Part shown: one piece after another, positions 1 to 64,000 of the stretch
Layout of the letters: every line of letters begins with the position of its first letter
Position numbering within the stretch: position 1 is the stretch's first letter
NCBI GenBank assembly: GCA_964543375.1
Contig: CAZIYD010000001.1
Span: 6,527 to 70,526, forward strand
Direction: 5' to 3'
Length of the DNA: 64,000 nucleotides
From: an uncultured Muribaculaceae bacterium
GTDB lineage: Bacteria > Bacillota_I > Bacilli_A > RF39 > UBA660
Translations under genes and position numbers: made by a program
Notes under the pieces: model-generated
Told to the model about the DNA's origin: nothing
Seen by the model: only the letters and a program-made list of their open reading frames with translations
Databases searched by the model: none

Positions 1-333
1 TTGTGAAGCAGCAATTTGTCCTGTAAAATATTCTAAAGATTCGAGGTCTTGTCTAAATCTTTCTTTTAAAGTTTGATCTTTTTCCTCTATATATTTTTGT
101 TTTAAATCCGCTATTTGTTTGTTTAACATTTTTGATAAACTAGAAAATGGAACAGGTACGTGTTTTATTACTGTTTTTACTCCCGGCAAACTAGATAAAG
201 ATGATAAAAACCCTGTTTGAATAATTTTAGGATAAGATATAACTGTTAAAATAGTACAATACTTATCGCTTATCACAAACTCACTAGCTTTAAACTCCAA
301 ATCTTTTGGAGCAATTTCTGCTTTTATATTCAT
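1..333 (-). CDS. VirB4/TrsE-family conjugative ATPase, N-terminal part. Partial: start at 333, continues beyond position 1.
   Basis: Manual translation of revcomp 1..333 gives MNIKAEIAPKDLEFKASEFVISDKYCTILTVISYPKIIQTGFLSSLSSLPGVKTVIKHVPVP... The DKY..IL.V..YP......GWL-type block matches the conserved N-domain motif of Gram-positive VirB4 homologues. ATG at 331..333 overlaps the TGA of the upstream ORF (ATGA). Confidence 0.45.
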   Translation of the reverse strand, partial: MNIKAEIAPKDLEFKASEFVISDKYCTILTVISYPKIIQTGFLSSLSSLPGVKTVIKHVPVPFSSLSKMLNKQIADLKQKYIEEKDQTLKERFRQDLESLEYFTGQIAASQ

Positions 334-941
334 ATAGACATCACCGTCCTAAACTCGCTTTTTGCGCCCCCATTCAAGAAATTATCAAGTATAACCCTCA
401 AATCTTCATTTGTTGTTTGCGCAGAATTAATCTCACAATTTGCCAAATTATTAATTAATGATCTTATCTTTTTATCTATTAATTCAGGATTTTTTTCTTT
501 AAACAAAAGATAGTATTCTGTATCTACAACATTATTATTGATAAAATATTGTCCTTTATCCATATCTTCTAAAATCATTTTTCTTATTTGAGGCTTAATA
601 ACGTCATTATACAAGAGTTGAAGATGACTTAAATAAAGAGTTATATCTACTGGTCTATCTGCAATTATTATCCAAAATTCATATTCTATACTGTTGTAAA
701 ATGTTTTTAAATTCTCTATTATTCTATATTGAGAATCAATATCTAATATAAATATATTTTTGGGGCTTATTTTCACACCCGTTACCTTCTCATTATTGTC
801 TAAAACAATAGTTCCATTAGTAATTGCTTTTATTGGAACAAAACTTTCTGTACTCCTATTAGGTGTATTACCTTTTTTTTGTGAATTCATAAAATCCCCA
901 TCCTTTCCATAAATATTTTCTTTGATTCGTATAAAATCCAA
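330..941 (-). CDS. Conjugation-associated protein, 203 aa. Either a separate ORF or the N-terminal segment of a split VirB4.
   Basis: ORF track. The block ..IVLDNNEKVTGVKISPKNIFILDIDSQYRIIENLKTFYNSIEYEFWIII.. resembles the extreme N-terminal region of Gram-positive VirB4/TrsE proteins. Its 5' end overlaps the PrgI-like ORF, so the real start may be the internal Met at 890. Confidence 0.3.
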   Translation of the reverse strand: MDFIRIKENIYGKDGDFMNSQKKGNTPNRSTESFVPIKAITNGTIVLDNNEKVTGVKISPKNIFILDIDSQYRIIENLKTFYNSIEYEFWIIIADRPVDITLYLSHLQLLYNDVIKPQIRKMILEDMDKGQYFINNNVVDTEYYLLFKEKNPELIDKKIRSLINNLANCEINSAQTTNEDLRVILDNFLNGGAKSEFRTVMSI

Positions 942-1188
942 ACATAGAGAACAAAAAAGAAATTACATTGTGATAGTTTGGAATAGGCATTACTAGTAAT
1001 GCTGTAAATAATGCAGGAATTAGTACAATTATTGTTTGTATTACTGTTGCTGTACCTATTACTAGCAAAAATATAAAAGATGTTAATAAACCAATTCCAA
1101 ATATTCCTAAGTCTATAGGTCTAAATACGTTAAATATTAATTGTCCTTTCTTTGTATTCGCTGGTATCAAATATATGTCTCTTTTCAC
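868..1188 (-). CDS. PrgI/VirB3-like small membrane protein (106 aa, two transmembrane helices)
   Basis: Two hydrophobic helices, a PNYHN motif and a C-terminal ..RKYLWKGW.. Its position between the VirB6-like and VirB4-like genes matches the pCF10 prgH-prgI-prgJ order. RBS GGAGGGAAA lies upstream. Confidence 0.4.
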   Translation of the reverse strand: MKRDIYLIPANTKKGQLIFNVFRPIDLGIFGIGLLTSFIFLLVIGTATVIQTIIVLIPALFTALLVMPIPNYHNVISFLFSMFGFYTNQRKYLWKGWGFYEFTKKR

Positions 1189-1208
1189 TAGTTTCCCTCC
1201 TTATATTT

Positions 1209-3110
1209 TTAAGATAGAGTTTTTCCCATCTTAAACGCCATATCTGTTTTTGCATCTTTAGAATATGCTGGACTTTTTAGAAGTGTTTCCAAACCACCTT
1301 TTGTTTTTTCTAAAGTTTCTGTTTTTTCTGCTATGTTACTATTTACTGACATTAAGTCATTTATAGCAGTATCGTACTCTGTACTTCCAGGAGCAAAGCC
1401 TCTACTAATTACACTATCAAGTTCAGCTTGTTTTAAAATTTTCGTAGATGTTAGTGAAGATATTTCAATTTCAGTATCAAGAATAAAGTTTTTCTTTGAT
1501 GCAATTGTTTCTGAAAAGATTTTATTATTAAAGTCTTTTGCAATTTGTTGTTTGCCCGCAGTTTTAGCATAGCTTTTAAACGCTTCTTTATCAGCGGTAG
1601 TAGCACCAGGTGCTGTTGCTGCTGTTTTTAAAGTACTATAAGTTGCATCTCCAGCATAGTTGGAACTATCGTTAATAAATGTCTCTGTATAACGTTCCAT
1701 TTCTTTCATTAGGTCGGCCCCTTTTACTCTAGCATTATCATATTCTTTTTGTTTTTCCCATCTTTCTGCTTTAGCCTTTTCTCGTGCTTGATCTGCTTGT
1801 TTATAATTTACATCTTTTGGTGTTACCCTAGAACTCATAGGGCCATCTTTGGCACCTTTTTTCATACCTTCATTTGCAGACTTAAGTATATCCGAAGCAC
1901 CTCCGGTTATTGCCCCTCCAACATCGGTAACTTTTTTTAAACCTCTTGCAAATTTTCCTGGAGGTCTATCACCCATTGCCTTGTCCATTCCCCATTTTCC
2001 AAGCTGAGAAGCAACCCCTAAAGTTGCTGTTGCTGCACCAACACCAAAACCAAGTGCCCCTCCAACAATTCCTTTTATAGCTTTTGAATCTTCATTTGGC
2101 TTATATCCAAACAATTCTTCCAACATTTTTGGTGCGCTTTGCATAAAAGCTAAAATAGCTAAAATCAACAATATAGATGGTAATCCCCCTAACTCTCCAC
2201 CAAAATTTGTAACATCAATCTTAGAAAGCAAAGCTGTTAGCAAAAACAATATCGAAAGTCTTATAAACAAAGATAAATATACTTTTATTACTAACGCTAA
2301 CCATTTTGAAAAAATTCCCTTAGAAGCTGATGCCGGATCTATATAAGAAATTACAGCTATAGGGGAAACAATTTCCAAAACGAAAAGTTTCAAAGACCTT
2401 ACAGCAATTTCTACACCCATTTTTAAAAATGACATAAGCATCATTGCCCCAACTAATGTTGAAATTAACATCATATATGATATCTTATAACCAGCCTTTG
2501 TATGTGCTACCATTTGATCATTTTCATTTAAAATTCCTATATTAACACCATCTGTTTGGGATTTAAACTTTTCTATAGCTTCTCTGGATTTGTCATCACT
2601 TTGGTTTGTTTCGTTTATAAAAACAGCAAAAACAGTCCGTGCAAGTTCCGCACCCTCATTACCAGTAGATACCCCCCCATTTGCACTTTCAGAAAAAAGA
2701 CTATTTAAATAACCTTCATTTATTATTAAACTTTGCAAATTATACGTCATTCTAAAAATTGATGGCATTACAACTACCAAAACCAAAGTTATTAAGGAGT
2801 GTGTAAAAAGTTTTCCTAATCCTTTTTGTTTATCCCCTGCATAGTCTGGGTTTGCTATCATTGATATAATTGAAAAGGCAAGCTTAAACACCATGAAAAT
2901 TCCTAAAAATATATATATTTTTGAAACTATTATTGATACAATTTCTTCTTGTTGTATCGCGCCTCTAATATCTGCAAGCTCCAGAGATGCTGCATACAGT
3001 GGTTGAATCAAATTATATATTATTCCATCCAAAAACATGAATAGATATCTAAAAAGGTCTGTTACTATCCAAAATCTAAATGCAAAAATTGTGTTAATTA
3101 GAAAATCCAT
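1209..3110 (-). CDS. VirB6/TrbL-like polytopic membrane protein with a long Gly/Ala/Lys-rich hydrophilic C-terminal extension (633 aa)
   Basis: About 7 predicted transmembrane helices in the first 330 aa, then a charged coiled-coil/low-complexity tail. Own promoter (TGtTATAAT) and RBS GGAGGGG at 3111..3180. Confidence 0.4.
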   Translation of the reverse strand: MDFLINTIFAFRFWIVTDLFRYLFMFLDGIIYNLIQPLYAASLELADIRGAIQQEEIVSIIVSKIYIFLGIFMVFKLAFSIISMIANPDYAGDKQKGLGKLFTHSLITLVLVVVMPSIFRMTYNLQSLIINEGYLNSLFSESANGGVSTGNEGAELARTVFAVFINETNQSDDKSREAIEKFKSQTDGVNIGILNENDQMVAHTKAGYKISYMMLISTLVGAMMLMSFLKMGVEIAVRSLKLFVLEIVSPIAVISYIDPASASKGIFSKWLALVIKVYLSLFIRLSILFLLTALLSKIDVTNFGGELGGLPSILLILAILAFMQSAPKMLEELFGYKPNEDSKAIKGIVGGALGFGVGAATATLGVASQLGKWGMDKAMGDRPPGKFARGLKKVTDVGGAITGGASDILKSANEGMKKGAKDGPMSSRVTPKDVNYKQADQAREKAKAERWEKQKEYDNARVKGADLMKEMERYTETFINDSSNYAGDATYSTLKTAATAPGATTADKEAFKSYAKTAGKQQIAKDFNNKIFSETIASKKNFILDTEIEISSLTSTKILKQAELDSVISRGFAPGSTEYDTAINDLMSVNSNIAEKTETLEKTKGGLETLLKSPAYSKDAKTDMAFKMGKTLS

Positions 3111-3180
3111 ATATAGATAGCCCCTCCATTTACTTATTATATATATATGTTATTATAACACACTATAAATAATTATGCAT

Positions 3181-3207
3181 AAAAAAATTGTTGATTTATT
3201 CAACAAT
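3181..3207 (-). terminator. Rho-independent terminator downstream of the small pilin-like gene
   Basis: attgttga-tttat-tcaacaat hairpin. On the transcribed minus strand it is followed by a U-run (the A7 on the plus strand at 3181..3187). Confidence 0.45.
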
Positions 3208-3220
3208 CTTATATGTGTTT

Positions 3221-3574
3221 TTATCTATCGTTATCTTGACTTGGAGGTGCTTGTTCTTGAGTTCCACCGCCACCAACACTTGCAGTTCCGGCCGCATCCC
3301 AACAAATTGTCCACTCTGTTCCACCAACAATTCTAGTAAGCAACCTTATTATAATAAATAACAAGAATACCGCTACTGCTGCTCCTGCTCTTTTACCAAG
3401 CATTCCAGTTGCTGCCTTTATTGCTTTTTCATCTCCTGATGTTACTGCTTTAAGTAAATCAATTGTTCCCATTATAAGTAACACTATTGGTACAGCAATT
3501 TGTAATATTAAATATGCCAATTTAACATATCCTAATATTGTAAGTAAATCTGCATTGCTACAAACTCCGCTCAT
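3221..3574 (-). CDS. Small Ala/Gly-rich hydrophobic protein (117 aa); candidate pilin-like or VirB2-like subunit
   Basis: Two or three transmembrane helices and a Gly-rich C-terminus (GGGGTQEQAPPSQ). Local GC is noticeably higher than the surroundings. A terminator follows immediately. Confidence 0.3.
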   Translation of the reverse strand: MSGVCSNADLLTILGYVKLAYLILQIAVPIVLLIMGTIDLLKAVTSGDEKAIKAATGMLGKRAGAAVAVFLLFIIIRLLTRIVGGTEWTICWDAAGTASVGGGGTQEQAPPSQDNDR

Positions 3575-3639
3575 ATATGTTTTTCTCCTTCCATAATCTA
3601 TAAGATAATAATACTTTATTTTAATTAATTTGTCAATAA

Positions 3640-4614
3640 TTACGACTTGAAAATCCCAAGCATCTTATCTGAATTATTTTGAGCTTGTTTTGAAAAACCA
3701 AGTCTAGCAAGCAAACTATCTAAATTTCTGCTAAACATCCTATCATTTAAAGGTGGAATGCTGTAGTAAACTTTTGTTTTTGCTTCGTTCTCTAAATCAG
3801 AAACATCTTTTGTATTTAATAAACTTTTATTTAACACTATCTTTTTACCACTCATTTTACTAAACACATCGCCATGTCTTTTTATTAATTTATTAAGTTT
3901 TATAGTTGATGGTTCCATTAAATATAGAACATCGTTACAAAGTGTTTCATCACCACTTGCATTAAGATCAACAAGTATAACATCATACCTTGAACCCATT
4001 TTATTTATTTCATTAAAAAGGTCAGCATTTATAGTTGAATACATATCTCTATCGTTATAATAAATAAAATCTGTTTTATCAACCTCTATTGCCGCTACTC
4101 TGTAATTTAAAGACAATTGTTTTTTTAACATATATACTAATGATGTAGCCCCAGCATGAGCTGTTAAATTCTTTATTCCCAATATTTTAACTTTGTTTTC
4201 TATTACTTTATTTGTAACTTCTTTTGTTAAATTATCTAATTGGTGAATATGTGCAACATCCTTATATGTGTTTGTGTAATTAATTAAATGCAATATACCA
4301 TCTCTGTTTTTAGTGAAATTATAAATTCCTATAGATATCAATTTTGACAAAAACAAGGAAGATGATGCATTAGGGGTATCATCCAAAAGCAATATTACCT
4401 TATTCATATCCATATTTGCAGATAGTTTTTGCAAATTTGATAAATCTGAATAATTTTTTATTGCTGTAATGTCCAAAATCATCTTATTATAAAAAAAGTT
4501 AGAGAACATTTGTATTATTTCTTCAGATTCAAATACTCCGTTAACTTTCTTTATAATTTCAATATTCAATGAACTTATTTTATTATCAAAAAGATTTACT
4601 ACTGCTACGTTCAT
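3640..4614 (-). CDS. TadZ/CpaE-like protein: degenerate ParA/MinD-fold ATPase with a receiver-like N-domain
   Basis: KILGIKNLTAHAGATSLVYMLKKQL occupies the position of the deviant Walker A (KGGxGKT), and DVILVDLNASGDE that of the Walker B region. Lies inside the Tad-like gene set. Confidence 0.4.
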   Translation of the reverse strand: MNVAVVNLFDNKISSLNIEIIKKVNGVFESEEIIQMFSNFFYNKMILDITAIKNYSDLSNLQKLSANMDMNKVILLLDDTPNASSSLFLSKLISIGIYNFTKNRDGILHLINYTNTYKDVAHIHQLDNLTKEVTNKVIENKVKILGIKNLTAHAGATSLVYMLKKQLSLNYRVAAIEVDKTDFIYYNDRDMYSTINADLFNEINKMGSRYDVILVDLNASGDETLCNDVLYLMEPSTIKLNKLIKRHGDVFSKMSGKKIVLNKSLLNTKDVSDLENEAKTKVYYSIPPLNDRMFSRNLDSLLARLGFSKQAQNNSDKMLGIFKS

Positions 4615-4631
4615 TATTCCACCTTCTAAAT

Positions 4632-5051
4632 CTAATTTATTTTTGTTAAATCTTTTAGTACTGAAGTTTCACCACTAACTGGTGATTGCATAAATTTACC
4701 CACTATTGGGAAATCAAAAATAACATACGTTGTTACTACATAATAATACCCGCCGTTTTCAGCAACGACTTCTTTTATACAATAGTTATTAGTTTCATTT
4801 AAACATCCCGAATCCTCTTTTTTTATAGGACTGGAACCTCCATCATAATACTTTATGTTAATCAGATATTTCGCTATCGGTTCCTTTGCTTTGTCATATG
4901 TTTCATATTGTTCAAGGATGTGTACAATTTGATTCTTAGCTCTAAAGGTTGTAGCGTAGTTCATGCCAACTGCCATTATACCAATAAATATTAATATAAA
5001 TATCATTATAATTTGGAAAGTTAACGTTCCACCAATTGCTTCCTTCATCAC
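4632..5051 (-). CDS. TadE-like pseudopilin (139 aa), paralog 1
   Basis: N-terminal MKEAIGGTLTFQ followed by a hydrophobic helix, and a shared GGYYYVVTTYV motif with 5332..5751. Confidence 0.4.
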   Translation of the reverse strand: MMKEAIGGTLTFQIIMIFILIFIGIMAVGMNYATTFRAKNQIVHILEQYETYDKAKEPIAKYLINIKYYDGGSSPIKKEDSGCLNETNNYCIKEVVAENGGYYYVVTTYVIFDFPIVGKFMQSPVSGETSVLKDLTKIN

Positions 5052-5069
5052 TAATCACCCTTTCATAAA

Positions 5070-5240
5070 TTATAAAACTATATGATTTGTTACTCTTTCG
5101 CCAGTCTTTTTTACTCCGCCCCAGTCATCATTGATTTCTTTTTGTCTTCCATTCCACCATACCCAAAAAAATGCCAATACTGCGCCAACCGCAACAATTG
5201 TTATTATAGTTAAAGTTGTTTCTCCACTTGCCGCTTTCAT
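5070..5240 (-). CDS. Flp-like small pilin candidate (56 aa), absent from the ORF track
   Basis: Manual translation: MKAASGETTLTIITIVAVGAVLAFFWVWWNGRQKEINDDWGGVKKTGERVTNHIVL. Strong RBS (AGGAGGTG 5 nt upstream). Leader, then Gly, then a hydrophobic helix. Lies between the two TadE-like genes. Confidence 0.35.
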   Translation of the reverse strand: MKAASGETTLTIITIVAVGAVLAFFWVWWNGRQKEINDDWGGVKKTGERVTNHIVL

Positions 5241-5331
5241 TTGTACACCTCCTTCCTCATATGCTTATATAAATTATACATTAGCAATTTTATTTTTTCA
5301 AGTTTTATGTTACTTAGTTTACGCTTTGTTT

Positions 5332-5751
5332 TTACAAATTATTCAGTCTCCCCATTATTTGAGTTTCGCCTTTTACGGGCAAGTTGGCAATCTTTCCTAT
5401 CATTGGAAAATTTATAGTAACATACGTTGTTACTACATAATAATACCCACCCGTAGTTAATGATTTTTTTTCTATACAATAGTTTGTTGTATTATTTAAA
5501 CAAACACTGCCTCCATTTTTATTTAAATCTGTATTTTTAGAGCCTCCATAATAATTGATTTTTGACAAATATTCTTCTATGTTTTGAGAGGCATCCTCAT
5601 ATATCTCTTTATCTTGCAATATAGTTAATATTTGATTTTTAACTCTGAAAGTTACCGCATAATTTATACCCATCGCCATTAATCCCATATATATAACAAC
5701 AAATAGCATCATTAATTGAAATAAAAGTGTTCCACCAATTGCGGTTTTCAT
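5332..5751 (-). CDS. TadE-like pseudopilin (139 aa), paralog 2
   Basis: Same architecture and GGYYYVVTTYV motif as 4632..5051. Confidence 0.4.
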   Translation of the reverse strand: MKTAIGGTLLFQLMMLFVVIYMGLMAMGINYAVTFRVKNQILTILQDKEIYEDASQNIEEYLSKINYYGGSKNTDLNKNGGSVCLNNTTNYCIEKKSLTTGGYYYVVTTYVTINFPMIGKIANLPVKGETQIMGRLNNL

Positions 5752-5769
5752 TATTAATCACCCTTTCTT

Positions 5770-6561
5770 TTATATGCCCATTCCACCAAAGTTACTCATC
5801 ATAGCAAACATTAATACTGCCATTACCCCTAGACCAACTATGGTCATCATCATCATACCTTTATTTTCCATTTTATCCAAACGCTCTTTATATCTAGTAC
5901 TTCTAGATTTATTTTGTAATGATGATACACTCTTAGAGAACATTATTAATTGTTCGTGTTTATCATCTTGGGAACCAAGAGAAAGTCTATATAGTAATCT
6001 CATCATTCTAATAGAGTCAGAAACGGGATATTTTTTAGCAAAATCCATATATGGCTCTACCGTAGAGTTACCAGCATTTATTTTGGCAATTAACTCTCTT
6101 AAACCTGGTCTAAAGACTTCTGGTGAACTATCTATAGATCTGGCTATCGCAACTGGTATAGTGTAGTGTTGTGATAATATTTCTAAACCCTTTAAGAAAT
6201 ATGGTAATTGTAAGTCTATTTCGTGAAGGTGTCTTTTGTAATAAGATCTAACACTAGAATAACCCTGTTTAAATATTAAATATCCAAGTACAAAAGCAGC
6301 AATTAAATTTATAAAATTCATATTGTTAAGGAATAAGAATACAAAAACTAGTATCGCTATTATTGCGTTTCTTATTCTTTTTCCATATTCTTTATCTACA
6401 TTTACGTTTTCTCCATATTTTGAAATTAAAAAGAACTCGTAATCATCTTCCATTAATCCTTTAAAATACTCTTGGTTATCATCCATGAATTTTTTTCCAC
6501 TAATCAATTTATGACTTTGAAAAACAATAAAAAGTATAATTAATAATATAATAAATTCCAT
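5770..6561 (-). CDS. TadC-like platform protein (GspF-domain family)
   Basis: 263 aa. N-terminal, central and C-terminal transmembrane segments. Paired with the upstream TadB-like gene (4-nt overlap at 6561). Confidence 0.5.
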   Translation of the reverse strand: MEFIILLIILFIVFQSHKLISGKKFMDDNQEYFKGLMEDDYEFFLISKYGENVNVDKEYGKRIRNAIIAILVFVFLFLNNMNFINLIAAFVLGYLIFKQGYSSVRSYYKRHLHEIDLQLPYFLKGLEILSQHYTIPVAIARSIDSSPEVFRPGLRELIAKINAGNSTVEPYMDFAKKYPVSDSIRMMRLLYRLSLGSQDDKHEQLIMFSKSVSSLQNKSRSTRYKERLDKMENKGMMMMTIVGLGVMAVLMFAMMSNFGGMGI

Positions 6562-7457
6562 TACTCAGCACCCACATTCTCGTTATAATATTTTTCTCCA
6601 CTTATAAGAAAATAACTATTCGTCAACACTATAGCATGTAGTATAGCACTAACCATAATATCATCTAAAAGTTCAATATAAGAGTTTACACCTAATAAAT
6701 ATTGAACTAACATGACCATAAAATATAGTGCTACCCCAAGCTTTATAAAAGATTTGTGGAATGTTTTTCTATCAATTCTATCTCTGTAAACAGCCTCAAC
6801 TAGTGTGTCTATATCTACAAGCATAGCATCAAGGGCATCATCTGTATCTAACGATCCCTCTTTTGTTATTTGTAAAAACAATTGATGCATATTTCTAACC
6901 ATATAATAATCATATTTTGAATTCATATATGCTATAGATTCATCTATAGAGCCATTTTCATAAGATAAATCTATCATGTGTTTAACATCTGAAAGAACCG
7001 GATCTTCAAGTATCCCGGATGAGTAAACTCCCTCCAAGGCGTTTACAAAAGATTGAGTAACAGAAAATTCCATTATGGTGTTTGTAGTATAAACTTGAAT
7101 TTGTTCAAATAAATACTCACTATAAATTCTTTTGTATTTTAAATAAGCTAAATAAGGTACTACAAGTACAGCTAAAACCACATATATTATTGATACAAAT
7201 ATACTATAAAAATAAAGATAGGATATTACTGCAGCACCACCACCAAACATTATTACTTGAGAAACATACTCTTTAGTTGAATAATCAAGTCCTAAAGTTT
7301 TTACCTTTTCACTTATTTTTTTAAACGAATACGGACTTATTTTTTCATATAAATCTCCGGCTTGTTTCATTATAAATTTATAAGAGTTTTCGCCTGTGCT
7401 TTGTCTATAGAAAAGAACAAATAAAGCAATAACTATCAAAACTATAAGAACCCACAT
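6561..7457 (-). CDS. TadB-like platform protein (GspF-domain family)
   Basis: 298 aa with the same topology. Sits immediately downstream of the CpaF-like ATPase. Confidence 0.5.
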   Translation of the reverse strand: MWVLIVLIVIALFVLFYRQSTGENSYKFIMKQAGDLYEKISPYSFKKISEKVKTLGLDYSTKEYVSQVIMFGGGAAVISYLYFYSIFVSIIYVVLAVLVVPYLAYLKYKRIYSEYLFEQIQVYTTNTIMEFSVTQSFVNALEGVYSSGILEDPVLSDVKHMIDLSYENGSIDESIAYMNSKYDYYMVRNMHQLFLQITKEGSLDTDDALDAMLVDIDTLVEAVYRDRIDRKTFHKSFIKLGVALYFMVMLVQYLLGVNSYIELLDDIMVSAILHAIVLTNSYFLISGEKYYNENVGAE

Positions 7458-7471
7458 ATAACACCTTCTTT

Positions 7472-8548
7472 CTACAGAATTTCTTCTGTTTCATTATTTA
7501 TAAATATATTACTTTCTAAATTTACCCCTTGTGCCGATAAATAATTAATTAAATATTTTGTTGGATTAGACAAGAAAACTTGACCCTCCATTGTTTTTCT
7601 ATATATTGTATTGTGATTTGCAATATTATTCTCATCAACATAAAATTCACAGACTTCACAAACCTCACGAACAAATCTTTTTGTTTCTTTATCTTGATAA
7701 CCCCTTATATGAACACCAAGTTGCACATATCTATGTATTGATTTTAAAAACTGATCTATATCGATATTGGTTTCTAGTAAACTATACATACGAGATGGTA
7801 TGCTTTCTGCTTTATCAGAGTGAATTGTAGATATTATATTATGTCCTGACGATATAGAGTTACGCACAGCCATTACAGCCTCTGCAGAACGAACTTCAGA
7901 TAAAAGTATCCATCTTGGATTTTGTCTCATACAAGTAACTAAAACTTCACTATAAGAAGCTATATTATTAGTTTTCATAGAAACAATATCTCTTTCCGGA
8001 AATATTCTATCCAAATGAAGTTCTAATGTATCCTCTATTGTTATTAATTTTTCATTTTCCAAAGTATGTGATGCCAAATATTTAAGAAACTCTGTCTTAC
8101 CAGAACCAGTTTCACCACTTACTATTATATTGCAGTGTCCAGAAACACATCTAAGTAAAAAGTCATGAATTTCTTCTGTTATATACTTTTCTTCTAATAT
8201 TTTCTCTTTCTTGAGTCTAATTTTAGCAGGAGTTTTACGCATAAGCATAGCAACTCCATTTCTAGCAATAGAATCATGAATGAAATTCAAACGGAGTTCT
8301 GCACTTTCAGCATCAAGAAAAGGATGAGCCATATTAAATGTCTTGCCCATCATATTAGAACATTGAAACGCCAACTTTTCTATTATTGCATTATTAACAT
8401 CTTGAACTTCAGCTCTATATACACCCTTAGATAATGATTTTAACCATAACTGACCACTATTACTATAAGAAACGTCTGTTATATCATCGTCATCTAAAAA
8501 TCTTGCTAAAGGACCAAAGTCTACGTTATTGAACATATTATTGTCCAT
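7472..8548 (-). CDS. CpaF/TadA-type secretion ATPase (VirB11/GspE superfamily)
   Basis: Walker A IIVSGETGSGKTEFL, Walker B-like ILLSEVR, 358 aa. Confidence 0.75.
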   Translation of the reverse strand: MDNNMFNNVDFGPLARFLDDDDITDVSYSNSGQLWLKSLSKGVYRAEVQDVNNAIIEKLAFQCSNMMGKTFNMAHPFLDAESAELRLNFIHDSIARNGVAMLMRKTPAKIRLKKEKILEEKYITEEIHDFLLRCVSGHCNIIVSGETGSGKTEFLKYLASHTLENEKLITIEDTLELHLDRIFPERDIVSMKTNNIASYSEVLVTCMRQNPRWILLSEVRSAEAVMAVRNSISSGHNIISTIHSDKAESIPSRMYSLLETNIDIDQFLKSIHRYVQLGVHIRGYQDKETKRFVREVCEVCEFYVDENNIANHNTIYRKTMEGQVFLSNPTKYLINYLSAQGVNLESNIFINNETEEIL

Positions 8549-8574
8549 ATACTCATCCCCTTTTTGCTTTTATT

Positions 8575-9396
8575 TTATTCTTCCGTTGTCACATCTGGTA
8601 AATCATCTTCAGATATTAAACTGGTATTAATTTCTATAAATGTTTTAAGTTCTTGATTTCCTATTACTGGTGTTAGGTTAGCATTTGCGTCTTTATAAGA
8701 TCTTGTTGTAGGAACAGGTACCAACTCTGCTGATATCTCTCTTACATTACTTAAATATAGTGCCTTTCTTAACAATAAGTGTATTTCTTCTGGAACCGCA
8801 AATAAAAGAATACTTGGAGTTCTAGAATCTTCAGTATTTTCAAACACATGTTGACCATTACTATCCTTAACTGCTAAAATCTTAATGTCTTGAACTAACT
8901 TTCCATATAAAATTTTGCCATCAGCATCTAGTGCTTTTAAATAAATGTCTACATAATTATTAGGGAATATTGAATTACCATATGTTTTTTCAACATCCAC
9001 CGGTAAGTTAAATGCAGTAAAACCATCTCTAATGTTTATAAATGCAGAATCTGGCAATCTATCTTCTGTTATAATATTATCCTCAAAAAACAAACTACCA
9101 TATGGTATGTATGCATTATAACTAGACCATTTACCAATTATAAGATTTGGATTTGTTATTATTTTCCCTTTTATCATTGCTGGTGGAACCTTCATCAAAC
9201 CTATCTTATCTTCTGTTATTCTTTCTCTAGGTTGAATTGGTACCTTAGCAAAAGGCACATCTATTGGATTTATTGCTTGATTTACTCTAAAATTATAACC
9301 AAAGTATATTACAAGTACTCCAAGTACAACACCAAGAATAGTGACTGTGTTCTTATTTTGAAAGAACTTTTTTAATTTAAAACTTAAATTTCCCAT
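8575..9396 (-). CDS. CpaB/RcpC-like Flp pilus assembly protein
   Basis: N-terminal transmembrane segment (TVTILGVVLGVLVIYFG), a SAF-like middle region and an RcpC-like C-terminus (ILAVKDSNG...LLFAVPEE..LLLRKAL). Confidence 0.4.
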   Translation of the reverse strand: MGNLSFKLKKFFQNKNTVTILGVVLGVLVIYFGYNFRVNQAINPIDVPFAKVPIQPRERITEDKIGLMKVPPAMIKGKIITNPNLIIGKWSSYNAYIPYGSLFFEDNIITEDRLPDSAFINIRDGFTAFNLPVDVEKTYGNSIFPNNYVDIYLKALDADGKILYGKLVQDIKILAVKDSNGQHVFENTEDSRTPSILLFAVPEEIHLLLRKALYLSNVREISAELVPVPTTRSYKDANANLTPVIGNQELKTFIEINTSLISEDDLPDVTTEE

Positions 9397-9475
9397 TTTA
9401 TTCTCCTTCTATGCTATTATGTAATAATAGTATCATAAAATTATAAAAGTTTCTACTAATTTTATTAAAATTTAT

Positions 9476-9513
9476 AAAAAAGAGTTAACTGTTTCTAGTT
9501 AACTCTTAATTTT
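9476..9513. terminator. Bidirectional rho-independent terminator between trmL and the start of the Tad-like gene set
   Basis: Perfect 11-bp inverted repeat aagagttaact-gtttct-agttaactctt, flanked by an A-run and a T-run. Confidence 0.6.
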
Positions 9514-9557
9514 TGATTTATTAAATATTGCTCTTAATGTCATATCGTCTAAATCCA

Positions 9558-10052
9558 CTATAAAAAATCTCCCTTATGTGGTTCACTTTTTAACAAATTC
9601 TTATAGTTGTTTTGTCTTAAAATCTCATATGTTACTATTGCGACACTATTTGATAAGTTTAACGCTCTAACATTTTCACTCATTGGTATTCTTGAACAAC
9701 TATCTATATATTCTTTTAATAATTCTCTTGGAATACCCGTTGATTCCTTTCCAAAAATTATATATATATTATCGTTTATATCGTAATCATATTCAGAATG
9801 CGCTTTGTTTCCATATCTAGTAAAAAAATAATATTTTCCAACATTATTCTCTTTAAAATGACCAAAGTCATCATATATTTGATACTCTAGTTTATCTATA
9901 TAATTTACTCCACTTCTTTTTATTGCGTTATTATCCAGACTAAAACCTAGTGGTCTAATTAAATGTAGTTTTGAATTGGTAGCAACACAAGTTCTCATTA
10001 TATTTCCGGTATTTTGTGGTATTTCTGGTTCATATAAAACAATATTTATCAC
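9558..10052 (-). CDS. trmL: tRNA (cytidine/uridine-2'-O)-methyltransferase, SpoU/TrmL family
   Basis: LYEPEIPQNTGNIMRTCVATNSKLHLIRPLGF...KRSGVNY motif block. Confidence 0.8.
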   Translation of the reverse strand: MINIVLYEPEIPQNTGNIMRTCVATNSKLHLIRPLGFSLDNNAIKRSGVNYIDKLEYQIYDDFGHFKENNVGKYYFFTRYGNKAHSEYDYDINDNIYIIFGKESTGIPRELLKEYIDSCSRIPMSENVRALNLSNSVAIVTYEILRQNNYKNLLKSEPHKGDFL

Positions 10053-10516
10053 AAATCACCATATGTTCTAAAAAAGTTTATTATAGTTTTTTTTGTCATT
10101 TTGTTATTATCATAATTAATGTAGTCTAAAAGTTTGCCGTTTTCAAAATAAATTATTACAGGGGTTATTAAACTTTCTTTAAATATATTTAGGTTAACGT
10201 TATTTGCATTAACATATACAACTTTATCTTTTAAGTGATATGCGTTTATTGTTCCTCTAAACTCCTTCTCAAAAGTTCTTGTTTTATCATCTTCCGGTAT
10301 ACCAAAATACACAAATATATTGGGGTTTTCTATCATATATGAATCTAATTCTTCTGAAGAAACCTCAGATATATTTTCTGTTATTATAGGTTTATTTATG
10401 TTATGTTCTTGATATACATTGTGCCAACTTATAATATAACTACAAATTAAAACAGTGATAGATAACATTATCACTAAAAGTAAATCTTTACTTGTAAAAT
10501 TGTATTTTCTATTCAT
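10049..10516 (-). CDS. Membrane-anchored hypothetical protein, possibly a thioredoxin-like fold without a CxxC motif
   Basis: ORF track. N-terminal transmembrane segment. 4-nt overlap with trmL. Confidence 0.35.
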   Translation of the reverse strand: MNRKYNFTSKDLLLVIMLSITVLICSYIISWHNVYQEHNINKPIITENISEVSSEELDSYMIENPNIFVYFGIPEDDKTRTFEKEFRGTINAYHLKDKVVYVNANNVNLNIFKESLITPVIIYFENGKLLDYINYDNNKMTKKTIINFFRTYGDL

Positions 10517-10548
10517 ACTTACACCTATTGTAATTCTAACATACTTTT

Positions 10549-10585
10549 AATATAAAAAAAAGAACTAATTTTTTAGTTCTTTTTC
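10549..10585 (-). terminator. Rho-independent terminator overlapping the stop of the 10573..11295 gene
   Basis: aagaactaa-tttt-ttagttctt hairpin with flanking A-run and T-run. Confidence 0.5.
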
Positions 10586-11295
10586 TTCTTGTTTGTTACT
10601 TTTTTAGGTTTTTCAGTTTTAAATATCATATATAGTCCAAATAAGAATGCAAGCACTAATGCTGATATTATACCAATCTTTGTATAGTCTCTCTTTGTTT
10701 CACTTTTAAAAGTTTCTAATTTTGTTTTTGCTTCATTAAAATCATCTAATAAGTTTTGTTTTACACTTTTTCTTACTTCTTCATTCTTTAACATTATGTC
10801 TATTTTGTTTATTGCTTTTTCTATTGCTTCAACGTTTTTTTCATCTATCTTTTTTACTTCACCTATTAAAGATTCTATTTCTCTTACTACTTCTTCTTTA
10901 TATCTAGTTTCAGTCATTGTTTTATTTTCTATCTTAACAGTAACTGTTTTAGTAATGGTTCCAGATTTAGCAGTTACTCTAAATGTAGATTCTAATTCAT
11001 TAGAGTTTTTAACTTCTAAAACAATTGTTCCCACTGATTTATTGGTTTTATCACCTGATTTTAATGTTGCTACTACTCCTTTTTGAACCCCAGATATAGT
11101 CCAGCTTATGTCTTTTACTTCAACATCATTTGGAACTAATTCATAGTCTATTTCAAGATTTCCTTCAAATGGCGCAAGTTCATAGTTGGTTAACTTAATG
11201 TCTTTTAATGTTACTTTTTCATTTATATTGTCAGAAGCAAGTGCTGACATGGTAAAAGCAAAAACCAAAGTAAGAAATAAAATTATTTTTTTCAT
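10573..11295 (-). CDS. Secreted or surface protein with a signal peptide and a C-terminal transmembrane anchor
   Basis: Likely start MKKIILFLTLVFAFTMSALA at 11295 with RBS GGGGGATT. C-terminal hydrophobic helix plus KKKKN tail. Confidence 0.5.
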   Translation of the reverse strand: MKKIILFLTLVFAFTMSALASDNINEKVTLKDIKLTNYELAPFEGNLEIDYELVPNDVEVKDISWTISGVQKGVVATLKSGDKTNKSVGTIVLEVKNSNELESTFRVTAKSGTITKTVTVKIENKTMTETRYKEEVVREIESLIGEVKKIDEKNVEAIEKAINKIDIMLKNEEVRKSVKQNLLDDFNEAKTKLETFKSETKRDYTKIGIISALVLAFLFGLYMIFKTEKPKKVTNKKKKN

Positions 11296-11377
11296 ATAAT
11301 CCCCCTGAATAAATAATACTGCACTTATTATAAGTATAAAATATAATTTGTCAATATAAAAAAGCAAAAATTGCTTT

Positions 11378-12883
11378 TTATATTTTTTTATCTAAAATTG
11401 TAAGACCGTCTAACTTTGAAAGTTCTTCTTTTGTTTTAGGAGTTATTGTAAAACCTTTACTTCCTAATTCTGCTACTAATATTTCATCATTTTCTTTTCC
11501 TACAACAAAATAGGCATGTCCAACAGAAGCACTATCACTAGGATTAAGTGGTTTTTTAAAAAATATATCTCCAGCACTTACATTAGGAATTTGTTCCTTC
11601 ATGTTGTTGCCTTGTAAGAAAGTTCCACTTAAATTTGTATTATTTTTTAATCTTAAATTTGCATTTTTCTCTCCAGTCACATCATATATTAGCATTTGTA
11701 TCCAACTTGCACTATTTGGAGCATTTTTACCTTGTTTTAAATTTGTATCTAAACCCTCCATATATAAATCATGTCTCCCAGACGAACTAAAAGGGGCTCT
11801 TAAATTATTTTCAAAGTAGAAATTAAGCGCCGAGGTCAATCCGCCCTTTACTCCTCCTGTTCTTTTTCCTTCTTCTATTGCTTCTAAGTATTGACTGTTA
11901 AGTTTTGTTTTTTCTAAATCCGATAATTGTTGATATTCTTTACTACCAACAATTAAAGCACTAGATCCATCATAGTTAGAATAATTAAGATTTGTTGCTA
12001 AACTTTGATTTTCTGCATGAGTTATTTTGGGTGTTGGTTCTATTACCGGAATATTATTTAAAGTTGTAAAACTATCTTTTGAAGTTTCTGTTGGTGATGG
12101 TGTTGGTGCTTGGGTTGGTGCTGGTGTTGGCGCTTGGGTTGGCGCTTGGGTTGGTGCTGGAGTTGGCGCTTGGGTTGGCGCTTGGGTTGGTGCTGGTGTT
12201 GGCGCTTGGGTTGGTGCTGGTGTTGGCGCTTGGGTTGGTGTTGAGGTAACATTTGGTTTAGATGTTTGTTCTGAATTTTTATCATCTAAACTAAGTTTAC
12301 CACCTCTTCCACCATACTCAAAGCCATCACTTGACAGAAAAGTATTATCAGAAATAAATTTACCACCTCTTCCGCCATATTCAAAACCACTACTTGATAG
12401 AAAGGTATTATCAGAAAGTCTAGAAAATGTTATTGATTGTATTTGTGATATTAAAGAGTCTATTTCCGCTACTAAACCATTTAATTTGTTTTTGTTAGAT
12501 TGATCTAAATCATAAGCTTGTTTTTGACGTTTATAAGTTTTTGTTTGTTCTTCTGTTGCACCTTCTCCCATTTTTTTTGGGATACTTAAATTTTTTATAC
12601 TTCCATAAACTTTATTATATTCCTCTATTTTTAATTTCAAATCCTCAATTTTTGATACCATGTTATTTAAATTTGTTTGTTCAGAAGTAATTATACTGAA
12701 TTTATTTTTTAAATCATTTATTTTTTCATCTACTACTTCTTTTACTGAACTTTCCCAATTAACATTAAAATCTAAAAAATTCAAATTTACACTCGATAGA
12801 TTTTTAGCTATATTTGTAAGTGTTTGTAAATTTGAATACTTTATTGCGTCTAAATATTTATCGTATGCTGCTTTATTATCCAT
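11378..12883 (-). CDS. T7SS-associated polymorphic protein, family 1 paralog A (501 aa)
   Basis: N-terminal ~170 aa is about 60% identical to 27793..29214 (..NWESSVKE.., IITSEQTNLNN..). Internal FLSSxGFEYGGRGGK duplicated repeat, (PTQA/PTPA)n linker, and a C-terminus with GDIFF....VGHAYFVVG (NlpC/P60-like His block, no Cys). Confidence 0.55.
   Translation of the reverse strand: MDNKAAYDKYLDAIKYSNLQTLTNIAKNLSSVNLNFLDFNVNWESSVKEVVDEKINDLKNKFSIITSEQTNLNNMVSKIEDLKLKIEEYNKVYGSIKNLSIPKKMGEGATEEQTKTYKRQKQAYDLDQSNKNKLNGLVAEIDSLISQIQSITFSRLSDNTFLSSSGFEYGGRGGKFISDNTFLSSDGFEYGGRGGKLSLDDKNSEQTSKPNVTSTPTQAPTPAPTQAPTPAPTQAPTQAPTPAPTQAPTQAPTPAPTQAPTPSPTETSKDSFTTLNNIPVIEPTPKITHAENQSLATNLNYSNYDGSSALIVGSKEYQQLSDLEKTKLNSQYLEAIEEGKRTGGVKGGLTSALNFYFENNLRAPFSSSGRHDLYMEGLDTNLKQGKNAPNSASWIQMLIYDVTGEKNANLRLKNNTNLSGTFLQGNNMKEQIPNVSAGDIFFKKPLNPSDSASVGHAYFVVGKENDEILVAELGSKGFTITPKTKEELSKLDGLTILDKKI
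12058..12285 (-). repeat. Near-perfect tandem 12/24-nt repeats encoding the (APTQ/APTP)n linker
   Basis: Repeated ggtgctggtgttggcgcttgggtt units visible directly in the sequence. Confidence 0.8.
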
Positions 12884-12917
12884 TGTTCCTCCATATCTTA
12901 TATATATGATAAGGCCT

Positions 12918-15311
12918 TTAGTCTGAAATTACAATATTAATTATCTTGTTTTTTATAATTATTACTTTTATTATACTCTTATTTTGAATATGTTTAGATA
13001 CATTAATGTTATTCTTGGCTACTTCTTCCATTTCTTCTTTACTGGAATTCAAACTCATTATTTCTTTCCCTCTTACTTTACCATTTACTTGAATAATCAT
13101 TTCGTATGTGTCTTCTTTTAATTTTGAATTATCAAATTTTGGCCAAGGAGAATATACCAATTCTTCATTAGAAAACATTTCATTTAATTCTTCTGTAATG
13201 TGAGGAGAAAATGGATTTAATAACTTTAATAAAGTCACATAATCTTTTCTAGTTATATTATCTAAATTTAAATACTCATTTGAAAGAATCATCAATTCTG
13301 ATATTGCTGTATTATATTTCATAGAATCAATATCTTCTGATACTTTTTTTATTACCTTATTTATCTTTACTTCTAAAGATGGGGTATATTCATTGCCTTC
13401 TATCACTTTATCCTTTAGGTTGTAAATTTTATCTAAAAATCTAATTATTCCTTTTATAGATTCATCATTCCAACTTGAATCTAAAGAATAATCTCCTAAA
13501 AACAATATAAACAATCTAATAGCGTCTGCTCCATAGTTTTCAACTATGCTCATAGGGTCTACTACATTACCTCTAGACTTACTCATTTTTTCGCCATCAT
13601 TACCCAATATCAATCCTTGATTTGTTCTTTTTTTATAAGGTTCTTTTGTTGGAACATAACCAATATCATATAAAAATCTGTGCCAAAATCTGGAATATAT
13701 AAGGTGTCTTGTAACGTGTTCCATTCCACCATTATACCAATCAACTTCTAACCAATATTTTAATTTTGATTTGTCTGCAAACGATTTTTCATTATTTGGG
13801 TCTAAATATCTTAGATAATACCAGGAAGATCCAGCCCATTGTGGCATTGTGTCAGTTTCTCTTTTGGCATCTTTCCCACATTTAGGACATTTACAATTTA
13901 CAAAAGATGGAATACTTGCAAGAGGGCTTTCACCGTTTTTACCAGGTTCAAAATTATCAATATCGGGAAGTGTTACTGGAAGATCTTCGTATGGAACAGG
14001 TACATGACCACAGTCTTTACAATGTATTATTGGAATTGGTTCTCCCCAATATCTTTGTCTATTAAATGCCCAATCTTTTATTTTATATTGTGTTCCTGTT
14101 TCTCCAAGATTGTTTTCTTTTATATATTCTATCATCTTATTTATAGCGTCTTCTTCGTTTAATCCATTTAAAAACTCAGAATTTATATGAATTCCGTCAC
14201 CTTCATAATAATCTTTAGATATGTCAGAACCTGATATAACTTCTATAATATCTATATTAAATTTCTTAGCAAATTCATAGTCTCTTTTGTCATGAGCTGG
14301 AACAGCCATTATAGCTCCTGTTCCATAATTCATCATTACATAGTCTGAGATATATACCGGTATTTCCTTTTTGTTTACAGGATTAATAGCGGTTATTCCT
14401 TCTATTTTTACTCCTGTTTTTTCTTTATTTATGTTTATTCTTTCAAATTCTGTCTTTTTATTAGTTAATTCTCTATATTTATTAATTTCATCTATATTAG
14501 TTATATTATCTTTGTTTTTATCTATTATTGGATGCTCAGGCGCTAAAACCATAAAAGTTACACCAAATAAAGTATCTGGTCTTGTTGTATAAACTTTTAA
14601 AATATCACCAGCAAATTTAAAAGATACATATGCACCAACACTTTTTCCAATCCAATTTTCTTGTTGAAGTCTTATGTTTTCTGGAGATTCAATTTCATCT
14701 AAGCCTTCTAATAATTTATCTGCATATTCAGTAATCTTTAAATACCATACATCTTTTTCTTTTTGAACAACTCCATTATGACATATATCACATTTTCCAC
14801 CTTGACTATCTTCATTAGATAGTACAACTTTACAACTGGGACAATAATTAACATATGTCTTATCTCTAAAAACAAGATTATTTTCAAACATCTTTAGAAA
14901 TATCCATTGAGTCCATTTATAATAAGCTTCATCTGATGTATTTATTAATCTGCTATAATCAAAGGAATATCCAATCCTTTTGATTTGAGATAAAAATTTG
15001 TTTATATTATCTTCTGTTACTTTTTTTGGATGAAGATTGTTTTTTATTGCATAGTTTTCTGTTGGAAGACCAAAAGCATCAAAACCCATAGGAAAAAGAA
15101 CATTATATCCTTCCATTCTCTTTTTTCTAGATAAAACCTCAAGTCCTGTATATGCCTTTATATGGCCAACATGTAGACCTTGCCCACTAGGATATGGAAA
15201 CTCTACTAAAAGATAATATTTTTCTTTACTAATATCCTCTGTTGTATTAAATGTTTTATTCTCTTCCCATCTTTTTTGCCACTTCTTTTCTATCTTATTA
15301 AAATTATACAT
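12918..15311 (-). CDS. leuS: Leucine--tRNA ligase
   Basis: HVGH (GHIKAYTGLE) and KMSKS motifs, zinc-finger cysteines, 797 aa. Confidence 0.95.
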   Translation of the reverse strand: MYNFNKIEKKWQKRWEENKTFNTTEDISKEKYYLLVEFPYPSGQGLHVGHIKAYTGLEVLSRKKRMEGYNVLFPMGFDAFGLPTENYAIKNNLHPKKVTEDNINKFLSQIKRIGYSFDYSRLINTSDEAYYKWTQWIFLKMFENNLVFRDKTYVNYCPSCKVVLSNEDSQGGKCDICHNGVVQKEKDVWYLKITEYADKLLEGLDEIESPENIRLQQENWIGKSVGAYVSFKFAGDILKVYTTRPDTLFGVTFMVLAPEHPIIDKNKDNITNIDEINKYRELTNKKTEFERININKEKTGVKIEGITAINPVNKKEIPVYISDYVMMNYGTGAIMAVPAHDKRDYEFAKKFNIDIIEVISGSDISKDYYEGDGIHINSEFLNGLNEEDAINKMIEYIKENNLGETGTQYKIKDWAFNRQRYWGEPIPIIHCKDCGHVPVPYEDLPVTLPDIDNFEPGKNGESPLASIPSFVNCKCPKCGKDAKRETDTMPQWAGSSWYYLRYLDPNNEKSFADKSKLKYWLEVDWYNGGMEHVTRHLIYSRFWHRFLYDIGYVPTKEPYKKRTNQGLILGNDGEKMSKSRGNVVDPMSIVENYGADAIRLFILFLGDYSLDSSWNDESIKGIIRFLDKIYNLKDKVIEGNEYTPSLEVKINKVIKKVSEDIDSMKYNTAISELMILSNEYLNLDNITRKDYVTLLKLLNPFSPHITEELNEMFSNEELVYSPWPKFDNSKLKEDTYEMIIQVNGKVRGKEIMSLNSSKEEMEEVAKNNINVSKHIQNKSIIKVIIIKNKIINIVISD

Positions 15312-15321
15312 AACTCCTCCT

Positions 15322-15570
15322 TATAAAAAAACACTATAAATCTAAGGACGATTATTCGCGGTACCACCTTAGTTCATAGTGTTCTATGCTCTCTTTATTA
15401 TAACGGAATAACCGGTTAAACTCCAAAGTAAGTTCATAATATCTATATATTAGTTTTCACCAAACACTAACTCTCTAAAATATAAAATATTTACTAATAC
15501 TCTTTTTCCCTGTTTAAATACATATTAATTATAATAAAAATTATAGAAATTATCAATAGAAAGATATGTT
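15322..15570 (-). promoter_or_regulatory. T-box leader upstream of leuS
   Basis: Minus-strand AAGGTGGTACCGCG (T-box consensus AGGGTGGnACCGCG) at 15357..15371, followed by the terminator stem CTAAGG...CCTTAG, a U-run, and the RBS AAGGAGG. Confidence 0.55.
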
Positions 15571-15592
15571 ATAATTTTATAGAGGTGTTTTT

Positions 15593-16276
15593 ATGAAAAA
15601 AAATATTATGCTTGGGATAACTTTATTATTAATATCTATAGTATTAATAATTATTAAAAATAATGATAACTATGTAGAGGGAAGAGTAATAGATATATCT
15701 GATAATAAAAGTATTTTAATACACAAAAATAATGAACCTATACTTATTAACTTTAAAGACAATATAAATAATATAGTGTTAAATGATATAGTAAAAGTTA
15801 AAACAGATGGTATAGTTAGAGAAAGTTTTCCCGTACAAATGACTGGAATTTCTATTAAGAAAGTAAGAAATGAATATAAAAAATTAAACGAAAATATAGA
15901 ATCCATCTCATTTAAAACTGATTATTATCAAGAAAGTCTAGTTTATAAAAACAAATTCAAAACTACAGTATTTAAAAATAAAGAAGGGTTTAAGGATTAT
16001 GTTGAAAAAAGTAGAATTGCCTTATCCGATTCAGTAGATAATATATATAAAGAATATTTTGCGGTTGTATCAACTACATCTATGAGTAGTGGTGGCATAT
16101 TATCCTTTGAGGGTTTATATCAAAAAAGTAACAATATATCTATAAATTTAAAATTAAACATAAGAGAAGTACAAACAACAGATATAGTAACCAGAGGAAA
16201 TATAATATTGGTAAGTAAAAAATATATAGATTATAATTTTGAAACATTATCCGAAACAAAAAAAGATGAACATTAA
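15593..16276 (+). CDS. Hypothetical membrane-anchored protein
   Basis: ORF track. N-terminal signal/anchor MKKNIMLGITLLLISIVLIII. Confidence 0.45.
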   Translation: MKKNIMLGITLLLISIVLIIIKNNDNYVEGRVIDISDNKSILIHKNNEPILINFKDNINNIVLNDIVKVKTDGIVRESFPVQMTGISIKKVRNEYKKLNENIESISFKTDYYQESLVYKNKFKTTVFKNKEGFKDYVEKSRIALSDSVDNIYKEYFAVVSTTSMSSGGILSFEGLYQKSNNISINLKLNIREVQTTDIVTRGNIILVSKKYIDYNFETLSETKKDEH

Positions 16277-17859
16277 TTGTTCATCTTTTCTAAATATTCA
16301 CTATATTTAAGCATCTTATCAATGTATTTCCCATCTTCTTTAAACTCTATTATTCTATTTGCAGAAGTTTCAATAAATTCATGATCGTGAGTTCTAAATA
16401 GCACAGCACCTTTAAATTCGATTATTCCTTCATTTAAAGATGTTATGGTTTCAATATCTAAGTGATTAGTTGGTTCATCTAATATTAATACATTACCAAA
16501 ACTAAGCATCATTTTAGATAACATGCATCTTACCTTCTCGCCACCACTTAAAACTTTTACTTTCTTCAATGATTCTTCTCCAGAAAATAACATTCTGCCT
16601 AAAAAACCCCTTACGTATTGTTCATCTTTTTCTTCAGAAAAATCTTGTAACCACTCTACTATGTTTTTATCTCCTTTAAAAAAGTCATCATGATTTTTAG
16701 GAAAGTACGTTGGTATCGCACTTGAACCCCAAATTATCTCTCCAGTATAATCAATCTCTCCAACTAAAGCTTTAAAAAGAGAAGTTATTGCTAGTTCATT
16801 ATTACCTATAAATGCAACCTTATCGGTATTATTAATCGTTAGATTTAAATTGTTTATAATTTTTTTACCATCTAATTCAATACATAAATTCTTTGTTGTT
16901 AGCACTTCTTTTCCTAATTGTTTTTCAAATTTGAAATTAATATAGGGGTATTTTCTACTAGATGGCTTTATATCATCTAGTATTATTTTTTCCAAAGTTT
17001 TTTTTCTAGAAGTTGCTTGTTTTGATTTTGAAGCATTCGCAGAGAATCTCGCTATAAAATCTTGCAATTCTTTTATTTGTTTTTCCTTCTTAACATTTGA
17101 GTCTTTCATTTGCTTTTGAATTAATTCACTAGATTGTCTCCAAAAATCATAATTTCCAACAAACATAGTTAATCTTTGATAATCAATATCCACAATATGT
17201 GTACATACCTTGTTTAAAAAATGTCTATCATGAGATACAACTATAACAGTATTTTTAAATTCAATTAAAAATTCTTCTAACCATAGTTTAGCCTCTATAT
17301 CAAGTCCATTAGTAGGTTCATCTAAAACCAATATATCTGGTTCTCCAAATAAAGCTTGTGCAAGTAATATCTTTATTTTATTTGGTGTATCTATTTCTTC
17401 CATATTAAGTTCATAAAGACTCTCAGGAACCCCTAAACCATTTAATAATATAGATGCATCACTTTCAGCTTGCCAACCATTTAATTCCGCAAATTCTGCT
17501 TCTAAATCTCCTAACTTTATACCATCACTATCAGTAAAATCCTCTTTCGAATAAAGTTCTTCTTTTTCTTTTGTTATGTCATATAATCTCTTATTACCCA
17601 TTATTACTACATCTAATGCTCTTTTATCAGGGTATAAATTATGATCTTGTTTTAAAGTAGATAGTCTTTCTTTATTTCCTATTATAACTTCACCTTTAGT
17701 TTGCTCTATTTCGCCAGATAAAATCTTTAAAAAAGTAGATTTCCCACTTCCATTTGCCCCTATTAAACCATAGCAATTTCCTTCTGTAAACTTTATATTT
17801 ACATTCTCAAAAAGAATCCTTCCACCGAATCTTAATGTTAAATCTTTTGTACTTATCAT
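16273..17859 (-). CDS. ABC-F family ATPase (two ABC domains, no transmembrane domain)
   Basis: Two Walker A motifs (GANGSGKST; second domain degenerate GNNELAITS), two LSGGE signatures (LSGGEK; second degenerate), and two Walker B motifs (LVLDEPTN, LILDEPTN). Likely start MISTKDL at 17859 with a GAGGT RBS. Confidence 0.8.
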   Translation of the reverse strand: MISTKDLTLRFGGRILFENVNIKFTEGNCYGLIGANGSGKSTFLKILSGEIEQTKGEVIIGNKERLSTLKQDHNLYPDKRALDVVIMGNKRLYDITKEKEELYSKEDFTDSDGIKLGDLEAEFAELNGWQAESDASILLNGLGVPESLYELNMEEIDTPNKIKILLAQALFGEPDILVLDEPTNGLDIEAKLWLEEFLIEFKNTVIVVSHDRHFLNKVCTHIVDIDYQRLTMFVGNYDFWRQSSELIQKQMKDSNVKKEKQIKELQDFIARFSANASKSKQATSRKKTLEKIILDDIKPSSRKYPYINFKFEKQLGKEVLTTKNLCIELDGKKIINNLNLTINNTDKVAFIGNNELAITSLFKALVGEIDYTGEIIWGSSAIPTYFPKNHDDFFKGDKNIVEWLQDFSEEKDEQYVRGFLGRMLFSGEESLKKVKVLSGGEKVRCMLSKMMLSFGNVLILDEPTNHLDIETITSLNEGIIEFKGAVLFRTHDHEFIETSANRIIEFKEDGKYIDKMLKYSEYLEKMNN

Positions 17860-17971
17860 AAAAACCTCACAAACAAATAAAAGTATACTCAAAATGTTAA
17901 AAAAAGTAAAGTTTTAATATTATAAAACTAATAAATATAGTTGACCTTCATTATTTTTTGTTTTAAAAACA

Positions 17972-17980
17972 TGCTATAAT
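17972..17980 (+). promoter_or_regulatory. Extended -10 promoter (TGcTATAAT) for 18006..19265
   Basis: TGNTATAAT followed by the strong RBS AAGAGGTGA. Duplicated at 19496..19504. Confidence 0.4.
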
Positions 17981-18005
17981 ATAAAATATAGTAAGAGGTG
18001 ATTCT

Positions 18006-19265
18006 ATGGGACAAATATTAATAAAAAAAGAAAGTTTAGTTACACTAAAGGGTACTTTAGAGACTTTAAAAGGTGAATTTAATACCTCTATAACTGATAT
18101 TAAAACAAATTTATTAAATATTTCTAATAACTGGGAAGGAAAAAAAGCAGATGAAACATTATATGTTATAGAAACTTTAAACAAAACTAATTCTGATTTA
18201 TTAATAAGAATAAATGAAAACATAGAATATATAGAAAGTGTAATATCAACTTTAGATAAAGTTGAAAGTGTTGAGGTGGAAACAAAACCGGTTGAAACCC
18301 CTTTACCAACGGCATCTCCAACCCCCACACCAACTATGGTGCCAACCGCAATTCCAACAGCAAGTCCTAGTGACACAGCAACCATAGATAATATTCCTGT
18401 TATATCTCCAACACAACCACCGCCTTCTTCTATTGATTCAAATCAAAAATTAATTAACAATATAAAAGATTTGGAAACTACGGGTAACTATAGTAGATTA
18501 ATAAATTATCAAGGAGCAAACTGGAACTTTTTTACTATGAAAGATCCCGAATGGGCTAATCTTCCATATAGCAGGGGTAATAGTCACGGGTGGAAGACAA
18601 TTGCAACAAACGGAACACATCCATTTGCCGGTATTAACGCATTAACAAACTCTGGAAATTATTATGTTGGAGATAAGAAAACAGTTATGATGGACATTGC
18701 CGCTGGATTTGGAAACATAAAGGATATAGATCCTACCACCGGAAGAACAAAACTATATACTAACGGTTTTAAGGAAATACAAAATACAGGAGGAAAAACA
18801 GGTGGATTAGGTTCAAATAGAAAATTTCACTCATTAATTAAAGATGCGGGAATTCAAACCTATGATTTAGGTTCAAATATTCAAAATGCGGCCAAAGAAT
18901 TAGAAAGTGGAAATCTAGTTCACTGTATAAGTCAAAACAATAGCAGTATAGCGCCTTCTGGACATTATATGGTAATGACAGGAATTGAAAAAGATAATAA
19001 AGGTAATACAACTGGTTTTTATTTGTTAGATAGCTTATCTCGAACTCAAGAAGACTACAATAATATGAAAAATCAAAATAAATCTCCTATATCTTCAAAT
19101 TGGTTGGGAACAATAGATGTAATTGAACCAGGATTAATAAGAATAGAAAACACCCCCGAAGCATTAGCCGGTGCAAAACTAGCGTCATTTAGATCTGGCG
19201 AAGGATTAAAGAGTAATACAAAAACGATTTTTTCTTATGAAGAATACATATCAAAAAAGAAATAA
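18006..19265 (+). CDS. WXG100-domain fusion protein, family 2 paralog 1 (419 aa): N-terminal WxG helical domain, PT-rich linker, C-terminal Cys/His putative peptidase-like domain
   Basis: NNWEGKKADE WxG motif at aa ~40. Linker PTASPTPTPTMVPTAIPTASP. C-terminal ..LVHCISQN...SGHYMVMTG. Confidence 0.55.
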   Translation: MGQILIKKESLVTLKGTLETLKGEFNTSITDIKTNLLNISNNWEGKKADETLYVIETLNKTNSDLLIRINENIEYIESVISTLDKVESVEVETKPVETPLPTASPTPTPTMVPTAIPTASPSDTATIDNIPVISPTQPPPSSIDSNQKLINNIKDLETTGNYSRLINYQGANWNFFTMKDPEWANLPYSRGNSHGWKTIATNGTHPFAGINALTNSGNYYVGDKKTVMMDIAAGFGNIKDIDPTTGRTKLYTNGFKEIQNTGGKTGGLGSNRKFHSLIKDAGIQTYDLGSNIQNAAKELESGNLVHCISQNNSSIAPSGHYMVMTGIEKDNKGNTTGFYLLDSLSRTQEDYNNMKNQNKSPISSNWLGTIDVIEPGLIRIENTPEALAGAKLASFRSGEGLKSNTKTIFSYEEYISKKK

Positions 19266-19306
19266 TTATTGACATAACATCAAAAAATGTTATAATTATT
19301 TTACTT

Positions 19307-19380
19307 GCGGATGTAGTTCAATGGTAGAATTTCAGCCTTCCAAGCTGACTACGTGGGTTCGATTCCCATCATCCGCTCCA
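19307..19380 (+). tRNA. tRNA-Gly (anticodon UCC)
   Basis: Cloverleaf: acceptor GCGGATG/CATCCGC, anticodon stem TCAGC/GCTGA, loop CTTCCAA, T-loop TTCGATT, encoded CCA. Confidence 0.9.
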
Positions 19381-19393
19381 TATATAAAATTTT

Positions 19394-19418
19394 AACAACT
19401 TTTAAAGTTGTTTTTTAT
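19394..19418 (+). terminator. Rho-independent terminator after tRNA-Gly
   Basis: aacaactt-tta-aagttgtt hairpin followed by tttttt. Confidence 0.55.
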
Positions 19419-19495
19419 TGTTTAAAAAAGTAAAGTTTTAATATTATAAAACTAATAAATATAATTGAACTTCATTATTTTTTGTTTTAAAAACA

Positions 19496-19504
19496 TGCTA
19501 TAAT
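19496..19504 (+). promoter_or_regulatory. Extended -10 promoter (TGcTATAAT) for 19530..20696, a duplicate of 17972..17980
   Basis: Nearly identical ~110-nt upstream region repeated. Confidence 0.4.
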
Positions 19505-19529
19505 ATAAAATATAGTAAGAGGTGATTCT

Positions 19530-20696
19530 ATGGGACAAATATTAATAAAAAAAGAAAGTTTAGGTACACTAAAGAGTGATTTAGAGACTTTAAAAGGTGA
19601 ATTTAATACTTCTATAACTGATATTAAAACTAATTTATTAAATATCTCTAATAATTGGAAAGGAAAAAAGGCAGATGAAACATTATCTGTTATAGAAACT
19701 TTAAATAAAACTAATTCTGATTTGTTAATAAGAATAGATGAAAACATAGAATATATACAAGAAGTAATAACAACTATAGATAAAGTTGAAAGTGTTGAAG
19801 TGGAGGTTAAACCAAAACCAACACAAGAACCAAAGATTAATTCCAATGGGTTAGACTCTATTCCATTAGTTAATCCAGTAATTGCCAAACCACTCGTTAA
19901 TGAAAATAGTTCTCAAATAAATCCTTCAAGTTATACAACTAAATATATGGATCACGTAATTGATAATCTTAAAAATGGTATTAGTCCTTTTACAAACGAA
20001 AATATGACTGAATTATCAAAGAATTATAATCAAACAGGAACCATAAGGGATAGAGGCACAGAATTCTTTAAAGAATCAGAACAAGCATTAAAACAGTTAC
20101 AAGATAGATTAAGAAGTGAAAAAGGAAACGACGGCAAACCTCTTTGGGGAACTCCAGCAGCAACAGAAGCAATAGTGCATTTCATGTTAAAAACAGGAAT
20201 TAAAATTCCTTCATATCCTACAAAAAAACAAGATACTGTCGGGAATTATAGATATCTAGGTTTAAATACGGGTTGGTTGGATAACAATAATGGTTTGGAT
20301 TGTAATAATCTTTCTGTTTGGCTTAATATTAACTCGGGAAGAATGCCAGAGGGGAAACACTTTTATGTGCCCAATCCTAATCAAAGTTCAATAAAATTAT
20401 ACCGCCCATCTCAAATAAGTCTACCTACGGGCGGAGAAGCAGGAGATCTAGTATCAAGAGAAAATCATGTTGGAACATACGTATTTGAAGATGAAGAATA
20501 CGTATATGTTATTGAGGCAGCAAATATAAGACAAAATGCTACTCCAGGAAGTCTTATTACTATGCTTCCTAAAGATGGTAAAAGTAGAGGATTGGGACCA
20601 AATTATGTGTTATATCCTAAAGCACACTTTAATTTTATTGTAAAAGAAGACGATATTTTTCTTGTAAATAATCCAGCATCTATACCAAGACCATAA
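19530..20696 (+). CDS. WXG100-domain fusion protein, family 2 paralog 2 (388 aa), with an NlpC/P60-like C-terminal domain
   Basis: N-terminal 95 aa ~90% identical to 18006..19265 (NNWKGKKADE). C-terminal GLDCNN...(55 aa)...GDLVSRENHVGTYV matches the NlpC/P60 Cys...His spacing and motifs. Confidence 0.55.
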   Translation: MGQILIKKESLGTLKSDLETLKGEFNTSITDIKTNLLNISNNWKGKKADETLSVIETLNKTNSDLLIRIDENIEYIQEVITTIDKVESVEVEVKPKPTQEPKINSNGLDSIPLVNPVIAKPLVNENSSQINPSSYTTKYMDHVIDNLKNGISPFTNENMTELSKNYNQTGTIRDRGTEFFKESEQALKQLQDRLRSEKGNDGKPLWGTPAATEAIVHFMLKTGIKIPSYPTKKQDTVGNYRYLGLNTGWLDNNNGLDCNNLSVWLNINSGRMPEGKHFYVPNPNQSSIKLYRPSQISLPTGGEAGDLVSRENHVGTYVFEDEEYVYVIEAANIRQNATPGSLITMLPKDGKSRGLGPNYVLYPKAHFNFIVKEDDIFLVNNPASIPRP

Positions 20697-20736
20697 AAAA
20701 AACAGGCTAGTTATATTAATTAACAAATCTGTTTTT

Positions 20737-21126
20737 TTATTTTATTTCTTTATATATATCAGTCTTTTCTATATAATTCTTATTTAAAGCATCTTTTATT
20801 TCTTTTTTCATGTCTTCACTAAAGCCCGCAAATACATGTTTACCTATTACTAGATATGGTACATATTTAGGTGTGTCATTTAAAAAACTTGTAAAGCGTC
20901 CTAATAATCCTGCATTTTCAACATTATACCAAACTTCAAATGTATATAAATTTATTTTTGATTTATATGTCTCTTCCAAACTATCAAAGAACTCTTTCAT
21001 GTGGTGACAATGTGGGCAACCATTTCCCCAAAACATATATATATTGATTTTATCATTTTCAAACTTTATATCATTTTTATTCATATCTTCTAACATATTT
21101 ACCTCCTTATATTTATATGTTATCAC
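20737..21126 (-). CDS. Thioredoxin-fold protein (CPHC)
   Basis: WGNGCPHCHHMKEFF redox motif. Confidence 0.6.
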   Translation of the reverse strand: MITYKYKEVNMLEDMNKNDIKFENDKINIYMFWGNGCPHCHHMKEFFDSLEETYKSKINLYTFEVWYNVENAGLLGRFTSFLNDTPKYVPYLVIGKHVFAGFSEDMKKEIKDALNKNYIEKTDIYKEIK

Positions 21127-21269
21127 ATAATCTTTGCTTTTTAAATATATTTATTATTATACAGATTTATTTATATTAATAAAAATTAGTTTTACCAACA
21201 CTTTTTTACTAACTACTAAAAGGTTTGTGTTTTTTTTCTAATGTGTTATTATATGAACAAGGAGGAAGA

Positions 21270-22163
21270 ATGAAAAAAACATTACTTATATTAGCGGGTG
21301 GTATGGGAAGCAGGTTTGGAGGATTAAAACAAATAGAACCTATAGGTCCTAATGGAGAGTTTATACTTCATTACTCAGTTTATGACGCTATAAAGTCTGG
21401 CTTTAATAAAATTATATTTATAATAAAAGAAGAAAACTTTGAACTATTCAAGGAAAAGGTCGGTAACGATATAGAAAAACTCGTAGAGGTTCACTATGTG
21501 TTTCAAAAAAATGACAATATAACAAATCAAGTGGATATTCCAGAGAGCAGAGAAAAACCTTTAGGAACAGGTCATGCAATATACTGTGCAAAAGATATAA
21601 TAAATGAGAATTTTGTAATTATAAATGCTGATGATTTTTATGGTAGAGAATCTTATGAGATATTAAGCAAGTTTATGGATGATTCAAAAGATAACTTTGC
21701 AATTGCGGGTTATGTATTAGGAAATACAATAACCGAGAGTGGTTCTGTAAAAAGAGGTGTCTGTGTAAGAGATAACGAAAAACTTATAGAATTAATTGAA
21801 AGTAAAATTGAGAAAGTAGAAAATGGTTATAAAGCTAATGCTTTAGTTGATAATAGAGAAATCAACGTTGATTTTGATACTCTAGTTTCTATGAATATGA
21901 TATCTTTCACACCTAAAATATTAGATTATATGGAAAAAAATATAAGAAATTTCTTTAAAAACAATATGAATAAAATTGATACCGTAGAATATCTTATACC
22001 AGAAGTAATGAATGAAATGCTGCAAAAAGGAGATATCAATATATCTGTATTAAGAACAAATGCAAAATGGATCGGAATGACTTATAAAGAAGATAAAGAA
22101 ATTGTTGTTAATGAAATAAAGAAATTAATAGAAGATGGAGTATATCCAGAGAAAATATTTTAA
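21270..22163 (+). CDS. NTP_transferase-family sugar-phosphate nucleotidyltransferase
   Basis: LILAGGMGSRFGGLK signature. Start MKKTLLIL with RBS AAGGAGGAAG. Confidence 0.65.
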   Translation: MKKTLLILAGGMGSRFGGLKQIEPIGPNGEFILHYSVYDAIKSGFNKIIFIIKEENFELFKEKVGNDIEKLVEVHYVFQKNDNITNQVDIPESREKPLGTGHAIYCAKDIINENFVIINADDFYGRESYEILSKFMDDSKDNFAIAGYVLGNTITESGSVKRGVCVRDNEKLIELIESKIEKVENGYKANALVDNREINVDFDTLVSMNMISFTPKILDYMEKNIRNFFKNNMNKIDTVEYLIPEVMNEMLQKGDINISVLRTNAKWIGMTYKEDKEIVVNEIKKLIEDGVYPEKIF

Positions 22164-22196
22164 AAGAAGTTTATATTATTAAACTTCTTTTTTTAA
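22164..22196. terminator. Bidirectional terminator between convergent genes
   Basis: aaagaagttt-atattatt-aaacttcttt hairpin plus a T-run. Confidence 0.5.
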
Positions 22197-24158
22197 ACTT
22201 ATATATCCATAATTTTTGGTTTTGTATTTATTTATAATTTTGATTATTTCATCTATAGATAAATCTCCAACATCTATTTCAAAAAAATACCCACCATTAA
22301 ATATCTCTTGATAGTTTTCATTACTAAATTCAATATCATAAAAATCCTTATGTGTAACATTTTTTATATCACCATATATTGTTCTATCTAAATCAAGAAA
22401 TTTCTTTGATACATTCTTATCAGGTCCCATTAAAACAAAATTAATGCTCTTTTCTTTTTTATAACCATTTAATTTATCTAAAATAATATTATATATTTCT
22501 TTTTCACTAATATTTATTAATTTAGAACACTCCTTTAAACCAATTAAAGCAATTCCATAAACACCATTTTTAATTGACTTTTTTACTTTTTCTAAAGGCT
22601 TAAATCCTTTAGAATCCATATATAAACTCTCCCCCATTATAAAAGGAAATTCATTAGTTTTTTTATTTGCTTGTATATCAAATCTTTCATATAGCTGCTC
22701 TATTGTTAAATCAACTAAAGTAGATAAATCTTTTAAAAAATCTTCTTTTGTTTCTTCTTGTTTAACATTTTTTATAGCTATCCTTGTAAGATTTAAATAT
22801 GTTTTAGAGTTTAATCCTCTTCCAACAGGATCAACAAAATCCTGATTAATGTTTTCTAAAATTCTTGTACCATCTTTAAAATAAAATACGTCTTCTTGTT
22901 TTGAATTATTAAATGTTGAATTTAGAAATGAAAACGAGATATTGTTTCCTTCATATATTTTGCTAATTGCTAAATCAAGCAAATCAAAATTAGGATCTTT
23001 TTCTGCTGCATTTATTCCGTCTTTTATTTTAAATACAGTATCATAACAAATATTCTTGTCTATAGAATTTAAATAAGATTGTGTGATTATTTTTCCTTCT
23101 AACGACGTATCTGTTCCAATGTTTACTGTTATAATTCTTTTTTTATTTCCTATTTTATAATTTGATGTATGTAAAAAATTATATATGTTTTTATAAACTA
23201 TCTCTTTTGTGGAACTAACAGCTTTAGAATATGCTTTATCTAAAATGCTTTTTATTTGTTCAACATCTTTAGAATACTTATATAGAAGGTCCATATCAAA
23301 GTTCATAGATTCTATTTTGTTTATTTCTTTTGATATAGAATCAAAATCCAAGAAATTTGAAAAACCACTTAAATCTAAAAAGTCTAATATTTTATTTTTA
23401 AATTCATCCTTAAATGTATTTGTCACAAATGGAGATAAATAATTATCAAAATTAGGAAGACCTAGATTTCCACTTATATCTTCCAAGGATTTTCTTATTA
23501 TTAAAGACATAAAAGATAATGATGACGATACGTCATATGACTGTTTATACTCTATTTCATCTAAATAAAATCCCTTTTCTAAAACTTTATTAAATGGAAT
23601 TACAAAAGATTCAATTGTTCCCATAGGAACATACTCCAAATCATTTATATATATTTGACCACTTTCATTTAAGCCATTAAATTTACTATCTATAAAATAG
23701 GCGTTAGCTATTTCTTCTGATATGGTTTTTCCATAATTGAACATTGTATCCATTTTTGTTTCTTTTGTTTTTTTTACCCAGTCCTGTTTTAAAGTTATTT
23801 TTTCTATTGCTTTTAATAGTTTATGCTGTTTGGGTTCTGATAAAAACATCCTTCTTGATTCTGTTCTTTTATCTCTATAATTAGAAAAAGACTCATAAAC
23901 ATCTTGATATTCCAACCTTAATAATTGCTTTTCTATAATATCTTGTATATCTTCTACTTTTATATATGGTTTTTCAAAATAATTATCGAAAATATCATCA
24001 AGTACTGTCATATATACTTTGTTTATATCTTCTTCACTATATTTTTCTATAAATTCTTCTCTACTATCAAAAGATTTCTTTATTGCGATGGCTATTTTTT
24101 CGCCATTAAAATCAACTTTCTTGTTGTCTCTTTTTAATACTTTTAAACCATCGTTCAT
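22179..24158 (-). CDS. ATP-cone domain protein with an RNR-like large domain. No glycyl-radical or catalytic-Cys motifs are recognisable.
   Basis: N-terminal VLKRDNKKVDFNGEKIAIAIKKSF...VEDIQDIIEKQL matches the ATP-cone. The remaining ~560 aa contain only 2 Cys and no RVCGY-type motif. Confidence 0.35.
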   Translation of the reverse strand: MNDGLKVLKRDNKKVDFNGEKIAIAIKKSFDSREEFIEKYSEEDINKVYMTVLDDIFDNYFEKPYIKVEDIQDIIEKQLLRLEYQDVYESFSNYRDKRTESRRMFLSEPKQHKLLKAIEKITLKQDWVKKTKETKMDTMFNYGKTISEEIANAYFIDSKFNGLNESGQIYINDLEYVPMGTIESFVIPFNKVLEKGFYLDEIEYKQSYDVSSSLSFMSLIIRKSLEDISGNLGLPNFDNYLSPFVTNTFKDEFKNKILDFLDLSGFSNFLDFDSISKEINKIESMNFDMDLLYKYSKDVEQIKSILDKAYSKAVSSTKEIVYKNIYNFLHTSNYKIGNKKRIITVNIGTDTSLEGKIITQSYLNSIDKNICYDTVFKIKDGINAAEKDPNFDLLDLAISKIYEGNNISFSFLNSTFNNSKQEDVFYFKDGTRILENINQDFVDPVGRGLNSKTYLNLTRIAIKNVKQEETKEDFLKDLSTLVDLTIEQLYERFDIQANKKTNEFPFIMGESLYMDSKGFKPLEKVKKSIKNGVYGIALIGLKECSKLINISEKEIYNIILDKLNGYKKEKSINFVLMGPDKNVSKKFLDLDRTIYGDIKNVTHKDFYDIEFSNENYQEIFNGGYFFEIDVGDLSIDEIIKIINKYKTKNYGYISLKKEV

Positions 24159-24179
24159 AATACCTCCTCCCCAAACAAA

Positions 24180-25265
24180 CTAGTTACTATTTTCTAAAGT
24201 TAAAGTATAATCTTTTATTTTGTTATCTCTGAAAATAGATATTGTAAGTTTATCTCCTGGTTTATATTTGTATAGCTCATATCTTAACTCAGCTTTATTC
24301 GATATTTCATTCTTTCCAACCCTTAATATAACATCTCCTCTTTTTAGTTCCACTTTTTCTGCTGGAGAGTTCTTACTTATATTTACTATTACAACGCCCT
24401 TTTCTATATTTTCGTCAAGAATTATACCTTGTAAAAATAAAGCATACGTTTCTGAAACATCTAACATCTCTATTCCTATAAAAGGCCTAGAAATCTTTTT
24501 GCCCATTTCTAAATCTTCCACATAATGCATTGCGTCTTCTATTGGAATTGCAAATCCCATACCTTCAACTTCACTTTTAACCAACTTTAAAGAAGTAATT
24601 CCAATTACTTGGCCAGCAACGTTTATTAAAGGTCCTCCACTATTTCCAGGATTTATTGCAGCATCCGTTTGTAAAACTCTAACTATATAGTCACTAGTTC
24701 CTGTTCCGCTCAAGCTGACAGAAAGCATTCTATCTTTACCAGATAATATACCCCTTGTTACGGTTCCACTATAATCACTACCCATAGGTGCTCCAATTGT
24801 TATAACTGTATTCCCTAATTTTGAATCTTTACTATTTCCTAGTTCTGCTACCTTTTTTACATATTTTAAATCAATTGATAAAACTGCAATGTCCGATAAA
24901 TCATCTTTACCTAATATTTTTGCATCTATTGATTTATTATCAGAAAGAATTACTTTTACACTATTTCCAGTACTTATTACATGACTGTTAGTCATTATGT
25001 AACCTTTATCATTATCTTTTTTATAAATAAAACCTGTTCCTGTTCCAACTTTTTTTCCATTGTTAAAAGATTCAACAACCACAACAGCATCATAAACTTT
25101 ATCTATTGCAAGTTCTATAGCTGTATCTTCTATTTTATAATTATTCATAGTTTCTGTTATGGTTTTTGTTTTTAATGGGTAATTTACTACAATTATATAC
25201 ATAGTTAGTATACCCAAAAAGAACACTATAATTGGTAATATTATTCTTGATATTTTATTATTCAT
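24180..25265 (-). CDS. htrA: HtrA/DegP-family serine protease with a PDZ domain
   Basis: Active-site blocks around TNSHVI (His), the D of DIAVL, and GNSGGPL (Ser). N-terminal transmembrane anchor. Start MNNKISR with RBS AGGAGGA. Confidence 0.85.
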   Translation of the reverse strand: MNNKISRIILPIIVFFLGILTMYIIVVNYPLKTKTITETMNNYKIEDTAIELAIDKVYDAVVVVESFNNGKKVGTGTGFIYKKDNDKGYIMTNSHVISTGNSVKVILSDNKSIDAKILGKDDLSDIAVLSIDLKYVKKVAELGNSKDSKLGNTVITIGAPMGSDYSGTVTRGILSGKDRMLSVSLSGTGTSDYIVRVLQTDAAINPGNSGGPLINVAGQVIGITSLKLVKSEVEGMGFAIPIEDAMHYVEDLEMGKKISRPFIGIEMLDVSETYALFLQGIILDENIEKGVVIVNISKNSPAEKVELKRGDVILRVGKNEISNKAELRYELYKYKPGDKLTISIFRDNKIKDYTLTLENSN

Positions 25266-25273
25266 ATTTCCTC

Positions 25274-26206
25274 CTAATCTTCTAAAAGATCTCTCCAATT
25301 GTCTACAAAGCCAATTCTATGTAATATTTTTGAAAGTGGAATAGATGATACCTTTCCATCTAATAAGTCTATCTCATAACCAAGCTCATATAACAATAAT
25401 CTAAATTCTTCTTCAGTAAGTAAATGTTTCATTACTATAATTATAGAGAAAAAATCGTTTTTTCCATATACATACTTATCATCAACTTTAGGAATGTTTA
25501 AAAATTCATGATACTTTGTATCTGGAATATCCCTTTGTGTCTTGTGATCGTATAATATATCCTCATGAGCACATAAATTTCTATAATTTGCGGTTACTGA
25601 TAGAAAAATATCCAAAACATCAGGTTTTATTCCATAGTAATTTGCAATTTCAGTCTTATCCTCATCTTTTAATATAGAAAAAAGTTCACTTATTATACCA
25701 AAAGATAAAACTTTAACCAGTATCCACATCGGTATATAGCCATAGTTGGTTATATAGTGTAAGGTAGCACTGTGTTGCTTACTATTAATTTTTATTTGTC
25801 TTTTCATTTTTCCAAGAACATCGTTAACCCTTTTTGATTTTAATGAATCTCTATTGAAATTAGTAAATCTTAAGTAGTCTTTCTCTTTTATCCCATATTT
25901 TTTAGACAATATATAACTCATTACTGACTTTATATTGTTTTCTACTATAAGAATGTTCTTAAACATTATATTTCTAATATTCCTATCAAATAAGAAAAAT
26001 CCATATAGTTCTTCAAAAGTTGTTCCATCTATAAAAGTTCTATCTTCTTGAGATTTAAAAAAAATATATCTATAACCATTTATAAAAAAATAGTTTTCTC
26101 TAAATAGTATCTTTTTTACTTTTTCTTCGTTTGATATAATTAAACCCTTGCTCTTTAGTATATCTATTTGTTGTTCTAAAGTCTTAAATTCTTTTTTAAA
26201 TGCCAT
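25274..26206 (-). CDS. Abi_2 (AbiD/AbiF-like) abortive-infection family protein
   Basis: 310 aa with the ..TANYRNLCAHEDILYD.. block typical of Abi_2. Basic, AT-rich ORF. Confidence 0.5.
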   Translation of the reverse strand: MAFKKEFKTLEQQIDILKSKGLIISNEEKVKKILFRENYFFINGYRYIFFKSQEDRTFIDGTTFEELYGFFLFDRNIRNIMFKNILIVENNIKSVMSYILSKKYGIKEKDYLRFTNFNRDSLKSKRVNDVLGKMKRQIKINSKQHSATLHYITNYGYIPMWILVKVLSFGIISELFSILKDEDKTEIANYYGIKPDVLDIFLSVTANYRNLCAHEDILYDHKTQRDIPDTKYHEFLNIPKVDDKYVYGKNDFFSIIIVMKHLLTEEEFRLLLYELGYEIDLLDGKVSSIPLSKILHRIGFVDNWRDLLED

Positions 26207-26301
26207 ATTATCACCATTAAAATTATATCATAAAAATTAGTTTTTTAGTATAGAAGACATTTTATTTTTATGTGATGACAAAAAGATTTATTTATATTTA
26301 A

Positions 26302-26334
26302 AAAAATTAAAACTGATTGTATAATCAGTTTTAT
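26302..26334 (-). terminator. Rho-independent terminator after rpsI
   Basis: aaaactgatt-gtat-aatcagtttt hairpin with flanking A-run and T-run. Confidence 0.6.
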
Positions 26335-26336
26335 TA

Positions 26337-26753
26337 TTAACGTTTACTAAATTGTGGTGCTTTACGAGCTTTTTTCAATCCGTATTTCTTACGTTCTTTT
26401 TTTCTAGAATCTCTTGTTACAAAACCATTTGCTTTTAATATTCTTCTAAATGAGGTTTCACTTTTTGGATCAGTATTTTTATCATATTCTAAAAGTGCTC
26501 TTGTTATACCCAAACGAATTGCACCAGTTTGACCAGAGAAACCACCACCTTGTGCATTTACTTCTATATCAAACTTATCTCTAGTATTTGTTACATCCAA
26601 AGGTTGACACAAATCTAAAACCAAAGTTGGGAATGGTAAATATTCATTCATATCCTTACCATTTATCGTAATTTTTCCTTTTCCAGAAGTCATTCTTACT
26701 CTAGCTACTGATGATTTACGACGTCCAGTTCCTAAATATACTACATCTTTCAT
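26337..26753 (-). CDS. rpsI: 30S ribosomal protein S9
   Basis: [12 protein letters not shown]...[12 protein letters not shown]. Confidence 0.9.
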
Positions 26754-26756
26754 ATA

Positions 26757-27197
26757 TTATTCTCCTTGTTCAACTTTCAATTCTTTTGGTTGTTGTGCTT
26801 GGTGTTTATGTTCATTTCCTTCGTAAACAAATAGTTTATCTAACATTTGTCTACCAAGTCTTCCTTTAGGAAGCATTCCTCTAACCGCGATTTCTATCAT
26901 TTCTATTGGGTATCTGTCTCTCATTGTTCTAGCATTTCTAGTTCTAAGGCCTCCTGGATAACCACTGTGATTATAATATAATTTATCATCAAGTTTTTTT
27001 CCTGTTAATTCAACTTTTGAAGCATTTAAAACTATTACATTATCTCCACCATCTATATGTGGAGTATATGTTGGTTTGTTTTTACCACTTAGTATGATTG
27101 CGATTTTGCTAGCTAGTCTTCCTAAAGGAATACCACTTGCATCCACTACATACCAAGATCTTTTAACGTCTTCTTTTCTTTGCATAAAAGTTTTCAT
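26757..27197 (-). CDS. rplM: 50S ribosomal protein L13
   Basis: [11 protein letters not shown]...[10 protein letters not shown] block. ATG at 27197 preferred over TTG at 27218. Confidence 0.9.
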
Positions 27198-27316
27198 AAT
27201 ATTTTTCCCTTTCTTCAAATTAAGTTTCTTCGGAAAACTTAAAATGGGATTTAAATGTACCGAGTATGATTTTACTAAAAAAGATGATAAATGTCAACAT
27301 TAATCACCTTTTTTTA

Positions 27317-27757
27317 CTATTTTGGTTGCGCTATCTCATCGTTAGATTTAAATGCATTCAAGCTTGAAAAGTCTATTATGTCAACTTCATCATCAAGTTT
27401 TTCTTTATTGAGTACTACATGTTCTCCAAAATCTAAGGTCTCTGCAGGCTTATTTTCTAATACGACTTCGAAGTTTTCTGTTGCTTGAATAGCCTGAGTT
27501 AAGTCTATAGGTTCTTTAACAACACCTTCTATTGGTTCTACTGTAATTGTGTTTGCGTTTGTCTCAATAGGAGCAACTACAAAATTATCATAATTATTAT
27601 TCGTTATTTCTTCTGATTCTGTTTTTTTAGCATCTTCTTTTTTTGTTTTGTTTTTTCCATTTTTTGAAAGAAAACCAATTAAGACTACTATAAAGAAACC
27701 AGAAATTCCGGCTACATATAAATAATTATCTACTAAAAAATCTAAAATTTTTGTCAT
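27317..27757 (-). CDS. Membrane-anchored acidic hypothetical protein (146 aa)
   Basis: N-terminal transmembrane segment (YVAGISGFFIVVLIGFL), then an acidic Glu/Asp-rich region. Last gene of the T7SS-like gene block. Confidence 0.4.
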   Translation of the reverse strand: MTKILDFLVDNYLYVAGISGFFIVVLIGFLSKNGKNKTKKEDAKKTESEEITNNNYDNFVVAPIETNANTITVEPIEGVVKEPIDLTQAIQATENFEVVLENKPAETLDFGEHVVLNKEKLDDEVDIIDFSSLNAFKSNDEIAQPK

Positions 27758-27792
27758 ATCACACTTCCCAACATTATATTAATATTTTTAAA

Positions 27793-29214
27793 CTACTGTT
27801 TTGGATCTAATTCCACTCTGTATGTTCCTGATTCTCCTTCTGGTAAGTAAAGATTGTATACTTCATATCCGTTAGGACCATTAAAACTCGATAATGTATA
27901 TCCCATTAAGTTACCGTCGCTACTCTTTATTTCTGTTAAATTTGTTCCAACTACAGGAAATGCACCCGGGGTTTCTTTTGCGTGTATTGCTTGTGCAAAC
28001 AGAGAATATGCAACGGTTTCTCTAGACTCTTTAGAAGGTTCAGTAAAGACCTCCGATCCTTCAAATATACCAACTTGTTGCGGATTCAAAGCATAAGGAT
28101 TCAAAAGGTTGTTATTAATACTTAAATCCAGCCCATCTATTTCTGAATTTATTTTTTCTATTGTTGCTATTGTTTCAGCATCATATTTTGCGCCTATTGT
28201 TTCTGCTGTATTTTCATAATCAATATAAGATTGTGTTTGTTTAGCAATTTCATCCAAATCTGTAGTTGATCTAGTTCCGGGTTGAACAGTAGGTGGTTTT
28301 TTTGCATTAAGTTCTTGCAATTTTCTATATGCAATTAACCTTAGTTCGCCATCCATATTATTGGAATCGTTATTATTACCATTATGATTAGAGCCTTTGT
28401 ATATATCATAAAGTTTTTGATATTGGTCTACTTGCTCTAAGTTTGAGGCTTGCATTTGATAAAGACCACCTTCTTTAGTAAGCGCTATTTGTGCCAGGTT
28501 TTTTGCAAGGTCGCTATCTGAGTTTTCTATTATTGACTTTGATATTTCAATGCTTGATTCAGTGTGTTGATTACTCATTTCAAGAATTGTTAATTTATTA
28601 CTTATAGGTTTTTCTAAATTGTTGCTCCAATAAGAATTGTAGGCGTTTACATCTTTTAAAGCTAAAATTTCTTCTGCTTTAATATGTGCATTTTCATTAT
28701 TAGAAGAAGTTGAAATTGTGTCAGGTGAGGTTTCTCCAGAAGTAGTTGCCGTAGAACCAAAATTAATAGATTTTATAAAACTAATTAGTACTTCTATTTC
28801 TGAAACCAAATTATTTAATTCTGTTTTATATTGCTCGTTCTTATTATATTCTCTTACTTTATTATTATATTCAACTTTTTGTTCTTCTGTTGCGTTCTTT
28901 TGAAGCACCGGGCGAGATAAATTTCTTATATTTGAATAGACTTTATTATATGATTCTATCTTGGTCTTTAGTTCTTTCGACTTTGATACAATATTATTTA
29001 AATTAGTTTGTTCTGAAGTTATTATTGAAATTTTAATTTTTAAATCATTGATTTTTGAATCAACCGCCTCTTTTACAGAACTATCCCAATTTGCACTAAC
29101 ATCCAAATTTTGCAAATTTACACTTGATAAATTTGCAGCAAGTGTTGTAAGTAGTGTTAAATCCGATGCAATTATCGCTTCTAAATATTTATCATATATT
29201 ATCTTTTTATCCAT
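27793..29214 (-). CDS. T7SS-associated polymorphic protein, family 1 paralog B (473 aa)
   Basis: N-terminal ~170 aa homologous to 11378..12883 (NWDSSVKE, IITSEQTNLNN). Divergent C-terminus. Confidence 0.55.
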   Translation of the reverse strand: MDKKIIYDKYLEAIIASDLTLLTTLAANLSSVNLQNLDVSANWDSSVKEAVDSKINDLKIKISIITSEQTNLNNIVSKSKELKTKIESYNKVYSNIRNLSRPVLQKNATEEQKVEYNNKVREYNKNEQYKTELNNLVSEIEVLISFIKSINFGSTATTSGETSPDTISTSSNNENAHIKAEEILALKDVNAYNSYWSNNLEKPISNKLTILEMSNQHTESSIEISKSIIENSDSDLAKNLAQIALTKEGGLYQMQASNLEQVDQYQKLYDIYKGSNHNGNNNDSNNMDGELRLIAYRKLQELNAKKPPTVQPGTRSTTDLDEIAKQTQSYIDYENTAETIGAKYDAETIATIEKINSEIDGLDLSINNNLLNPYALNPQQVGIFEGSEVFTEPSKESRETVAYSLFAQAIHAKETPGAFPVVGTNLTEIKSSDGNLMGYTLSSFNGPNGYEVYNLYLPEGESGTYRVELDPKQ

Positions 29215-29222
29215 GATTACTC

Positions 29223-29531
29223 CTAAAAATCTATACTTCTTATAATTGTTTCTCCGCTGTCTTCGTTATTTTTATATATTTGCATTGAGGTTTCAATAAG
29301 CTCTGATAAGGTCAAAAGTTCTATCGCTCCGTTTTCAAGATCTTTCGCAAGATTAAATGATGAATCTTTATATAAATCATAAGAATTACTTATAGAATCC
29401 TTCCAGTCTTCACCAAGACCGGTAACTAAACTTTCCAAATTCCCCTTTTTCTCCTTAATCTTTGTAATATTTTCATTTATCACTTTTAATGCGTTTTCAA
29501 TCTCAACAAAGTTAACTATAACTGGTTTCAT
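29223..29531 (-). CDS. Small alpha-helical protein (102 aa); candidate WXG100-like/Lap-like partner of the upstream large protein
   Basis: ..LVTGLGEDWKDSISNSYDL.. hairpin-like W motif. ATGA overlap with the 1231-aa gene stop. Confidence 0.35.
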   Translation of the reverse strand: MKPVIVNFVEIENALKVINENITKIKEKKGNLESLVTGLGEDWKDSISNSYDLYKDSSFNLAKDLENGAIELLTLSELIETSMQIYKNNEDSGETIIRSIDF

Positions 29532-32500
29532 TACAACACCTCTTCTTTATTTGATAAATATAAAGTAATTAGCAACATTATTAATATTTTTAATAATAGC
29601 ATCCATGTGTTTTTCAAGTTATTGCTTTCATTTAAATAATCTTCCATAGATTTTTGTACTGGGCGTTTTAAATGAGAGTCAATATACTCAAAAATTTCTT
29701 TTAAATTTGTATTTTGTTTTATCAAATTTAACTCTTTTATAATTTTTGAATATGATTCATCTTCTAAGTTAATTAGAACTTCCAATGTATAAAGAATGTT
29801 TTTCTCTTTTATTATACTTTCGACAATAAAATTAGTTCCTTTTAAAGAAAGTAACTCTTCTATATTTAAATTATTTTTGCTTGCAAGTTCGGTTAATTTG
29901 CTATTTATTTCAAAAGATATAGAAGACTGACTTAAAAGATTGTTATAAAGCAATGATACGAGATTTGAATTTTCAAAGTTAATAGTTATAAAGTTTGAAA
30001 ATTCTTTACTATCTAAATAATCATCTGTAGATAAGTTTGTATCTCTTCCCAATATTGAAATATATTTTATGATTTTGCTTTTTAATTCTGGAATGAAGTT
30101 TTGAGAAAATCTCGATCTAATTTCGGCAATTATGTTTTGATTATTGTTTTGTAAATTAATAGAAGAAATATTATTTTGTGAGTTTTGTTTTGTTACTTTC
30201 TCATCTTCTCCTTCGCCTTTAAAATTTAAATAGATTATGTTTCCTATTAAACTATCTAAAAGTTTTCTTAATGTTTTTATACTGTTAATGTCTAATAACG
30301 AATTTAAACCCATTTTCATTTTATCTGCAGATGATGATAAATAATCTTTTAATAGATTAATTGTTATCTTATCAATTCCAAAAACACTTGGATCTTCAGT
30401 AAATAACAATTTATTTATCTCATCATTTAAAGAATCATCATCTTTTTTACTTAAAGCATATATTTTTATTACAGATGTTTTTAAATTGGTTAATGACTCT
30501 TTTATTAAATTTGTATAACTCGGAGTGGTAAGCAGTGCATCTATTGTTGTGTTTTCTGATTTTGCTAAATATGTTAGATGTTTGAATAAGAACAACAAAA
30601 ATTTATTATTTTCTTCTTTGTTTAATTTATATAAATATTGTTGTAATTTAGAAGAATCAAAATTGAGTAATAATATTAAAAGAATTACTATATTAGGGAC
30701 TTTCTCTACCAAAACATCTAAAACATCTTCTCTACTACCATTAAACAAGTCTTCTTTGTTTATATTATATCTTTTAAGAATTTTGTCAATTGCCTTATAT
30801 ATTTGATCTTCTGTTGAATTAAATAAAAGTTCTAAATACCCAGAAGTCTCAATAATCATATTGTTGTTCAAGTTTTCATTACCATAATTTGATTTATCAT
30901 CATTCAACATTTCTATTAAATTTGCAAATCCCAAAGAATAGCTGTTATTTCCATCTCCAAAATTAATAATTGAAAATATTTTCAATTTACTTTCATTATT
31001 AGAATTTGCCTCTAAATAAGAACTTAAGTTTAGTTTTTCGTTTTTTGAATTTGTCTCTAAATAAGACTTTAGTAGATTTAAATATTCTTCTGGAATTATT
31101 ATGGTTTTATTCAAAATGTTGTTTATAAAGGTAACAAAACCACCACTATATTTTATGTCCTCTTCAAATTTTTGATAAGACCTTGATAAATCAATCATTG
31201 AACTTTTTACCCATACAACATAATTTGTATTTGCTAAAAGATTTTCTATCTCTAGATTTTGTTTTTTACCAGTTTCTACTAAGGAATTAAATATTACCTT
31301 TAAAACCATAGAGTTTTTGCTCCATATGTGCTCATATTTTAAACTATAAATTTCATATAAATAAGATTGTAATACCTCATCCTTAATTGTTGAAAAAATA
31401 TTTAATACTAGTTGTAAGCTGTCTAATTTACTTAAATACATAGTAAGAACTTCGAAATTAGCACCACTTAATAAATCTTCTTCTGTTAAACTGTTTGATA
31501 TTGCAAAGTTAGAAAAATCTTCATTTACTATTATTTTAGTTATTTTAGGTTCAGTATCATAATATATTTCTTCTCTATCATTTTCTTTTTCTTTTTTGTT
31601 TTTTAAAGCACTATATAGAGGAACAATTCCAATACCTGCGATTGGCAATAAAGCAAGCCAACCTAAAGAATTATTGTTTTTTACAGTTTCCTTTATTTGT
31701 GGAGCATACTTACTATCTTGTAGTATCTCTTTTACTGTATCATCTACTATTATTGGTTTTTCTTCCACATTGTTGTCTTCTAAGTTTTCTTCTGTGGGGA
31801 TTTCTATTTCTTCTACTATTGGTTTTTCTAAAGGTTTTATTTCGTTCTTAGAATTATCAAATAAAGATGGTGTTCTTATTATCTCTTTATTTATTACAAT
31901 TGTTTTTATTATTTCTTTTATAACTGGTTTTTCAATTATTGTCGGATGTTTATTTTCTACGATTTCCTCTATATAGTCTTGAAGAGCTTCATCGTCCATG
32001 TTTTTTACTATTTCTACAACTTTACTGTCTTCTGTATTCTCTATTATATCAGTTAAAGTATCGTTTTCTTTTCCGGACAAAATATCTTCTACTGTAGTTC
32101 CTTTATCATCTAGTATTGGTTGGACCTCTTTTATTATTTCTGCAAAGGGAATATCTGTATCCTCCCCGTATAAAATTTTATTTACAAAACTCTCTAAAGC
32201 CTTTTTTGACAATTCTGCATATTTTTCATCAGTTAACATTTCTTTTAAACTTAAATTGTTTTCTTGAGAAACAACCTTTAAATAGTCTGATAACATTTCT
32301 TTAGTAACTGGATCTATATCTTTTTGTGGTTTATTTGTTCCATAAATAATGTTGTTTAGTTCAGTTTGAATATCTTTATCGTTTGTTAATGATAAATCAT
32401 TTAATATAATTAAAGAATCTTTATGTTTTATTAGAGAATCTTTTATTTCAATCGCATAGTTAGTGTCTGTTAAAAGCGCACTAAACGGTATTCCCTTGCT

Positions 32501-33226
32501 ACTGGCTAAATATTTCAAAAACAACTCAGCGTTAGGATATAGTGGCGGCTTTGCGACATAACTAGATAACTCTCTTAAATAACCTTGAAGCACGATTGCT
32601 TCCATTTGAGTAATCGTTGAAATAAGAACACTTAAATTTGGAGATTGGGCAATAATATCTGTCATTGTAGGATTAAATTTACCAGATAATAGATCTGGTA
32701 AAGTAATACCAAATTTACTTAATATGTTTTGTAAAACAACATTTAATTCCGGCAAAGTCGTATATATTGGTAATTTTCCATATCCAGATTCTAAAATTAT
32801 GTATGCCGGAATTCTAATTTGCGTTATTGTTGCTCCTCCAGTTTCACCATTTACAGAAACATTTCCTGAATTGGTAATAATTATGTTTTCTGGGGTATAA
32901 CTTGTTTTCTCTGGGTTTTTATCAAGTTGTACAGTTTCTTCGCTTGCATCTTGAATTCTAACATAACCTTCTATATCTGATAAATTAGTATGGTACTTCA
33001 TTATTCCGTCGGATAAATTATTCATAAAAGTTTTTATTTTTTCAAAATAATTAGAATAATCAGAAAAATAATTAGGAACCAGACCACTATTTATCAAACT
33101 TGAAAATGAAGAGGTCAAATTTCCATTATTATTTAAATCAGAATTAAAACTTTCAGCCTTAGTTTTTAGTCCTCCTGCATAACTTTCCACACTAGCAAAA
33201 TCAACTGTTATTTTATCTTTAGCCAT
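29531..33226 (-). CDS. Large (1231 aa) protein with an LXG-like N-terminal domain, a central transmembrane segment and a C-terminal transmembrane anchor; candidate T7SS substrate or structural protein
   Basis: N-terminal MAKDKITVDFASVESYAGGLKTKAESF...SSFSSLINSG... resembles LXG-domain N-termini. Transmembrane segments at ~aa 523-545 (LGWLALLPIAGIGIVPLYSAL) and aa ~1205-1225. Confidence 0.45.
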   Translation of the reverse strand: MAKDKITVDFASVESYAGGLKTKAESFNSDLNNNGNLTSSFSSLINSGLVPNYFSDYSNYFEKIKTFMNNLSDGIMKYHTNLSDIEGYVRIQDASEETVQLDKNPEKTSYTPENIIITNSGNVSVNGETGGATITQIRIPAYIILESGYGKLPIYTTLPELNVVLQNILSKFGITLPDLLSGKFNPTMTDIIAQSPNLSVLISTITQMEAIVLQGYLRELSSYVAKPPLYPNAELFLKYLASSKGIPFSALLTDTNYAIEIKDSLIKHKDSLIILNDLSLTNDKDIQTELNNIIYGTNKPQKDIDPVTKEMLSDYLKVVSQENNLSLKEMLTDEKYAELSKKALESFVNKILYGEDTDIPFAEIIKEVQPILDDKGTTVEDILSGKENDTLTDIIENTEDSKVVEIVKNMDDEALQDYIEEIVENKHPTIIEKPVIKEIIKTIVINKEIIRTPSLFDNSKNEIKPLEKPIVEEIEIPTEENLEDNNVEEKPIIVDDTVKEILQDSKYAPQIKETVKNNNSLGWLALLPIAGIGIVPLYSALKNKKEKENDREEIYYDTEPKITKIIVNEDFSNFAISNSLTEEDLLSGANFEVLTMYLSKLDSLQLVLNIFSTIKDEVLQSYLYEIYSLKYEHIWSKNSMVLKVIFNSLVETGKKQNLEIENLLANTNYVVWVKSSMIDLSRSYQKFEEDIKYSGGFVTFINNILNKTIIIPEEYLNLLKSYLETNSKNEKLNLSSYLEANSNNESKLKIFSIINFGDGNNSYSLGFANLIEMLNDDKSNYGNENLNNNMIIETSGYLELLFNSTEDQIYKAIDKILKRYNINKEDLFNGSREDVLDVLVEKVPNIVILLILLLNFDSSKLQQYLYKLNKEENNKFLLFLFKHLTYLAKSENTTIDALLTTPSYTNLIKESLTNLKTSVIKIYALSKKDDDSLNDEINKLLFTEDPSVFGIDKITINLLKDYLSSSADKMKMGLNSLLDINSIKTLRKLLDSLIGNIIYLNFKGEGEDEKVTKQNSQNNISSINLQNNNQNIIAEIRSRFSQNFIPELKSKIIKYISILGRDTNLSTDDYLDSKEFSNFITINFENSNLVSLLYNNLLSQSSISFEINSKLTELASKNNLNIEELLSLKGTNFIVESIIKEKNILYTLEVLINLEDESYSKIIKELNLIKQNTNLKEIFEYIDSHLKRPVQKSMEDYLNESNNLKNTWMLLLKILIMLLITLYLSNKEEVL

Positions 33227-33249
33227 TATATCACCCTTTCATAAAAACC

Positions 33250-33303
33250 ATTTCTAATTAAACAATGTTTTGTTTAATTAGAAATAGTCTCTATATAGAG
33301 ACT
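33250..33303 (-). terminator. Strong hairpin/attenuator between the esx-like genes and the downstream large gene
   Basis: Perfect 16-bp inverted repeat atttctaattaaacaa-tgtt-ttgtttaattagaaat, then the palindrome agtctctatatagagact, then a minus-strand U-run. Confidence 0.5.
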
Positions 33304-33307
33304 TATT

Positions 33308-33625
33308 TTAACTAATTCCTGTATCTGCTTTGAAGTATGCTTCTGCAACGCTATCTATATAATTTTTGTATGAATCTATAGCAGCAATTACCTTTGTTTT
33401 GCTTTCTTGCATAACCTCTGTACTTTTTTGTCTTATATTGTTAGCACTAGTACTAACAACACCTGTTGTTTGTTCTATATTTGAACTCATTCTTTCCATA
33501 GCTGTTTTTAACTCTGATTGTAATGAGTCAACTTTAGAAACTGACTGTTTTATTAACTCTGGATTAACTTCAATTTTTAAAGAAGCACCTCCACCATCAG
33601 ACATTGCAGTTGGTCTATTATCCAT
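33308..33625 (-). CDS. WXG100-like small helical protein (105 aa), no canonical WxG
   Basis: Size, helical low-complexity composition and position next to the esxA-like gene and essC. Confidence 0.4.
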   Translation of the reverse strand: MDNRPTAMSDGGGASLKIEVNPELIKQSVSKVDSLQSELKTAMERMSSNIEQTTGVVSTSANNIRQKSTEVMQESKTKVIAAIDSYKNYIDSVAEAYFKADTGIS

Positions 33626-33644
33626 TATAAAATCTCCTTTCTAA

Positions 33645-33935
33645 TTAATATGGAACATTTCTTGCATTTGTAGAACTTGCTTGCATTATGTTTTGTGATG
33701 CAGTTGCAAAAGCATTTTTTGTTTCAACTTTAATTTCTTCTGTTTTTGCAAGCATTTCTGAAGCTTTAGCTTTTAATGACTCTGATAAGCCTTTTGCTTC
33801 TGGTGCATTCAACCCGTTTTGAATCATGTTATTCGTTTCTGTTTCAATTTCAGAAACAATACGCGCTATGTTTTTTTGATCGTTTTCTATTTGAGTCATT
33901 TCACTATCAAATTTTGCTGTGTCTAAACTTAACAT
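33645..33935 (-). CDS. EsxA/WXG100-like small secreted helical protein (96 aa), WxG not conserved
   Basis: ~100 aa helix-turn-helix-like composition immediately downstream of esaB. RBS AGGAG. Confidence 0.45.
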   Translation of the reverse strand: MLSLDTAKFDSEMTQIENDQKNIARIVSEIETETNNMIQNGLNAPEAKGLSESLKAKASEMLAKTEEIKVETKNAFATASQNIMQASSTNARNVPY

Positions 33936-33953
33936 ATATGTTTCACCTCCTTA

Positions 33954-34202
33954 CTATATTAAAATTATCTCAGAACCATTTCTAATGTTTGATTCTTTTA
34001 ACGTGATGTTTAAATCATACATGTTGCCCGTTTCTCTATCATATAGGAGAGAGTCTTTTATGGGAAACGAACCATCAGATAGTTCATTTATTGATTTGGT
34101 TAATAACTTTGAAATTACACCTATTTTTTTACTTATTGGTAGAAACATTTCATATCTCTCGCCAATCTGTGGCACGAATAATATTATATAAACTTTGTTC
34201 AT
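33954..34202 (-). CDS. esaB: EsaB/YukD-like ubiquitin-fold T7SS protein
   Basis: 82 aa with the beta-grasp pattern (YIILFVP.IGERYEMFLP...SGSFPIKDSLLYD...). 4-nt overlap with essC. Confidence 0.6.
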   Translation of the reverse strand: MNKVYIILFVPQIGERYEMFLPISKKIGVISKLLTKSINELSDGSFPIKDSLLYDRETGNMYDLNITLKESNIRNGSEIILI

Positions 34203-37200
34203 AATATTTCTACCTCACTATCGTCATCATCTATTAGTTTTACAAGAGTTGGAATGCCTCTTTTGACATTGTATCCAAAACCACTTCCAATATCTTGGTA
34301 TAACTCTTTTCCGACTTTGACTAATTTTAAAGTAAATTGATCTGCAATTCCATTACCCAACCAAATTCCTTGGTTAGCATTAACTATACTCCTATACCAA
34401 TTATCGTATTCTAATTTTTTGAATTTGTCAACGTTATCTACAAAAATATACATTTGTTTTTGCATCTCTTGTGACTTTTCAAAAAATTTGTCTAACTCTT
34501 TTTGATTATCATCAGATAATCTATTTTTAAATTTTTCTATCCCTATTATTATTATAAGTTTGTTTTTATAATCTTTAAGTGCATTTTTACTATAGTTGCT
34601 TGATAAATAGGTCTCATATTGTTCGTTTACATCTTTACTTATATCCATAAAGAATTGATTAGAGTCAGCATTATAATACTTTATTTCAGATTTTTCATTT
34701 ATTTCAACGATGTCTTCGTTGTCTAATATAATCAGATCAGCATCTTTATTCTTTTTAAGTGCATATATTAAAGTATTTATAAAATTATGTGATGCTGAGA
34801 AATCTTGAGAAACTATCAATGTAGTTAGATTCTGTTTGAAATTATATGTTGAAATATCCAAACTTTCTTTTTCCACTCCTATTGGAACAGAGTTTAAATC
34901 CTCTAAATTGCTTCCAACCAAATTTAAAGTTACCCTTTCTGGTAAGATCATAACTTTTTTAGCAGAAATTTTATATTTTTCTTTTAACTCTCTGCTTATT
35001 TGTAATATGTGTTTGTTTATATCTTCTTCATCTATTATATATGAGGTTTGAAATTCATGTAATCCATTGACTTCTACTAAACCTCTTCCATATACTTTGG
35101 ATGGCAATTTGTCTTTTACCCTATCAAATATATTTGAATAATCATTATCATCGTTAAGTTGTAAAGAAACTTTTTGTCTAAAGTTTTTAGCAAGTTTATA
35201 TCTTATTGAGTTGGCAGTATTAACACTAAATATAAAAACAATACCATATTTTAATCCCTCTCTTGTAAGCTGTAATATTTCTTCTTCAAAGTTGGGATAT
35301 GTTTCTTGAAATACCTCAAAGTTGTTTATAATAACAATAATTGTAGGTATTATTTTACCACTATTTTTTATATAATATTGATAATCGCCATAGTAGTCAA
35401 CAAATAATCTTTTTCTATTATTTATTTCCTTTCTAATCATCTTAAATATATTATTAACTTTTTCTGTATCTTCTGCAAAAAGTATATCTCCAACTTGGGG
35501 GGCTTCAGAAAAAACTCTAAGAGATTCTGTACCAAAATCTAATATATATATATTAACTTCATCTACAGAGTGATTTGTAATTGTAGAGTATATTAAACTG
35601 TTTAATAACAACTCTTTCCCACTATCTGCAGAACCATATATTATGGCATTTCCCTCGTTAGATAAAGGGAGTGTCAACAATCCTTGTGCTTGATTAAATG
35701 GGTCATCATATTCTCCAATTATAGGATTAATTACACCATGCTCTGCTTTATAATTATATTTTTTCACAAGTTTATCTATAAAGATTTTATCCGCAATTCT
35801 ATCTAACCAAAGTTGTCTAACATTTATGCTTTCTTTTTTAGCTAAAGCAGATAAATATTTTACTATAGAAGATATTTGTTCACCTTCAGATAAAGTTTGA
35901 TTATTTCTTGGTTCTTCCACTTCTTTAATTATGGTTCCTGTATTATTTATAAAATCTATTGATGTATCCACTTCTTTTTTTATTTTATCCGATGGTATAT
36001 ATGCTGCCCCAGTCCAAGCTGATTGACCCAAAGAAAAATATTCATTATATCCAACTTGAAGATAATACCTTCCAACATGCTTTAAACTCGCAGCTTCTGG
36101 AGACTTTATTACATCCATACTATCTGATTTTTCTTGTACTTTTAAACATATTTCAAATCTACTATTACTCCAGATTTGATCGTTTACTATACCAGATGGT
36201 TTTTGAGTGGAAAGTATTAAGTGCACTCCCAAACTACGTCCAATACGTGCAGTACTTATAAGTTGATCCATAAATTCAGATTGTTGGGTTTTTAACTCTG
36301 CAAATTCATCAGATATAATAAGTAAATGAGGCATAGGTTCCTTTACTAATCCCTCATGATAAAGTTTTTGATATTTATATATATCAATTGTACTTTCATT
36401 TAACTCTTCTCTAACATCATTAAACATCCTTTGTCTTCTTTTTAATTCACTTTGTATAGATAATAAAGATCTATTCATTTCAACTGTATCTAAGTTTGTT
36501 ATTGAACCCGCCAGATGAGGTAGTTTTATACCAAGTTCGTTATTTTGTAGTGCTCCAACTAAAAAACCACCTTTATAGTCTATTAAGACAAACGAAACAT
36601 CATCCGGATGATAATTAACCGCTAGAGATAATATATATGAAAGTATTAATTCACTTTTTCCAGAACCTGTCATACCTGCTATTAAACCGTGAGGTCCGTG
36701 CGCTTTTTCGTGAATATCTAATACAGATATCATTCCATGACTATCTATTCCTATTGGTGTCTGAAGAGAAACTATTGAATCATTGGTCTTCCACCTATAT
36801 AAAGCATTTAGTTGTTCAACTTTTCCAACAGAAAACATTTCTAAAAAAGTATACGTTTTAGGTAAGGCATACATTTCTTTAGATAATTTTAATGGTGTAT
36901 TTGCAATAACTTTAAAACTTTGTTTCAAATTGTTTAAAGGTGCTTTATCTAAGAAGAATTCCTTTTGTTTTGTAGAAACAAGTTCACTTTCAAACACTCC
37001 ACCTTTATTACTATCTATACTTATAAATGTTGTTGTTTCGTTAGGTAAATTTGATAGCGTTTCATTAATTACTATTACACTGTAACCAATATTAATTTTT
37101 TGCTTTAATACCTTGGAGAAAAGTTGAATATTTTTTGATATCTTATAATTATTTGTAATTAAAACATAATATGGATAAAAAGATTTATAATCTTTATTCC

Positions 37201-38809
37201 CACTGTTCTCACTTTCCAAACGTTCTTGTAGTTCTTGTTCCAAATATGTAGAAAGTTCTTTCATTTCTTCATAACCTGTTGCAAAATATCTAATTGACTT
37301 ATCATCTGACCAAACGTGTGGCAAAACCTTTAGATATTCAAAATCAGATTCATAATCTGGATCCATAAAGAAAACCAATTTTAAATCTTCATAACTATGA
37401 AAAGTAACCATTTGTAAAATTATTTCTTTTAAAAATTCATTTGTTATTTGTCTTTTCCCAACTATTGCTGAATAATTCTTTTCTACAAAAGATATACTTA
37501 TTGGAACATCTTTTATTTCTTTAGATACATTTACTACCCTGTTTAATTCGTCTTTTAAGTTGTCTTCATCCATAGAAAAATGTGTTTCCGGGTATTTTAT
37601 ATCTATTTCAAGAGGAACGTTCCCTATCCCTAAACGTATAGATAGAAAATCTGGTTGTTCTATCTTTCTTTCCCATAATTGTCTGTTTTTATTCAAAATT
37701 ATTGTTTCACATGCTGGCGCTGGTAAATAGTTTTCAATTAAAATTTGCTTTTGTTTTTTTGATATTAATTCTAATTGATCCCTTCTCGAATCAATATATC
37801 CACCATATTTTTTTTGACGTTCTCTTTCGTATTCTACTTTTTTCTTTTTTTGATAATTTTTGTTTAATAGGGGCCACAATATCATGCTTAACATCATCGC
37901 AAAACCCACTATTAAAGATGGTAATACCGTTTTAAACTCAGCCTCTCCAGATAAATATCTATTTAGTGATGTGAACACAGTCATTAATGACATCATACTC
38001 ATTGTAAGCATAGGTCCAATTATATACATTAAAGGCATCTCTTCTGTTGACTGCTTTGATGGTGGAGAATCTATTATTAAAACTTCTTTTTCTATTAAAG
38101 TTTTAAATCTTGGAGATCTTGAAAAATAGTCTTCTTCTCTATATAGTTCTATACTTTCATCTTCTTCAATATAAGAATCAAAAACCTTAGGAGATTGTTT
38201 TGAAATGTTGAATAAATCTTGATTGTAAGAAACCGCGTTAAAGGGATTATTTATTAATAAACAATTTCCAATTATAATTATTTTTAAACCCATTATAAAA
38301 ATAACATCCCCATTTAATAGTTCTTGTTCTTTTATTGCCACTCCATTAATATATGTCCCAAATTTACTATCTAAATCTTTAACAACCCACTTATTATTTA
38401 AAAATAAAAGTTTAGTGTTTTTTTTACCAACAACTTGCAAATTATAAACAATTTCATTTGAGGGGCCACTACCAATATTTATCTCATTTAAATTTTTAAA
38501 ATCTAATTTTATAGTACTTTTGTCATATATAGGAGAAGAATATAAAATATATACTTCTTTTTCTTTAGTTTGTATATAGTAAAAACTGTATTCTGTTAAT
38601 ATTGCAGAATCAACTACAGTTCCATTGCTCTCTATTATTTTATTCTCTTCGTTACTTATTATTTTCCAATTTCCAGATTCTTCTATTACGTTAATTAAGT
38701 TGGTATCTTTTTTATAATTATTTTTGTCTACAATCCAATAACTACCAAAAACGTTTGATGGTAATTTTATAGTATCAATTTTATCCTTTTTTATTAATAA
38801 TAGTTGCAA
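34199..38809 (-). CDS. essC: T7SS ATPase EssC/YukB (FtsK/SpoIIIE family)
   Basis: 1536 aa. Two N-terminal FHA-like domains, two transmembrane helices, and three P-loop domains: D1 Walker A GMTGSGKSE; D2 and D3 degenerate (GSADSGKE; a degenerate Walker A-like block). Confidence 0.85.
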   Translation of the reverse strand: MQLLLIKKDKIDTIKLPSNVFGSYWIVDKNNYKKDTNLINVIEESGNWKIISNEENKIIESNGTVVDSAILTEYSFYYIQTKEKEVYILYSSPIYDKSTIKLDFKNLNEINIGSGPSNEIVYNLQVVGKKNTKLLFLNNKWVVKDLDSKFGTYINGVAIKEQELLNGDVIFIMGLKIIIIGNCLLINNPFNAVSYNQDLFNISKQSPKVFDSYIEEDESIELYREEDYFSRSPRFKTLIEKEVLIIDSPPSKQSTEEMPLMYIIGPMLTMSMMSLMTVFTSLNRYLSGEAEFKTVLPSLIVGFAMMLSMILWPLLNKNYQKKKKVEYERERQKKYGGYIDSRRDQLELISKKQKQILIENYLPAPACETIILNKNRQLWERKIEQPDFLSIRLGIGNVPLEIDIKYPETHFSMDEDNLKDELNRVVNVSKEIKDVPISISFVEKNYSAIVGKRQITNEFLKEIILQMVTFHSYEDLKLVFFMDPDYESDFEYLKVLPHVWSDDKSIRYFATGYEEMKELSTYLEQELQERLESENSGNKDYKSFYPYYVLITNNYKISKNIQLFSKVLKQKINIGYSVIVINETLSNLPNETTTFISIDSNKGGVFESELVSTKQKEFFLDKAPLNNLKQSFKVIANTPLKLSKEMYALPKTYTFLEMFSVGKVEQLNALYRWKTNDSIVSLQTPIGIDSHGMISVLDIHEKAHGPHGLIAGMTGSGKSELILSYILSLAVNYHPDDVSFVLIDYKGGFLVGALQNNELGIKLPHLAGSITNLDTVEMNRSLLSIQSELKRRQRMFNDVREELNESTIDIYKYQKLYHEGLVKEPMPHLLIISDEFAELKTQQSEFMDQLISTARIGRSLGVHLILSTQKPSGIVNDQIWSNSRFEICLKVQEKSDSMDVIKSPEAASLKHVGRYYLQVGYNEYFSLGQSAWTGAAYIPSDKIKKEVDTSIDFINNTGTIIKEVEEPRNNQTLSEGEQISSIVKYLSALAKKESINVRQLWLDRIADKIFIDKLVKKYNYKAEHGVINPIIGEYDDPFNQAQGLLTLPLSNEGNAIIYGSADSGKELLLNSLIYSTITNHSVDEVNIYILDFGTESLRVFSEAPQVGDILFAEDTEKVNNIFKMIRKEINNRKRLFVDYYGDYQYYIKNSGKIIPTIIVIINNFEVFQETYPNFEEEILQLTREGLKYGIVFIFSVNTANSIRYKLAKNFRQKVSLQLNDDNDYSNIFDRVKDKLPSKVYGRGLVEVNGLHEFQTSYIIDEEDINKHILQISRELKEKYKISAKKVMILPERVTLNLVGSNLEDLNSVPIGVEKESLDISTYNFKQNLTTLIVSQDFSASHNFINTLIYALKKNKDADLIILDNEDIVEINEKSEIKYYNADSNQFFMDISKDVNEQYETYLSSNYSKNALKDYKNKLIIIIGIEKFKNRLSDDNQKELDKFFEKSQEMQKQMYIFVDNVDKFKKLEYDNWYRSIVNANQGIWLGNGIADQFTLKLVKVGKELYQDIGSGFGYNVKRGIPTLVKLIDDDDSEVEIL

Positions 38810-38898
38810 AATACCACTCCTTAGATAAACCCCTCTATCTTAAACAATTATATATTAAATATGAAAAAAATGCAACAAAATAAAAACGAGTATTTCAA

Positions 38899-39333
38899 TT
38901 AAAATGCCCCGTTTTTTCTAATTTCTCTTTCAATATCTCTTTTCTTTATACTTTCTCTTTTATCGTAGTCTTTTTTTCCCTTAGTGATACCAATTAATAC
39001 TTTTGCTAATCCTTTTTTGAAATAGATTTTTAATGGTATTAAAGTATATCCTTCTACATCCAATTTTGTTCTTAATTTTAATATCTCTTTTTTATTAAGC
39101 AAAAGTTTTCTGGTTCTAGTTTCTTCGTGATTAAATAAGTTTCCCTTATCATATGAGGAAATGTGAGCATTCAATAAAAAAACCTCATTATTTCTTATTA
39201 TTGCATAACTATCTTTAAGATTACACTTTCCTTCTCTTATTGATTTTATTTCAGTGCCCTTTAAAACTATACCCGCTTCATAAGTGTCTTCAATAAAATA
39301 ATCAAATTTAGCTTTTCTATTTTCTATTTCCAT
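38899..39333 (-). CDS. smpB: SsrA-binding protein
   Basis: [27 protein letters not shown]...[11 protein letters not shown] block. Confidence 0.85.
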
Positions 39334-39339
39334 ATAAAC

Positions 39340-40479
39340 CTACTTTTTTACCACAACATCTATTTTTGACTTAAGTACATTGGAATATTTTTCATAATAA
39401 TCATTATAATTTTTTAATATAGATTCATTTAGTGAACCATATTTATTGATTTTAAAATTTGTTTCATTTTTACCACTAGTATAAAGCATGTAAGAAGTTA
39501 TATCATTGAAAGTTAGTTTGTTTACAACACCTTTTTCTTTTTTGAAATTTATGTTTAACTTTGTTGCAATTGAAGTGTCACTATCTACGACAGAGAAATT
39601 CGAAAGTAAGTTACCAGATGAATAAATTACTAACATGTTATTAATTTTATCTATTGGTTGTATAGAATATAGTCCGTTTCCAATTAAAATATCTACCCCT
39701 AATGATGATAAATAATTTGCTACATCTATTTGTTCTTTTGTAACTTCTCCATTTTTTAAATTGTCCCAAGATATAGAAACTATTAATAAATCTACATCTT
39801 TCCTGACTCTTTCTATGTCTTTTTTTACAATTTCTTTATCATACAAACTTATTAAGTATTCTTTGTCTTTTGTTAATTTGTTTTGAGTGTTCATAGTATA
39901 AGATAACATAGTATACTTTAAACCTTTTATTGTTTTTATTGATATATCTTTTATTTCACTTTTGTTTTGACCACTATATAATATATTCTTTGTTTTAAAA
40001 TAGTCTAAAGAATTTTTTATTCCAGATTCTCTTTTATCAAAAGAATGATAATTCGCTAAAGAAATCAAATTAAATCCCCGAGAAATCATTGCGTCACCAA
40101 TTTCTTTTGGTGAATTATACAAATTATTTAAACTATAACCTAAATCTTGTCCCCCTATTATACTTTCTTGATTATAATATTTTAGATCATAATTATTTTC
40201 TAAGACATCTATATCTTTAAATAAATAATCAAATTTATATGTATTACCTTGTATTAAAGCATCTTTTATCATATTTTGATTTAAAACTATGTTGCCCGCA
40301 ACCAACATTGAAAGCGATATTGTATCATCTTTTTCCAATGTTTTTGGGGTTTCTACCTTTTTAATAAAACTATCTTTAAAAACTAAAAATAAAGTTATAA
40401 GTAATATTAAACTTATAAAAACAATCAAAATTATTATAGGTTTTTTCTTTAATTTTCTCTTTTGCTTCATCTTATTCAA
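39340..40479 (-). CDS. CapA/PgsA-family metallophosphatase-like protein
   Basis: N-terminal transmembrane segment, and CapA blocks (SLANYHSFD, DILIGNGLYSIQPID, VIYSSGNLLSNF). Confidence 0.5.
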   Translation of the reverse strand: MNKMKQKRKLKKKPIIILIVFISLILLITLFLVFKDSFIKKVETPKTLEKDDTISLSMLVAGNIVLNQNMIKDALIQGNTYKFDYLFKDIDVLENNYDLKYYNQESIIGGQDLGYSLNNLYNSPKEIGDAMISRGFNLISLANYHSFDKRESGIKNSLDYFKTKNILYSGQNKSEIKDISIKTIKGLKYTMLSYTMNTQNKLTKDKEYLISLYDKEIVKKDIERVRKDVDLLIVSISWDNLKNGEVTKEQIDVANYLSSLGVDILIGNGLYSIQPIDKINNMLVIYSSGNLLSNFSVVDSDTSIATKLNINFKKEKGVVNKLTFNDITSYMLYTSGKNETNFKINKYGSLNESILKNYNDYYEKYSNVLKSKIDVVVKK

Positions 40480-42538
40480 TACTTAGATCAAAATCTATTG
40501 TCCTTTCTTCTTTATTTGCATCTTTTACTACTATTTTAATTTTATCTCCTAATCTATATTTTTTTCCTTTGTCTTTTCCTATAAACATATGACTATCTTG
40601 ATTTAAGACAAAATAATCATCTCCCAGTTCAGACACATGAACAAAACCCTCTATTAAGTTTGGTAGTCTAATAAACATACCATTAGGAATTAAACCCGAT
40701 ATTATTCCGGTATATTCTTCTCCAATGTGATCTTTCATATATTCAGCCATCTTCATATCGTTAACATCTCTTTCACACTCTATAGCTGTTCTTTCGTTTG
40801 TAGAAGAAAGTTCGGCAATATATGATAAGTCTCCAAGTTTATTAGTAAAGTCGTTTTTTAAATATCCCTTTAACAAATTATGAATAGTTAAGTCTGGATA
40901 TCTCCTAATAGGACTTGTAAAGTGAGTATATATTTTACTAGCCAAACCAAAGTGTCCTATGTTTTCGGTACTATATATTGCTTTTTGCATAGATCTTAAA
41001 GCAAGTTCCGCTAATATTTCATAATTTTCTTCATTTTTTAAAGAATCCAATATTTGTTGAACAAATTTTGAAGTTATATTTTTTGCATTTCCTTTTACCT
41101 TATATCCAAGACTACTAACCATAGAAATAAAACTTTCTATTTTTTCTTCTCTAGGAGTCCCGTGAACTCTATATATAAAAGGATAATTTAACCCAAAAAC
41201 ATAACTTGCAACCGTTTCATTGGTAATTATCATAAAGTCTTCTATTAACTTTTCTCCAACACCATGTTCTCTAAGCATTATATTCACGGGTTTTCCAGTT
41301 TCATCAACTATTATATGTGGTTCTTCAATTTCAAAATCTATATATCCATTTTTTACTTTTGATTTTCTAATTATTTTAGATAAATCTAACATTAGATTTA
41401 ATTTTTCTATAAAATCTTCATAACCCTCTATGTGTTCATTATTTTCTAATATTTTATTAACATTTTTATAAGTCATTCTCTTTTTAGAATTTATTACAGA
41501 TTCATATATATCATAATTTACTACATTTCCATTTATATCTATTTCCATATCACAACTTAAAGCTAATCTATCAACACCTTCATTTAAAGAACAGATTCCG
41601 TTTGATAATTTATGTGGTAACATTGGTATAACTCTATCAATTAAATAAACACTTGTTCCCCTATTTAATGCCTCATCATTTAATTTAGAATTAGGTTTAA
41701 CATAATGACTTACATCCGCTATATGTACTCCAAGTTTATAATTTCCATTATCTAATTTTTCTATTGATATAGCATCATCAAAATCTTTCGCGTCATCTCC
41801 ATCAATCGTAAAAATTATATCTTTTCTTAAATCTATTCTTCCTTCATATTCTTTTTCCAATACTTTATCTGGGATATTATTTACTTCTTCTAATACTTCT
41901 TCTGGAAAAACATCTCTTATATTGTGCTCATAAACTATTTGAAGTATATCTATTCCGGGATCGTTTTTATGACCTAATATTTTTATTACTTTACCTTTGT
42001 ATTTGTTTCCAATAACTTGTTCATAAGGTTCTACTAATACTATATTTCCTGGAACTGCATTCAACATTTTTTCTTTATCTATTATTATGTTTAATCTTAT
42101 TTTGTCGGTATCAACATTTATAATATATTCTTTGTTATTAAAAGTTAATTCTCCAACAACATTACTTAATTCTCTATTTATTACTTTTACAACTTTTCCT
42201 TCTTCTTTATTTATCTTTTCTACTGCGACTAGGTCGTTATGAATTGCATCTTTCATATTAGAAGCACCTATATATATGTCGGGGGCATCCTCTAATATTA
42301 AAAATCCGAAACCCTTTCTATTTACTGATAGCCTTCCAGAAAATAAATGAGTATATTTAAAAAGAGTATACTTTCCGCTGTTAGTTTTATATATTTCTCC
42401 ATTTGATTCCATGTTTCTAACTATATTACAAACTTCTGTTAAAGAAGAAATACCATCTAACTTTAATTCATCATATATTTCATTTTCATCCAAAGGTCTC
42501 TTTATCTCATCTAATAATTTTATAATGTATTCTTTCAT
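40472..42538 (-). CDS. rnr: Ribonuclease R (RNB family 3'-5' exoribonuclease)
   Basis: Cold-shock/OB N-terminus, RNB domain (DGDDAKDFDDAIS), C-terminal S1 domain. Confidence 0.85.
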   Translation of the reverse strand: MKEYIIKLLDEIKRPLDENEIYDELKLDGISSLTEVCNIVRNMESNGEIYKTNSGKYTLFKYTHLFSGRLSVNRKGFGFLILEDAPDIYIGASNMKDAIHNDLVAVEKINKEEGKVVKVINRELSNVVGELTFNNKEYIINVDTDKIRLNIIIDKEKMLNAVPGNIVLVEPYEQVIGNKYKGKVIKILGHKNDPGIDILQIVYEHNIRDVFPEEVLEEVNNIPDKVLEKEYEGRIDLRKDIIFTIDGDDAKDFDDAISIEKLDNGNYKLGVHIADVSHYVKPNSKLNDEALNRGTSVYLIDRVIPMLPHKLSNGICSLNEGVDRLALSCDMEIDINGNVVNYDIYESVINSKKRMTYKNVNKILENNEHIEGYEDFIEKLNLMLDLSKIIRKSKVKNGYIDFEIEEPHIIVDETGKPVNIMLREHGVGEKLIEDFMIITNETVASYVFGLNYPFIYRVHGTPREEKIESFISMVSSLGYKVKGNAKNITSKFVQQILDSLKNEENYEILAELALRSMQKAIYSTENIGHFGLASKIYTHFTSPIRRYPDLTIHNLLKGYLKNDFTNKLGDLSYIAELSSTNERTAIECERDVNDMKMAEYMKDHIGEEYTGIISGLIPNGMFIRLPNLIEGFVHVSELGDDYFVLNQDSHMFIGKDKGKKYRLGDKIKIVVKDANKEERTIDFDLSIE

Positions 42539-42555
42539 AAGTCCTCCATATTTTT

Positions 42556-43398
42556 TTATTTTATTATGGTGTTTTCTATTTCCCTTAAATATTCTGTAGT
42601 AAAATTAAAATATGTTTCTATTTCTAATTGTTTTCCAGGTAATTCAATATTACCTTCCTTCCAACTATCATATATTTCAGTAACTTCATTTGAAGTTCTT
42701 CTAACGAACCCGCCTTCTTCATATTTATACTCTATATTACTACAAGGTCTAAGGTCCATAAATGTTTTTTTATCATATTCATCAAACTTAATAGATTCTG
42801 TTTCTAGCGTATCTTTATATGCATCATATATGTCAATTACATTTCCATCAACATTTCTTATAGTTAGTAATTTAAAATCTTTAGTTTTTTCAATAGATTC
42901 GTTTATTTCTTCACTAGATGGAGTAATGTTAAGATCGTTAAGCAAAGCAATCGCATCATTCGTCTGAGATAAATACGCATCTACCTCTTGAGCATATAAA
43001 TAATAGTTATCTTCATAATAGTTTGGAATTACATTTTTTAAATATAAGTCTTTTTCCATAAAAGAATTTCCTAAACTTACTTTATTAAAGTCTCTTTTTT
43101 GATGAAAGTGCTTAAATTCATGAGCAATTGTTTCAAATAAAGTTAGAGCTTTTCCTTCTTTAAAATCTTCAATTCCTTTCTTGTTGATATCAAAATCAAT
43201 TAATCCATTATAAACCCCTGAGTAATCTGCGCCTTCTGTAATATTTATTTGATGTGGGGTTGTTCCAAACAAATCAGAAAACAGTAATCCCACATACTCG
43301 CTAAATAAGTTTTCCAAACCAGCATCACCAATAAAAAGTTCTTTATGATAAACGCTACTTAATTTTTTTTTAACTTCCAAAAACCTATTATTTTCCAT
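42556..43398 (-). CDS. Hypothetical protein with an HExxH zinc-peptidase-like motif
   Basis: IAHEFKHFHQ. Likely start MENNRFLE at 43398 with RBS GGAGGA. Confidence 0.4.
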   Translation of the reverse strand: MENNRFLEVKKKLSSVYHKELFIGDAGLENLFSEYVGLLFSDLFGTTPHQINITEGADYSGVYNGLIDFDINKKGIEDFKEGKALTLFETIAHEFKHFHQKRDFNKVSLGNSFMEKDLYLKNVIPNYYEDNYYLYAQEVDAYLSQTNDAIALLNDLNITPSSEEINESIEKTKDFKLLTIRNVDGNVIDIYDAYKDTLETESIKFDEYDKKTFMDLRPCSNIEYKYEEGGFVRRTSNEVTEIYDSWKEGNIELPGKQLEIETYFNFTTEYLREIENTIIK

Positions 43399-43460
43399 AA
43401 GTCCTCCATATACATTATAAAATAAAAAAGAACTAATATCTAGTTCTTTATATTTTATTT

Positions 43461-43676
43461 TTATTTTAATGACATTATTAAACATATTACAAAAAACGAT
43501 ACCCCAAGTACTAAGGTCAATCTTGTAATAAATAGTTCACTACCACGTTCTTTTCTGTTTGAAAATAAATCTAAATTACCACCTTGTATAACTTGTGACA
43601 CTCCTTCTGCTTTAGAACTTTGTAATATAACAATTGTTATTAGTAGTATCGATATTATTAATAATATTGTTTCCAT
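43461..43676 (-). CDS. secG: Preprotein translocase subunit SecG
   Basis: METILLIISILLITIVILQSSKAEG...LFITRLTLVLGVSFF, two transmembrane helices, ~71 aa. Confidence 0.65.
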   Translation of the reverse strand: METILLIISILLITIVILQSSKAEGVSQVIQGGNLDLFSNRKERGSELFITRLTLVLGVSFFVICLIMSLK

Positions 43677-43727
43677 TATTTCACTTCCTCTGTTAAGTAC
43701 TTTATCATAAAACACCCCAAAAATCTA

Positions 43728-44325
43728 CTATTTCTTTAACACTTTTATATCTTTATACCAAAAGACAAATTCATCTATGGCGGATGTATGATTATCTTTT
43801 CTATTTTGTCTTTCTATATCGGTCATTTCAGATAATGTTTTTGTTTCGTTTTTGGGAATAAAAACGTACCATAAATCAGACCATTTTTTATCACTATCAA
43901 CATTCCTTATTTCTTCTGATAAATATCCTTCTGATACACCATAAAAATATTTAACTTCTATACCATCAAAATATGCTGCAACTTCCTTAAAATAACAATA
44001 TCTATCACCAACATCTTTCATATTATCAATTAAACCATCTAACCCTATTTTATCTAAAAGTTCTCTTTTAGGAAAAGCCCCAGGGAAATTTGGTTTACCC
44101 GGATAATTTGGTATATAAAAACCAGCATCTAATGCAATACATGGTTTTTGCAATTTTGAATAAGCATATAAAACTTTTTCTCTTGCAATATATTCTATAT
44201 CGTTTATATTTGGTTCCTCAAATTTGAAATCTGCAGTTTCAACAATTACATCACTTCCCTCAAACTTGCTTTGAAATGATGCTTTTTTTTCCTTTATTAC
44301 CTGTTATAAAAAATATTTGTTTCAT
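43728..44325 (-). pseudogene. rdgB: Ham1/RdgB-family non-canonical purine NTP pyrophosphatase, interrupted by a +1 frameshift in a T8/A8 homopolymer
   Basis: ATG at 44325 (RBS GGGGATT) encodes MKQIFFITGNKGKK and then stops. The downstream frame continues ASFQSKFEGSDVIVETADFKFEEPNINDIEYIAREKVLYAYSKLQKPCIALDAGFYIPNYPGKP... (Ham1 motifs TGNxGK, EExxxTFxENA, ALDAGF..PG). A7 instead of A8 at 44283..44290 restores a single ~198-aa ORF. Confidence 0.5.
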
Positions 44326-44352
44326 AATCCCCCTAACAAAAACAGAATATTT

Positions 44353-44568
44353 CTATTCTGTAAATGGTACTAATGCCATATAACGTGATCTTTTTATTTC
44401 AGATGCGATTTCTCTTTGGTGTTTTGCACAAGCACCAGTTGCTCTTCTAGGTAATATTTTACCTTTTTCATTTATATATTTTTTTATAATTTCAACATCT
44501 TTATAATTTATAGTTTTACCTTGGCATAATTGACATACTTTTTTTCTTCTTTTAAAAAACTCTGCCAT
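44353..44568 (-). CDS. rpsR: 30S ribosomal protein S18
   Basis: [10 protein letters not shown]...[15 protein letters not shown]. Confidence 0.9.
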
Positions 44569-44579
44569 GTTTCCTCCTT

Positions 44580-45029
44580 CTAGAACGCTATGTCGTCATC
44601 GCTTAGTTCTACTGTTTGACCAAAATCGATATATGGTTCATCACCAACATCTGTAGTAGGAATGTCATCCATAGGTTGATAACTATTGTTATCTCCCATA
44701 GTTCTTTGTCCTTTTGGTTCTAAAAATTGAACATTATCAGCGACCACTTCTGTTACATAAACTTTCTTTCCTTCTTTATCTTCATAATTTCTTGTTTGTA
44801 TTCTTCCTTCAACTGCAATTAAACTTCCTTTTGTTATGTATTTTTTAACATTTTCTGCTTGTTTTCTCCATACAATAACATTTATAAAATCTGCTTCTCT
44901 TGCCCCACTTTGGTTAGTAAATGGTCTATTTACCGCTAAAGTAAAATTTACAGTAGGTATATTACTTGTTGTATACCTTAAATCTGGATCTTTAGTTAAA
45001 CGACCTATCAAAACTACTTTATTTAACAT
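44580..45029 (-). CDS. ssb: Single-stranded DNA-binding protein
   Basis: OB-fold [20 protein letters not shown] and an acidic C-terminal tail DDDIAF. Confidence 0.9.
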
Positions 45030-45040
45030 ATTCCCTCCTA

Positions 45041-45328
45041 CTACCTACTTAAATTTATTATCATATGACGAATTACATCTTCGCTTAAATTAGCGATACG
45101 ATCAAATTCTTTTTGTGCATTTGCAGTTTTTCCTGATATTTCATAAAGAAAATAAAAACCACTCTTGTGCTTATCTATTTCATATGCTAATTCTTTTTGT
45201 CCTAGTTCCTTGAATGAATCTATTTTTGCTCCATTATCTTTTAAAATCTTATCAAAAGATTTTATTAGATCTTTTTGTGCATTTTCCTCCATATCAGGTC
45301 TAACTATGAACATAATTTCATAATTCAT
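45041..45328 (-). CDS. rpsF: 30S ribosomal protein S6
   Basis: [12 protein letters not shown]... in the conserved rpsF-ssb-rpsR arrangement. Confidence 0.9.
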
Positions 45329-45435
45329 ATTTACCTCCTTTCGGTCTTACGGTCTTTCACTTTAGAAAGACAAGGAGTAATTAATACTCGGTAATCATTA
45401 TAGCAAAAAAAAAACTATAAGTAAATGTTTTTTCT

Positions 45436-46074
45436 CTATAGTTTTTTTATTAATATAACATGATAACTTTTACCTATATAATTACCGTTTGAGTCAAAGT
45501 CATCTGGTGTATCATATGTAAACAACTTTATTTTTATAGAGGATTTTATATTATCTATTAATTCGCCACTTGTTATTTTTATGGATGTAAAAACTGTGTT
45601 TTCCTTAAAATCTTTGTCTTCTAAATGCGAAATCCATTTAGCAGTATTATTATATCCGTCGTATAAGTATATTTCTAAATATTTAAAGAATGTATTATCA
45701 CTTTGTTTTAACATTGTAAATTCAATTTTTTCATTAGTAATTTCATATGATACCTCTAAACCAAATTTATAATTATTATTTAAATTTTCTTTCCAAAGAT
45801 TATTCCATATAACATTACTATTTTCTTTTGATAAATTGGATTCTTTTGTAGGAAATATACTAAGCCATACTATATCTTTTTTCTTAACCCAAGATCCTAC
45901 ATATTCATCTATAAGTTTTCTTTCATTATCATATGTTCCTAAAACAACAGGGTTTTTATCTTCATAAACATTTTCTTCAATAACAGGTTCTTGCTTGTTT
46001 TCTATAATAGGTTCTTCTTTTTTATAGCACCCTAAAAGTGTTAAAACCATAAATATTAAAAGTATTTTTTTCAT
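45436..46074 (-). CDS. Putative lipoprotein
   Basis: [16 protein letters not shown] lipobox, then a hydrophilic ~190-aa domain. Confidence 0.5.
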   Translation of the reverse strand: MKKILLIFMVLTLLGCYKKEEPIIENKQEPVIEENVYEDKNPVVLGTYDNERKLIDEYVGSWVKKKDIVWLSIFPTKESNLSKENSNVIWNNLWKENLNNNYKFGLEVSYEITNEKIEFTMLKQSDNTFFKYLEIYLYDGYNNTAKWISHLEDKDFKENTVFTSIKITSGELIDNIKSSIKIKLFTYDTPDDFDSNGNYIGKSYHVILIKKL

Positions 46075-47168
46075 ACGTTAAACCTAAAATGACAAATATC
46101 GCCATCTTGCATTAAATATTCTTTACCTTCTAATCTTGCTTTACCAGCTTCTTTTACTTTTAATTCACTACCAAAATTTATTAAATCCTCATAACTCATT
46201 ACTTCTGCTCTAATAAATCCTCTTTCAAAATCGGTATGAATTATTCCGGCACATTCTGGAGCCTTCATTCCAACTTTATATGTCCAAGCTCTAACCTCAT
46301 CAGCTCCAACAGTAAAATAAGTGGCAAGACCTAACAGTCTATATGTTGCTTTAATTAACTTATCTAATCCACTTTCAGGTATACCGAGCTCTATCAAGAA
46401 CGACGCTTTGTCATCCTCGTTTAATTCACTTAATTCACTTTCTATTTTTGCACACATTACAACACATTCCGAATTATTATTTAGTGCATGTTCTTTTACT
46501 AATTCAATATATTTATTTCCAGTAATCAAATCTTCTTCTCTTATATTGGCAACATATATAACAGGTTTTAAGGATAGTAAACCAAATGATTTTAAAATTA
46601 GTTTTTCATCTTTTGAAAACTCTAATTTTCTAGCAGGGATTCCATTATCTAAAGACTCTTTTATCTTTTTAAAAAGTTCAACTTCTAATATTGAATCTTT
46701 ATCTTTGGTAGTCATCGCTTTTTTCTCTATCTTCTCTAATCTGGATTCTACTATTTCTAAATCGGAAATCATAAGTTCCATTTCTAAAATTTCTATATCT
46801 CTAATTGGATCTATAGAATTTTCAACATGAATTATTTTATCATCATCAAAACATCTAACAACTTCACAAATAGCATCAACCTCTCTTATGTTTGTTAGAA
46901 ATTTATTACCAAGACCTTCTCCTTTTGATGCTCCTTTAATTAAACCCGCTATATCTATGAATTCATATGTTGCTGGTATTGTTTTTTCTGGCATATACAT
47001 CTCTTCTAATTTTAATAATCTTTTATCAGGTACAATAACAACTCCAACATTAGGATCTATTGTTGCAAAAGGATAATTAGCCGCTAAAATATTTTTCTTT
47101 GTAATCGCATTAAATAAAGTAGATTTCCCCACATTTGGTAAACCTACTATTCCTGCTTTTAAACTCAT
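46071..47168 (-). CDS. ychF: Ribosome-binding ATPase YchF
   Basis: [17 protein letters not shown]-loop and C-terminal TGS domain. Confidence 0.9.
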
Positions 47169-47177
47169 ATAAACCTC

Positions 47178-48725
47178 CTATAATGTTGGGTATATTCCTG
47201 GACCCATTGGAATGTTTATTATATACCAACATAGTATAAAAATCATCCAAAATAATGTAATTCCAACAAAATAAGGTATTAAACTCATATAAACCTCTTT
47301 TATTTTTAACTCGTCGTTCTTTTTTCCATATATTAATATCATTCCCAAGAAAACAACAAAGTGTGGAAATATTGGAGTAATTATATCCGATGTAGAACCC
47401 GCTAATTTATATATTATTTGTAAAAATTCAGGAGTTACATTTGCTTTCATAAACTCAGGAGTTACAATTGGTCCTAAAATTGAAACTTTAGTAAGTGCCG
47501 ATGGTTCTAGTATATTTACAAGTAAAATCAATATAAAGAAAATGAACATAAGTGGAATAGCAGAAAGATTTAAACTTTCTATAAAATTTGATATCCAAAT
47601 AGTAAATACTGATCCGATATTGCTCTTTTGAAATAAAGCAATTAGTTGTGATGCTAGGAAAAGTAAAATTAAAACACCACCTATGTTATTTAAAGAGTTA
47701 TACAAATAATTAGGTAATCCTTTAGATGACTTTAGAGTTCCAACAACATTTCCATAAATCCAACCACATATTAAAAGCATTGAAAGTATTACAAACGATA
47801 ATCCTTCTGCAACATATGAGTTAGGGCTGAATATTCTTGCCATAGAGTCTTTAACTTCATAATCAAGAAGAAGCCCAGACAATGGTGCACCTGTAGGTAT
47901 TAACATATATATAAAGAAAGATACTAGTAATAAAGAAACTAAAAAACAATATAATAATGCTCTTCTTTTTTTCTTTTTTGGTATTTCTTCTTCTGATAAA
48001 ACTTCATCAACTTTATATTTTGAAAGTTTTTTTGTCGTAAATTTTTCTGTTATATATGTTATTAGAAATGCAAGTCCAATTGTTCCAACTATTTCAAAAA
48101 TTATATTACCTGACAAATTCATTTTATATGTAGGATCAATTAACTTTGCTCCTAATAAAAGATTATTTAAAGTATCAAAATTAGTTTGTGATGTAATAAA
48201 ATTTATACCAGATCCAGCGGTTATTCCAACAAAGGATGCTAAAATAGCTACCATAGGATTTCTATTATTTATTAAAAAAAGTATAGCAGATATAGGTATT
48301 ATTACAGTAAAAGCAACCTCTCCAATTATATTTGAAAGAATAGATATTAACACTACTATAAAAGTTAACCAAAACTTATTTATCCTTTTTTGCCAAGAAT
48401 CAAATATAGCAGAAAATAAACCAGTTTTTTCAGCAAAACCAATTCCAATCATTGTAAATAAAAATATTGCAAGAGGCTTAAAATTAATAAAATTTGAAAC
48501 TACGTTCCCTATCATGTACCTAATACCTTCTCTAGAAAACAAAGATTCAACTGATATTAATTTAGAGTCTAGAGTTCCTGTAATAGAATTTTTTACTAAA
48601 TATGTCCCTTCCCAATTTAATGCAGACCCTATAATACTAATTATAAACGTAAAAACAATCAATATTATAAAAAAGAATATTGCGCTATTAAACCATCTTT
48701 TATTCTTATTTTGAACTTCTTCCAT
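47178..48725 (-). CDS. Polytopic membrane transporter (AbgT-like?)
   Basis: ~12 hydrophobic segments. Family assignment is weak. ATG at 48725 preferred over TTG at 48734. Confidence 0.4.
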   Translation of the reverse strand: MEEVQNKNKRWFNSAIFFFIILIVFTFIISIIGSALNWEGTYLVKNSITGTLDSKLISVESLFSREGIRYMIGNVVSNFINFKPLAIFLFTMIGIGFAEKTGLFSAIFDSWQKRINKFWLTFIVVLISILSNIIGEVAFTVIIPISAILFLINNRNPMVAILASFVGITAGSGINFITSQTNFDTLNNLLLGAKLIDPTYKMNLSGNIIFEIVGTIGLAFLITYITEKFTTKKLSKYKVDEVLSEEEIPKKKKRRALLYCFLVSLLLVSFFIYMLIPTGAPLSGLLLDYEVKDSMARIFSPNSYVAEGLSFVILSMLLICGWIYGNVVGTLKSSKGLPNYLYNSLNNIGGVLILLFLASQLIALFQKSNIGSVFTIWISNFIESLNLSAIPLMFIFFILILLVNILEPSALTKVSILGPIVTPEFMKANVTPEFLQIIYKLAGSTSDIITPIFPHFVVFLGMILIYGKKNDELKIKEVYMSLIPYFVGITLFWMIFILCWYIINIPMGPGIYPTL

Positions 48726-48726
48726 A

Positions 48727-48906
48727 TTATTCAACTACCTTCTTTAATCTTTTTTCAAAGTCTATTCTAGGTATCATAACTACTCTATCACACTTTGTAC
48801 ATCTTAGTTTTATATCTATTCCAGTTCTAATTACTTCCCATTTGTTTTCTCCACAAGGATGTATTTTTTTCATTATTACTAATGAACCTTCTTTATATTC
48901 TTTCAT
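48727..48906 (-). CDS. DUF951-family small protein (59 aa), absent from the ORF track
   Basis: Manual translation: MKEYKEGSLVIMKKIHPCGENKWEVIRTGIDIKLRCTKCDRVVMIPRIDFEKRLKKVVE, with the HPCG...C.KC pattern. Typical position between ychF and parB. Confidence 0.5.
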   Translation of the reverse strand: MKEYKEGSLVIMKKIHPCGENKWEVIRTGIDIKLRCTKCDRVVMIPRIDFEKRLKKVVE

Positions 48907-48912
48907 ATATCC

Positions 48913-49788
48913 TCAATCAATTTTTATTTCTAAAATTTCTAAAATTCTATTTAAATCTTCTTTAGAAACATAACTAATTTGTATTTTATTGTTAGAAATT
49001 GAAACTTTTGTATCTAATTTTTCTTTTAATATCTCTTCAACATACTTATATTCTATACTTTTAGGTTTTCTAACAATAGGTGCTTTCCTTTTATAATTAA
49101 CATCTATTAAAGATTCTAGATTTCTTACACTTAAACCTTCATCTATTACTTTTTTTGCTAAAGCTTCTATTTGAATGTGATCTTCTAATTTGCTCAAAAC
49201 TCTAGCGTGTCCCATAGATATATTTCTTTTTAATAACATATCTTGAACAGAAAAAGGTAAATTTAAAAGACCTAATATATTAGTTATATGACTTCTACTT
49301 TTACCTAATCTTGTAGATAATTCTTCTTGAGTTATTTTAAGTGCATTTATTAAATCTTTATATGCATTTGCTTCTTCTATTGCAGTTAAATCTTCTCTTT
49401 GTAAGTTTTCTAAAAGAGCAATTTGCATCATTTGTTCATCAGTAAAATCTCTAACAATAGCAGGTACGGTTAAAAGTCCAGCCATTTTACTTGCCTTAAC
49501 TCTTCTTTCTCCTGCAATTATTTCATAACCACGTATACTTTTTTTTACTATTATGGGTTGAACGACCCCATACGTCTTTATAGATTCTGATAATTCTTTT
49601 AGTGCTTCTTCATCAAAAACCTTTCTCGGTTGATAAGGGTTTTTTCTTAATTCTTCTAAACCTATTTCTACTACTTCATCATTTGTTGCCGTTTCTCTTA
49701 TTCTTTCTTCTAGTTTTTCTATTTCTAAACTTTCAGAATTAAATAGTTCTTCCAATCCCTTACCTAAAGCTCTTCTTTTAGTTTCCAT
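48913..49788 (-). CDS. parB: Chromosome partitioning protein ParB/Spo0J
   Basis: ParB box GERRVKAS, HTH, 291 aa. Confidence 0.85.
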   Translation of the reverse strand: METKRRALGKGLEELFNSESLEIEKLEERIRETATNDEVVEIGLEELRKNPYQPRKVFDEEALKELSESIKTYGVVQPIIVKKSIRGYEIIAGERRVKASKMAGLLTVPAIVRDFTDEQMMQIALLENLQREDLTAIEEANAYKDLINALKITQEELSTRLGKSRSHITNILGLLNLPFSVQDMLLKRNISMGHARVLSKLEDHIQIEALAKKVIDEGLSVRNLESLIDVNYKRKAPIVRKPKSIEYKYVEEILKEKLDTKVSISNNKIQISYVSKEDLNRILEILEIKID

Positions 49789-50563
49789 TTCTAACTATCA
49801 CTTCCTTCGCTAAGTTTAAATAGGCTTCTGTTCCTCTACTAGTTGGGTCATAGACATGTATTGGTTTTCCGTGTGATGGTGCTTCTGATAATCTAACTAG
49901 TCTAGGTATAAGTGTATCATAAACTCTCTCTTTAAAATACCTTTTTATCTCAGTTACTACTTCTGATCCTAATTTTGTTCTACTATCGTACATTGTAAGA
50001 AGCACACCCTCTATATCTAATTTAGGATTTAAATTTTTTTGTACTAACATTACAGTGTTTAATAATTGCATTATTCCTTCTAAAGCAAAGAATTCACATT
50101 GAACTGGTATAATCACAGAATCTGATGCGACTAAGGAGTTTGTTGTTAAAAGTCCTAAAGATGGAGGACAGTCTATAATTATGTAATCATAATGCTCTTT
50201 TAAATTAAATATGTGTCTTTTTAATTGAGATGTTTTTATAAAGTTTTGATCTCTTGCACTTCTATTTAAGAGTTCTATATCCATACCAGCAAGATTTATA
50301 GTGGCAGGTATTACATCTAGATTTTTAAATTTTGTTCTGACTATTGCTTTATGTACTTCAATTTTATCTAACATTACATCATATATACTAAATATTGCAT
50401 CACCTTTATTTATACCAACACCAGTTGAAGCATTTCCTTGTGGATCAAAATCTATAAGCAAAGTTTTTTTACCTAAGTAACCTAAACACGCTGATAGATT
50501 TATACTAGTAGTAGTTTTACCAACACCACCTTTTTGATTTACTATAGATATTATTTTGCCCAT
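49778..50563 (-). CDS. parA: Chromosome partitioning ATPase ParA/Soj
   Basis: Deviant Walker A KGGVGKTT, 261 aa. Confidence 0.9.
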   Translation of the reverse strand: MGKIISIVNQKGGVGKTTTSINLSACLGYLGKKTLLIDFDPQGNASTGVGINKGDAIFSIYDVMLDKIEVHKAIVRTKFKNLDVIPATINLAGMDIELLNRSARDQNFIKTSQLKRHIFNLKEHYDYIIIDCPPSLGLLTTNSLVASDSVIIPVQCEFFALEGIMQLLNTVMLVQKNLNPKLDIEGVLLTMYDSRTKLGSEVVTEIKRYFKERVYDTLIPRLVRLSEAPSHGKPIHVYDPTSRGTEAYLNLAKEVIVRNGN

Positions 50564-50634
50564 GTCATCCTCCCATCAACTCTAGATATATTTTATCAAA
50601 AAAAAAGACTTTTGAAAATGTTTTATGACTATTA

Positions 50635-51573
50635 TCATTTACTTTCGTGTCCTCTTAATTTATCTGCAATCTCTTTTAATTTTCTAAATCTATGATTTAT
50701 TCCGGATTTAGTAACTTTTTTGTTTGTTTCTTTCGTTATTATTTCGCTTAATTCAAGAAGTGATGCTTCATTATACTTTTTTCTATATTTCATAATTTCA
50801 ATCAATTTCGAATCTAGCATATCTTTTGTCATGTGTTTTTCTATTATTTCTATATCCTTTAGTTGACGATTTGCAGTATTAAATGTTTTTTCAACATTTG
50901 CTTGTTCACAATTATTAAGTCTATTTACCATATTCATATAATCTTTATATATTCTAATATCTTCAAAATACATAACCGATTTGTTAACTTTTAGTATTCT
51001 AAGAAAATCTCCTATCTTTTCTCCTTCTTTTATATATACCAAGAAACTATTTTTTCTTTCTATTATTTTACTGTTTAAAGAGTAACTATCTAAAAGCTCT
51101 AATACAAAAACAGCATAGTCATAATCATCCAAAGAAAATTCTAAATGGTATGTTTTCGATTTTGGATCGCTTATTGAAGCTTTGGAAAGAAATAACCCTT
51201 TTAAATATGCCACTTTTTCTTCATCGCCTTGATAAATGTATTCTTTTGGTATGTTTATAAAATATCCAGAACTATTTGTCAAAGACAAACTATTTAATAT
51301 TTCTTCTTTTTTTAATGTTATTTCTAATATATATGTATAGTCTTCTTTAAAATTGTATTTTCTCCTAACCGTTATTTTAGCTCTCACGTTATATATGTCA
51401 TATATTAAGTTAAAAATAAAATTAGATATATTTTGATTCTCTGTTTCTATTATTATAGAATCTTTTGTAACTATTGCATTATTTCTAAGGTATGCAGAAA
51501 GAAAAGATATTTGTTCTATCTTTGACATATCATTGCTTAATACTTCTTCTTTTACACTCTTAGAAAAAGACAT
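50635..51573 (-). CDS. whiA: DNA-binding protein WhiA
   Basis: N-terminal MSFSKSVKEEV, LAGLIDADG-like middle region, C-terminal HTH (KSGINHRFRKL). Confidence 0.7.
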   Translation of the reverse strand: MSFSKSVKEEVLSNDMSKIEQISFLSAYLRNNAIVTKDSIIIETENQNISNFIFNLIYDIYNVRAKITVRRKYNFKEDYTYILEITLKKEEILNSLSLTNSSGYFINIPKEYIYQGDEEKVAYLKGLFLSKASISDPKSKTYHLEFSLDDYDYAVFVLELLDSYSLNSKIIERKNSFLVYIKEGEKIGDFLRILKVNKSVMYFEDIRIYKDYMNMVNRLNNCEQANVEKTFNTANRQLKDIEIIEKHMTKDMLDSKLIEIMKYRKKYNEASLLELSEIITKETNKKVTKSGINHRFRKLKEIADKLRGHESK

Positions 51574-51574
51574 A

Positions 51575-52438
51575 TTATTTCCTTTCATTTAAATAAGATA
51601 TTGCACTATTTGCCGCAACTGCTCCTTCTCCAACCGCATTTGAAACTTGATATAAACTTTTATATATTACATCTCCGCACGCAAATATACCCTCTATATT
51701 TGTTTTCATATTTTTATCAACTAATATATAATCATTTTGTTTTTCTACATCTATAATATCTGTGGATGGATAACTACCCAAAATAACAAATAAAGCATCT
51801 ACTTCTAAAGTTAAATTATTTATAGTTATACTCTTTAGTTTGCCTTCGCTTTCATGTATGTCATCTATTTTAGAGTTATAGAACTCGATATTATCGAAAT
51901 CTTCTAAATTCATACCGACAACATAAACTTTATTGCATATTTTTGATAAGTATTTTGCTTCACTTAATCCGTTATCATTGTTTGTATAAACACAAACATC
52001 TTTATCTTTATATAAAGCACCATCACAAATAGCACAATAACTAATACCACTTCCAATTAATTTTTTTTCTATATCTATACCAGTTTCAATAGGTTTTCTT
52101 CCAGTTGCTATTATAACTGACTTTGTTTCATATTCTTCTTTATCCGTTATAACTATCTTTTTACTACCATTATCAATTACTTTTAAAACTTTTCCATATA
52201 TATACGGTACGTTTAATTCTTGCATTTGACTAAATATATTAAACGCTAAAGATGGACCATCTATTCCTATAACTCCCGGATAATTATCTATTTTATTAAC
52301 TCTATTAAGCTGTCCACCTGGTGCTGTATCCTCGATTATAGCAACATTTACATTACCTCTTTTCAAATAAATTGAGGCGGTCATTCCAGAAACACCAGAT
52401 CCAATAACTATTACATCAAAACTTGATTTCACTAGCAT
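51575..52438 (-). CDS. trxB: Thioredoxin-disulfide reductase
   Basis: FAD GxGxxG, redox-active CAICDG, NADPH-binding block. Confidence 0.85.
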   Translation of the reverse strand: MLVKSSFDVIVIGSGVSGMTASIYLKRGNVNVAIIEDTAPGGQLNRVNKIDNYPGVIGIDGPSLAFNIFSQMQELNVPYIYGKVLKVIDNGSKKIVITDKEEYETKSVIIATGRKPIETGIDIEKKLIGSGISYCAICDGALYKDKDVCVYTNNDNGLSEAKYLSKICNKVYVVGMNLEDFDNIEFYNSKIDDIHESEGKLKSITINNLTLEVDALFVILGSYPSTDIIDVEKQNDYILVDKNMKTNIEGIFACGDVIYKSLYQVSNAVGEGAVAANSAISYLNERK

Positions 52439-53231
52439 ACTCCTCTTCATATAGGTTTTCAAATTTAGAACCAAACATCTTTTTAATAAAGACTATTAAA
52501 CCAATAACTATTAATAAAATCGAGACTATTTGTGCTACTTTTATATTGTTAATCATTAAACTATCTGTTCTAAGTGCTTCAATAAAAAATCTGCCAATTC
52601 CATACCATATAAAATAAATAGATGTAAGTTGACCTAATTTTAAATATTTATAAAATTTTCTTACTAAAACAAGTATTATAAAGCCTAACACACACCATAA
52701 GAATTCATAATAAAAAGTTGGGTGATAATACATATTGTTTATTTTCATACCATCTATTATAAATTCAGGAATTATTTTTAATGATTCTAAAACTTTTCTA
52801 GACACTTCTAAACCATGTGCTTCTTTATTAAAAAAATTCCCCCATCTTCCTAATGCTTGACCTAAAATTAGACCAACTACTAATATATCGAATGTTTTTA
52901 TTATACTAATATCATATTTTTTACAATATATAACTGCAGTAATTAATCCAAATATTATTGCACCGTGTATTGCAAGTCCACCATTCCATATCTTATATAT
53001 TTCGCTTGGATTTGCTTTATAATAATCTAAATTAAAAGCAACATAGTAAAGTCTAGCACCAATTATACCAAAAATTATTACCCAAAAAATTAAATTTCCT
53101 AAAAACTCTTTATCATATGCATATTTTTTTGCCTCTATAAGTATTGCAATATAAGCGAATAAAACACCAATTAATATAATGATTGCATAGTAACTAATCT
53201 TAATAAAACCCAAATCTAAAAAACTATTCAT
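52416..53231 (-). CDS. lgt: Phosphatidylglycerol--prolipoprotein diacylglyceryl transferase
   Basis: Lgt signature GQALGRWGNFFNKEAHG. 7 transmembrane helices. Confidence 0.85.
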   Translation of the reverse strand: MNSFLDLGFIKISYYAIIILIGVLFAYIAILIEAKKYAYDKEFLGNLIFWVIIFGIIGARLYYVAFNLDYYKANPSEIYKIWNGGLAIHGAIIFGLITAVIYCKKYDISIIKTFDILVVGLILGQALGRWGNFFNKEAHGLEVSRKVLESLKIIPEFIIDGMKINNMYYHPTFYYEFLWCVLGFIILVLVRKFYKYLKLGQLTSIYFIWYGIGRFFIEALRTDSLMINNIKVAQIVSILLIVIGLIVFIKKMFGSKFENLYEEEYASEIKF

Positions 53232-53290
53232 ATATACCTCTATATTATTATACACTACTTTTTATAACTATTTAAATATTAAAATACAAA

Positions 53291-56101
53291 CTAAAAAATA
53301 ACTCTCTTTAAATATTCACCAGTGTATGATTCTTTTATTTTTATTATATCTTCAGGAGTTCCTTCTCCAATTATATAGCCTCCTAAATCTCCTCCTTCAG
53401 GACCCAAATCTATTATGTGATCTGAAACCTTTATAACATCTAAGTTATGCTCTATCACTATAACAGTATCACCATTATCAACTATATTATTTAGGATTAT
53501 TAAGAGCTTCTTTATATCATCAACGTGTAACCCCGTTGTTGGTTCATCAAGTATAAACAGACTCTTTCCTGTTGGCTTTTTTTGCAATTCTTTTGCCAGC
53601 TTTACTCTACTTGCTTCTCCTCCACTTAAAGTGACTGCATTTTGACCCAATTTTAAATATCCTAGTCCAACATTATATAGTGTTTGTAATTTGTTTTTGG
53701 CTTTTGGTACGTTTTCAAAGAATACGAGAGCTTCTTCTACAGTCATATCTAGTACATCTGCTATATTTTTATCTTTGAACTTTATTTCTAATGTTTCTTT
53801 ATTATATCTAGTCCCTCCACACACTTCACAAGGTACATATACATCTGGTAAAAAATGCATTTCTATTTTCTTTACACCGTCTCCATAACAAGCCTCACAT
53901 CTTCCACCTTTTACATTAAATGAAAATCTTCCTTTTTTATATCCTCTAATTTTTGCTTCTTTTGTGTTTTCAAAAACAGTTCTTATATTATCAAACAAAC
54001 CAACATAGGTTGCAGGATTGCTTCTTGGAGTTCGTCCAATTGGATCTTGTGATATTTCTATAACTTTATCTATATGTTCTAAGCCCTTTATACTTTTATA
54101 TTCTCCTGGTTTTACTTTACTAGAATATAAATTTGATGAAATTATTCTGTATAGAGTTTCATTTATTAAAGAACTTTTTCCACTTCCAGAAACACCAGTT
54201 ATACATACAAACTTACCAAGTGGTATTTTGACATCTATATTCTTTAAATTATTGTGTTTACAACCTTTAAGTTCTATATATTTTCCATTTCCTTTTCTTC
54301 TTTTCTTTGGAACGTCTATCTTTTCTTTACCACTTAAATATTTACCCGTTAAACTTTTTTCGTTTTGCATTACCTCTTTAGGTGTTCCCTCTGCTACTAC
54401 ATAACCTCCTAATATACCTGCTTTTGGACCTATATCGATTAAATAATCGGCTTGTAACATTGTTTCTTCGTCGTGTTCTACTACTATAAGTGTATTTCCT
54501 AGATCTCTCATCTCAAATAATGAATTTATTAATTTTTGATTGTCTCTTTGATGAAGACCAATACTTGGTTCATCTAGAACATATATCATTCCAGATAATC
54601 TAGAACCAATTTGGGTTGCAAGTCTTATTCTTTGAGACTCTCCACCACTTAATGAACCTGCCATTCTATTTAAATTTAAATATTCTAATCCAACATTAAT
54701 TAAAAAATTCAATCTATCTTTTATTTCTTTAAGTAGTAATTCTGATATTTCTTTTTGTTCTTTTTCTAATTTTAAATTATTTAAAAATTCATAAGTTTTA
54801 CCTATACTCATGTTTCCTAATTCATATATATTTTTTTTGTTTATATATACTGATAAAGAAGAATGTTTTAATCTAGAGCCATTACATACTTCACAAGTAA
54901 GCTCTGTCATATATCCCTCTAACCAACTTCTTATAAATTCACTATTCGTTTCTATATATCTTCTTTCTAAATTATTACACAAACCTTCGTATTTTTCTTC
55001 TTTATTTATTCTATTACCACTTCTAGTAGAAAAACTAAACTTTATTTTATCTAAGGATCCATATAATATAATATTCATATCTTTTTTTGATAAATCTTTT
55101 ATTTTCTTGTTCATATCTATATTATAATGTTTGCAAACAATTTCTAGCATTTGTTTATATATATTAACTTCGTCCATATTATTAAATGGTAATATTCCAT
55201 TATTTAAAGTTTTTTCCTTATCTGGAATTATTAAGTCTTCACTTACTTTAAGTTTAAAACCAAGTCCTTTACATTCGGGGCAAGCACCATATGGAGAGTT
55301 AAAAGAAAAGATTCTAGGTTCTAACTCTCCAATAGAAAAATCACAATGAGGACAGGCAAAGTGTTCGCTCATTAATACTTCTTTATCCCCAACTACATCT
55401 ATTATTACTTTACCTTTAGATAATTTAGAAGCATTTTCTATAGATTCAAACAGTCTACTTCTTATATCTTCTTTTATTATAAGTCTATCTATTATTACCT
55501 CTATATTAGATCTTTTATTTTTATCTATTATTATTTCTTCACTCAAGTCTTTCTGTTCTTTATTTATTCTTACTTTCGTATAACCACTCTTTCTAAGTTC
55601 ATCTAACAAATCCTTATGTGTTCCTTTTTCTCCATTTATTATTGGAGATATTATTATTATCTTTGTTCCAATGTCATAATTTAAAACTCTGTTTACCATT
55701 TCTTCTATGCTTTGCCTTTTTATTGGAATATTATGATTAGGACAATACGGAATACCTATTCTAGCATAAAGCAATCTCAAATAATCATATATTTCTGTTA
55801 CTGTTCCAACAGTACTTCTAGGATTATTGTTAGTTGTTTTTTGATCTATACTTATAGCAGGACTTAATCCTTCAATAGAATCTACATCAGGTTTATCTGA
55901 GACTCCAAGGAATTGTCTAGCATAAGAACTTAAGCTCTCTACATACCTTCTTTGACCTTCAGCATATATTGTATCAAACGCTAAAGAACTCTTACCACTT
56001 CCAGAAACACCAGTCATTACAACTAGTTTATTCCTTGGTATTTCTATATTTATATTTTTTAAATTGTTTTCTCTAGCACCTTTTATTACTATTTTATCCA
56101 C
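53291..56101 (-). CDS. uvrA: Excinuclease ABC subunit A
   Basis: Two ABC cassettes (GVSGSGKSSL twice), Zn-finger CxxC pairs, 936 aa. Confidence 0.95.
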   Translation of the reverse strand: MDKIVIKGARENNLKNINIEIPRNKLVVMTGVSGSGKSSLAFDTIYAEGQRRYVESLSSYARQFLGVSDKPDVDSIEGLSPAISIDQKTTNNNPRSTVGTVTEIYDYLRLLYARIGIPYCPNHNIPIKRQSIEEMVNRVLNYDIGTKIIIISPIINGEKGTHKDLLDELRKSGYTKVRINKEQKDLSEEIIIDKNKRSNIEVIIDRLIIKEDIRSRLFESIENASKLSKGKVIIDVVGDKEVLMSEHFACPHCDFSIGELEPRIFSFNSPYGACPECKGLGFKLKVSEDLIIPDKEKTLNNGILPFNNMDEVNIYKQMLEIVCKHYNIDMNKKIKDLSKKDMNIILYGSLDKIKFSFSTRSGNRINKEEKYEGLCNNLERRYIETNSEFIRSWLEGYMTELTCEVCNGSRLKHSSLSVYINKKNIYELGNMSIGKTYEFLNNLKLEKEQKEISELLLKEIKDRLNFLINVGLEYLNLNRMAGSLSGGESQRIRLATQIGSRLSGMIYVLDEPSIGLHQRDNQKLINSLFEMRDLGNTLIVVEHDEETMLQADYLIDIGPKAGILGGYVVAEGTPKEVMQNEKSLTGKYLSGKEKIDVPKKRRKGNGKYIELKGCKHNNLKNIDVKIPLGKFVCITGVSGSGKSSLINETLYRIISSNLYSSKVKPGEYKSIKGLEHIDKVIEISQDPIGRTPRSNPATYVGLFDNIRTVFENTKEAKIRGYKKGRFSFNVKGGRCEACYGDGVKKIEMHFLPDVYVPCEVCGGTRYNKETLEIKFKDKNIADVLDMTVEEALVFFENVPKAKNKLQTLYNVGLGYLKLGQNAVTLSGGEASRVKLAKELQKKPTGKSLFILDEPTTGLHVDDIKKLLIILNNIVDNGDTVIVIEHNLDVIKVSDHIIDLGPEGGDLGGYIIGEGTPEDIIKIKESYTGEYLKRVIF

Positions 56102-56174
56102 ATTATCTCCTTAATTCATATACTTTTTTATTACCTATTAGTTTTATCTAAATTAAAAGTTTTATATCCCTTTA

Positions 56175-58121
56175 TCATTTTAATCTCATTTCAAATAATA
56201 TATCTCTAAGTTCTGCTGCTTTTTCAAAATCTAAATCCTTAGCAGCATCTAACATTTCTTTTTCTAAATCTTCAAGTATTTTTTCTTTCTTTTTATTATT
56301 TTTTATTGTTTCTAATTTTTCTACATCAGAAGAATTAGATATTAAATCCCTTACTTCTTTTATTATAGTTTTAGGAGATATATTGTTTTTTATATTATAC
56401 TCTTCTTGAATGTTTCTTCTTCTAACAGTTTCATCAATTGCAGTTTTCATAGCATCACTTATAGAGTCAGCGTACATTATTACGTGTCCACTTGCGTTTC
56501 TAGAACACCTTCCTATAGTTTGGATTAAACTCCTATCGCTTCTTAAAAAACCTTGCTTATCGGCATCTAAAATAGCAACTAGACTTACTTCAGGAATATC
56601 TAATCCTTCTCTAAGTAAGTTTATTCCCACTAAAACATCATAAACTCCTAATCTTAAATCTCTTATTATCTTTACTCTTTCTAAAGTTTTAATCTCGCTG
56701 TGAAGATATGCCACTTTTATATCTAAATCTTTTAAATAGTTTGTCAACTCTTCAGACATCCTTATAGTTAATGTTGTTATTAAAACCCTTTCTTTTAAAT
56801 TTATTCTTTTATTTATCTCTTTTATCAAATCATCTATTTGATTTTTGCTTGGTCTTACTTCTATTGTTGGATCTAATAAACCTGTAGGTCTAATAATCTG
56901 TTCTATAACTTTATTTTTTACTAATTCTAATTCATAATCTCCAGGAGTTGCCGAAACATATATAGCTTGATTAATTTTGTTTTCAAATTCATCAAATTTT
57001 AAAGGCCTATTGTCTAATGCACTGGGCAATCTAAACCCATAATCAACCAACACTTGTTTTCTAGATCTATCTCCATTATACATCCCCCTAACTTGTGGAA
57101 GAGTAACATGTGACTCATCTACAACAATAAGAAAATCACTAGGAAAAAAGTCCATAAGCGTTGTTGGTGTTTCCCCTTCACCCCTTAACGCTAAATGCCT
57201 AGAATAGTTTTCTATACCAGAACAAAAACCCGTTTCTAACATCATTTCAATGTCATAATTTGTTCTTTGTTCTAATCTTTGATATTCTAACAATTTGTTT
57301 TCTTCTTTTAATACACTTAATCTTTCTTTTAATTCTTCTTTTATTCTTTCTACGCTTATCTTTAGTTTTTCATAATCAGTAACAAAGTGGCTAGCAGGAT
57401 AAATACTTACTGTTTTTTTATCTTTTAAGACTAAACCCGTTAAAACTTCAAATTCTGTAATTCTCTCTATTTCATCTCCAAAGAATTCTACTCTTATACC
57501 ATTTGATCTTTCATTACTAGGAATGACTTCTAATACATCTCCTTTTGCCCTAAATGTTCCTCTTTTAAAATCAATATCATTTCTTTCATAAAGCATTTCT
57601 ACGAGTCTTAATAACACTTGATTTCTATCTATCACATCTCCTACATTTAATATAAGTATATGATTTCTATATTCTTCAACCTCTCCAATTCCATATATAC
57701 AAGAAACACTAGAAACAACTATTACATCTCTTCTATCCAGTAATGACGATGTGGCACTGTGCCTTAATTGATCTATTTCATCATTTATTGATGCATCTTT
57801 TTCTATATAAGTATCTGTACTTGGGACATAAGCTTCTGGTTGATAATAATCGTAATATGAAACAAAATATTCAACTCTATTGTTTGGGAACAATTCTTTA
57901 AATTCTAAATAAAGTTGTCCCGCTAAAGTTTTGTTGTGAGCTAAAACTAAAGTAGGCTTTTGAACTTCTTCAATTATATTTGCAATAGTAAAAGTTTTAC
58001 CTGTTCCCGTTGCTCCTAAAAGAACTTGATTTTTTTCTTTATTATTTAATCCGTTTACAAGTTCATCAATAGCTTTTGGTTGGTCCCCAGAAGGTTTATA
58101 ATTAGAAATTAACTCAAACAT
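56175..58121 (-). CDS. uvrB: Excinuclease ABC subunit B
   Basis: [18 protein letters not shown] start, helicase motifs GATGTGKT / DESH, C-terminal UVR domain. Confidence 0.95.
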
Positions 58122-58195
58122 AATTTCACCTACTTTAATCGTTTTTTTAGATTTATTACACAAAAATAACTTATGATATTATATCATATTAGTTC

Positions 58196-58227
58196 TTAAA
58201 AAAGACCCTTCAATTGAAGAGCCTTTA
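58196..58227 (-). terminator. Rho-independent terminator after ybbR
   Basis: aaagacccttc-aatt-gaagagccttt stem (with GU wobbles in RNA) and a minus-strand U6. Confidence 0.45.
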
Positions 58228-58228
58228 A

Positions 58229-59572
58229 TTATTTGTTTTCTATTCTAATTTTTACTGTTTTTACTTTTGGAGTATAGGTAACTCTAATGTCTGAACCGGT
58301 TAGTTTTATAGGTAACTCGTGTTCCCCAATACCATAGCCCGTTAAATCTACAACTGCCTTTATAGTAGAAACATCTATATTGTTTACTACTGTATCAACA
58401 CCTTTTAATATAATCGTAATTTCTGAATCTTCTTTAGTAAGAGCTGTTGCTTTATACTTCTCTGATAAACCGTCTATGTTTATTCTAACTCCATTTAATT
58501 CTTTTGTTGTTTCTTCTCCTATAACTAAATTTACTACGGTACTATTTTTACTCACATACTTAACCCCACTAGGTTTTTCTATAGTTGCTGTAATTTTCCT
58601 ATCTTCATTTAATTTATCTACATTAACTTCTATAGGTATAAATGTTATATTATCTAAAGCTGTTTGGTCTCCATATATTGTAACTTCTTTTATTTCACTC
58701 GTTATAGAACTAATTGCTTTACCAAAAGCGATAGTTCCTTTAGGCACTAACTTTATTGGTACAACCTTATTTGGAGATGCTATTTTTATTTTTGCAGTTA
58801 CTTTTGATGGCACGGTTTCTGTTTCTACTATATTCCCTTTGTTGTCATAGGCAACAAGCGGGATATCCGTTAATTCTAGTTCTCCAACATCTGGATTAAT
58901 TAAGTTATTTATATCGACTAAAGCCTTTACGCTTGCTATGTTTTTTAATTTATGTTCAGCATCTTTTATTATAACTTCTTCTCTATCTATTTTAACTTCA
59001 CTAACAACTAATCTTGAGTTAAGTTTATCTTGATTAACTACATCTACATCAATAGATCTAACCTCGGATACTTTAGTATATATTACAACAGACGCGATTG
59101 AGGGATCTAATTTATAGTTTATATTATCTATAGCGCCTTTATATTTTAAGGTCACTTTATGTGATCCGGGTTTTAAATCTTTCAAATCAATTGAAACATC
59201 GTGTGTTGGAAGTTGTTTTGCTAAATATAAATCTGATCTTCTACCAATCAAAGTTATATCTACTGTCGTTGGAAGACCCTCTATTACATAAGCCTCTTCA
59301 TTATAAATGGTATTTACCTTTTGAGCATATAATACTTCTGCTGTTGTTTCAGCTAGTGTTAATGACTTAGTATCTACAAAAAAGAAAAACGCTAGTGCTA
59401 TAAGCAAAGAAATTATAACTAAACTGCTCTTGTTAGTAAACAATCTTTCAAAGCCTTTTAATTTCTCTTTAAAAAAATCAAATATTTTAACAAAGAATTT
59501 TGTTATAGGAAAAATTATTACTTTATCTAAAAATTTAAAAACAACTTTAAAAAAGTGTTTTATATTCATCAT
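58229..59572 (-). CDS. cdaR: YbbR-domain protein (CdaR-like regulator of CdaA)
   Basis: N-terminal transmembrane segment, repeated YbbR-like beta domains. 4-nt overlap with cdaA. Confidence 0.6.
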   Translation of the reverse strand: MMNIKHFFKVVFKFLDKVIIFPITKFFVKIFDFFKEKLKGFERLFTNKSSLVIISLLIALAFFFFVDTKSLTLAETTAEVLYAQKVNTIYNEEAYVIEGLPTTVDITLIGRRSDLYLAKQLPTHDVSIDLKDLKPGSHKVTLKYKGAIDNINYKLDPSIASVVIYTKVSEVRSIDVDVVNQDKLNSRLVVSEVKIDREEVIIKDAEHKLKNIASVKALVDINNLINPDVGELELTDIPLVAYDNKGNIVETETVPSKVTAKIKIASPNKVVPIKLVPKGTIAFGKAISSITSEIKEVTIYGDQTALDNITFIPIEVNVDKLNEDRKITATIEKPSGVKYVSKNSTVVNLVIGEETTKELNGVRINIDGLSEKYKATALTKEDSEITIILKGVDTVVNNIDVSTIKAVVDLTGYGIGEHELPIKLTGSDIRVTYTPKVKTVKIRIENK

Positions 59573-60387
59573 AAATCTTCACCCTCTTTTTCTATAGTTT
59601 CTATCTCATCAAAACTTTCTGTTTTTGGTTCTAATTCATCAATTAAAATGGTTTTTGTTTCATCTAGTGTTAAATTATAGTTTAGTTCTCCATTTATTGC
59701 TATAGAAACTCTTCCGGTTTCCTCAGAAACAATTATAGCAATACAATCTGATTCCTCACTTATTCCAAGAGCTGCTCTATGCCTTGTTCCAAGTCTTTTA
59801 CCAATTCTCATATCAATGCTTGTTGGGAATATTGCTCCCGCAGACGATATTTTATCCCCTTGTATAATGACGCCTCCATCATGAAGTGGATTATTTGGAA
59901 AAAATATTGAAATTAAGAGTTCACTAGATATCTTAGCATATATTTTTTTAGATCTCTCTATATAGTCTCTTAAACTAACATCTCTTTCAAGCACTATTAA
60001 AGCCCCAATTTTGGCTTTCTTTAAATAGTCTACCGCTTGTACTATCTCAAACACTAACTCTTCTCTTTCACCTATTGTAAGTGTTTTATGGCGTCCTAAA
60101 AGCTGTGTTCTCCCAATTTGTTCTAAAGCACCTCTAATTTCTGGTTGAAAAATTATTATCAAAGCAAGAGGTCCCCACATTATTAAATATTCAAATATTA
60201 AACCAACAGTTACCAAACCAAGAGTATTACTTAATAATTTGATTAATAACAGCGCCAATATACCTTTAAATAATAATGTCATTTTTACATTATTTCTAAT
60301 ACTTTTTAATATAAAGTAAAATACAAACCAAACAAGTATTACATCTATTATCTTTTTTACTACAGTCCAAACTATTTCAATTGTCAT
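59569..60387 (-). CDS. cdaA: Diadenylate cyclase CdaA (DisA_N domain)
   Basis: Three N-terminal transmembrane helices, and DAC motifs DGGVII, RHRAALGISEESD. Confidence 0.8.
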   Translation of the reverse strand: MTIEIVWTVVKKIIDVILVWFVFYFILKSIRNNVKMTLLFKGILALLLIKLLSNTLGLVTVGLIFEYLIMWGPLALIIIFQPEIRGALEQIGRTQLLGRHKTLTIGEREELVFEIVQAVDYLKKAKIGALIVLERDVSLRDYIERSKKIYAKISSELLISIFFPNNPLHDGGVIIQGDKISSAGAIFPTSIDMRIGKRLGTRHRAALGISEESDCIAIIVSEETGRVSIAINGELNYNLTLDETKTILIDELEPKTESFDEIETIEKEGEDL

Positions 60388-60395
60388 ATATCCTC

Positions 60396-61091
60396 CTAGA
60401 TCCTATTATTAGATCTATATCTATAATAAGCATATCCAACTAAAGCAAGTATAATTATAACAAATCCAGAAAGAAAATATAACCCCTGTTCTGTTTTTCC
60501 TATTTTTGCTTTACTAATATCAAACTCTATATTTATATCTTTTATGTTTCCATCTTTAGTATATTTCCAAGTGTAAACACCAGAATTTGTATCTACACTA
60601 TCAGCATTATTACTCATAACTCTAAAAGGTAGCTTTATATTAACTTTTAAATCTTCAAATAAACTCGAATATAATTCATCATCCATAAAAATATTTATAT
60701 CTTCTTTAGGTTTAGCTTTATATCCGAATCTATATATATTATTATCATTTAAAATATTAAAAGCACTAAATAATTCGTTTATTATTACACTATCTTTTTT
60801 ATAACTTAAAAAATCTAAATATGTAGTACTTGCAATCACACTTGCGTGACTACTATCAATCTTTTTTTCATAAACATACAATGAATAGTCTTTATTAGAT
60901 GAGTACCTTTCAATATTTGAATCAACAAAAAAATCAACGTTTAATTCTTGCTTTCTTACTTCAAATATAGATTCTTTTATAGTAAGTGATTCTTCTACTA
61001 AAAGATCTTTGCCTATATTCAAGTTATATTCTGCTGTACATCCAACAGTCAGTATAATAAAGGTAATTATTAAAATTGTTTTTTTAATCAT
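60396..61091 (-). CDS. Putative lipoprotein with a C-terminal transmembrane segment
   Basis: MIKKTILIITFIILTVGC lipobox. C-terminal hydrophobic segment plus RYRSNNRI. Confidence 0.45.
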   Translation of the reverse strand: MIKKTILIITFIILTVGCTAEYNLNIGKDLLVEESLTIKESIFEVRKQELNVDFFVDSNIERYSSNKDYSLYVYEKKIDSSHASVIASTTYLDFLSYKKDSVIINELFSAFNILNDNNIYRFGYKAKPKEDINIFMDDELYSSLFEDLKVNIKLPFRVMSNNADSVDTNSGVYTWKYTKDGNIKDINIEFDISKAKIGKTEQGLYFLSGFVIIILALVGYAYYRYRSNNRI

Positions 61092-61173
61092 AATTTATTC
61101 CCTCTTTATCATATTGATTATAACATAAAAAGAAAACTATTAACAAATTAATGTTAATAGTTTTTAAACCTTT

Positions 61174-64000
61174 TTATTGATACATAGTTCTAGGATTTCT
61201 GTCAGCCCAACACGTTACTGTTGGAACCATTTTTATTTTCGCATTACAATCCATAGTTGCAGAAGATCCCGAAGTATATGTATAACCAGATTTTTGTGTT
61301 GCTCCAGTAAATGTATCTTTGTATTCATAAGCATATTTATAACTAGTATTAGATTGAGAAACACAAAGAGATGGATTACTGAACGCTGTTGGATTTGCTG
61401 CTTTACAAGCACTTATTGCATAGTCCTTTGTTGTATAAGAATACTGACTATAATTATTTGAATTAAATACATATCTATACATTGTTGATGATGTATTTAA
61501 AACTCTACAAGTTCCACTAGCTACTCTTTCTTTAGCTTTATCTGTGTCATTACATTTATTAGTTGCTGCCTCTGGTGTAGCAAATATCCAGTCGCTATAA
61601 GCATTTGAACCCGTATAATTATTTGTCATTCCATATCTATATCTTGATACCGCAACCGGATCTGCTTTCGTTACAGTTATTCTACACGGTGCTCCAACCT
61701 TTAATACTTCTGTTGTTCCATTCAAAGGAATACCTCTAACTGTTGTATCAACAAATGTCTCTCCAACTTTTTTAGCTGTTACGGTTCCATCAGCTGATAC
61801 TGTTGCTATTGCTGTATTTAGAGAATTATATGAATATTTAGGTGCTGGAGACGTTTTAAATCCCGAAACACTTATACTCATTTTTCCAGTTTGACCAACC
61901 TTTAATCCAATCGGACAACCACTCACGTTCACAATAGGATTTGCAGGGGTTGTTGGTGTTGTTGGTGTAATTGGTCCTCCAGTTCCTCCAGATGTAACCG
62001 TGAATTTAGTTTCACCAAAATTTAAACTCTTATTTCCTGCTTTATCATAACTCCAAGCTCTCATAGTATAAGAACCTTGTGAGGTAAATGATACAGGCGT
62101 TGATTCATCGGTTTTTGTTATTCCAGCATTATTATTTGTGAAATATTCATATTTTCCAAATCCACTCATTTTAGGACTTGTTCCATCCTTGAATGTAAAA
62201 TGAACTTTTACATTAGTTGTATTGTTATTTTCAACTCTCAATCCCGGAGGAAGAGGAGGAACAGTATCCATATTTAAATAAGATGGTTTTGCTGTCCAAG
62301 CCCCTAGATTTCCTAATTTATCAACTGCACGAACATAAACAAATTTGTTTAAATTGCTTTCTAAGAAAGTCATTTCAACTTCTTTTGTTGTTCCTTCAAT
62401 TTTTATATCTTTTACAGCTTTTGCTTTTACGTCATCATGTGTATATTCATACTTTTCAACACCTATACCAGAATCTTTTGAATCGTATATTACTTTAACG
62501 CTTGGTTGACTTACCCATTTGTTAGGATCCTCTATCCAAGATTTGAAAGTCGTTGTCGGACCAGTATTATCTAATTTTACAACTACTGGTTTAGTTTTTG
62601 AACTTTTCAAATTTACGCTGTTTATAGCGGCAAACGTTAAGTTTTCAACGCGATCTTCTTTAATAGTGAAAATTGCTATATATATTGTTTCACTACCCAC
62701 ACATTTTATACCCTTTGGCAGAGTTTCATTAGGGTTATTGCACCTTGATACAAGGGTTTCTGCTCCAATAGTTTGCAATACTTTTCCGCTCGAATCATAC
62801 ATTTCAAATTTTGTTACTGGAGATTCAGGATCTTTTGCATAAACACTGATTTTTATTTCTTTACCTAAATTTCCTCCCATCCATTTTCCAGATACGTTGT
62901 ATGGATCTTCTAAATTTGCGTTATTATGATATACAACAACATCTGTCGGCGCTGTTGTATCTGTAGTTGGAACTTTTTCACTTACAACTACCTTACAATC
63001 TTTTGTCTTGTTTCCGTCTGATGTTGAAACTTTTATAATACTTTCGCCAATCGCGATTGCTTTTACAACTCCATCAGCAGTTATAGTAGCTACCGAAGTT
63101 TTTGCGCTTGTCCAATTAATAGCTTTGTTTGATGCATTAGATGGTAACACAGTTGCTGACAATGTTTTTGAAGCACCTACTTGTAAATTTAATGTTCCAC
63201 CGTCACATCCTACGATATTTACTCCCGTTACAGAAACTACTTGAGTTCTTTCTTTTACTATTATTTTACACGTTGCTTTGTGACCACCAACAGCTGTTGT
63301 TACTGTAACGTCTGTTGATCCAGGAGCTAATGCTGTTATTAGACCAGAATCTGTTACTGTTGCATAACTTGGTGAAACAGATTTCCATGTCACTGTTTTA
63401 TCTTTTGCATTTATTGGATATACATGAGAAACTAGATTTAATTTGTCTCCAACAAACATTAATGTTTCTTTATTTGTACCACAGTTTCCTATTACTACTC
63501 CTGTAGCATCTCCACCTTCTCCATCTACAACATAAACTTTTATTTTCTTAACAGTTGTATTTCCACTATCATCTTTTGCTGTTATTGTTATTTCAAATCC
63601 ATTTGTGTCCACTTTACACATTTTGTTTTCACCACCAGTTATTGTAACAACTGGTTTTACTTGATTTGGTGCGTCTGATATTACTAATCCTGCTGATATT
63701 AAATCTTGTTCTGTTATGTTGCAATTACTCGTTCTTACAGGTAAGAACATAGGGTCTGGCGCTGTTATTTTAGGTTTAACATCATCATATATTGTGACTG
63801 TTCTACTACATTGTTGCTCTACACCATTTGCTGGTTTAGCAAAATATTCTGTTGTATATACGCCGATTCTATAATAATTAATATTGCCAACTACTGCACC
63901 TGAAGAATCTTTTAAAACCGTTCTAACTGGTACGTCTGCACCTCTACTATCTTTTGCTGTTGGTGTTGGTACTGCTTGTTCATTTCCTAAAGGAATTCTT
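61174..64000 (-). CDS. Large surface protein with repeated bacterial Ig-like (Big_2) domains and a Cys/Tyr-rich C-terminal domain. Partial: extends beyond 64000.
   Basis: Repeated ATVT..G.VTA...G...VT motifs. The reading frame stays open upstream of the annotated Met at 63750 (..TVTIYDDVKPKITAPDP-MFLP..). Confidence 0.55.
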   Translation of the reverse strand, partial: RIPLGNEQAVPTPTAKDSRGADVPVRTVLKDSSGAVVGNINYYRIGVYTTEYFAKPANGVEQQCSRTVTIYDDVKPKITAPDPMFLPVRTSNCNITEQDLISAGLVISDAPNQVKPVVTITGGENKMCKVDTNGFEITITAKDDSGNTTVKKIKVYVVDGEGGDATGVVIGNCGTNKETLMFVGDKLNLVSHVYPINAKDKTVTWKSVSPSYATVTDSGLITALAPGSTDVTVTTAVGGHKATCKIIVKERTQVVSVTGVNIVGCDGGTLNLQVGASKTLSATVLPSNASNKAINWTSAKTSVATITADGVVKAIAIGESIIKVSTSDGNKTKDCKVVVSEKVPTTDTTAPTDVVVYHNNANLEDPYNVSGKWMGGNLGKEIKISVYAKDPESPVTKFEMYDSSGKVLQTIGAETLVSRCNNPNETLPKGIKCVGSETIYIAIFTIKEDRVENLTFAAINSVNLKSSKTKPVVVKLDNTGPTTTFKSWIEDPNKWVSQPSVKVIYDSKDSGIGVEKYEYTHDDVKAKAVKDIKIEGTTKEVEMTFLESNLNKFVYVRAVDKLGNLGAWTAKPSYLNMDTVPPLPPGLRVENNNTTNVKVHFTFKDGTSPKMSGFGKYEYFTNNNAGITKTDESTPVSFTSQGSYTMRAWSYDKAGNKSLNFGETKFTVTSGGTGGPITPTTPTTPANPIVNVSGCPIGLKVGQTGKMSISVSGFKTSPAPKYSYNSLNTAIATVSADGTVTAKKVGETFVDTTVRGIPLNGTTEVLKVGAPCRITVTKADPVAVSRYRYGMTNNYTGSNAYSDWIFATPEAATNKCNDTDKAKERVASGTCRVLNTSSTMYRYVFNSNNYSQYSYTTKDYAISACKAANPTAFSNPSLCVSQSNTSYKYAYEYKDTFTGATQKSGYTYTSGSSATMDCNAKIKMVPTVTCWADRNPRTMYQ

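Follow-up and report, generated by a model that had tools for sequence, protein, structure and literature searches.

Positions 1-9513 of the window, by which the whole analysed stretch of 64 kb is meant, form a single minus-strand block of genes with its own terminator and promoter. The best explanation of this block, which we hold to be probable, is that it couples a Tad-like filament assembly set to a Gram-positive T4SS over ~18 kb, providing a filament and a channel for cell-cell transfer, and that it is a fixed chromosomal locus, vertically inherited under strong constraint, with no relaxase or integrase in cis. In hundreds of uncultured, genome-reduced gut Bacilli (RF39-like) the block passes on with the chromosome and is not carried on a mobile element, from which it follows that these bacteria probably rely on it for contact with other cells. 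We read it as a pilus-T4SS hybrid that has been domesticated and is passed on vertically. By sequence comparison its architecture is homologous to that of the pLS20/pXO2-type conjugation operon, and appears to be one already known, not an unprecedented fusion.

Organization of the block

All ORFs named in a first-pass annotation of this DNA were recovered on the minus strand at the same coordinates; each was kept in 52-81 related loci, as expected of real genes. The overall observation of a contiguous, co-directional Tad-like set followed by a Gram-positive VirB6-VirB3-VirB4 module was confirmed. The total block length is ~18 kb, of which the window carries the first 9.4 kb. Its suspected continuation past position 1 was borne out by an identical contig (locus L001), which extends the block by 12 kb and adds the rest of the VirB4 ATPase, an M23 wall hydrolase, a lipoprotein, a VirD4 coupling protein and two GFTLIE-type pilins. 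Walker motifs were intact in all three ATPases.

At the trmL border, where a strong terminator had been placed at 9476..9513, an intrinsic terminator-like hairpin was located at 9507..9480 (minus strand; 9480..9507), with an 11-bp stem followed by a T run, and is predicted to end trmL transcription ahead of the block; two terminator-like sites were observed against 0.0 expected in shuffles. A promoter-like site (TTAATA-17-TATAAT; 9440..9468, minus strand) is followed by the RBS GAAGGAGAA and the ATG of the first gene, and its consensus match suggests that it acts as a promoter. Internal promoter-like sites, each with a score of 11/12, were found directly 5' of the 56-aa peptide gene (TTGAAA-17-TATAAT; 5273..5301, minus strand) and directly 5' of the VirB2-like gene (TTGACA-17-TATTAT; 3608..3636, minus strand). 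The site at 5273..5301 was the top-scoring one within 9.6 kb, the overall count of promoter-like sites not being above that in shuffles, and both internal sites are suggestive only.

Tad-like components

The ORF at 8575..9396 (minus strand, 273 aa) encodes a CpaB/RcpC-like pilus assembly protein with an N-terminal TM helix, SAF and RcpC. The window copy scored 26 bits against Pfam RcpC, just under the GA of 28.8, and 45 bits against TIGR03177 (E 6e-12; cut-off 71). RcpC was matched by 8/8 relatives (best 1.4e-8) and the family aligned to canonical CpaB at 94.1% in hhalign, so that the CpaB name given at first pass was upheld and the CpaB/RcpC component of a Tad system is accounted for.

The protein encoded at 7472..8548 (minus strand, 358 aa) is a secretion ATPase of the CpaF/TadA/VirB11 family with intact Walker A (GETGSGKT) and Walker B (ILLSEVR) motifs. 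The Pfam T2SSE search (92.7 bits, GA 24.9) placed it in the secretion ATPase family, in line with its earlier naming as CpaF/TadA, and supplies the ATPase of a Tad system. NCBIfam scores were 114 bits for VirB11, 101 for conjugal-transfer-associated TadA and 98 for TrbB, all below the equivalog cut-offs, and by score these three identities cannot be told apart. The best plasmid relatives were 'VirB11' proteins of the pLS20/pXO2 type (31-33% identity).

Two paralogous membrane proteins with the same TM topology had been named TadB and TadC: a TadB-like inner-membrane platform protein (6561..7457, minus strand, 298 aa; one TM helix, two TM helices, a ~125-aa cytoplasmic helical domain and two TM helices) and a TadC-like second platform protein (5770..6561, minus strand, 263 aa). 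Neither gave a Pfam match, 6561..7457 also had no sequence match in the PDB, and T2SSF was matched by none of 40 family members and 10 remote relatives. A diversified profile of 6561..7457 aligned to canonical TadB (hhalign 92.6% over 219 columns) and to pLS20 p38 (97.8%), and the two platform proteins aligned to each other (91.2%), with controls at ≤0.6%. For 5770..6561 the alignment to pLS20 p39 reached 96.2%, and that to TadB profiles, after merging with p39, only 38-46%. The AF2 model of 6561..7457 was poor (pLDDT 58), and Foldseek with this low-confidence model returned GspF/EpsF/OutF cytoplasmic domains at the top, with non-significant E-values of ~1-3. The name TadB thus has some backing from profile-profile likeness to TadB, and TadC mainly through paralogy with the first protein, and both failed against Pfam T2SSF for 5770..7457; the relationship appears to be one of remote homology, outside the curated T2SSF family definition.

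Two paralogous 139-aa pilin-like proteins of one cluster are encoded at 5332..5751 and 4632..5051 (both minus strand). The first, kept in 57 loci, consists of the leader M[KR][ED]A[IV]GG, a ~25-residue hydrophobic helix and then a globular part; it is a candidate minor pilin, and aligned to pLS20 p40/DUF4320 at 62% in hhalign. No Pfam match to TadE was obtained in 22 members and hhalign gave ≤0.9%, so that these proteins do not classify as TadE pseudopilins. A 56-aa, Flp-sized peptide (5070..5240, minus strand) turned up in 55 loci; its N-terminus, MK[AE]A[TS]GE[LT]N[LM]T, hardly varies and leads into a hydrophobic helix, and the peptide is a candidate major pilin. It matched no Flp profile (hhalign 0.1-0.5%), has no EY and hence no canonical G/XXXXEY motif, and does not classify as Flp. 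One leader motif is common to the 56-aa and 139-aa proteins, which may link them in the manner of TadE/TadF, by analogy only. The first-pass labels, two TadE-like pseudopilins and an Flp-like mini-ORF, were therefore not supported by any profile, although the ORFs themselves are conserved.

The two GFTLIE N-methyl pilins at the far end of the block scored best to ComGC and ComGE, and a 439-aa N-methyl pilin gave only a weak TadF match (E 0.0055). No prepilin peptidase (TadV, Peptidase_A24) was present in the block, in the window or, among called genes, within ~10 kb in the loci examined (L001 and L096-L099). Because the peptide is without the G/XXXXEY motif and no Flp or TadE profile matched, we infer the filament rather than show it. 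The TadZ/CpaE-like positioning protein (3640..4614, minus strand, 324 aa) has a receiver-like N-domain and a ParA/MinD-fold C-domain, which is the architecture of TadZ; this two-domain fold makes the earlier TadZ-like label plausible, though the P-loop is degenerate (AHAGATS, no lysine).

T4SS components

A VirB2-like T4SS pilin of 117 aa, a two-helix hairpin, is encoded at 3221..3574 (minus strand). This copy gave no Pfam match itself; in its family T4SS_pilin (PF18895) was matched by 15/22 members (best 1.1e-6) and TrbC/VirB2 by one, which identifies what had been described as a small pilin-like protein as VirB2-like. This family counts 133 members across 73 loci, some of the members being long forms with an ectodomain. 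The extended VirB6/TrbL-like channel protein (1209..3110, minus strand, 633 aa; polytopic N-half, hydrophilic C-half) scored 34 bits against Pfam TrbL_4, above the GA of 27 and in keeping with its first description, and weakly matched the mycoplasma-ICE NCBIfam families MMCAP2_0566 and Mbov_0396. The small membrane protein at 868..1188 (minus strand, 106 aa), proposed to be PrgI/VirB3-like, is VirB3-like by alignment with DUF5592 of pLS20-type plasmids (hhalign 82.4%), its Pfam TcpE score of 21.9 bits lying below the GA of 29.9. It also aligned to residues 2-96 at the N-terminus of a VirB3-VirB4 fusion, the mycoplasma-ICE VirB4 model of 894 aa. Both the VirB6-like and the VirB3-like component of a Gram-positive T4SS are thus represented.

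An ORF overlooked at first pass (330..890, minus strand, 186 aa) encodes the N-terminal, TraC-like domain of VirB4 as a separate protein, its stop overlapping the next start (ATGA). It corresponds to PF26593 (TraC-like) and to positions 94-279 of the VirB4_plasma model (E 6.7e-17), and the division of VirB4 into ORFs of 186 and 594 aa was kept in 78 loci. The VirB4 ATPase starts at 1..333 (minus strand) with the first 111 of 594 codons, the remainder lying beyond the window, and the translation is identical to L001:12778-14562. The assignment of 1..333 to VirB4 was sustained by the full 594-aa protein, which scored 345 bits against VirB4_plasma (E 5.7e-103), matched the CD1110 family (E 1.7e-47) and has an intact Walker A, and the VirB4 component of a Gram-positive T4SS is therefore present.

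VirD4, which the first-pass annotation had proposed to look for past position 1, was found there on L001 (CD1115 family 296 bits, cut-off 250; Pfam T4SS-DNA_transf 186 bits) and is kept in 73 loci. The wall hydrolase carries Peptidase_M23 (79.5 bits) and LysM, with NlpC/P60 also present in relatives; the coupling protein and hydrolase of a Gram-positive T4SS are thereby both in place. No Pfam match to a VirB8-like/TcpC-like scaffold was seen in 42 candidates and hhalign against the pLS20-type VirB8-like protein gave ≤10%; a divergent VirB8-like protein may be present.

Comparison with known systems

The order of the Tad-like part is shared with conjugation operons of the pLS20/pXO2-pAW63 type, including those of Listeria pLIS25, Enterococcus pZB18 and a Paraclostridium plasmid, in which this part comprises a CpaF/VirB11-type ATPase, membrane proteins of ~270 and ~245 aa, a ~120-aa DUF4320 protein and a ~47-aa peptide. 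The T4SS parts (VirB2-like protein, VirD4, extended VirB6, VirB3-like DUF5592 protein, ~190-aa protein, VirB4 and wall hydrolase) are also the same, in a slightly different order. The first-pass view that a Tad platform is not normally found in such conjugation systems is therefore wrong for the pLS20/pXO2 family, in which a homologous ATPase, two membrane proteins, the ~120-aa protein and the ~47-aa peptide occur beside VirD4, VirB6, DUF5592 and VirB4. To our knowledge, current reviews hold that both VirB11 and pili are absent from Gram-positive T4SSs; if the more far-reaching idea raised below under the proposed function is true, pLS20/pXO2-type conjugation systems would by homology also build a type IV filament. 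The pLS20-type systems are plasmid-borne, with relaxase, surface exclusion, a thioester adhesin and quorum-sensing control, whereas the block is chromosomal, vertically inherited and without relaxase. Unlike the pLS20 type, the block has an additional CpaB-like protein, TadZ-like protein and GFTLIE pilins, VirD4 follows VirB4, and the hydrolase is M23-based. The products of pLS20 genes 37-41 match their counterparts in the block in size and topology; genes 38-41 have no assigned role, and no pilus genes have been reported for the plasmid (PMC8557374).

With Tad/Flp (type IVc) systems the block shares a CpaB/RcpC-like protein and a CpaF-family ATPase and, by more remote likeness, a TadZ/CpaE-like receiver and ParA-fold protein and two paralogous single-domain TadB/TadC-like proteins whose genes come right behind that of the ATPase. 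A peptide as small as a Flp pilin is also there, as are larger proteins that resemble pseudopilins and carry the same leader. The block differs in having no TadV in the locus, no G/XXXXEY motif, no Pfam T2SSF, Flp or TadE match and no lysine in the TadZ-like P-loop, and in the physical and evolutionary coupling of its Tad-like set to a T4SS.

By profile score, the VirB3, VirB4 and VirB6 proteins of the block are closest to mycoplasma ICE families (Mbov_0395/0396/0397 and MMCAP2_0565/0566), which gave the best NCBIfam matches (VirB4 345 bits to Mbov_0397). The order small pilin-like protein, TM protein, VirB4 is the same, and the 894-aa model is covered in turn by the VirB3-like ORF (2-96), the N-domain ORF (94-279) and the ATPase ORF (294-891). 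In contrast, scores were under the equivalog cut-offs, and the single fusion of mycoplasma ICEs is represented here by three ORFs. Mycoplasma ICEs are mobile via a DDE transposase, and we know of no Tad-like set in them.

The closest functional analogue may be the relaxase-less chromosomal T4SS of Patescibacteria. In this genome-reduced uncultured lineage a monoderm-type T4SS is chromosome-fixed, the relaxase is usually absent, for which reason a role other than self-transfer has been proposed, and type IV pili are needed for host attachment (PMC12102498). T4SS_pilin/VirB2-like proteins occur as several paralogues in both, but Patescibacteria belong to another phylum and T4P genes are not described within their T4SS operon. 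The same logic, a type IV filament that provides or stabilises T4SS mating contact, applies to IncI (R64) and PAPI-1 (PMC12857230), where the hosts are diderm, type IVb pili are built by PilQ/PilB-type machines from separate clusters on mobile elements, and there is no operon-level homology.

Inheritance and alternative explanations

Relatives of VirB4 with 73-95% identity were found in at least 546 stretches of species-representative genomes, and gene order was kept in ~60/80 species-level loci. Upstream (leuS/DUF6568/trmL) and downstream (rhodanese/DedA/RmuC), the flanks are conserved housekeeping genes across distant species. Pairwise identity of VirB4 followed that of the flanking RmuC (r = 0.93 over 435 locus pairs), VirB4 being the more conserved (mean identity 0.82 vs 0.75), and that of the two platform proteins (r = 0.86 and 0.88), by which the Tad-like set and the T4SS module co-evolve. 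In 4/80 loci the T4SS half lay beside housekeeping genes with no adjoining Tad half, so the two halves are separable. The question raised at first pass of two independently inherited loci is thus answered in favour of joint order and correlated identities, with this minority of loci as the exception; the related question whether the block is accessory was answered in the negative by the kept gene order, the housekeeping flanks and the correlation with RmuC.

It had also been suggested that the block was a chimeric machine or the edge of an integrative element. The first part holds, as a contiguous, co-evolving hybrid; the second does not, since the search for a relaxase, integrase, transposase or att-like boundary was negative in the block, the 64-kb window and ~80 related ~20-kb loci. 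That an active ICE or integrated plasmid, spread horizontally through these bacteria, has its conjugation module in this block is accordingly very improbable, even though the core conjugation genes are all there, a CD1115-family VirD4 among them, conjugative plasmids and mycoplasma ICEs supply the closest relatives that have been characterised, and upstream neighbour genes vary somewhat between species. Neither relaxase/oriT with integrase/att or a replicon, nor a distribution decoupled from host phylogeny, which would characterize a conjugative mobile element, was seen in the loci and window covered; distant species share the chromosomal position of the block on either flank, VirB4 tracks RmuC, near-identical DNA was absent from plasmid and phage collections, and the G+C content is close to that of the surroundings, with no compositional break. 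Somewhat less improbable, though still unlikely, is that there is no type IV filament, the ATPase being a T4SS VirB11 and the membrane proteins, small peptides and ParA-like protein accessory or regulatory T4SS subunits, in line with their present 'unknown' annotation in pLS20. VirB11 was indeed the best NCBIfam score of the ATPase, the T2SSF, TadE and Flp models all failed, a prepilin peptidase was absent from the block and loci examined, and pLS20 has no reported pilus components (PMC8557374). Against it stand the profile-profile homology of the platform pair to TadB, RcpC in 8/8 relatives, the two-domain TadZ fold, the leader common to the 56-aa and 139-aa proteins and the canonical GFTLIE N-methyl pilins inside the same block. 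We also know of no diderm VirB11 that is accompanied by GspF-like partners. An equally unlikely alternative is DNA import, for competence or nucleotide scavenging. Here the Tad-like pilus would serve to capture DNA, a role known from Micrococcus luteus, with the T4SS working in the manner of H. pylori ComB or archaeal Ced. The ComGC and ComGE scores of the GFTLIE pilins, the chromosomal, relaxase-less locus, a weak match of VirB4 to CedD (E 3.8e-12) and the reported lack of de novo nucleotide synthesis in RF39 bacteria (PMC13155120) would fit import, but VirD4 is kept in 73 loci whereas the ComB uptake system has none (PMC12857230), no ComEA or ComEC was found near the block, and the large wall hydrolase and adhesin-like VirB2 paralogues indicate cell-to-cell contact.

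Proposed function

Under the favoured reading, a Tad-like filament coupled to a T4SS channel, the TadZ-like protein would position the ATPase and the TadB/C platform, and these would polymerise the 56-aa peptide on a primer of minor pilins. The filament would catch a partner cell and draw it near, the wall hydrolase would open the cell wall, and the VirB4/VirB6/VirB3 channel, fed by VirD4, would move a macromolecular substrate between the cells, both the substrate and the direction being proposed by analogy. Our best guess for the substrate is DNA, in a relaxase-independent or trans-relaxase chromosomal exchange of the kind seen in mycoplasma chromosomal transfer; almost as likely would be that proteins or nutrients are exchanged with a host cell, which has been proposed for Patescibacteria. 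We tentatively raise the further idea, which we think somewhat doubtful, that an entire order-level RF39-like lineage keeps a domesticated, relaxase-less hybrid of a retractile Tad-like filament and a conjugation-type channel in its core genome for obligate contact-dependent exchange of DNA, nucleotides or protein; if true, its lifestyle would parallel that of the Patescibacteria epibionts.

Gene content and boundaries of the block

Thirteen co-directional open reading frames with short or overlapping junctions were found on the minus strand of window 1-9513. Upstream lies trmL (SpoU methylase, 112 bits), followed by a terminator-like hairpin with an 11-bp stem and a T run (9507..9480, minus strand), which bears out the insulating terminator of the first-pass annotation, and then by a promoter-like site (9468..9440, minus strand; TTAATA-17-TATAAT), a ribosome-binding site and the first ATG; the block therefore has its own start. 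That annotation had described Tad pilus genes joined to a conjugation-type T4SS module, which was confirmed, and had interpreted them as a chimeric machine or the edge of an integrative element, which was supported only in part. Profile searches of each ORF identified the CpaB/RcpC-like, T2SSE, TrbL_4 and VirB4 proteins; the seven proteins following the ATPase gene were without Pfam or NCBIfam match.

The Tad-like half of the block occupies 9396..3640 and the T4SS half 3574..1 (minus strand). The first gene encodes a CpaB/RcpC-like protein (26 bits, short of the gathering score of 28.8; TIGR03177, E 6e-12) and the second (7472-8548, minus strand) a T2SSE ATPase with intact Walker motifs (92.7 bits), whose closest annotated relatives are 'VirB11' proteins of Firmicutes conjugative plasmids (31-33% identity). 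The length of the ATPase is 354-358 aa in the closest relatives as well as in this species, but reaches 494 aa elsewhere, where the median is 436 aa; an N-terminal extension of approximately 80 aa has been lost or gained between the two groups. The 324-aa TadZ-like protein gave a good structural model (pLDDT 78) and is TadZ-like in architecture; its P-loop, AHAGATS, is without lysine, and the G, A, G and T are invariant. At the level of sequence, TadZ homology was not detectable.

Probable platform proteins

The proteins encoded at 6561-7457 (298 aa) and 5770-6561 (263 aa) have the TadB/TadC topology, in which some 125 aa between the TM helices form a helical cytoplasmic domain. Sequence profiles of both, and of the TadZ-like protein, gave zero matches in the PDB. 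The AF2 model of the first platform protein was poor (pLDDT 58), and its fold matches are therefore weak evidence: seven of the nine best Foldseek matches were GspF-family cytoplasmic domains (OutF, EpsF), with non-significant E-values. A profile of the 298-aa family built from RF39-like sequences only was unstable, scoring 74.6% against five canonical TadB proteins and 0.9% when the TadB set was large and dominated by actinobacteria. Among 1.84 billion representatives searched exhaustively by HMM there were 303 matches, including full-length relatives at 23-34% identity, and the TadB signal was stable only after these remote relatives, or p38 of pLS20, had been added. The diversified profile then scored 92.6% over 219 columns against canonical TadB, 78.5% against the large TadB set, 97.8% against pLS20-type p38 and 91.2% against the neighbouring 263-aa protein, versus 0.6% or less for unrelated membrane families used as controls; the 263-aa protein scored 96.2% against pLS20-type p39. 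Pfam T2SSF never matched the platform family, remote relatives included. From these profile comparisons we conclude that the pair are probably remote, paralogous TadB/TadC-like platform proteins beyond the reach of that model. Clustering at 90% identity gives at least 7,997 clusters for the first of them, for which Pfam has no family; among the matches listed all source-given names were 'hypothetical protein'.

Genes 38 and 39 of the pLS20 family, annotated as unknown (L084-L085 and L088-L091, regions of pLS20/pXO2-type plasmids), are homologues of the platform pair found in RF39. Against canonical TadB, the p38-type protein scored 89.7% on its own and 95.7% once the RF39 family had been merged with it. 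A common ML[ED] leader occurs in the p40 and p41 types.

Pilin candidates

The 56-aa ORF is a genuine gene, found in 55 loci; its N-terminus (MK[AE]A[TS]GE[LT]N[LM]T) is near-invariant and leads into a hydrophobic helix. The 139-aa paralogues begin with M[KR][ED]A[IV]GG ahead of a long hydrophobic helix, and both classes therefore have a six-residue leader ending in Gly. By analogy, this common leader would follow the logic of Flp and TadE/F proteins using one peptidase site; homology of either class to Flp or TadE was ruled out at profile level, and no prepilin peptidase gene was found near the block. The 139-aa family matched a DUF4320 protein (pLS20 gene 40 type) with 62% hhalign probability. 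Of the two best sigma-70-like matches on the minus strand, one falls exactly into the gap before the 56-aa gene and the other into that before the 117-aa gene, the total of such matches being not above chance; internal promoter-like sites there would suit abundant structural subunits.

In the family of the 117-aa two-helix protein, 15 of 22 members matched Pfam T4SS_pilin and one matched TrbC/VirB2. The 73 loci in which this VirB2-like family occurs carry 133 members, of which 51 are long forms (150-567 aa) with a signal peptide, a Cys-rich ectodomain and a C-terminal VirB2 hairpin (e.g. L014:5540-7243, L023:5554-7107 and L058:135-2866), which may be adhesin-pilin fusions. At one related locus (L021), a six-gene insert of unknown function lies between two VirB2-like genes.

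Secretion genes and continuation past position 1

The 633-aa protein passed the TrbL_4 cut-off (34 bits against 27). Three consecutive ORFs tile the 894-aa NCBIfam model of the mycoplasma-ICE VirB4 (Mbov_0397): the 106-aa VirB3-like membrane protein (model positions 2-96), which also scored 82% against DUF5592, a 186-aa ORF at 330-890 on the minus strand (94-279, E 6.7e-17), overlooked in the first-pass ORF list, and the 594-aa ATPase (294-891, E 5.7e-103). The split of VirB4 is not a frameshift artefact, since it is kept in 78 loci and uses an ATGA overlap. No candidate VirB8-like protein was recognised.

The continuation of the block was read from an ENA contig with identical proteins (L001). 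It carries the rest of VirB4, a 1095-aa hydrolase that combines M23 and LysM with a tail resembling NlpC/P60, a lipoprotein of 227 aa, a VirD4 of the CD1115 family, which scored 296 bits (cut-off 250), and two N-methyl pilins, one with KAFTMVE and one with GFTLIE. Of the genes to be looked for to the left of the window, VirD4 was thus present; no relaxase, integrase or transposase was found in the block or its flanks. In relatives the block ends at rhodanese, DedA/VTT, RmuC and DUF3603 genes.

Comparison with known systems

One gene order is common to the annotated regions of a Paraclostridium plasmid, pBatNRS213 (pLS20 family), pXO2, Listeria pLIS25 and Enterococcus pZB18: a small protein, an ATPase, proteins of about 270, 245 and 120 aa and a peptide of about 47 aa, and further on VirB2-like, VirD4, extended VirB6, DUF5592, a protein of about 190 aa, VirB4 and a hydrolase. 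The 'fusion' is therefore not unique to the window. In the pLS20 family paper genes 38-41 were listed as unknown and pilus components were stated to be absent (PMC8557374), and Gram-positive systems were described in a 2024 paper and a 2025 review as apparently without pili and as lacking VirB11 (PMC11730352, PMC12857230); the Tad-like nature of the fusion seems unrecognised in the papers searched. The RF39 version is more Tad-like than that of the plasmids, because it adds CpaB, the TadZ-like protein and the GFTLIE pilins. Its nearest functional analogue is the chromosomal T4SS of Patescibacteria, which is mostly relaxase-less and VirB2-bearing (PMC12102498). A search of the literature for RF39 with VirB4, pili or competence yielded nothing relevant. 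We read the block as a T4SS of the pLS20/mycoplasma-ICE type that carries a Tad-like module and has been domesticated in a whole lineage.

Inheritance and mobility

Scanning a single genome for each species gave at least 546 stretches with a VirB4 relative, at 73-95% identity. The best 80 all came from MAGs that bear names such as uncultured Bacilli, Tenericutes or Mollicutes, a few of them labels such as Muribaculaceae, and included UBA660, namesake of an RF39 family. Of these 80 loci, approximately 60 had an identical order from CpaB to VirD4; the upstream flank (leuS, DUF6568, trmL) recurred even in species with Tad-like proteins merely 57-66% identical to those of the window, and the downstream flank in about 30 loci. 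Pairwise identities of VirB4 correlated with those of the flanking RmuC (r = 0.93, 435 pairs), VirB4 being the more conserved, and with those of the platform proteins (r = 0.86 and 0.88) and VirD4 (r = 0.85). Searched by megablast, the plasmid and phage collections contained no DNA near-identical to the block, and the remaining window genes are housekeeping (ABC-F, NrdD, HtrA, RNase R, YchF, UvrA/B). The conserved flanks and order, the VirB4-RmuC correlation and the lack of mobility genes and of plasmid or phage DNA together bear the mark of a long-resident locus that is under purifying selection and inherited vertically, and not of an ICE, so that the suggested edge of an integrative element was not upheld. 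A prophage or defence island was likewise ruled out, there being no phage or defence families in the block and no near-identical DNA in the phage collection.

At four loci (L034, L042, L043 and L066) the T4SS half directly follows housekeeping genes (P-type ATPase, peptidase M29, amine oxidase) with no adjoining Tad half; the two halves are therefore separable.

Possible function

Gene content, remote homologies, intact ATPase motifs, co-inheritance and chromosomal fixation are directly supported. In the mechanism proposed, the 56-aa peptide would be polymerised into a filament, which would mediate contact between cells, and a VirD4-fed channel would move DNA or protein. Conservation of VirD4 argues for export or exchange of a substrate over pure uptake, because ComB is without VirD4 (PMC12857230); a scavenging role is kept open by the reported lack of de novo nucleotide synthesis in RF39 bacteria (PMC13155120). 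RF39-type bacteria are uncultured, although the guts of humans and animals hold them in abundance; the proposed contact machine, strongly constrained and vertically inherited, offers a concrete handle on their way of living, testable through expression, partner cells and substrates. The locus also ties several unannotated families to TadB/TadC and to pLS20 genes 38-41, which suggests that the conjugation systems of this family in Gram-positive bacteria build a type IV filament; this idea bears on mating-pair formation in liquid and is directly testable in Bacillus subtilis.

Other features of the window

Between leuS and trmL, a family-less 501-aa protein with weak proline-rich repeat matches is encoded at 11378-12883 (minus strand), where the GC skew is reversed locally (+0.07 to +0.10, the surroundings being at about -0.2); the related loci with the upstream flank read (L011, L096-L099) showed no homologue there. 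Two plus-strand ORFs without Pfam match (419 and 388 aa; 18006-20696), in an otherwise minus-strand region, flank the sole tRNA, tRNA-Gly(tcc) at 19307-19380, and may form with it a small inserted island. An Abi_2 (abortive-infection-like) gene (25274-26206, minus strand; 137.7 bits) lies between HtrA and small ORFs. The 1536-aa protein at 34199-38809 (minus strand), with an FHA and two FtsK/SpoIIIE domains, has the architecture of an EssC-like type VII secretion ATPase and adjoins genes for 1231-aa and 473-aa proteins without Pfam match (29531-33226 and 27793-29214); together these may be a T7SS-like cluster. The 858-aa protein with Big_2 repeats at 61174-63750 (minus strand) is probably a surface adhesin.

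Follow-up and report, generated by a model that had tools for sequence, protein, structure and literature searches.

Two open reading frames, here called A and B, share an N-terminal region and differ in the remainder of their sequences. The question raised by this arrangement is whether they belong to a toxin family that combines one conserved trafficking domain with exchangeable C-terminal cassettes, as the first-pass annotation had proposed, or whether the genes have a different history. The 64-kb stretch of DNA containing both (hereafter, the window; Table 1) comes from a bacterium that is uncultured and low-GC. BLASTP of A against B produced one significant segment with 91 identities in 153 positions (59%, E 2e-48), covering residues 1-153 of A and 1-152 of B and including the motif NWESSVKE (NWDSSVKE in B) at residues 42-49; beyond it, BLASTP of A against B found no second significant segment. 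The similarity is thus real, and so is the absence of relatedness past it, but the common domain, initially thought to span some 170 residues, is about 153 residues long. The boundaries are equally sharp in the DNA: similarity begins at the ATG and ends at codon 153, and upstream of the two genes only the ribosome-binding site (in A, GGAGG located 5 nt before the ATG) is alike. Neither protein contains a single Cys, as had been noted for A, and hydropathy analysis revealed no signal peptide or TM segment in either of them.

Table 1. Features of the window discussed in the text
Feature	Position	Strand	Remarks
ORF A	11378..12883	minus	501 aa
A, family-1 N-terminal domain	12425..12883	minus	aa 1-153, all-helical
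A, 63-bp tandem repeat, 2 copies	12292..12417	minus	2 x SDNTFLSSxGFEYGGRGGK, aa about 156-197
A, Pro/Thr-rich linker	12086..12259	minus	PTQAPTPA repeats, aa 209-266
A, C-terminal domain	11381..12016	minus	aa 290-501, orphan family
A, conserved residues	Ser391 11711..11713; His456 11516..11518; Glu472 11468..11470		also Gly438-Asp439
Sigma-70 consensus, perfect	11327..11354	minus	TTGACA-16-TATAAT, between A and orf240; pattern match only
orf240	10573..11295	minus	240-aa protein; signal peptide, extracytoplasmic domain, C-terminal TM anchor
ORF C	18006..19265	plus	419 aa; WXG100-like N-domain, PT-rich linker, Peptidase_C39_2; single Cys C307
ORF D	19530..20696	plus	388 aa; WXG100-like N-domain, linker, NlpC/P60-like motif domain; single Cys C258
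orf146	27317..27757	minus	146-aa protein, one N-terminal TM segment; downstream of B; conserved in L010
ORF B	27793..29214	minus	473 aa
B, family-1 N-domain	28759..29214	minus	aa 1-152; unrelated C-terminal region afterwards
102-aa WXG100-like small helical protein	29223..29531	minus	directly upstream of B; WXG100 E 0.066
T7SS-like cluster core	29531..38809	minus	gene order same in L010
1231-aa protein	29531..33226	minus	three hydrophobic segments
105-aa WXG100-like protein	33308..33625	minus	
YukD/EsaB-like protein	33954..34202	minus	82 aa
EssC-like ATPase	34199..38809	minus	FHA+FtsK/SpoIIIE

B is the second-to-last gene of a T7SS cluster that opens with the EssC-like ATPase and whose core also encodes a 96-aa protein. 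A lies 14.9 kb from B, in agreement with the earlier remark that one family member is found about 15 kb from a T7SS locus. One explanation would be that A and B are classical polymorphic toxins, in which a T7SS trafficking domain is joined to recombined C-terminal cassettes and each gene is followed by an immunity gene. The location of B within the T7SS locus, the common N-domain coupled to unrelated C-termini and the presence of a small membrane protein gene after each of the two (orf240 and orf146) all point in this direction. The orthologues of B point the other way. Those in L010 (47% identity in the N-terminal part and about 25% in a collinear C-terminal part) and in L012 (69% in the N-domain) are collinear and full length, and a further orthologue is represented by the fragment P0121. 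Because of this collinearity, the differences among them reflect divergence and not cassette replacement. B is a conserved full-length gene of an atypical T7SS locus present in at least three related genomes, and it is not a cassette-swapped toxin. The 102-aa WXG100-like gene preceding B has the same position in both L010 and L012, and its product is the candidate co-secretion partner.

A and B are the only two paralogues within the window, and a search of three collections for further members returned only orthologues of B. A scan of genome contigs with the N-domain gave no match. A scan of metagenomes gave one genuine locus (L012); another hit from it, L013, was a spurious match to a TPR protein. 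A separate locus, L011, was set aside: its EssC is 44% identical, its T7SS neighbourhood is canonical-looking and differently organised, and it lacks a family-1 gene. There are also no orphan cassette or immunity arrays, and the longest exact DNA match between the PT-linker regions, where recent recombination might have left a trace, is 14 nt.

What, then, is the shared N-domain? It has no Pfam family, being recognized neither as LXG nor as WXG100, and with the LXG model (PF04740) there was no hit in either full protein or in the N-domain by itself, even at E-values up to 1-5. Profile searches of the PDB with this domain recovered nothing beyond spurious coiled coils and hairpins, for example the LSD1 tower. 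When it was compared by hhalign with the WXG-like family of the window, the Trp residues aligned, but only with E-values of 0.031 and 0.12. Its motif is W-x-S, and a conserved LxG or WxG is absent. The AF2 model of the domain in A predicts helices at residues 45-95 and 111-149 (pLDDT 60-90 over residues 45-150), placing Trp43 of the NWES motif in a turn ahead of a long helical hairpin. Our reading is that the family-1 N-domain is probably an export or targeting module.

Downstream of its helical N-terminal domain, A consists of a 2x21-aa repeat, the PT linker and a Cys-less C-domain. The repeat, predicted to be disordered and missing both from B and from the orthologues, carries FLSSxGFEYGGRGGK at residues 161-175 and 182-196. 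PT-rich linkers are typically found in proteins residing outside the cytoplasm. The C-terminal block has its SASWIQ, GDIFF and VGHAYF motifs starting at residues 391, 438 and 454, respectively, so that all the elements of A described in the first-pass annotation are indeed there.

The C-domain is very rare. No record matched the exact sequence of A, and in the full-length search matches to the PT linker dominated, leaving P0001 as the sole real relative. An alignment search with the C-domain found nothing at all; having missed even P0001, it was considered unreliable, and 1.84 billion cluster representatives were searched exhaustively instead. This yielded three relatives only: P0001 (66% identity), P0122 (47%) and the fragment P0124. 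All four members of the family are devoid of Cys and retain Ser391, the GD pair, His456 and Glu472. The best conserved stretch is that around Ser391 (GLDTNL..NAPxSxxWxQML..DVTGE), against an overall identity of 47%.

Genomic context of these relatives reverses the expected roles of the two ends of the protein. The locus is conserved in two related species (L001/L002 and L007) with the same order: the C-domain gene, a gene for an anchor protein of 240-280 aa, a PedC-like gene and SpoU. Yet the N-domain of P0001 and P0122 is unlike the family-1 domain of A; it is WXG100-like with an invariant NWxG, and its profile matches WXG100-like HP0062 with an E-value of 2.6e-4 and, weakly, EsxB. As the C-domain is syntenic and the N-terminus differs, the exchanged part is the N-terminal module, and in A a B-type N-domain occupies the place of a T7SS-type WXG domain. 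The idea of a conserved trafficking domain with swapped C-termini thus fails on both sides, at the A locus as well as among the orthologues of B. Module shuffling as such is real here, P0001 being a family-2 N-domain joined to the C-domain of A, and to that extent the polymorphic toxin explanation gains something from the same data that contradict it. The gene after A does not favour it either: orf240 shares 66% identity with its positional counterpart in L001 and L007, and it is served by a consensus promoter of its own, ahead of which an AT-rich hairpin with a T-run follows directly on the stop codon of A. Overall, we regard the toxin explanation as unlikely. The search for adjacent immunity genes did bring up orf240, a conserved membrane-anchored protein encoded next to A, but its standing is that of a candidate, either for an immunity protein or for a surface partner of A. 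It has no Pfam family; its true start is the ATG at 11295 and not the TTG at 11367. A look-up of orf240 found only short contigs of the same strain that end within the PT repeat of A.

The earlier proposal that the C-terminal block resembles an NlpC/P60 domain with Ser in place of the nucleophilic Cys fared better, though not without reservations. Pfam gave no match for A itself, and for P0124 its sole match was the CHAP His region (E 0.22; a score of 12.5 bits, where 26 is the cut-off). Profile comparison of the family by hhalign with real NlpC/P60 sequences from the PDB, including those of the MepS and CD1368 type, recovered the catalytic register, matching the GD motifs to each other, His456 to the catalytic His and Glu472 to the third catalytic residue, but at a non-significant E-value of 0.092; global-mode hhalign was uninformative. 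In AF2 models (mean pLDDT 54), Ser391 is located at the N-terminus of a predicted helix (390-403), while His456 and Glu472 are on consecutive beta-strands, a placement indicative of a papain-like topology. In Foldseek, the top-ranking PDB matches were Ly7917, a CHAP lysin (probability 0.90, E 0.1), and a toxin of papain-like type, and CHAP proteins recurred among matches in BFVD; E-values were at least 0.07 throughout, and the full-length A model produced only generic helical or SH3-like noise. Among phages, tblastn with the C-domains of A and D gave nothing useful, and PHROGs gave linker matches only. The motifs line up, then, but the fold statistic never reaches significance, and it is from the agreement of several individually non-significant signals that we tentatively assign a papain-like NlpC/P60/CHAP fold to the C-domain.

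Compared with NlpC/P60 and CHAP amidases and endopeptidases (PF00877, PF05257; MepS, LytE, RipA, phage CHAP lysins), A has the same motif order at approximately the same spacing (nucleophile at a helix N-terminus, GD(I/L)(F/V)F, GH and a third acidic residue) and the same predicted helix-then-beta-sheet topology. The third polar residue, Glu472, lies 16 residues after His456, at the upper end of the 12-16 residues characteristic of the clan, and G438-D439 lie before His456, all of them invariant. Cys-His-Glu triads are found in RipA and RipB (PMC12067865), which the His-Glu pair of A resembles, and the proline-rich spacer ahead of the domain is reminiscent of RipC. The differences are the Ser replacing the catalytic Cys in every member of the A family, the lack of significance of the HMM and structure matches, a helical extension of roughly 100 aa preceding the core and a GD-to-His loop longer by 10 residues.

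Serine in place of Cys usually inactivates cysteine peptidases. The C-domain might accordingly be non-catalytic, like RipD, or not papain-like at all, with A serving at the cell surface for binding or adhesion and being retained there by the 240-aa anchor protein. Complete absence of Cys from the family, the non-significant fold assignment, and a long PT spacer and conserved membrane-anchored neighbour that would suit a surface complex are all compatible with this possibility. There is also a precedent, since RipD (Rv1566c) has an NlpC/P60 domain that lacks the nucleophilic Cys and is adapted to non-catalytic peptidoglycan binding (PMC12067865). RipD-type pseudoenzymes, however, have lost the whole triad, whereas the A family has kept Ser391, His456 and Glu472, with the Ser391 block conserved best of all; besides, conserved papain-like families with Ser for Cys are a documented rarity (PMC10318531). 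On balance, this alternative appears rather improbable.

Two neighbours of A and B put the C-domain into a broader context. The products of ORFs C and D, with N-domains 88% identical to each other and no hydrophobic segment in either, join WXG100-like N-domains to putative hydrolase heads. The motifs of D (LDCNN...GDLV...NHVGTY...IEA), as read from the sequences, have Cys at the position matching Ser391 and spacings identical to those of A (47 residues from nucleophile to GD and 16 from His to Glu), although direct alignment of A with D scored no better than shuffles (z 0.5). C and D, one C39_2-like and the other with Cys and His, lend support to a wall-targeting role of A.

The explanation that we put forward, and to which we would give an even chance, is that A is a Sec-independent, T7SS-exported wall-targeting protein whose Ser-for-Cys site is either active or dead. 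Having no Sec signal, A would most likely leave the cell by way of the T7SS, whose genes lie 15-26 kb from it, by means of its N-domain, a copy of that of B, a conserved substrate-like T7SS gene. A small helical partner gene does not adjoin A because leuS lies upstream; we infer that the N-domain possibly uses the small helical partner of B in trans. The disordered spacer made of the 2x21-aa repeat and the PT linker would tether the rare-family C-domain, which would work on the stem peptides of peptidoglycan, on the outer side of the membrane. Ser391 would stand in for the nucleophilic Cys, His456 would serve as general base and Glu472 as third residue, making the domain a Ser-His-Glu amidase/endopeptidase or, were the Ser not competent, a wall-binding pseudoenzyme. 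Together with C and D, A may constitute a T7SS-type set with wall-hydrolase-like heads, most plausibly directed against neighbouring bacteria, and orf240, conserved and separately promoted, would be the most promising candidate for the role of protector or partner. The C-domain locus is old and syntenic, and in the lineage of A the WXG100-like export module would have been replaced by a B-type domain. The sequences themselves establish the domain architecture, the paralogy of A and B, the synteny, the rarity of the C-domain family, its conserved residues and its lack of Cys; export through the T7SS, the fold, catalysis, the target and immunity are inferences from them.

The target could also be the wall of the producer. 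Similarly to EssH of S. aureus, A might be docked to or exported by the T7SS through its B-type N-domain and open up the wall of its own cell, be it for the secretion machine, a Tad-like pilus or cell separation. The S. aureus T7SSb needs a dedicated CHAP hydrolase, EssH, which cannot do without its N-terminal domain and itself co-purifies with the secretion apparatus (PMC13059805), and A likewise seems to combine a wall-hydrolase-like domain with an N-terminal domain shared with a conserved T7SS-locus protein. Moreover, the A locus is conserved among housekeeping genes, A itself sitting 34 bp behind T-box-controlled leuS, and in this respect a self-directed function fits as well as a weapon. 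However, EssH is Sec-dependent, has a catalytic Cys and has its gene alongside the ess genes, while A has neither signal peptide nor Cys and lies outside the T7SS cluster, 15 kb away. The genome also encodes C and D, both hydrolase-like and fused to WXG domains, which is more suggestive of an arsenal than of a single dedicated enzyme. The relatives carry the labels Mycoplasmatota or Bacilli, and in this part of the tree peptidoglycan has been lost repeatedly (PMC10868615), so that the producer may be without a wall of its own. Self-directed remodelling by A thus strikes us as quite unlikely.

Among the known systems closest to our preferred explanation of A as an exported wall-targeting protein are LXG/WXG-fused T7SSb toxins of the TelA-C, EsaD and YxiD type (Zhang et al. 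2012, PMC3482391; Whitney et al. 2017, PMC5555719). They too lack a Sec signal, begin with a helical module and end in an effector domain; their genes are linked to those of an EssC-type ATPase and of small WXG100-like proteins, modules are shuffled among them, and a membrane protein encoded downstream is a candidate immunity factor. In contrast to them, A has an N-domain that escapes the LXG and WXG100 models, lacks adjacent Lap-type partner genes and has the C-domain, not the N-domain, as its conserved syntenic element. A bolder version, which we consider improbable in its entirety, would make the family-1 N-domain an undescribed class of T7SS export domain, by sequence neither WXG100 nor LXG, capable of taking over the function of a WXG100-type domain at an orthologous locus, and the C-domain a new, naturally Cys-free Ser-His-Glu branch of the NlpC/P60/CHAP peptidoglycan hydrolases, delivered by the atypical T7SS of a possibly wall-less Mycoplasmatota-like lineage. 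For a producer of this kind, wall hydrolases could serve as weapons that do it no damage.

Should the wall-targeting explanation be correct, T7SS export modules exchangeable at a fixed locus would amount to a natural experiment and offer a handle on a non-canonical secretion signal. The conserved Ser-for-Cys papain-like domain, in turn, would inform whether such substitutions keep catalysis. There would also be a T7SS-linked set of wall-hydrolase-type effectors comprising C39-like, Cys/His NlpC/P60-like and Cys-less heads, in a poorly known, reduced-genome Bacilli/Mycoplasmatota lineage. Effectors of this type are well known for T6SS but, to our knowledge, hardly documented for T7SS. Catalogued NlpC/P60-type toxin heads are associated with T6SS, PVC and TcdB systems, and not with T7SS (PMC3482391).

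The PT linker also stands out at the DNA level. Its array of 12/24/36-bp repeats (12090..12240) belongs to a segment with a GC content of 57%, as opposed to 23-30% in the flanking domains, and an antisense ORF on the plus strand (12027..12503) proved to be an artefact of this repeat.

The C-terminal domain of ORF A, not the N-terminal domain it shares with ORF B, turns out to be the constant element of its locus. The two proteins, both encoded by uninterrupted reading frames in a window of 28% GC, are 59% identical over residues 1-153 of ORF A and 1-152 of ORF B (BLASTP, E 2e-48) and have no significant match past this region. The first-pass annotation was therefore right about similar N-termini with divergent C-termini, although the common domain, which is real, spans about 153 rather than the proposed ~170 residues. 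At the DNA level the similarity extends from the ATG to codon 153, and the upstream regions have a GGAG ribosome-binding site as their sole common element. Each sequence feature previously described for ORF A was located (see the table), and neither ORF A nor ORF B contains a single Cys. A 158-aa ORF with GVGAWVG repeats (12027..12503, plus strand) is not a gene; it is the antisense of the PT-linker repeat of ORF A.

Table. Features of the window and C-domain relatives of ORF A (window coordinates unless residues are given)
Feature	Position	Strand	Remarks
ORF A	11378..12883	minus	501 aa
NWESSVKE	ORF A aa 42-49
FLSSxGFEYGGRGGK, two copies	ORF A aa 161-175, 182-196		63-bp tandem duplication at 12292..12417
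PT linker	ORF A ~aa 209-266
SASWIQ; GDIFF; VGHAYF	ORF A aa 391; 438; 454
ORF B	27793..29214	minus	473 aa
EssC-like ATPase	34199..38809	minus	FHA and FtsK/SpoIIIE domains, E 1e-39 and 1e-8
YukD/EsaB-like protein	after EssC-like ATPase	minus	82 aa
96-aa protein	after YukD/EsaB-like protein	minus
105-aa protein	after 96-aa protein	minus	weak WXG100 match, E 0.0017
1231-aa protein	after 105-aa protein	minus	three hydrophobic segments
102-aa protein	directly before ORF B	minus	weak WXG100 match, E 0.066
146-aa protein	after ORF B, last of cluster	minus	single TM segment
ORF C	18006..19265	plus	WXG100-like N-domain, linker, Peptidase_C39_2 (E 2.4e-5), single Cys C307
ORF D	19530..20696	plus	WXG100-like N-domain, linker, NlpC/P60-like Cys/His motif set, single Cys C258
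RcpC/CpaB-like protein	8575..9396	minus	Tad/Flp-pilus-like set
CpaF-type ATPase	7472..8548	minus	Tad/Flp-pilus-like set
Two membrane proteins	5770..7457	minus	Tad/Flp-pilus-like set
TrbL-like protein	1209..3110	minus
P0001			374 aa, C-domain 66% identical
P0122			388 aa, C-domain 47% identical
P0124			94-aa fragment, C-domain relative

An exhaustive phmmer search of 1.84 billion cluster representatives with the ORF A C-domain (aa 290-501) returned three real relatives, P0001, P0122 and the fragment P0124, bringing the family to four sequences in the whole collection; a first search with the protein had been swamped by PT-linker matches. P0001 and P0122 possess the same C-domain and PT linker but a different N-terminus, a ~90-aa domain with an invariant NWxG, to which ORF C and ORF D show 39% identity in their own N-termini. 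The profile of this domain matches the WXG100-like HP0062, a solved structure (E 2.6e-4), and, weakly, EsxB proteins. At all three loci the C-domain gene is followed by a gene for a 240-280-aa protein, a PedC-like DUF6568 gene and a SpoU methylase gene; the 240-aa neighbour of ORF A is 66% identical to its counterpart in both relatives, and the LeuRS beside P0001 is 81% identical to that of the window. Thus, synteny has kept the C-domain in place, and it is the export-type N-domain that varies between species, the reverse of the conserved trafficking domain with swapped C-termini proposed earlier. A classical cassette-swapping polymorphic toxin, which the ORF A/ORF B pair taken by itself resembles, fits this arrangement poorly. 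The ORF A N-domain is 59% identical to ORF B of its own genome versus 43% to the ORF B orthologue of a second locus, L010, and the ORF B N-domain is closer to its counterpart in a third, L012 (69%); these values suggest that, within this clade, the ORF A locus acquired a module derived from ORF B. At the DNA level, neither the comparison of ORF A with ORF B nor that of the PT-linker regions revealed a trace of a recent event. In L007, the ORF immediately upstream of P0122 (2021..2437, plus strand, 138 aa) has its homologue in the C-terminal part of ORF C, the C39_2 protein, so family-2 genes adjoin the A-type locus in that relative.

ORF B occupies the penultimate position in a compact T7SS-like cluster (27317..38809, minus strand) wedged between smpB and rplM/rpsI. 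No EssA, EssB or EsaA is recognizable in this cluster, which has the 1231-aa protein instead; it may therefore represent one of the non-canonical T7SS arrangements such as those catalogued previously (PMC11217815), or an undescribed one. Scanning species-representative genomes with EssC identified L010, which has the same gene order, an EssC 81% identical, an orthologue of the 146-aa protein and a 486-aa ORF B orthologue (47% identity in the N-domain, the rest collinear at ~25%). In L012, found in a metagenome scan, the orthologue stands behind the same 102-aa gene and is clearly alignable past the N-domain; a near-identical ORF B fragment, P0121, was also found. With such conserved collinear orthologues, ORF B is a conserved, fast-evolving, soluble T7SS-cluster gene with substrate-like behaviour, and not the slot for alternative toxin cassettes that had been supposed. 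The contigs of L010 and of a further EssC-bearing locus, L009 (CAYXGK010000007.1 and CAZJQU010000046.1), carry EssC 81-89% identical to that of the window in the same Bacilli-type T7SS gene order; titled 'uncultured Muribaculaceae', they are probably mis-binned or mislabelled.

The family-1 N-domain matched no Pfam family, LXG and WXG100 included, and profile searches against PDB gave hairpin and coiled-coil noise only. AF2, with a shallow alignment, models residues 3-30 as short helices, followed by a turn that includes Trp43 and a long hairpin (helices 45-95 and 111-149, pLDDT 60-90); in hhalign, Trp43 falls on the WxG Trp of the family-2 domain at E 0.03-0.12 only. Homology to WXG100/LXG is thus not shown. 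The case for a role in export is contextual: in each of three genomes ORF B follows a WXG-like gene in the T7SS operon, and in ORF A the domain fills the exact place of the WXG100-like domain of its orthologues. In addition, ORFs A, B, C and D all lack a signal peptide or TM segment, and a PT spacer followed by a wall-enzyme-like head makes architectural sense only outside the cell.

The C-domain is probably papain-like. Its conserved positions are Ser391 (NAPxSxxWxQML), Gly438-Asp439 (GDIFF), His456 (VGH) and Glu472 (AEL), and Cys is absent from ORF A and all three relatives. Both AF2 models are of low confidence (mean pLDDT 54); in them Ser391 starts a helix and His456 and Glu472 lie on consecutive strands. 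The sole Pfam match of P0124 is CHAP (E 0.22), over the His region; Foldseek against PDB ranked the CHAP lysin 5d74 (probability 0.90, E 0.1) and the papain-like toxin 9l5u at the top, with PlyC lower, and CHAP proteins turn up repeatedly among the BFVD matches. Aligned by hhalign with real NlpC/P60 sequences from the PDB matches, the C-domain places GD on GD, His456 on the catalytic His and Glu472 on the third catalytic residue (E 0.092). None of these signals is significant singly, but all agree. The proposed NlpC/P60-like block with Ser for Cys is borne out in its lack of Cys, and it lines up with the catalytic motifs, but short of significance. NlpC/P60 signatures are DCSG and GD; RipA and RipB use Cys-His-Glu, and RipD is a non-catalytic derivative (PMC12067865), a precedent for the rival view of ORF A as a surface or binding protein that lacks catalysis. 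Papain-like families that conserve Ser in place of Cys have been recorded, although rarely (PMC10318531).

ORFs C and D make up a second modular family, with ~95-aa N-domains 88% identical (NW[EK]G). No Pfam model recognizes the Cys/His motif region of ORF D, whose LDCNN, with the single Cys, aligns with DCSG (hhalign, E 0.01). ORF A and ORF D have equal spacings (nucleophile-GD 47 residues, His-Glu 16), yet their overall alignment is no better than shuffles. A tRNA-Gly gene (19307..19380) sits between ORFs C and D, and neither is followed by a same-strand immunity-like gene.

Lacking a Sec signal, ORF A would leave the cell through the EssC machine, its B-type helical N-domain serving as the recognition part, perhaps with the 102-aa partner of ORF B in trans. 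The disordered repeat and PT spacer would give the C-domain reach to peptidoglycan, where Ser391/His456/Glu472 might cleave an amide bond of the stem peptide; alternatively, the domain might merely bind. Together with the WXG-fused ORFs C and D and their papain-like heads, ORF A would form a small wall-directed T7SS-type set, most simply read as interbacterial weapons; a self-directed hydrolase like EssH (PMC13059805) is a rival reading. Functionally, ORF A resembles LXG/WXG-fused T7SS effectors, although by sequence it is not recognized as LXG, WXG100, NlpC/P60 or CHAP. A 2012 catalogue tied NlpC/P60 toxin heads to T6SS, PVC and TcdB systems, and linked Tox-PL1 alone to WXG (PMC3482391). Both domains, the N-domain seen only in ORF A and the ORF B orthologues and the C-domain with its four sequences, are orphan families from a narrow lineage that is uncultured.

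The 240-aa protein, with its signal peptide, extracytoplasmic domain and C-terminal anchor, is placed as expected of a protector against a wall-zone enzyme and may be considered a candidate. Within 11327..11378 (minus strand), an AT-rich hairpin with a T-run immediately follows the ORF A stop codon; past it, pattern matching found a sigma-70 promoter that agrees with the consensus at 12/12 positions, and the 240-aa gene has a strong RBS, so this gene is apparently expressed strongly and as a separate unit. On the other side, leuS (12918..15593), alone inverted relative to related species (L001, 4543..7231), immediately precedes ORF A in the same orientation; 34 bp separate the two genes, and no terminator-like site lies between them. 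In L001 the two genes are divergent with a 294-bp spacer. Upstream of leuS is a Leu T-box leader (15341..15519, 115 bits), so ORF A may be co-transcribed with leuS under T-box control.

The relatives are labelled Mycoplasmatota or Bacilli, a part of the tree in which peptidoglycan has been lost repeatedly (PMC10868615). At 56175..60387 (minus strand), uvrB comes immediately after cdaA and a ybbR/cdaR-like gene, and glmM is absent there. In Firmicutes, glmM usually completes this operon; its absence may be a hint that the synthesis of cell-wall precursors is reduced, although it is no evidence by itself. Near the T7SS cluster, an Abi_2 (abortive-infection-like) gene (25274..26206, minus strand, E 7e-40) is flanked by rpsI and an HtrA-like protease gene. 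The window also carries a Tad/Flp-pilus-like gene set (1209..9396, minus strand); Tad loci adjoining T7SS variants have been recorded (PMC11217815).

What the first reader, a model, noticed from the sequence alone, without database searches (positions are those of the whole stretch)
27317..38809. Minimal or atypical T7SSb-like locus: EssC + EsaB + two non-WXG small helical proteins + a membrane LXG-like giant protein, with no EssA/EssB/EsaA
A canonical multi-domain EssC and a YukD/EsaB protein are followed by two ~100-aa helical proteins that lack the WxG motif. Next come a hairpin attenuator, a 1231-aa protein with an LXG-like N-terminus but two transmembrane segments, a 102-aa helical partner protein, a polymorphic effector-family protein and a small membrane protein. 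Nothing resembling the EssB pseudokinase, the EsaA polytopic protein or EssA is present. smpB lies immediately upstream. Either the core machinery here is reduced to EssC/EsaB, or the 1231-aa protein substitutes for the missing membrane components.
Basis: partly seen in the sequence, partly recalled or inferred. Interest (0 to 1): 0.75.

Follow-up and report, generated by a model that had tools for sequence, protein, structure and literature searches.

The report
Stripped-down type VII secretion locus
This uncultured, small-genome gut bacterium has a protein-export system of the type VII kind with only the motor (EssC) and a small ubiquitin-like helper recognisable next to its likely cargo genes; three membrane parts thought to be standard are missing from the locus, which suggests the machine can be simpler than current models say.

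Summary
Window 27317-38809 (- strand) carries eight co-oriented genes. They are a bona fide T7SSb-type EssC, a divergent YukD/EsaB-like 82-aa protein, two W-less WXG100-like proteins (96 and 105 aa), a conserved hairpin, a 1231-aa all-helical protein with two TM segments, a 102-aa WxD hairpin protein, a 473-aa protein with a modular N-terminal helical domain, and a 146-aa single-pass membrane protein. No EssB, EsaA or EssA homologue was found in the cassette, among the window ORFs scanned, or within about 10 kb of EssC in about 30 related loci.

All related loci come from uncultured gut MAGs labelled Mycoplasmatota, Tenericutes or Bacilli. The EssC+YukD-like pair is lineage-wide (over 1000 YukD-like clusters).

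The 1231-aa protein is not a general substitute for the missing parts. It occurs only in one subclade. It belongs to a rare, unannotated family (about 49 clusters in 1.84 billion) whose other members are mostly soluble 350-650-aa proteins. Five of six sampled members sit next to EssC/YukD-like and WXG-like genes. It is most likely a T7 substrate that stays membrane-anchored.

Verdict: probably a new, reduced variant of T7SSb. Genome-wide absence of EssB, EsaA and EssA could not be tested.

The parts
34199..38809 (-). essC: T7SSb-type membrane ATPase (1536 aa). N-terminal FHA region, two TM helices (about residues 258-312), three FtsK/SpoIIIE-type ATPase domains.
   Evidence: TIGR03928 scores 996.7 bits against a cutoff of 778.4. 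Pfam finds FHA (E 1.3e-8) and FtsK_SpoIIIE (E 9.7e-40). It is 31-34% identical to annotated Listeria and Bacillus EssC. Within the subclade the D1 ATPase domain is 92-96% identical but the C-terminal domain only 63-69%. The usual FHA phosphothreonine-contact residues (R, S, H, N) are not conserved (read; these positions are from my own knowledge).
33954..34202 (-). 82-aa YukD/EsaB-like (ubiquitin-like) protein, translationally coupled to essC.
   Evidence: The start overlaps the essC stop by 4 nt. It sits next to EssC in every related locus. No Pfam hit in the window copy. Of 109 homologues, 33 hit YukD over the full length (best E 1.8e-3), 66 hit DUF2604 and 26 hit UBL_ZFAND1. Listeria EsaB is the top hit of the family HMM among the ORFs of two canonical loci, but only at E 0.067. 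Shared Y-D/E-L-x-I-P and C-terminal G-S/D-x-I-L motifs.
33645..33935 (-). 96-aa helical protein with no Trp. Candidate WXG100-like or Lap-like partner A.
   Evidence: Translation. Orthologues occupy the same position in L003-L010 at 29-81% identity. No significant family hit.
33308..33625 (-). 105-aa divergent WXG100/EsxA-like protein that lacks the WXG motif.
   Evidence: Pfam WXG100 E 1.7e-3 over profile positions 1-85 of 86. NCBIfam ESAT6_2 E 5.7e-6 and WXG100_ESAT6 E 6.3e-4, all below cutoff. Weak phmmer link to L033_15006 (E 5.4e-4), which itself matches canonical EsxA (E 1.8e-5).
33234..33303 (-). Conserved intergenic stem-loop followed by U5, immediately upstream of the RBS of the 1231-aa gene. 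Leaky terminator, RNA-processing site or operator.
   Evidence: dG -29.9 kcal/mol, z -8.3. Nearly identical sequence in L003, L004, L005, L007, L008 and L009, although the flanking proteins are only 30-40% identical. 25 predicted pairs, 2 with compensatory changes. One copy per locus. No Rfam family at threshold.
29531..33226 (-). 1231-aa all-helical repeat protein ('X family'). Probable T7 substrate that remains membrane-anchored.
   Evidence: Only 6 clusters in 5.8 billion proteins and 49 hits in 1.84 billion representatives. Conserved along its whole length. Internal ~200-aa module duplicated on both sides of TM1 (hhalign 98%). AF2 model is all-alpha with mean pLDDT 54, and no PDB fold match. 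The short-family HMM matches residues 1-220 and 237-349 (E 9e-28).
32957..33226 (-). N-terminal ~90-aa helical-hairpin (WXG100/LXG-like) domain of the 1231-aa protein. Inferred T7 targeting domain.
   Evidence: AF2 helices at 10-32, 37-45 and 53-86, at low confidence. This part of the X-family profile also weakly matches a p102 orthologue (E 1.4e-4). No PF04740 hit.
31604..31666 (-). TM segment 1 of the 1231-aa protein (residues 521-541), followed by a K-rich stretch (KNKKEK).
   Evidence: Hydropathy. Conserved in all 7 homologues, with a positive cluster on the C-terminal side.
29552..29608 (-). TM segment 2 of the 1231-aa protein (residues 1207-1225), a tail anchor with only 6 residues after it.
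29223..29531 (-). 102-aa WXG100-like protein with conserved W-x-D at the hairpin turn, coupled to the 1231-aa gene.
   Evidence: 1-nt overlap with the upstream gene. W43 is conserved in 6 orthologues. Pfam WXG100 E 0.066.
27793..29214 (-). 473-aa protein: conserved N-terminal ~153-aa long-helix domain (28756-29214), variable linker, helical middle domain, small C-terminal beta domain. Probable T7 substrate or effector.
   Evidence: AF2 pLDDT 71.6. The N-terminal domain is 59% identical to that of the 501-aa paralogue at 11378-12883, and the rest is unrelated. Family alignment. No Pfam or NCBIfam hit and no fold match.
27317..27757 (-). 146-aa single-pass membrane protein (TM residues 13-31, window 27665-27721) with a conserved acidic C-terminal motif. 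Accessory or immunity-like; role inferred only.
   Evidence: It always follows the 473-aa gene in L003, L004, L005 and L007. No similarity to EssA.
11378..12883 (-). 501-aa paralogue that shares only the N-terminal domain of the 473-aa protein. Probable second cargo, followed by a 264-aa membrane protein (10573-11367).
   Evidence: BLASTP 59% over residues 1-153, E 2e-48. HMM of the N-terminal domain gives E 3e-67.

Best explanation
This is a reduced variant of the Bacillota type VIIb secretion system. It is native to a lineage of uncultured, small-genome gut Bacilli whose MAGs are labelled Mycoplasmatota, Tenericutes or 'Mycoplasma sp. CAG'; the RF39/RFN20 assignment is my guess.

Shown:
- The locus encodes a T7SSb-type EssC and an 82-aa protein that always accompanies it.
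- It encodes small WXG100-like proteins and proteins with WXG/LXG-like N-terminal helical domains.
- It lacks EssB, EsaA and EssA, and so do about 30 related loci.

Inferred mechanism:
- EssC oligomerises through its two TM helices to form the channel and motor.
- The YukD-like protein binds the EssC FHA/DUF region and stabilises the assembly, as YukD does in B. subtilis, but without an EssB scaffold.
- The 105- and 96-aa proteins form a WXG100-like helical pair. This pair is exported and/or bundles with the N-terminal helical domain of the 1231-aa protein, in the manner of Lap proteins, to present it to the variable C-terminal ATPase domain of EssC.
- The 1231-aa protein is exported N-terminus first and stays anchored by its TM segments. 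This displays helical repeat modules at the cell surface.
- The 102-aa protein and the 473-aa protein form a second partner-cargo pair. The 473-aa N-terminal domain is a reusable targeting module.
- The 146-aa membrane protein is an accessory or protective factor.
- The conserved hairpin plus U-tract between the 105-aa and 1231-aa genes acts as a leaky terminator or processing site. This lowers expression of the giant gene relative to the machinery and small proteins.
For: - EssC membership: TIGR03928 at 996.7 bits, above the cutoff.
- The EssC + YukD-like pair is adjacent in all 24 genome-contig loci, with EssC 41-89% identical in those carrying the full-length gene (three loci matched only part of EssC, 29-44%). 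The YukD-like family has 1042 clusters.
- YukD and ubiquitin-like sub-threshold hits recur in 33, 66 and 26 of 109 members.
- T7 hallmarks in sister loci: a WXG100 above threshold, DUF4176, a 1692-aa protein with a C-terminal ADP-ribosyltransferase toxin domain, W-x-G motifs in small proteins, and canonical EsxA HMM hits at E 3e-6 to 1e-4.
- No EssB, EsaA or EssA; one search lists no such family in the extra 10 kb.
- The cassette always lies beside rplM-rpsI, so it is vertically inherited.
- EssC and the YukD-like protein evolve slowly (81-86% and 80-90% identity). The other six genes evolve faster (32-85%). The EssC C-terminal domain is the most variable region, as it is in T7SSb essC variants.
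- X family: 5 of 6 sampled members lie next to EssC/YukD-like and WXG-like genes. The N-terminal domain of p1231 is homologous to that of soluble members.
- The p473 N-terminal domain is reused in a paralogue.
- The hairpin is conserved.
- Literature: Garrett et al. 2024 (PMC11217815) describe T7SSc-j but no EssC/EsaB-only type. Oka et al. 2025 (PMC12637312) regard YukB/YukC/YukD as the conserved T7SSb core.
Against: - Absence of EssB, EsaA and EssA was shown only for the window, a further 10 kb of the contig and +/-10 kb of related loci. It was not shown for whole genomes.
- EssC keeps well-conserved FHA domains, which bind EssB in canonical systems. This implies a partner that I have not identified.
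- The YukD assignment rests on sub-threshold sequence signals and position. No structure was predicted for it.
- The window's small proteins do not reach any WXG100 threshold.
- The same helical module occurs on both sides of TM1 in p1231. That is odd if TM1 truly spans the membrane, and the flanking charges leave the topology ambiguous.
- The AF2 model of p1231 is poor (pLDDT 54), and neither model has an informative fold match.
- All data come from MAGs or metagenomes. There is no expression or secretion evidence.
Confidence: 0.6

Rival explanations
1. Ordinary T7SSb with a split locus. EssB, EsaA and EssA exist but are encoded elsewhere in the genome, so the machinery is not reduced.
For: EssC retains conserved FHA domains, which bind the EssB pseudokinase in B. 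subtilis. Only about 74 kb of one contig and +/-10 kb around related loci could be inspected.
Against: In the canonical loci fetched here (Listeria, B. mycoides) all components lie in one operon. In about 30 loci from many species of this lineage none of them is ever near EssC. The cassette is bounded by housekeeping genes. Several published T7SS variants also lack these genes.
Confidence: 0.2
2. Non-homologous replacement. The 1231-, 473- and 146-aa proteins are structural parts of the machine and take the roles of EsaA, EssB and EssA.
For: The sizes are similar: 1231 vs 1068-1217 aa, 473 vs 398-402 aa, 146 vs 170 aa. All three are conserved together in the subclade. p1231 is conserved along its whole length, has two conserved TM segments and has no toxin-like variable end. 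X-family genes sit in the core part of other loci, between the YukD-like gene and the WXG pair.
Against: The topologies differ: EsaA has 1+5 TM and EssB has a central TM, whereas p473 has none. Profile similarity is below 1%. The trio is absent from sister clades that keep EssC and the YukD-like gene. Most X-family members are soluble. p1231 and p473 start with WXG/LXG-like domains, which are typical of substrates. They evolve faster than EssC.
Confidence: 0.12
The downstream genes provide immunity, and the locus serves interbacterial killing only.
For: It has an LXG-like N-terminus, hydrophobic segments and two upstream Lap-like genes. Related loci carry clear polymorphic toxins (ADP-ribosyltransferase). 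A small membrane protein lies downstream.
Against: There is no C-terminal polymorphism; the whole protein is conserved at 50-76% identity. There are no arrays of immunity genes. Its size and repeat architecture are unlike known T7 pore toxins. p146 follows p473, not p1231.
Confidence: 0.08

Closest known systems
T7SSb (S. aureus Ess, B. subtilis Yuk, Listeria)
   Same: EssC of the Firmicutes equivalog type, with N-terminal FHA domains, 2 TM helices and 3 ATPase domains, and with a variable C-terminal domain. A small ubiquitin-like partner gene adjacent to essC. WXG100-like small proteins. Cargo with N-terminal helical targeting domains, preceded by small helical partner genes.
   Different: No EssB/YukC, EsaA/YueB or EssA/YueC in the locus. 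The local small proteins have no W-x-G motif. The gene order differs: essC comes first, whereas the two canonical loci fetched here run esxA-esaA-essA-esaB-essB-essC. The host is an uncultured reduced-genome lineage.
T7SSg and other variants T7SSc-j (Garrett, Higginson & Palmer 2024, PMC11217815)
   Same: These are precedents for T7SS that keep only TsxA (WXG100), TsxB (YukD-like) and TsxC (EssC) in common and lack EssB, EsaA and EssA. T7SSg is similarly small, with two WXG100 proteins, B, C and one further protein. Lap-like small proteins lie next to the candidate cargo.
   Different: TsgC lacks FHA domains and TsgL is a beta-propeller. T7SSd, e and j have a kinase and a large Ig-like TsxI protein. 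T7SSf has a phosphatase, an FHA protein and an AAA+ ATPase. None of these is present here. The X family is not part of any described variant. That survey was based on RefSeq.
LXG effector + Lap1/Lap2 modules of T7SSb
   Same: Two ~100-aa helical proteins encoded directly upstream of a large protein with an N-terminal helical domain. A reusable N-terminal domain fused to different C-termini (p473 and its paralogue).
   Different: No PF04740 LXG match. p1231 has no polymorphic toxin end and no obvious immunity gene, and it carries TM segments and internal repeats.
TsdI/TsdH of T7SSd/e
   Same: A very large protein with a C-terminal TM anchor, plus a small single-pass membrane protein with a short cytoplasmic tail, encoded in a T7SS locus.
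   Different: TsdI has a Sec signal peptide and Ig-like domains. p1231 has no signal peptide, is all-helical and starts with a WXG-like domain.

Membership tests
T7SSb | [quoted passage not shown] | tested here: met
   TIGR03928 scores 996.7 bits, above the 778.4 cutoff. Pfam finds FHA and FtsK_SpoIIIE.
T7SSb | EsaB/YukD ubiquitin-like protein | tested here: inconclusive
   No Pfam hit in the window protein. YukD hits in 2 of 15 and 33 of 109 relatives, all below the cutoff. hhalign to Listeria/B. mycoides EsaB gives probability below 3%. Position, size and motifs fit. No structure was predicted.
T7SSb | EsxA: WXG100 protein with a W-x-G motif | tested here: inconclusive
   p105 gives full-length but sub-threshold WXG100/ESAT-6 hits. 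There is no Trp in p96 or p105. Related loci do carry WXG100 proteins.
T7SSb | EssB/YukC pseudokinase with a central TM helix | tested here: not met
   No hit in the cassette, the window ORFs scanned or the related loci. The whole genome was not searchable.
T7SSb | EsaA/YueB polytopic protein with a long extracellular domain | tested here: not met
   p1231 against the EsaA profile gives 0.1% probability, and the TM topology differs (2 vs 6 segments). No hit in the related loci.
T7SSb | EssA/YueC small membrane protein | tested here: not met
   p146 against EssA gives 0.2% probability. There is no TIGR03927 hit.
LXG polymorphic toxins | LXG domain (PF04740) at the N-terminus | tested here: not met
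   No Pfam hit for p1231 or p473 at E <= 0.1. The only support is helical N-terminal domains in the AF2 models.
LXG polymorphic toxins | Variable C-terminal toxin domain with an adjacent immunity gene | tested here: not met
   p1231 is conserved end to end. p473 shows a partial pattern: its N-terminal domain is shared with a paralogue that has a different C-terminus, but its own C-terminal domain is conserved across loci.
WXG100 superfamily | Helical hairpin of about 100 aa | tested here: inconclusive
   The sizes are 96, 105 and 102 aa. Alignments to WXG100 are full-length for p105 but sub-threshold. p102 has W-x-D at the turn. No structure was predicted.
T7SSc-j (Garrett 2024) | Variant-specific accessory components (kinase TsxD, phosphatase TsxF, FHA protein TsxJ, TsxI, TsgL propeller, TsfV ATPase, EspG-like) | tested here: not met
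   None of these domain families was hit by any cassette protein.

The most novel reading that the evidence does not exclude
A whole lineage of abundant, uncultured, genome-reduced gut Bacilli runs a T7SSb whose membrane machine consists only of EssC and a YukD-like protein, with no EssB, EsaA or EssA anywhere in the genome. This would be the natural minimal T7SS. It exports a previously unrecognised family of helical-repeat proteins (the X family, here a 1231-aa membrane-anchored form) that builds a surface structure and does not act as a toxin.
Probability: 0.35. Interest if true: 0.8.

Novelty: new variant of a known kind. Interest (0 to 1): 0.62.

Why it matters
Current structural models treat EssC/YukB, EssB/YukC and EsaB/YukD as the conserved core of T7SSb (Oka et al. 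2025). They assign envelope-spanning roles to EsaA and EssA. If a widespread natural lineage keeps a T7SSb-type EssC, FHA domains included, together with YukD but without those partners, three things follow:
- It would define the minimal functional machine.
- It would raise the question of what the FHA domains bind when EssB is absent.
- It would offer a simpler target for reconstitution.

It would also extend the recent catalogue of T7SS variants (T7SSc-j, built from RefSeq) into MAG-only gut taxa. It adds an unannotated T7-associated protein family, and it suggests that reduced-genome gut Bacilli engage in T7-mediated interactions.

Tried and rejected
- A genome-contig scan with the 1231-aa protein found nothing.
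- A PDB sequence-profile search with the YukD-like alignment returned only chance hits.
- hhalign of that alignment against genuine EsaB sequences gave below 3% probability.
- The AF2 model of residues 1-1195 of the 1231-aa protein was poor (pLDDT 54). Foldseek against the PDB gave only generic alpha-solenoid hits with E >= 0.3.
- The afdb50 library was unavailable.
- A Pfam scan of 43 remote X-family members gave nothing consistent apart from faint GerD hits in 5.
- An Rfam scan of the hairpin gave only sub-threshold miRNA-like hits.
- Extending the contig on one side revealed a T4SS/Tad-like cluster and no listed T7 family. The other side could not be extended.
- I rejected the idea that the cassette is a recently acquired island. 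Its GC content matches the window, and it sits beside rplM-rpsI in several species.
- I rejected a decaying remnant. All eight ORFs are intact and conserved across species.
- The wall-less hypothesis (loss of EsaA/EssA because there is no cell wall) could not be assessed. The window holds no informative peptidoglycan genes, and the literature predicts mixed phenotypes for RF39, RFN20 and ML615J-28.


Full report
**What is there**

The window is about 28% G+C and almost all genes are on the - strand. Between smpB (38899-39333) and rplM-rpsI (26337-27218) lie eight tightly packed, co-oriented ORFs at exactly the coordinates given.

- The first ORF (34199-38809, 1536 aa) is an unambiguous EssC. 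It scores 996.7 bits against NCBIfam TIGR03928 (T7_EssCb_Firm, cutoff 778.4). It carries Pfam FHA and FtsK_SpoIIIE domains. It is 31-34% identical to annotated EssC of Listeria and Bacillus.
- The 82-aa ORF overlaps the essC stop by 4 nt.
- The 96- and 105-aa proteins contain no tryptophan.
- The 105-aa protein aligns over its full length to WXG100/ESAT-6 models, but below their thresholds (Pfam E 1.7e-3; NCBIfam ESAT6_2 E 5.7e-6).
- The 1231-aa protein has no family hit. It has two hydrophobic segments, at residues 521-541 and 1207-1225.
- The 102-aa protein overlaps the 1231-aa gene by 1 nt and has a conserved W-x-D at the position of the WXG turn.
- The 473-aa protein has no TM segment. The 146-aa protein has one N-terminal TM.

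**Organism and conservation**

A T-box leader and the gene content point to Bacillota. A scan of one genome per GTDB species with an EssC alignment returned 24 loci. All are from uncultured gut MAGs titled Mycoplasmatota, Tenericutes, 'Mycoplasma sp. CAG:877', Bacilli or Erysipelotrichaceae. Several 'Muribaculaceae' titles look like default labels. This is the reduced-genome Bacilli radiation, probably RF39/RFN20/ML615J-28-like. [quoted passage not shown]

EssC and the 82-aa gene are adjacent in every locus: EssC is 41-89% identical where the gene is full-length (three loci matched only part of it, 29-44%), and the 82-aa protein 36-90%. A profile of the 82-aa family finds 1042 clusters in the 5.8-billion-protein collection, some seen on hundreds of contigs. 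The pair is therefore common in gut metagenomes. The cassette always sits beside rplM-rpsI, either upstream or downstream of them. That argues for vertical inheritance and against a mobile island.

**Missing components**

I fetched two canonical T7SSb loci with annotated esxA-esaA-essA-esaB-essB-essC, from Listeria monocytogenes and Bacillus mycoides pBMX_1.

- Profile comparisons of each cassette family with the genuine EsaA, EssA and EssB all gave below 1% probability.
- HMMs of the genuine proteins found nothing at E < 0.01 among all ORFs of the window and about 30 related loci.
- Pfam scans of further window ORFs, including the other membrane proteins, and the listed Pfam families for a further 10 kb of the contig, showed none.
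- TM topologies also differ. EsaA has 1+5 segments and EssB a central one. EssA has one at each end. By contrast p1231 has segments at 521 and 1207, p473 has none, and p146 has only an N-terminal one.
- The most reduced relatives (L013, L018) have only EssC, the YukD-like gene and two proteins of about 65 aa between rpsI and an Abi_2 gene.

Whole genomes could not be searched, so a split locus remains possible.

**The 82-aa protein**

Pfam does not recognise the window copy. Among 109 homologues, 33 give full-length YukD hits (best E 1.8e-3), 66 hit DUF2604 and 26 hit a ubiquitin-like domain. Among the ORFs of the two canonical loci, Listeria EsaB is the best match of the family HMM, but only at E 0.067. 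Length, the Y-D/E-L-x-I-P strand motif and the C-terminal G-x-x-I-L strand line up with genuine EsaB. I regard the YukD assignment as likely but not demonstrated.

**The system is a working T7SS and not a relic**

- All ORFs are intact in several species.
- EssC and the YukD-like protein are the slowest-evolving genes (81-86% and 80-90% identity against L003 and L005). The other six range from 32 to 85%.
- Within EssC, the D1 ATPase domain is 92-96% identical but the C-terminal domain only 63-69%. From my own knowledge, this is the pattern of essC variants that match different cargo sets.
- Sister loci carry classical T7 accessories: a WXG100 above threshold, DUF4176, and a 1692-aa protein ending in an ADP-ribosyltransferase toxin domain.
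- Sister loci also hold small proteins with true W-x-G motifs that match the canonical EsxA HMM at E 3e-6 to 1e-4.

**The 1231-aa protein**

It has only six clusters in the word-indexed search. An exhaustive HMMER search of 1.84 billion representatives gave 49 hits.

- Long forms with the same two TM segments occur only in the subclade whose EssC is at least 77% identical (L003-L009) and in a few further metagenomic contigs (P0022, P0023, P0027, P0028).
- The remaining ~40 hits are 350-650-aa proteins without TM segments. They share an N-terminal helical domain and a ~110-aa module with the motif EELLxDxxYxxxLK.
- An HMM of these short proteins matches p1231 from residue 1 (residues 1-220 and 237-349, E 9e-28). 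Its N-terminal part weakly matches a p102 orthologue. The N-terminus is therefore WXG100/LXG-like by profile, although PF04740 itself is not hit.
- Five of six sampled family members lie in an EssC locus. The orders seen are EssC-YukD-X-WXG-WXG (L033, L035, L039) and EssC-YukD-small-small-X (L037, as in the window). On the short contig L038 X is flanked by WXG-like genes, with no EssC in view.
- Internally, p1231 contains a ~200-aa module duplicated on both sides of TM1 (hhalign 98%).
- AF2 predicts an all-helical protein that is confident only for residues ~150-355, 570-680 and 810-1000. No fold match was found.
- The protein is conserved end to end, so it is not a polymorphic toxin.

Three points make me read it as a conserved T7 substrate that became membrane-anchored in this subclade, not as a replacement for EsaA. 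It is absent from sister clades that keep EssC and YukD. Its relatives are soluble. It begins with a substrate-type domain. The K-rich stretch just after TM1 fits an N-out, middle-in topology, but this is weak evidence.

**The 473-, 102- and 146-aa proteins**

Its first 153 residues are 59% identical to the start of a 501-aa protein elsewhere in the window (11378-12883), whose remainder is unrelated. Such reuse of an N-terminal module on different C-termini is the architecture of T7/LXG-type effectors. The upstream 102-aa WxD protein would be its partner. The 146-aa membrane protein always follows it. Whether that protein acts in immunity or as an accessory factor is only inferred.

**The hairpin**

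Between the 105-aa stop and the 1231-aa start lies a GTCTCTAT/ATAGAGAC palindrome, then a long AT-rich inverted repeat, a U5 run and the RBS. The RNA fold is -29.9 kcal/mol with z = -8.3.

The element is almost invariant in L003, L004, L005, L007, L008 and L009, although the neighbouring proteins are only 30-40% identical. Two apical pairs show compensatory changes. It occurs once per locus and matches no Rfam family. A leaky terminator or an RNase III-type processing site that sets stoichiometry is the simplest reading. A DNA operator is also possible, because the sequence is more conserved than a hairpin alone would require.

**Comparison with known systems**

Garrett, Higginson and Palmer (PMC11217815) described T7SSc-j from RefSeq. 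These share only the ATPase, a WXG100 protein and usually a YukD-like protein. The simplest, T7SSg, adds a beta-propeller and has an EssC without FHA domains. None of the variant-specific components (kinase, phosphatase, FHA protein, TsxI, AAA+ ATPase, EspG-like) is present here. The X family is not in that catalogue.

Oka et al. (PMC12637312) show that YukD bridges the FHA and DUF regions of YukB and promotes YukC binding, and they call the YukB/C/D arrangement highly conserved. The present EssC is of the T7SSb equivalog type with FHA domains, yet no EssB is in sight. Full-text searches found no paper that links EssC or T7SS with Tenericutes, Mollicutes, RF39 or RFN20.

**Verdict**

The finding is real, and the locus is best described as a reduced variant of T7SSb typical of an uncultured gut lineage. 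I give about 0.6 to the composite model: an EssC+YukD-like core, WXG-like partners, and p1231 and p473 as cargo. I give about 0.2 to a split locus that hides EssB, EsaA and EssA elsewhere. I give about 0.12 to the idea that p1231, p473 and p146 are non-homologous machine parts.

Novelty: a new variant of a known kind. Interest is moderate to high for the T7SS field. It is limited by the lack of whole-genome and experimental evidence.

Noticed in passing
window 33234-33303 (- strand); also L003 9920-9990, L004 1626-1690, L005 7865-7935, L007 6545-6605, L008 ~8075-8140, L009 15415-15476: An intergenic palindrome plus long AT-rich stem-loop plus U5 is nearly invariant across species whose flanking proteins are only 30-40% identical. 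It matches no Rfam family. The sequence is conserved more strongly than a plain terminator would need, so it may be a protein- or RNase-binding site.
   Followed up: partly
window 11378-12883 (-) and 10573-11367 (-): A 501-aa paralogue shares only the first 153 aa (59% identity) with the 473-aa cassette protein. It is followed by a 264-aa membrane protein. It lies between leuS and a Tad/T4SS-like cluster and is probably another T7 cargo/partner pair.
   Followed up: partly
window 1209-10516 (-), continuing beyond the window start (L040 11923-21902): A Tad/T4SS-like cluster. In the window: an RcpC/CpaB-like protein, a T2SSE ATPase, two TadB/C-like membrane proteins, two 139-aa pilin-like proteins, DUF6568/PedC-like and TrbL_4. 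Beyond the window on the same contig: TraC-like, a VirB4-like ATPase, a 1095-aa Peptidase_M23 protein and a T4SS coupling protein. Garrett et al. noted Tad genes next to T7SSg and T7SSh. Any link here is unknown.
   Followed up: partly
window 18006-19265 (+) and 19530-20696 (+), with tRNA-Gly(tcc) at 19307-19380 between them: Two paralogous proteins (419 and 388 aa) share the N-terminus MGQILIKKESL... The first has a Peptidase_C39_2 domain just above threshold (E 2.4e-5, 25.4 bits against a cutoff of 24). A C39_2-like 300-aa gene sits directly upstream of essC in L003, and 419-450-aa proteins with helical N-termini precede essC in L008 and L009. These may be further T7 effectors.
   Followed up: no
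L013 14808-15208, L018 14835-15248 (and L012-L019 generally): In one sister clade the only genes accompanying EssC and the YukD-like gene are two proteins of just 64-69 aa. That is about half the length of a WXG100 protein. One of them weakly resembles the window's 105-aa protein (E 3.5e-5 in L019).
   Followed up: no
L004 1702-5892 (P0004, 1396 aa) versus P0014 (1180 aa): One homologue of the 1231-aa protein carries a tandem duplication of its last ~216 residues, including the C-terminal TM segment. The repeat modules are therefore still expanding.
   Followed up: no
window 25274-26206 (-): An Abi_2 (abortive-infection-like) gene is conserved next to rplM-rpsI/htrA in the window and in L004, L005, L013 and L018. 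This is an unusually stable position for a defence-type gene.
   Followed up: no
record titles of L007, L009-L011, L013, L014, L023, L027, L030: Many MAGs that carry this Bacilli-type locus are titled 'uncultured Muribaculaceae bacterium' in their public records. This looks like a default or wrong organism label.
   Followed up: no
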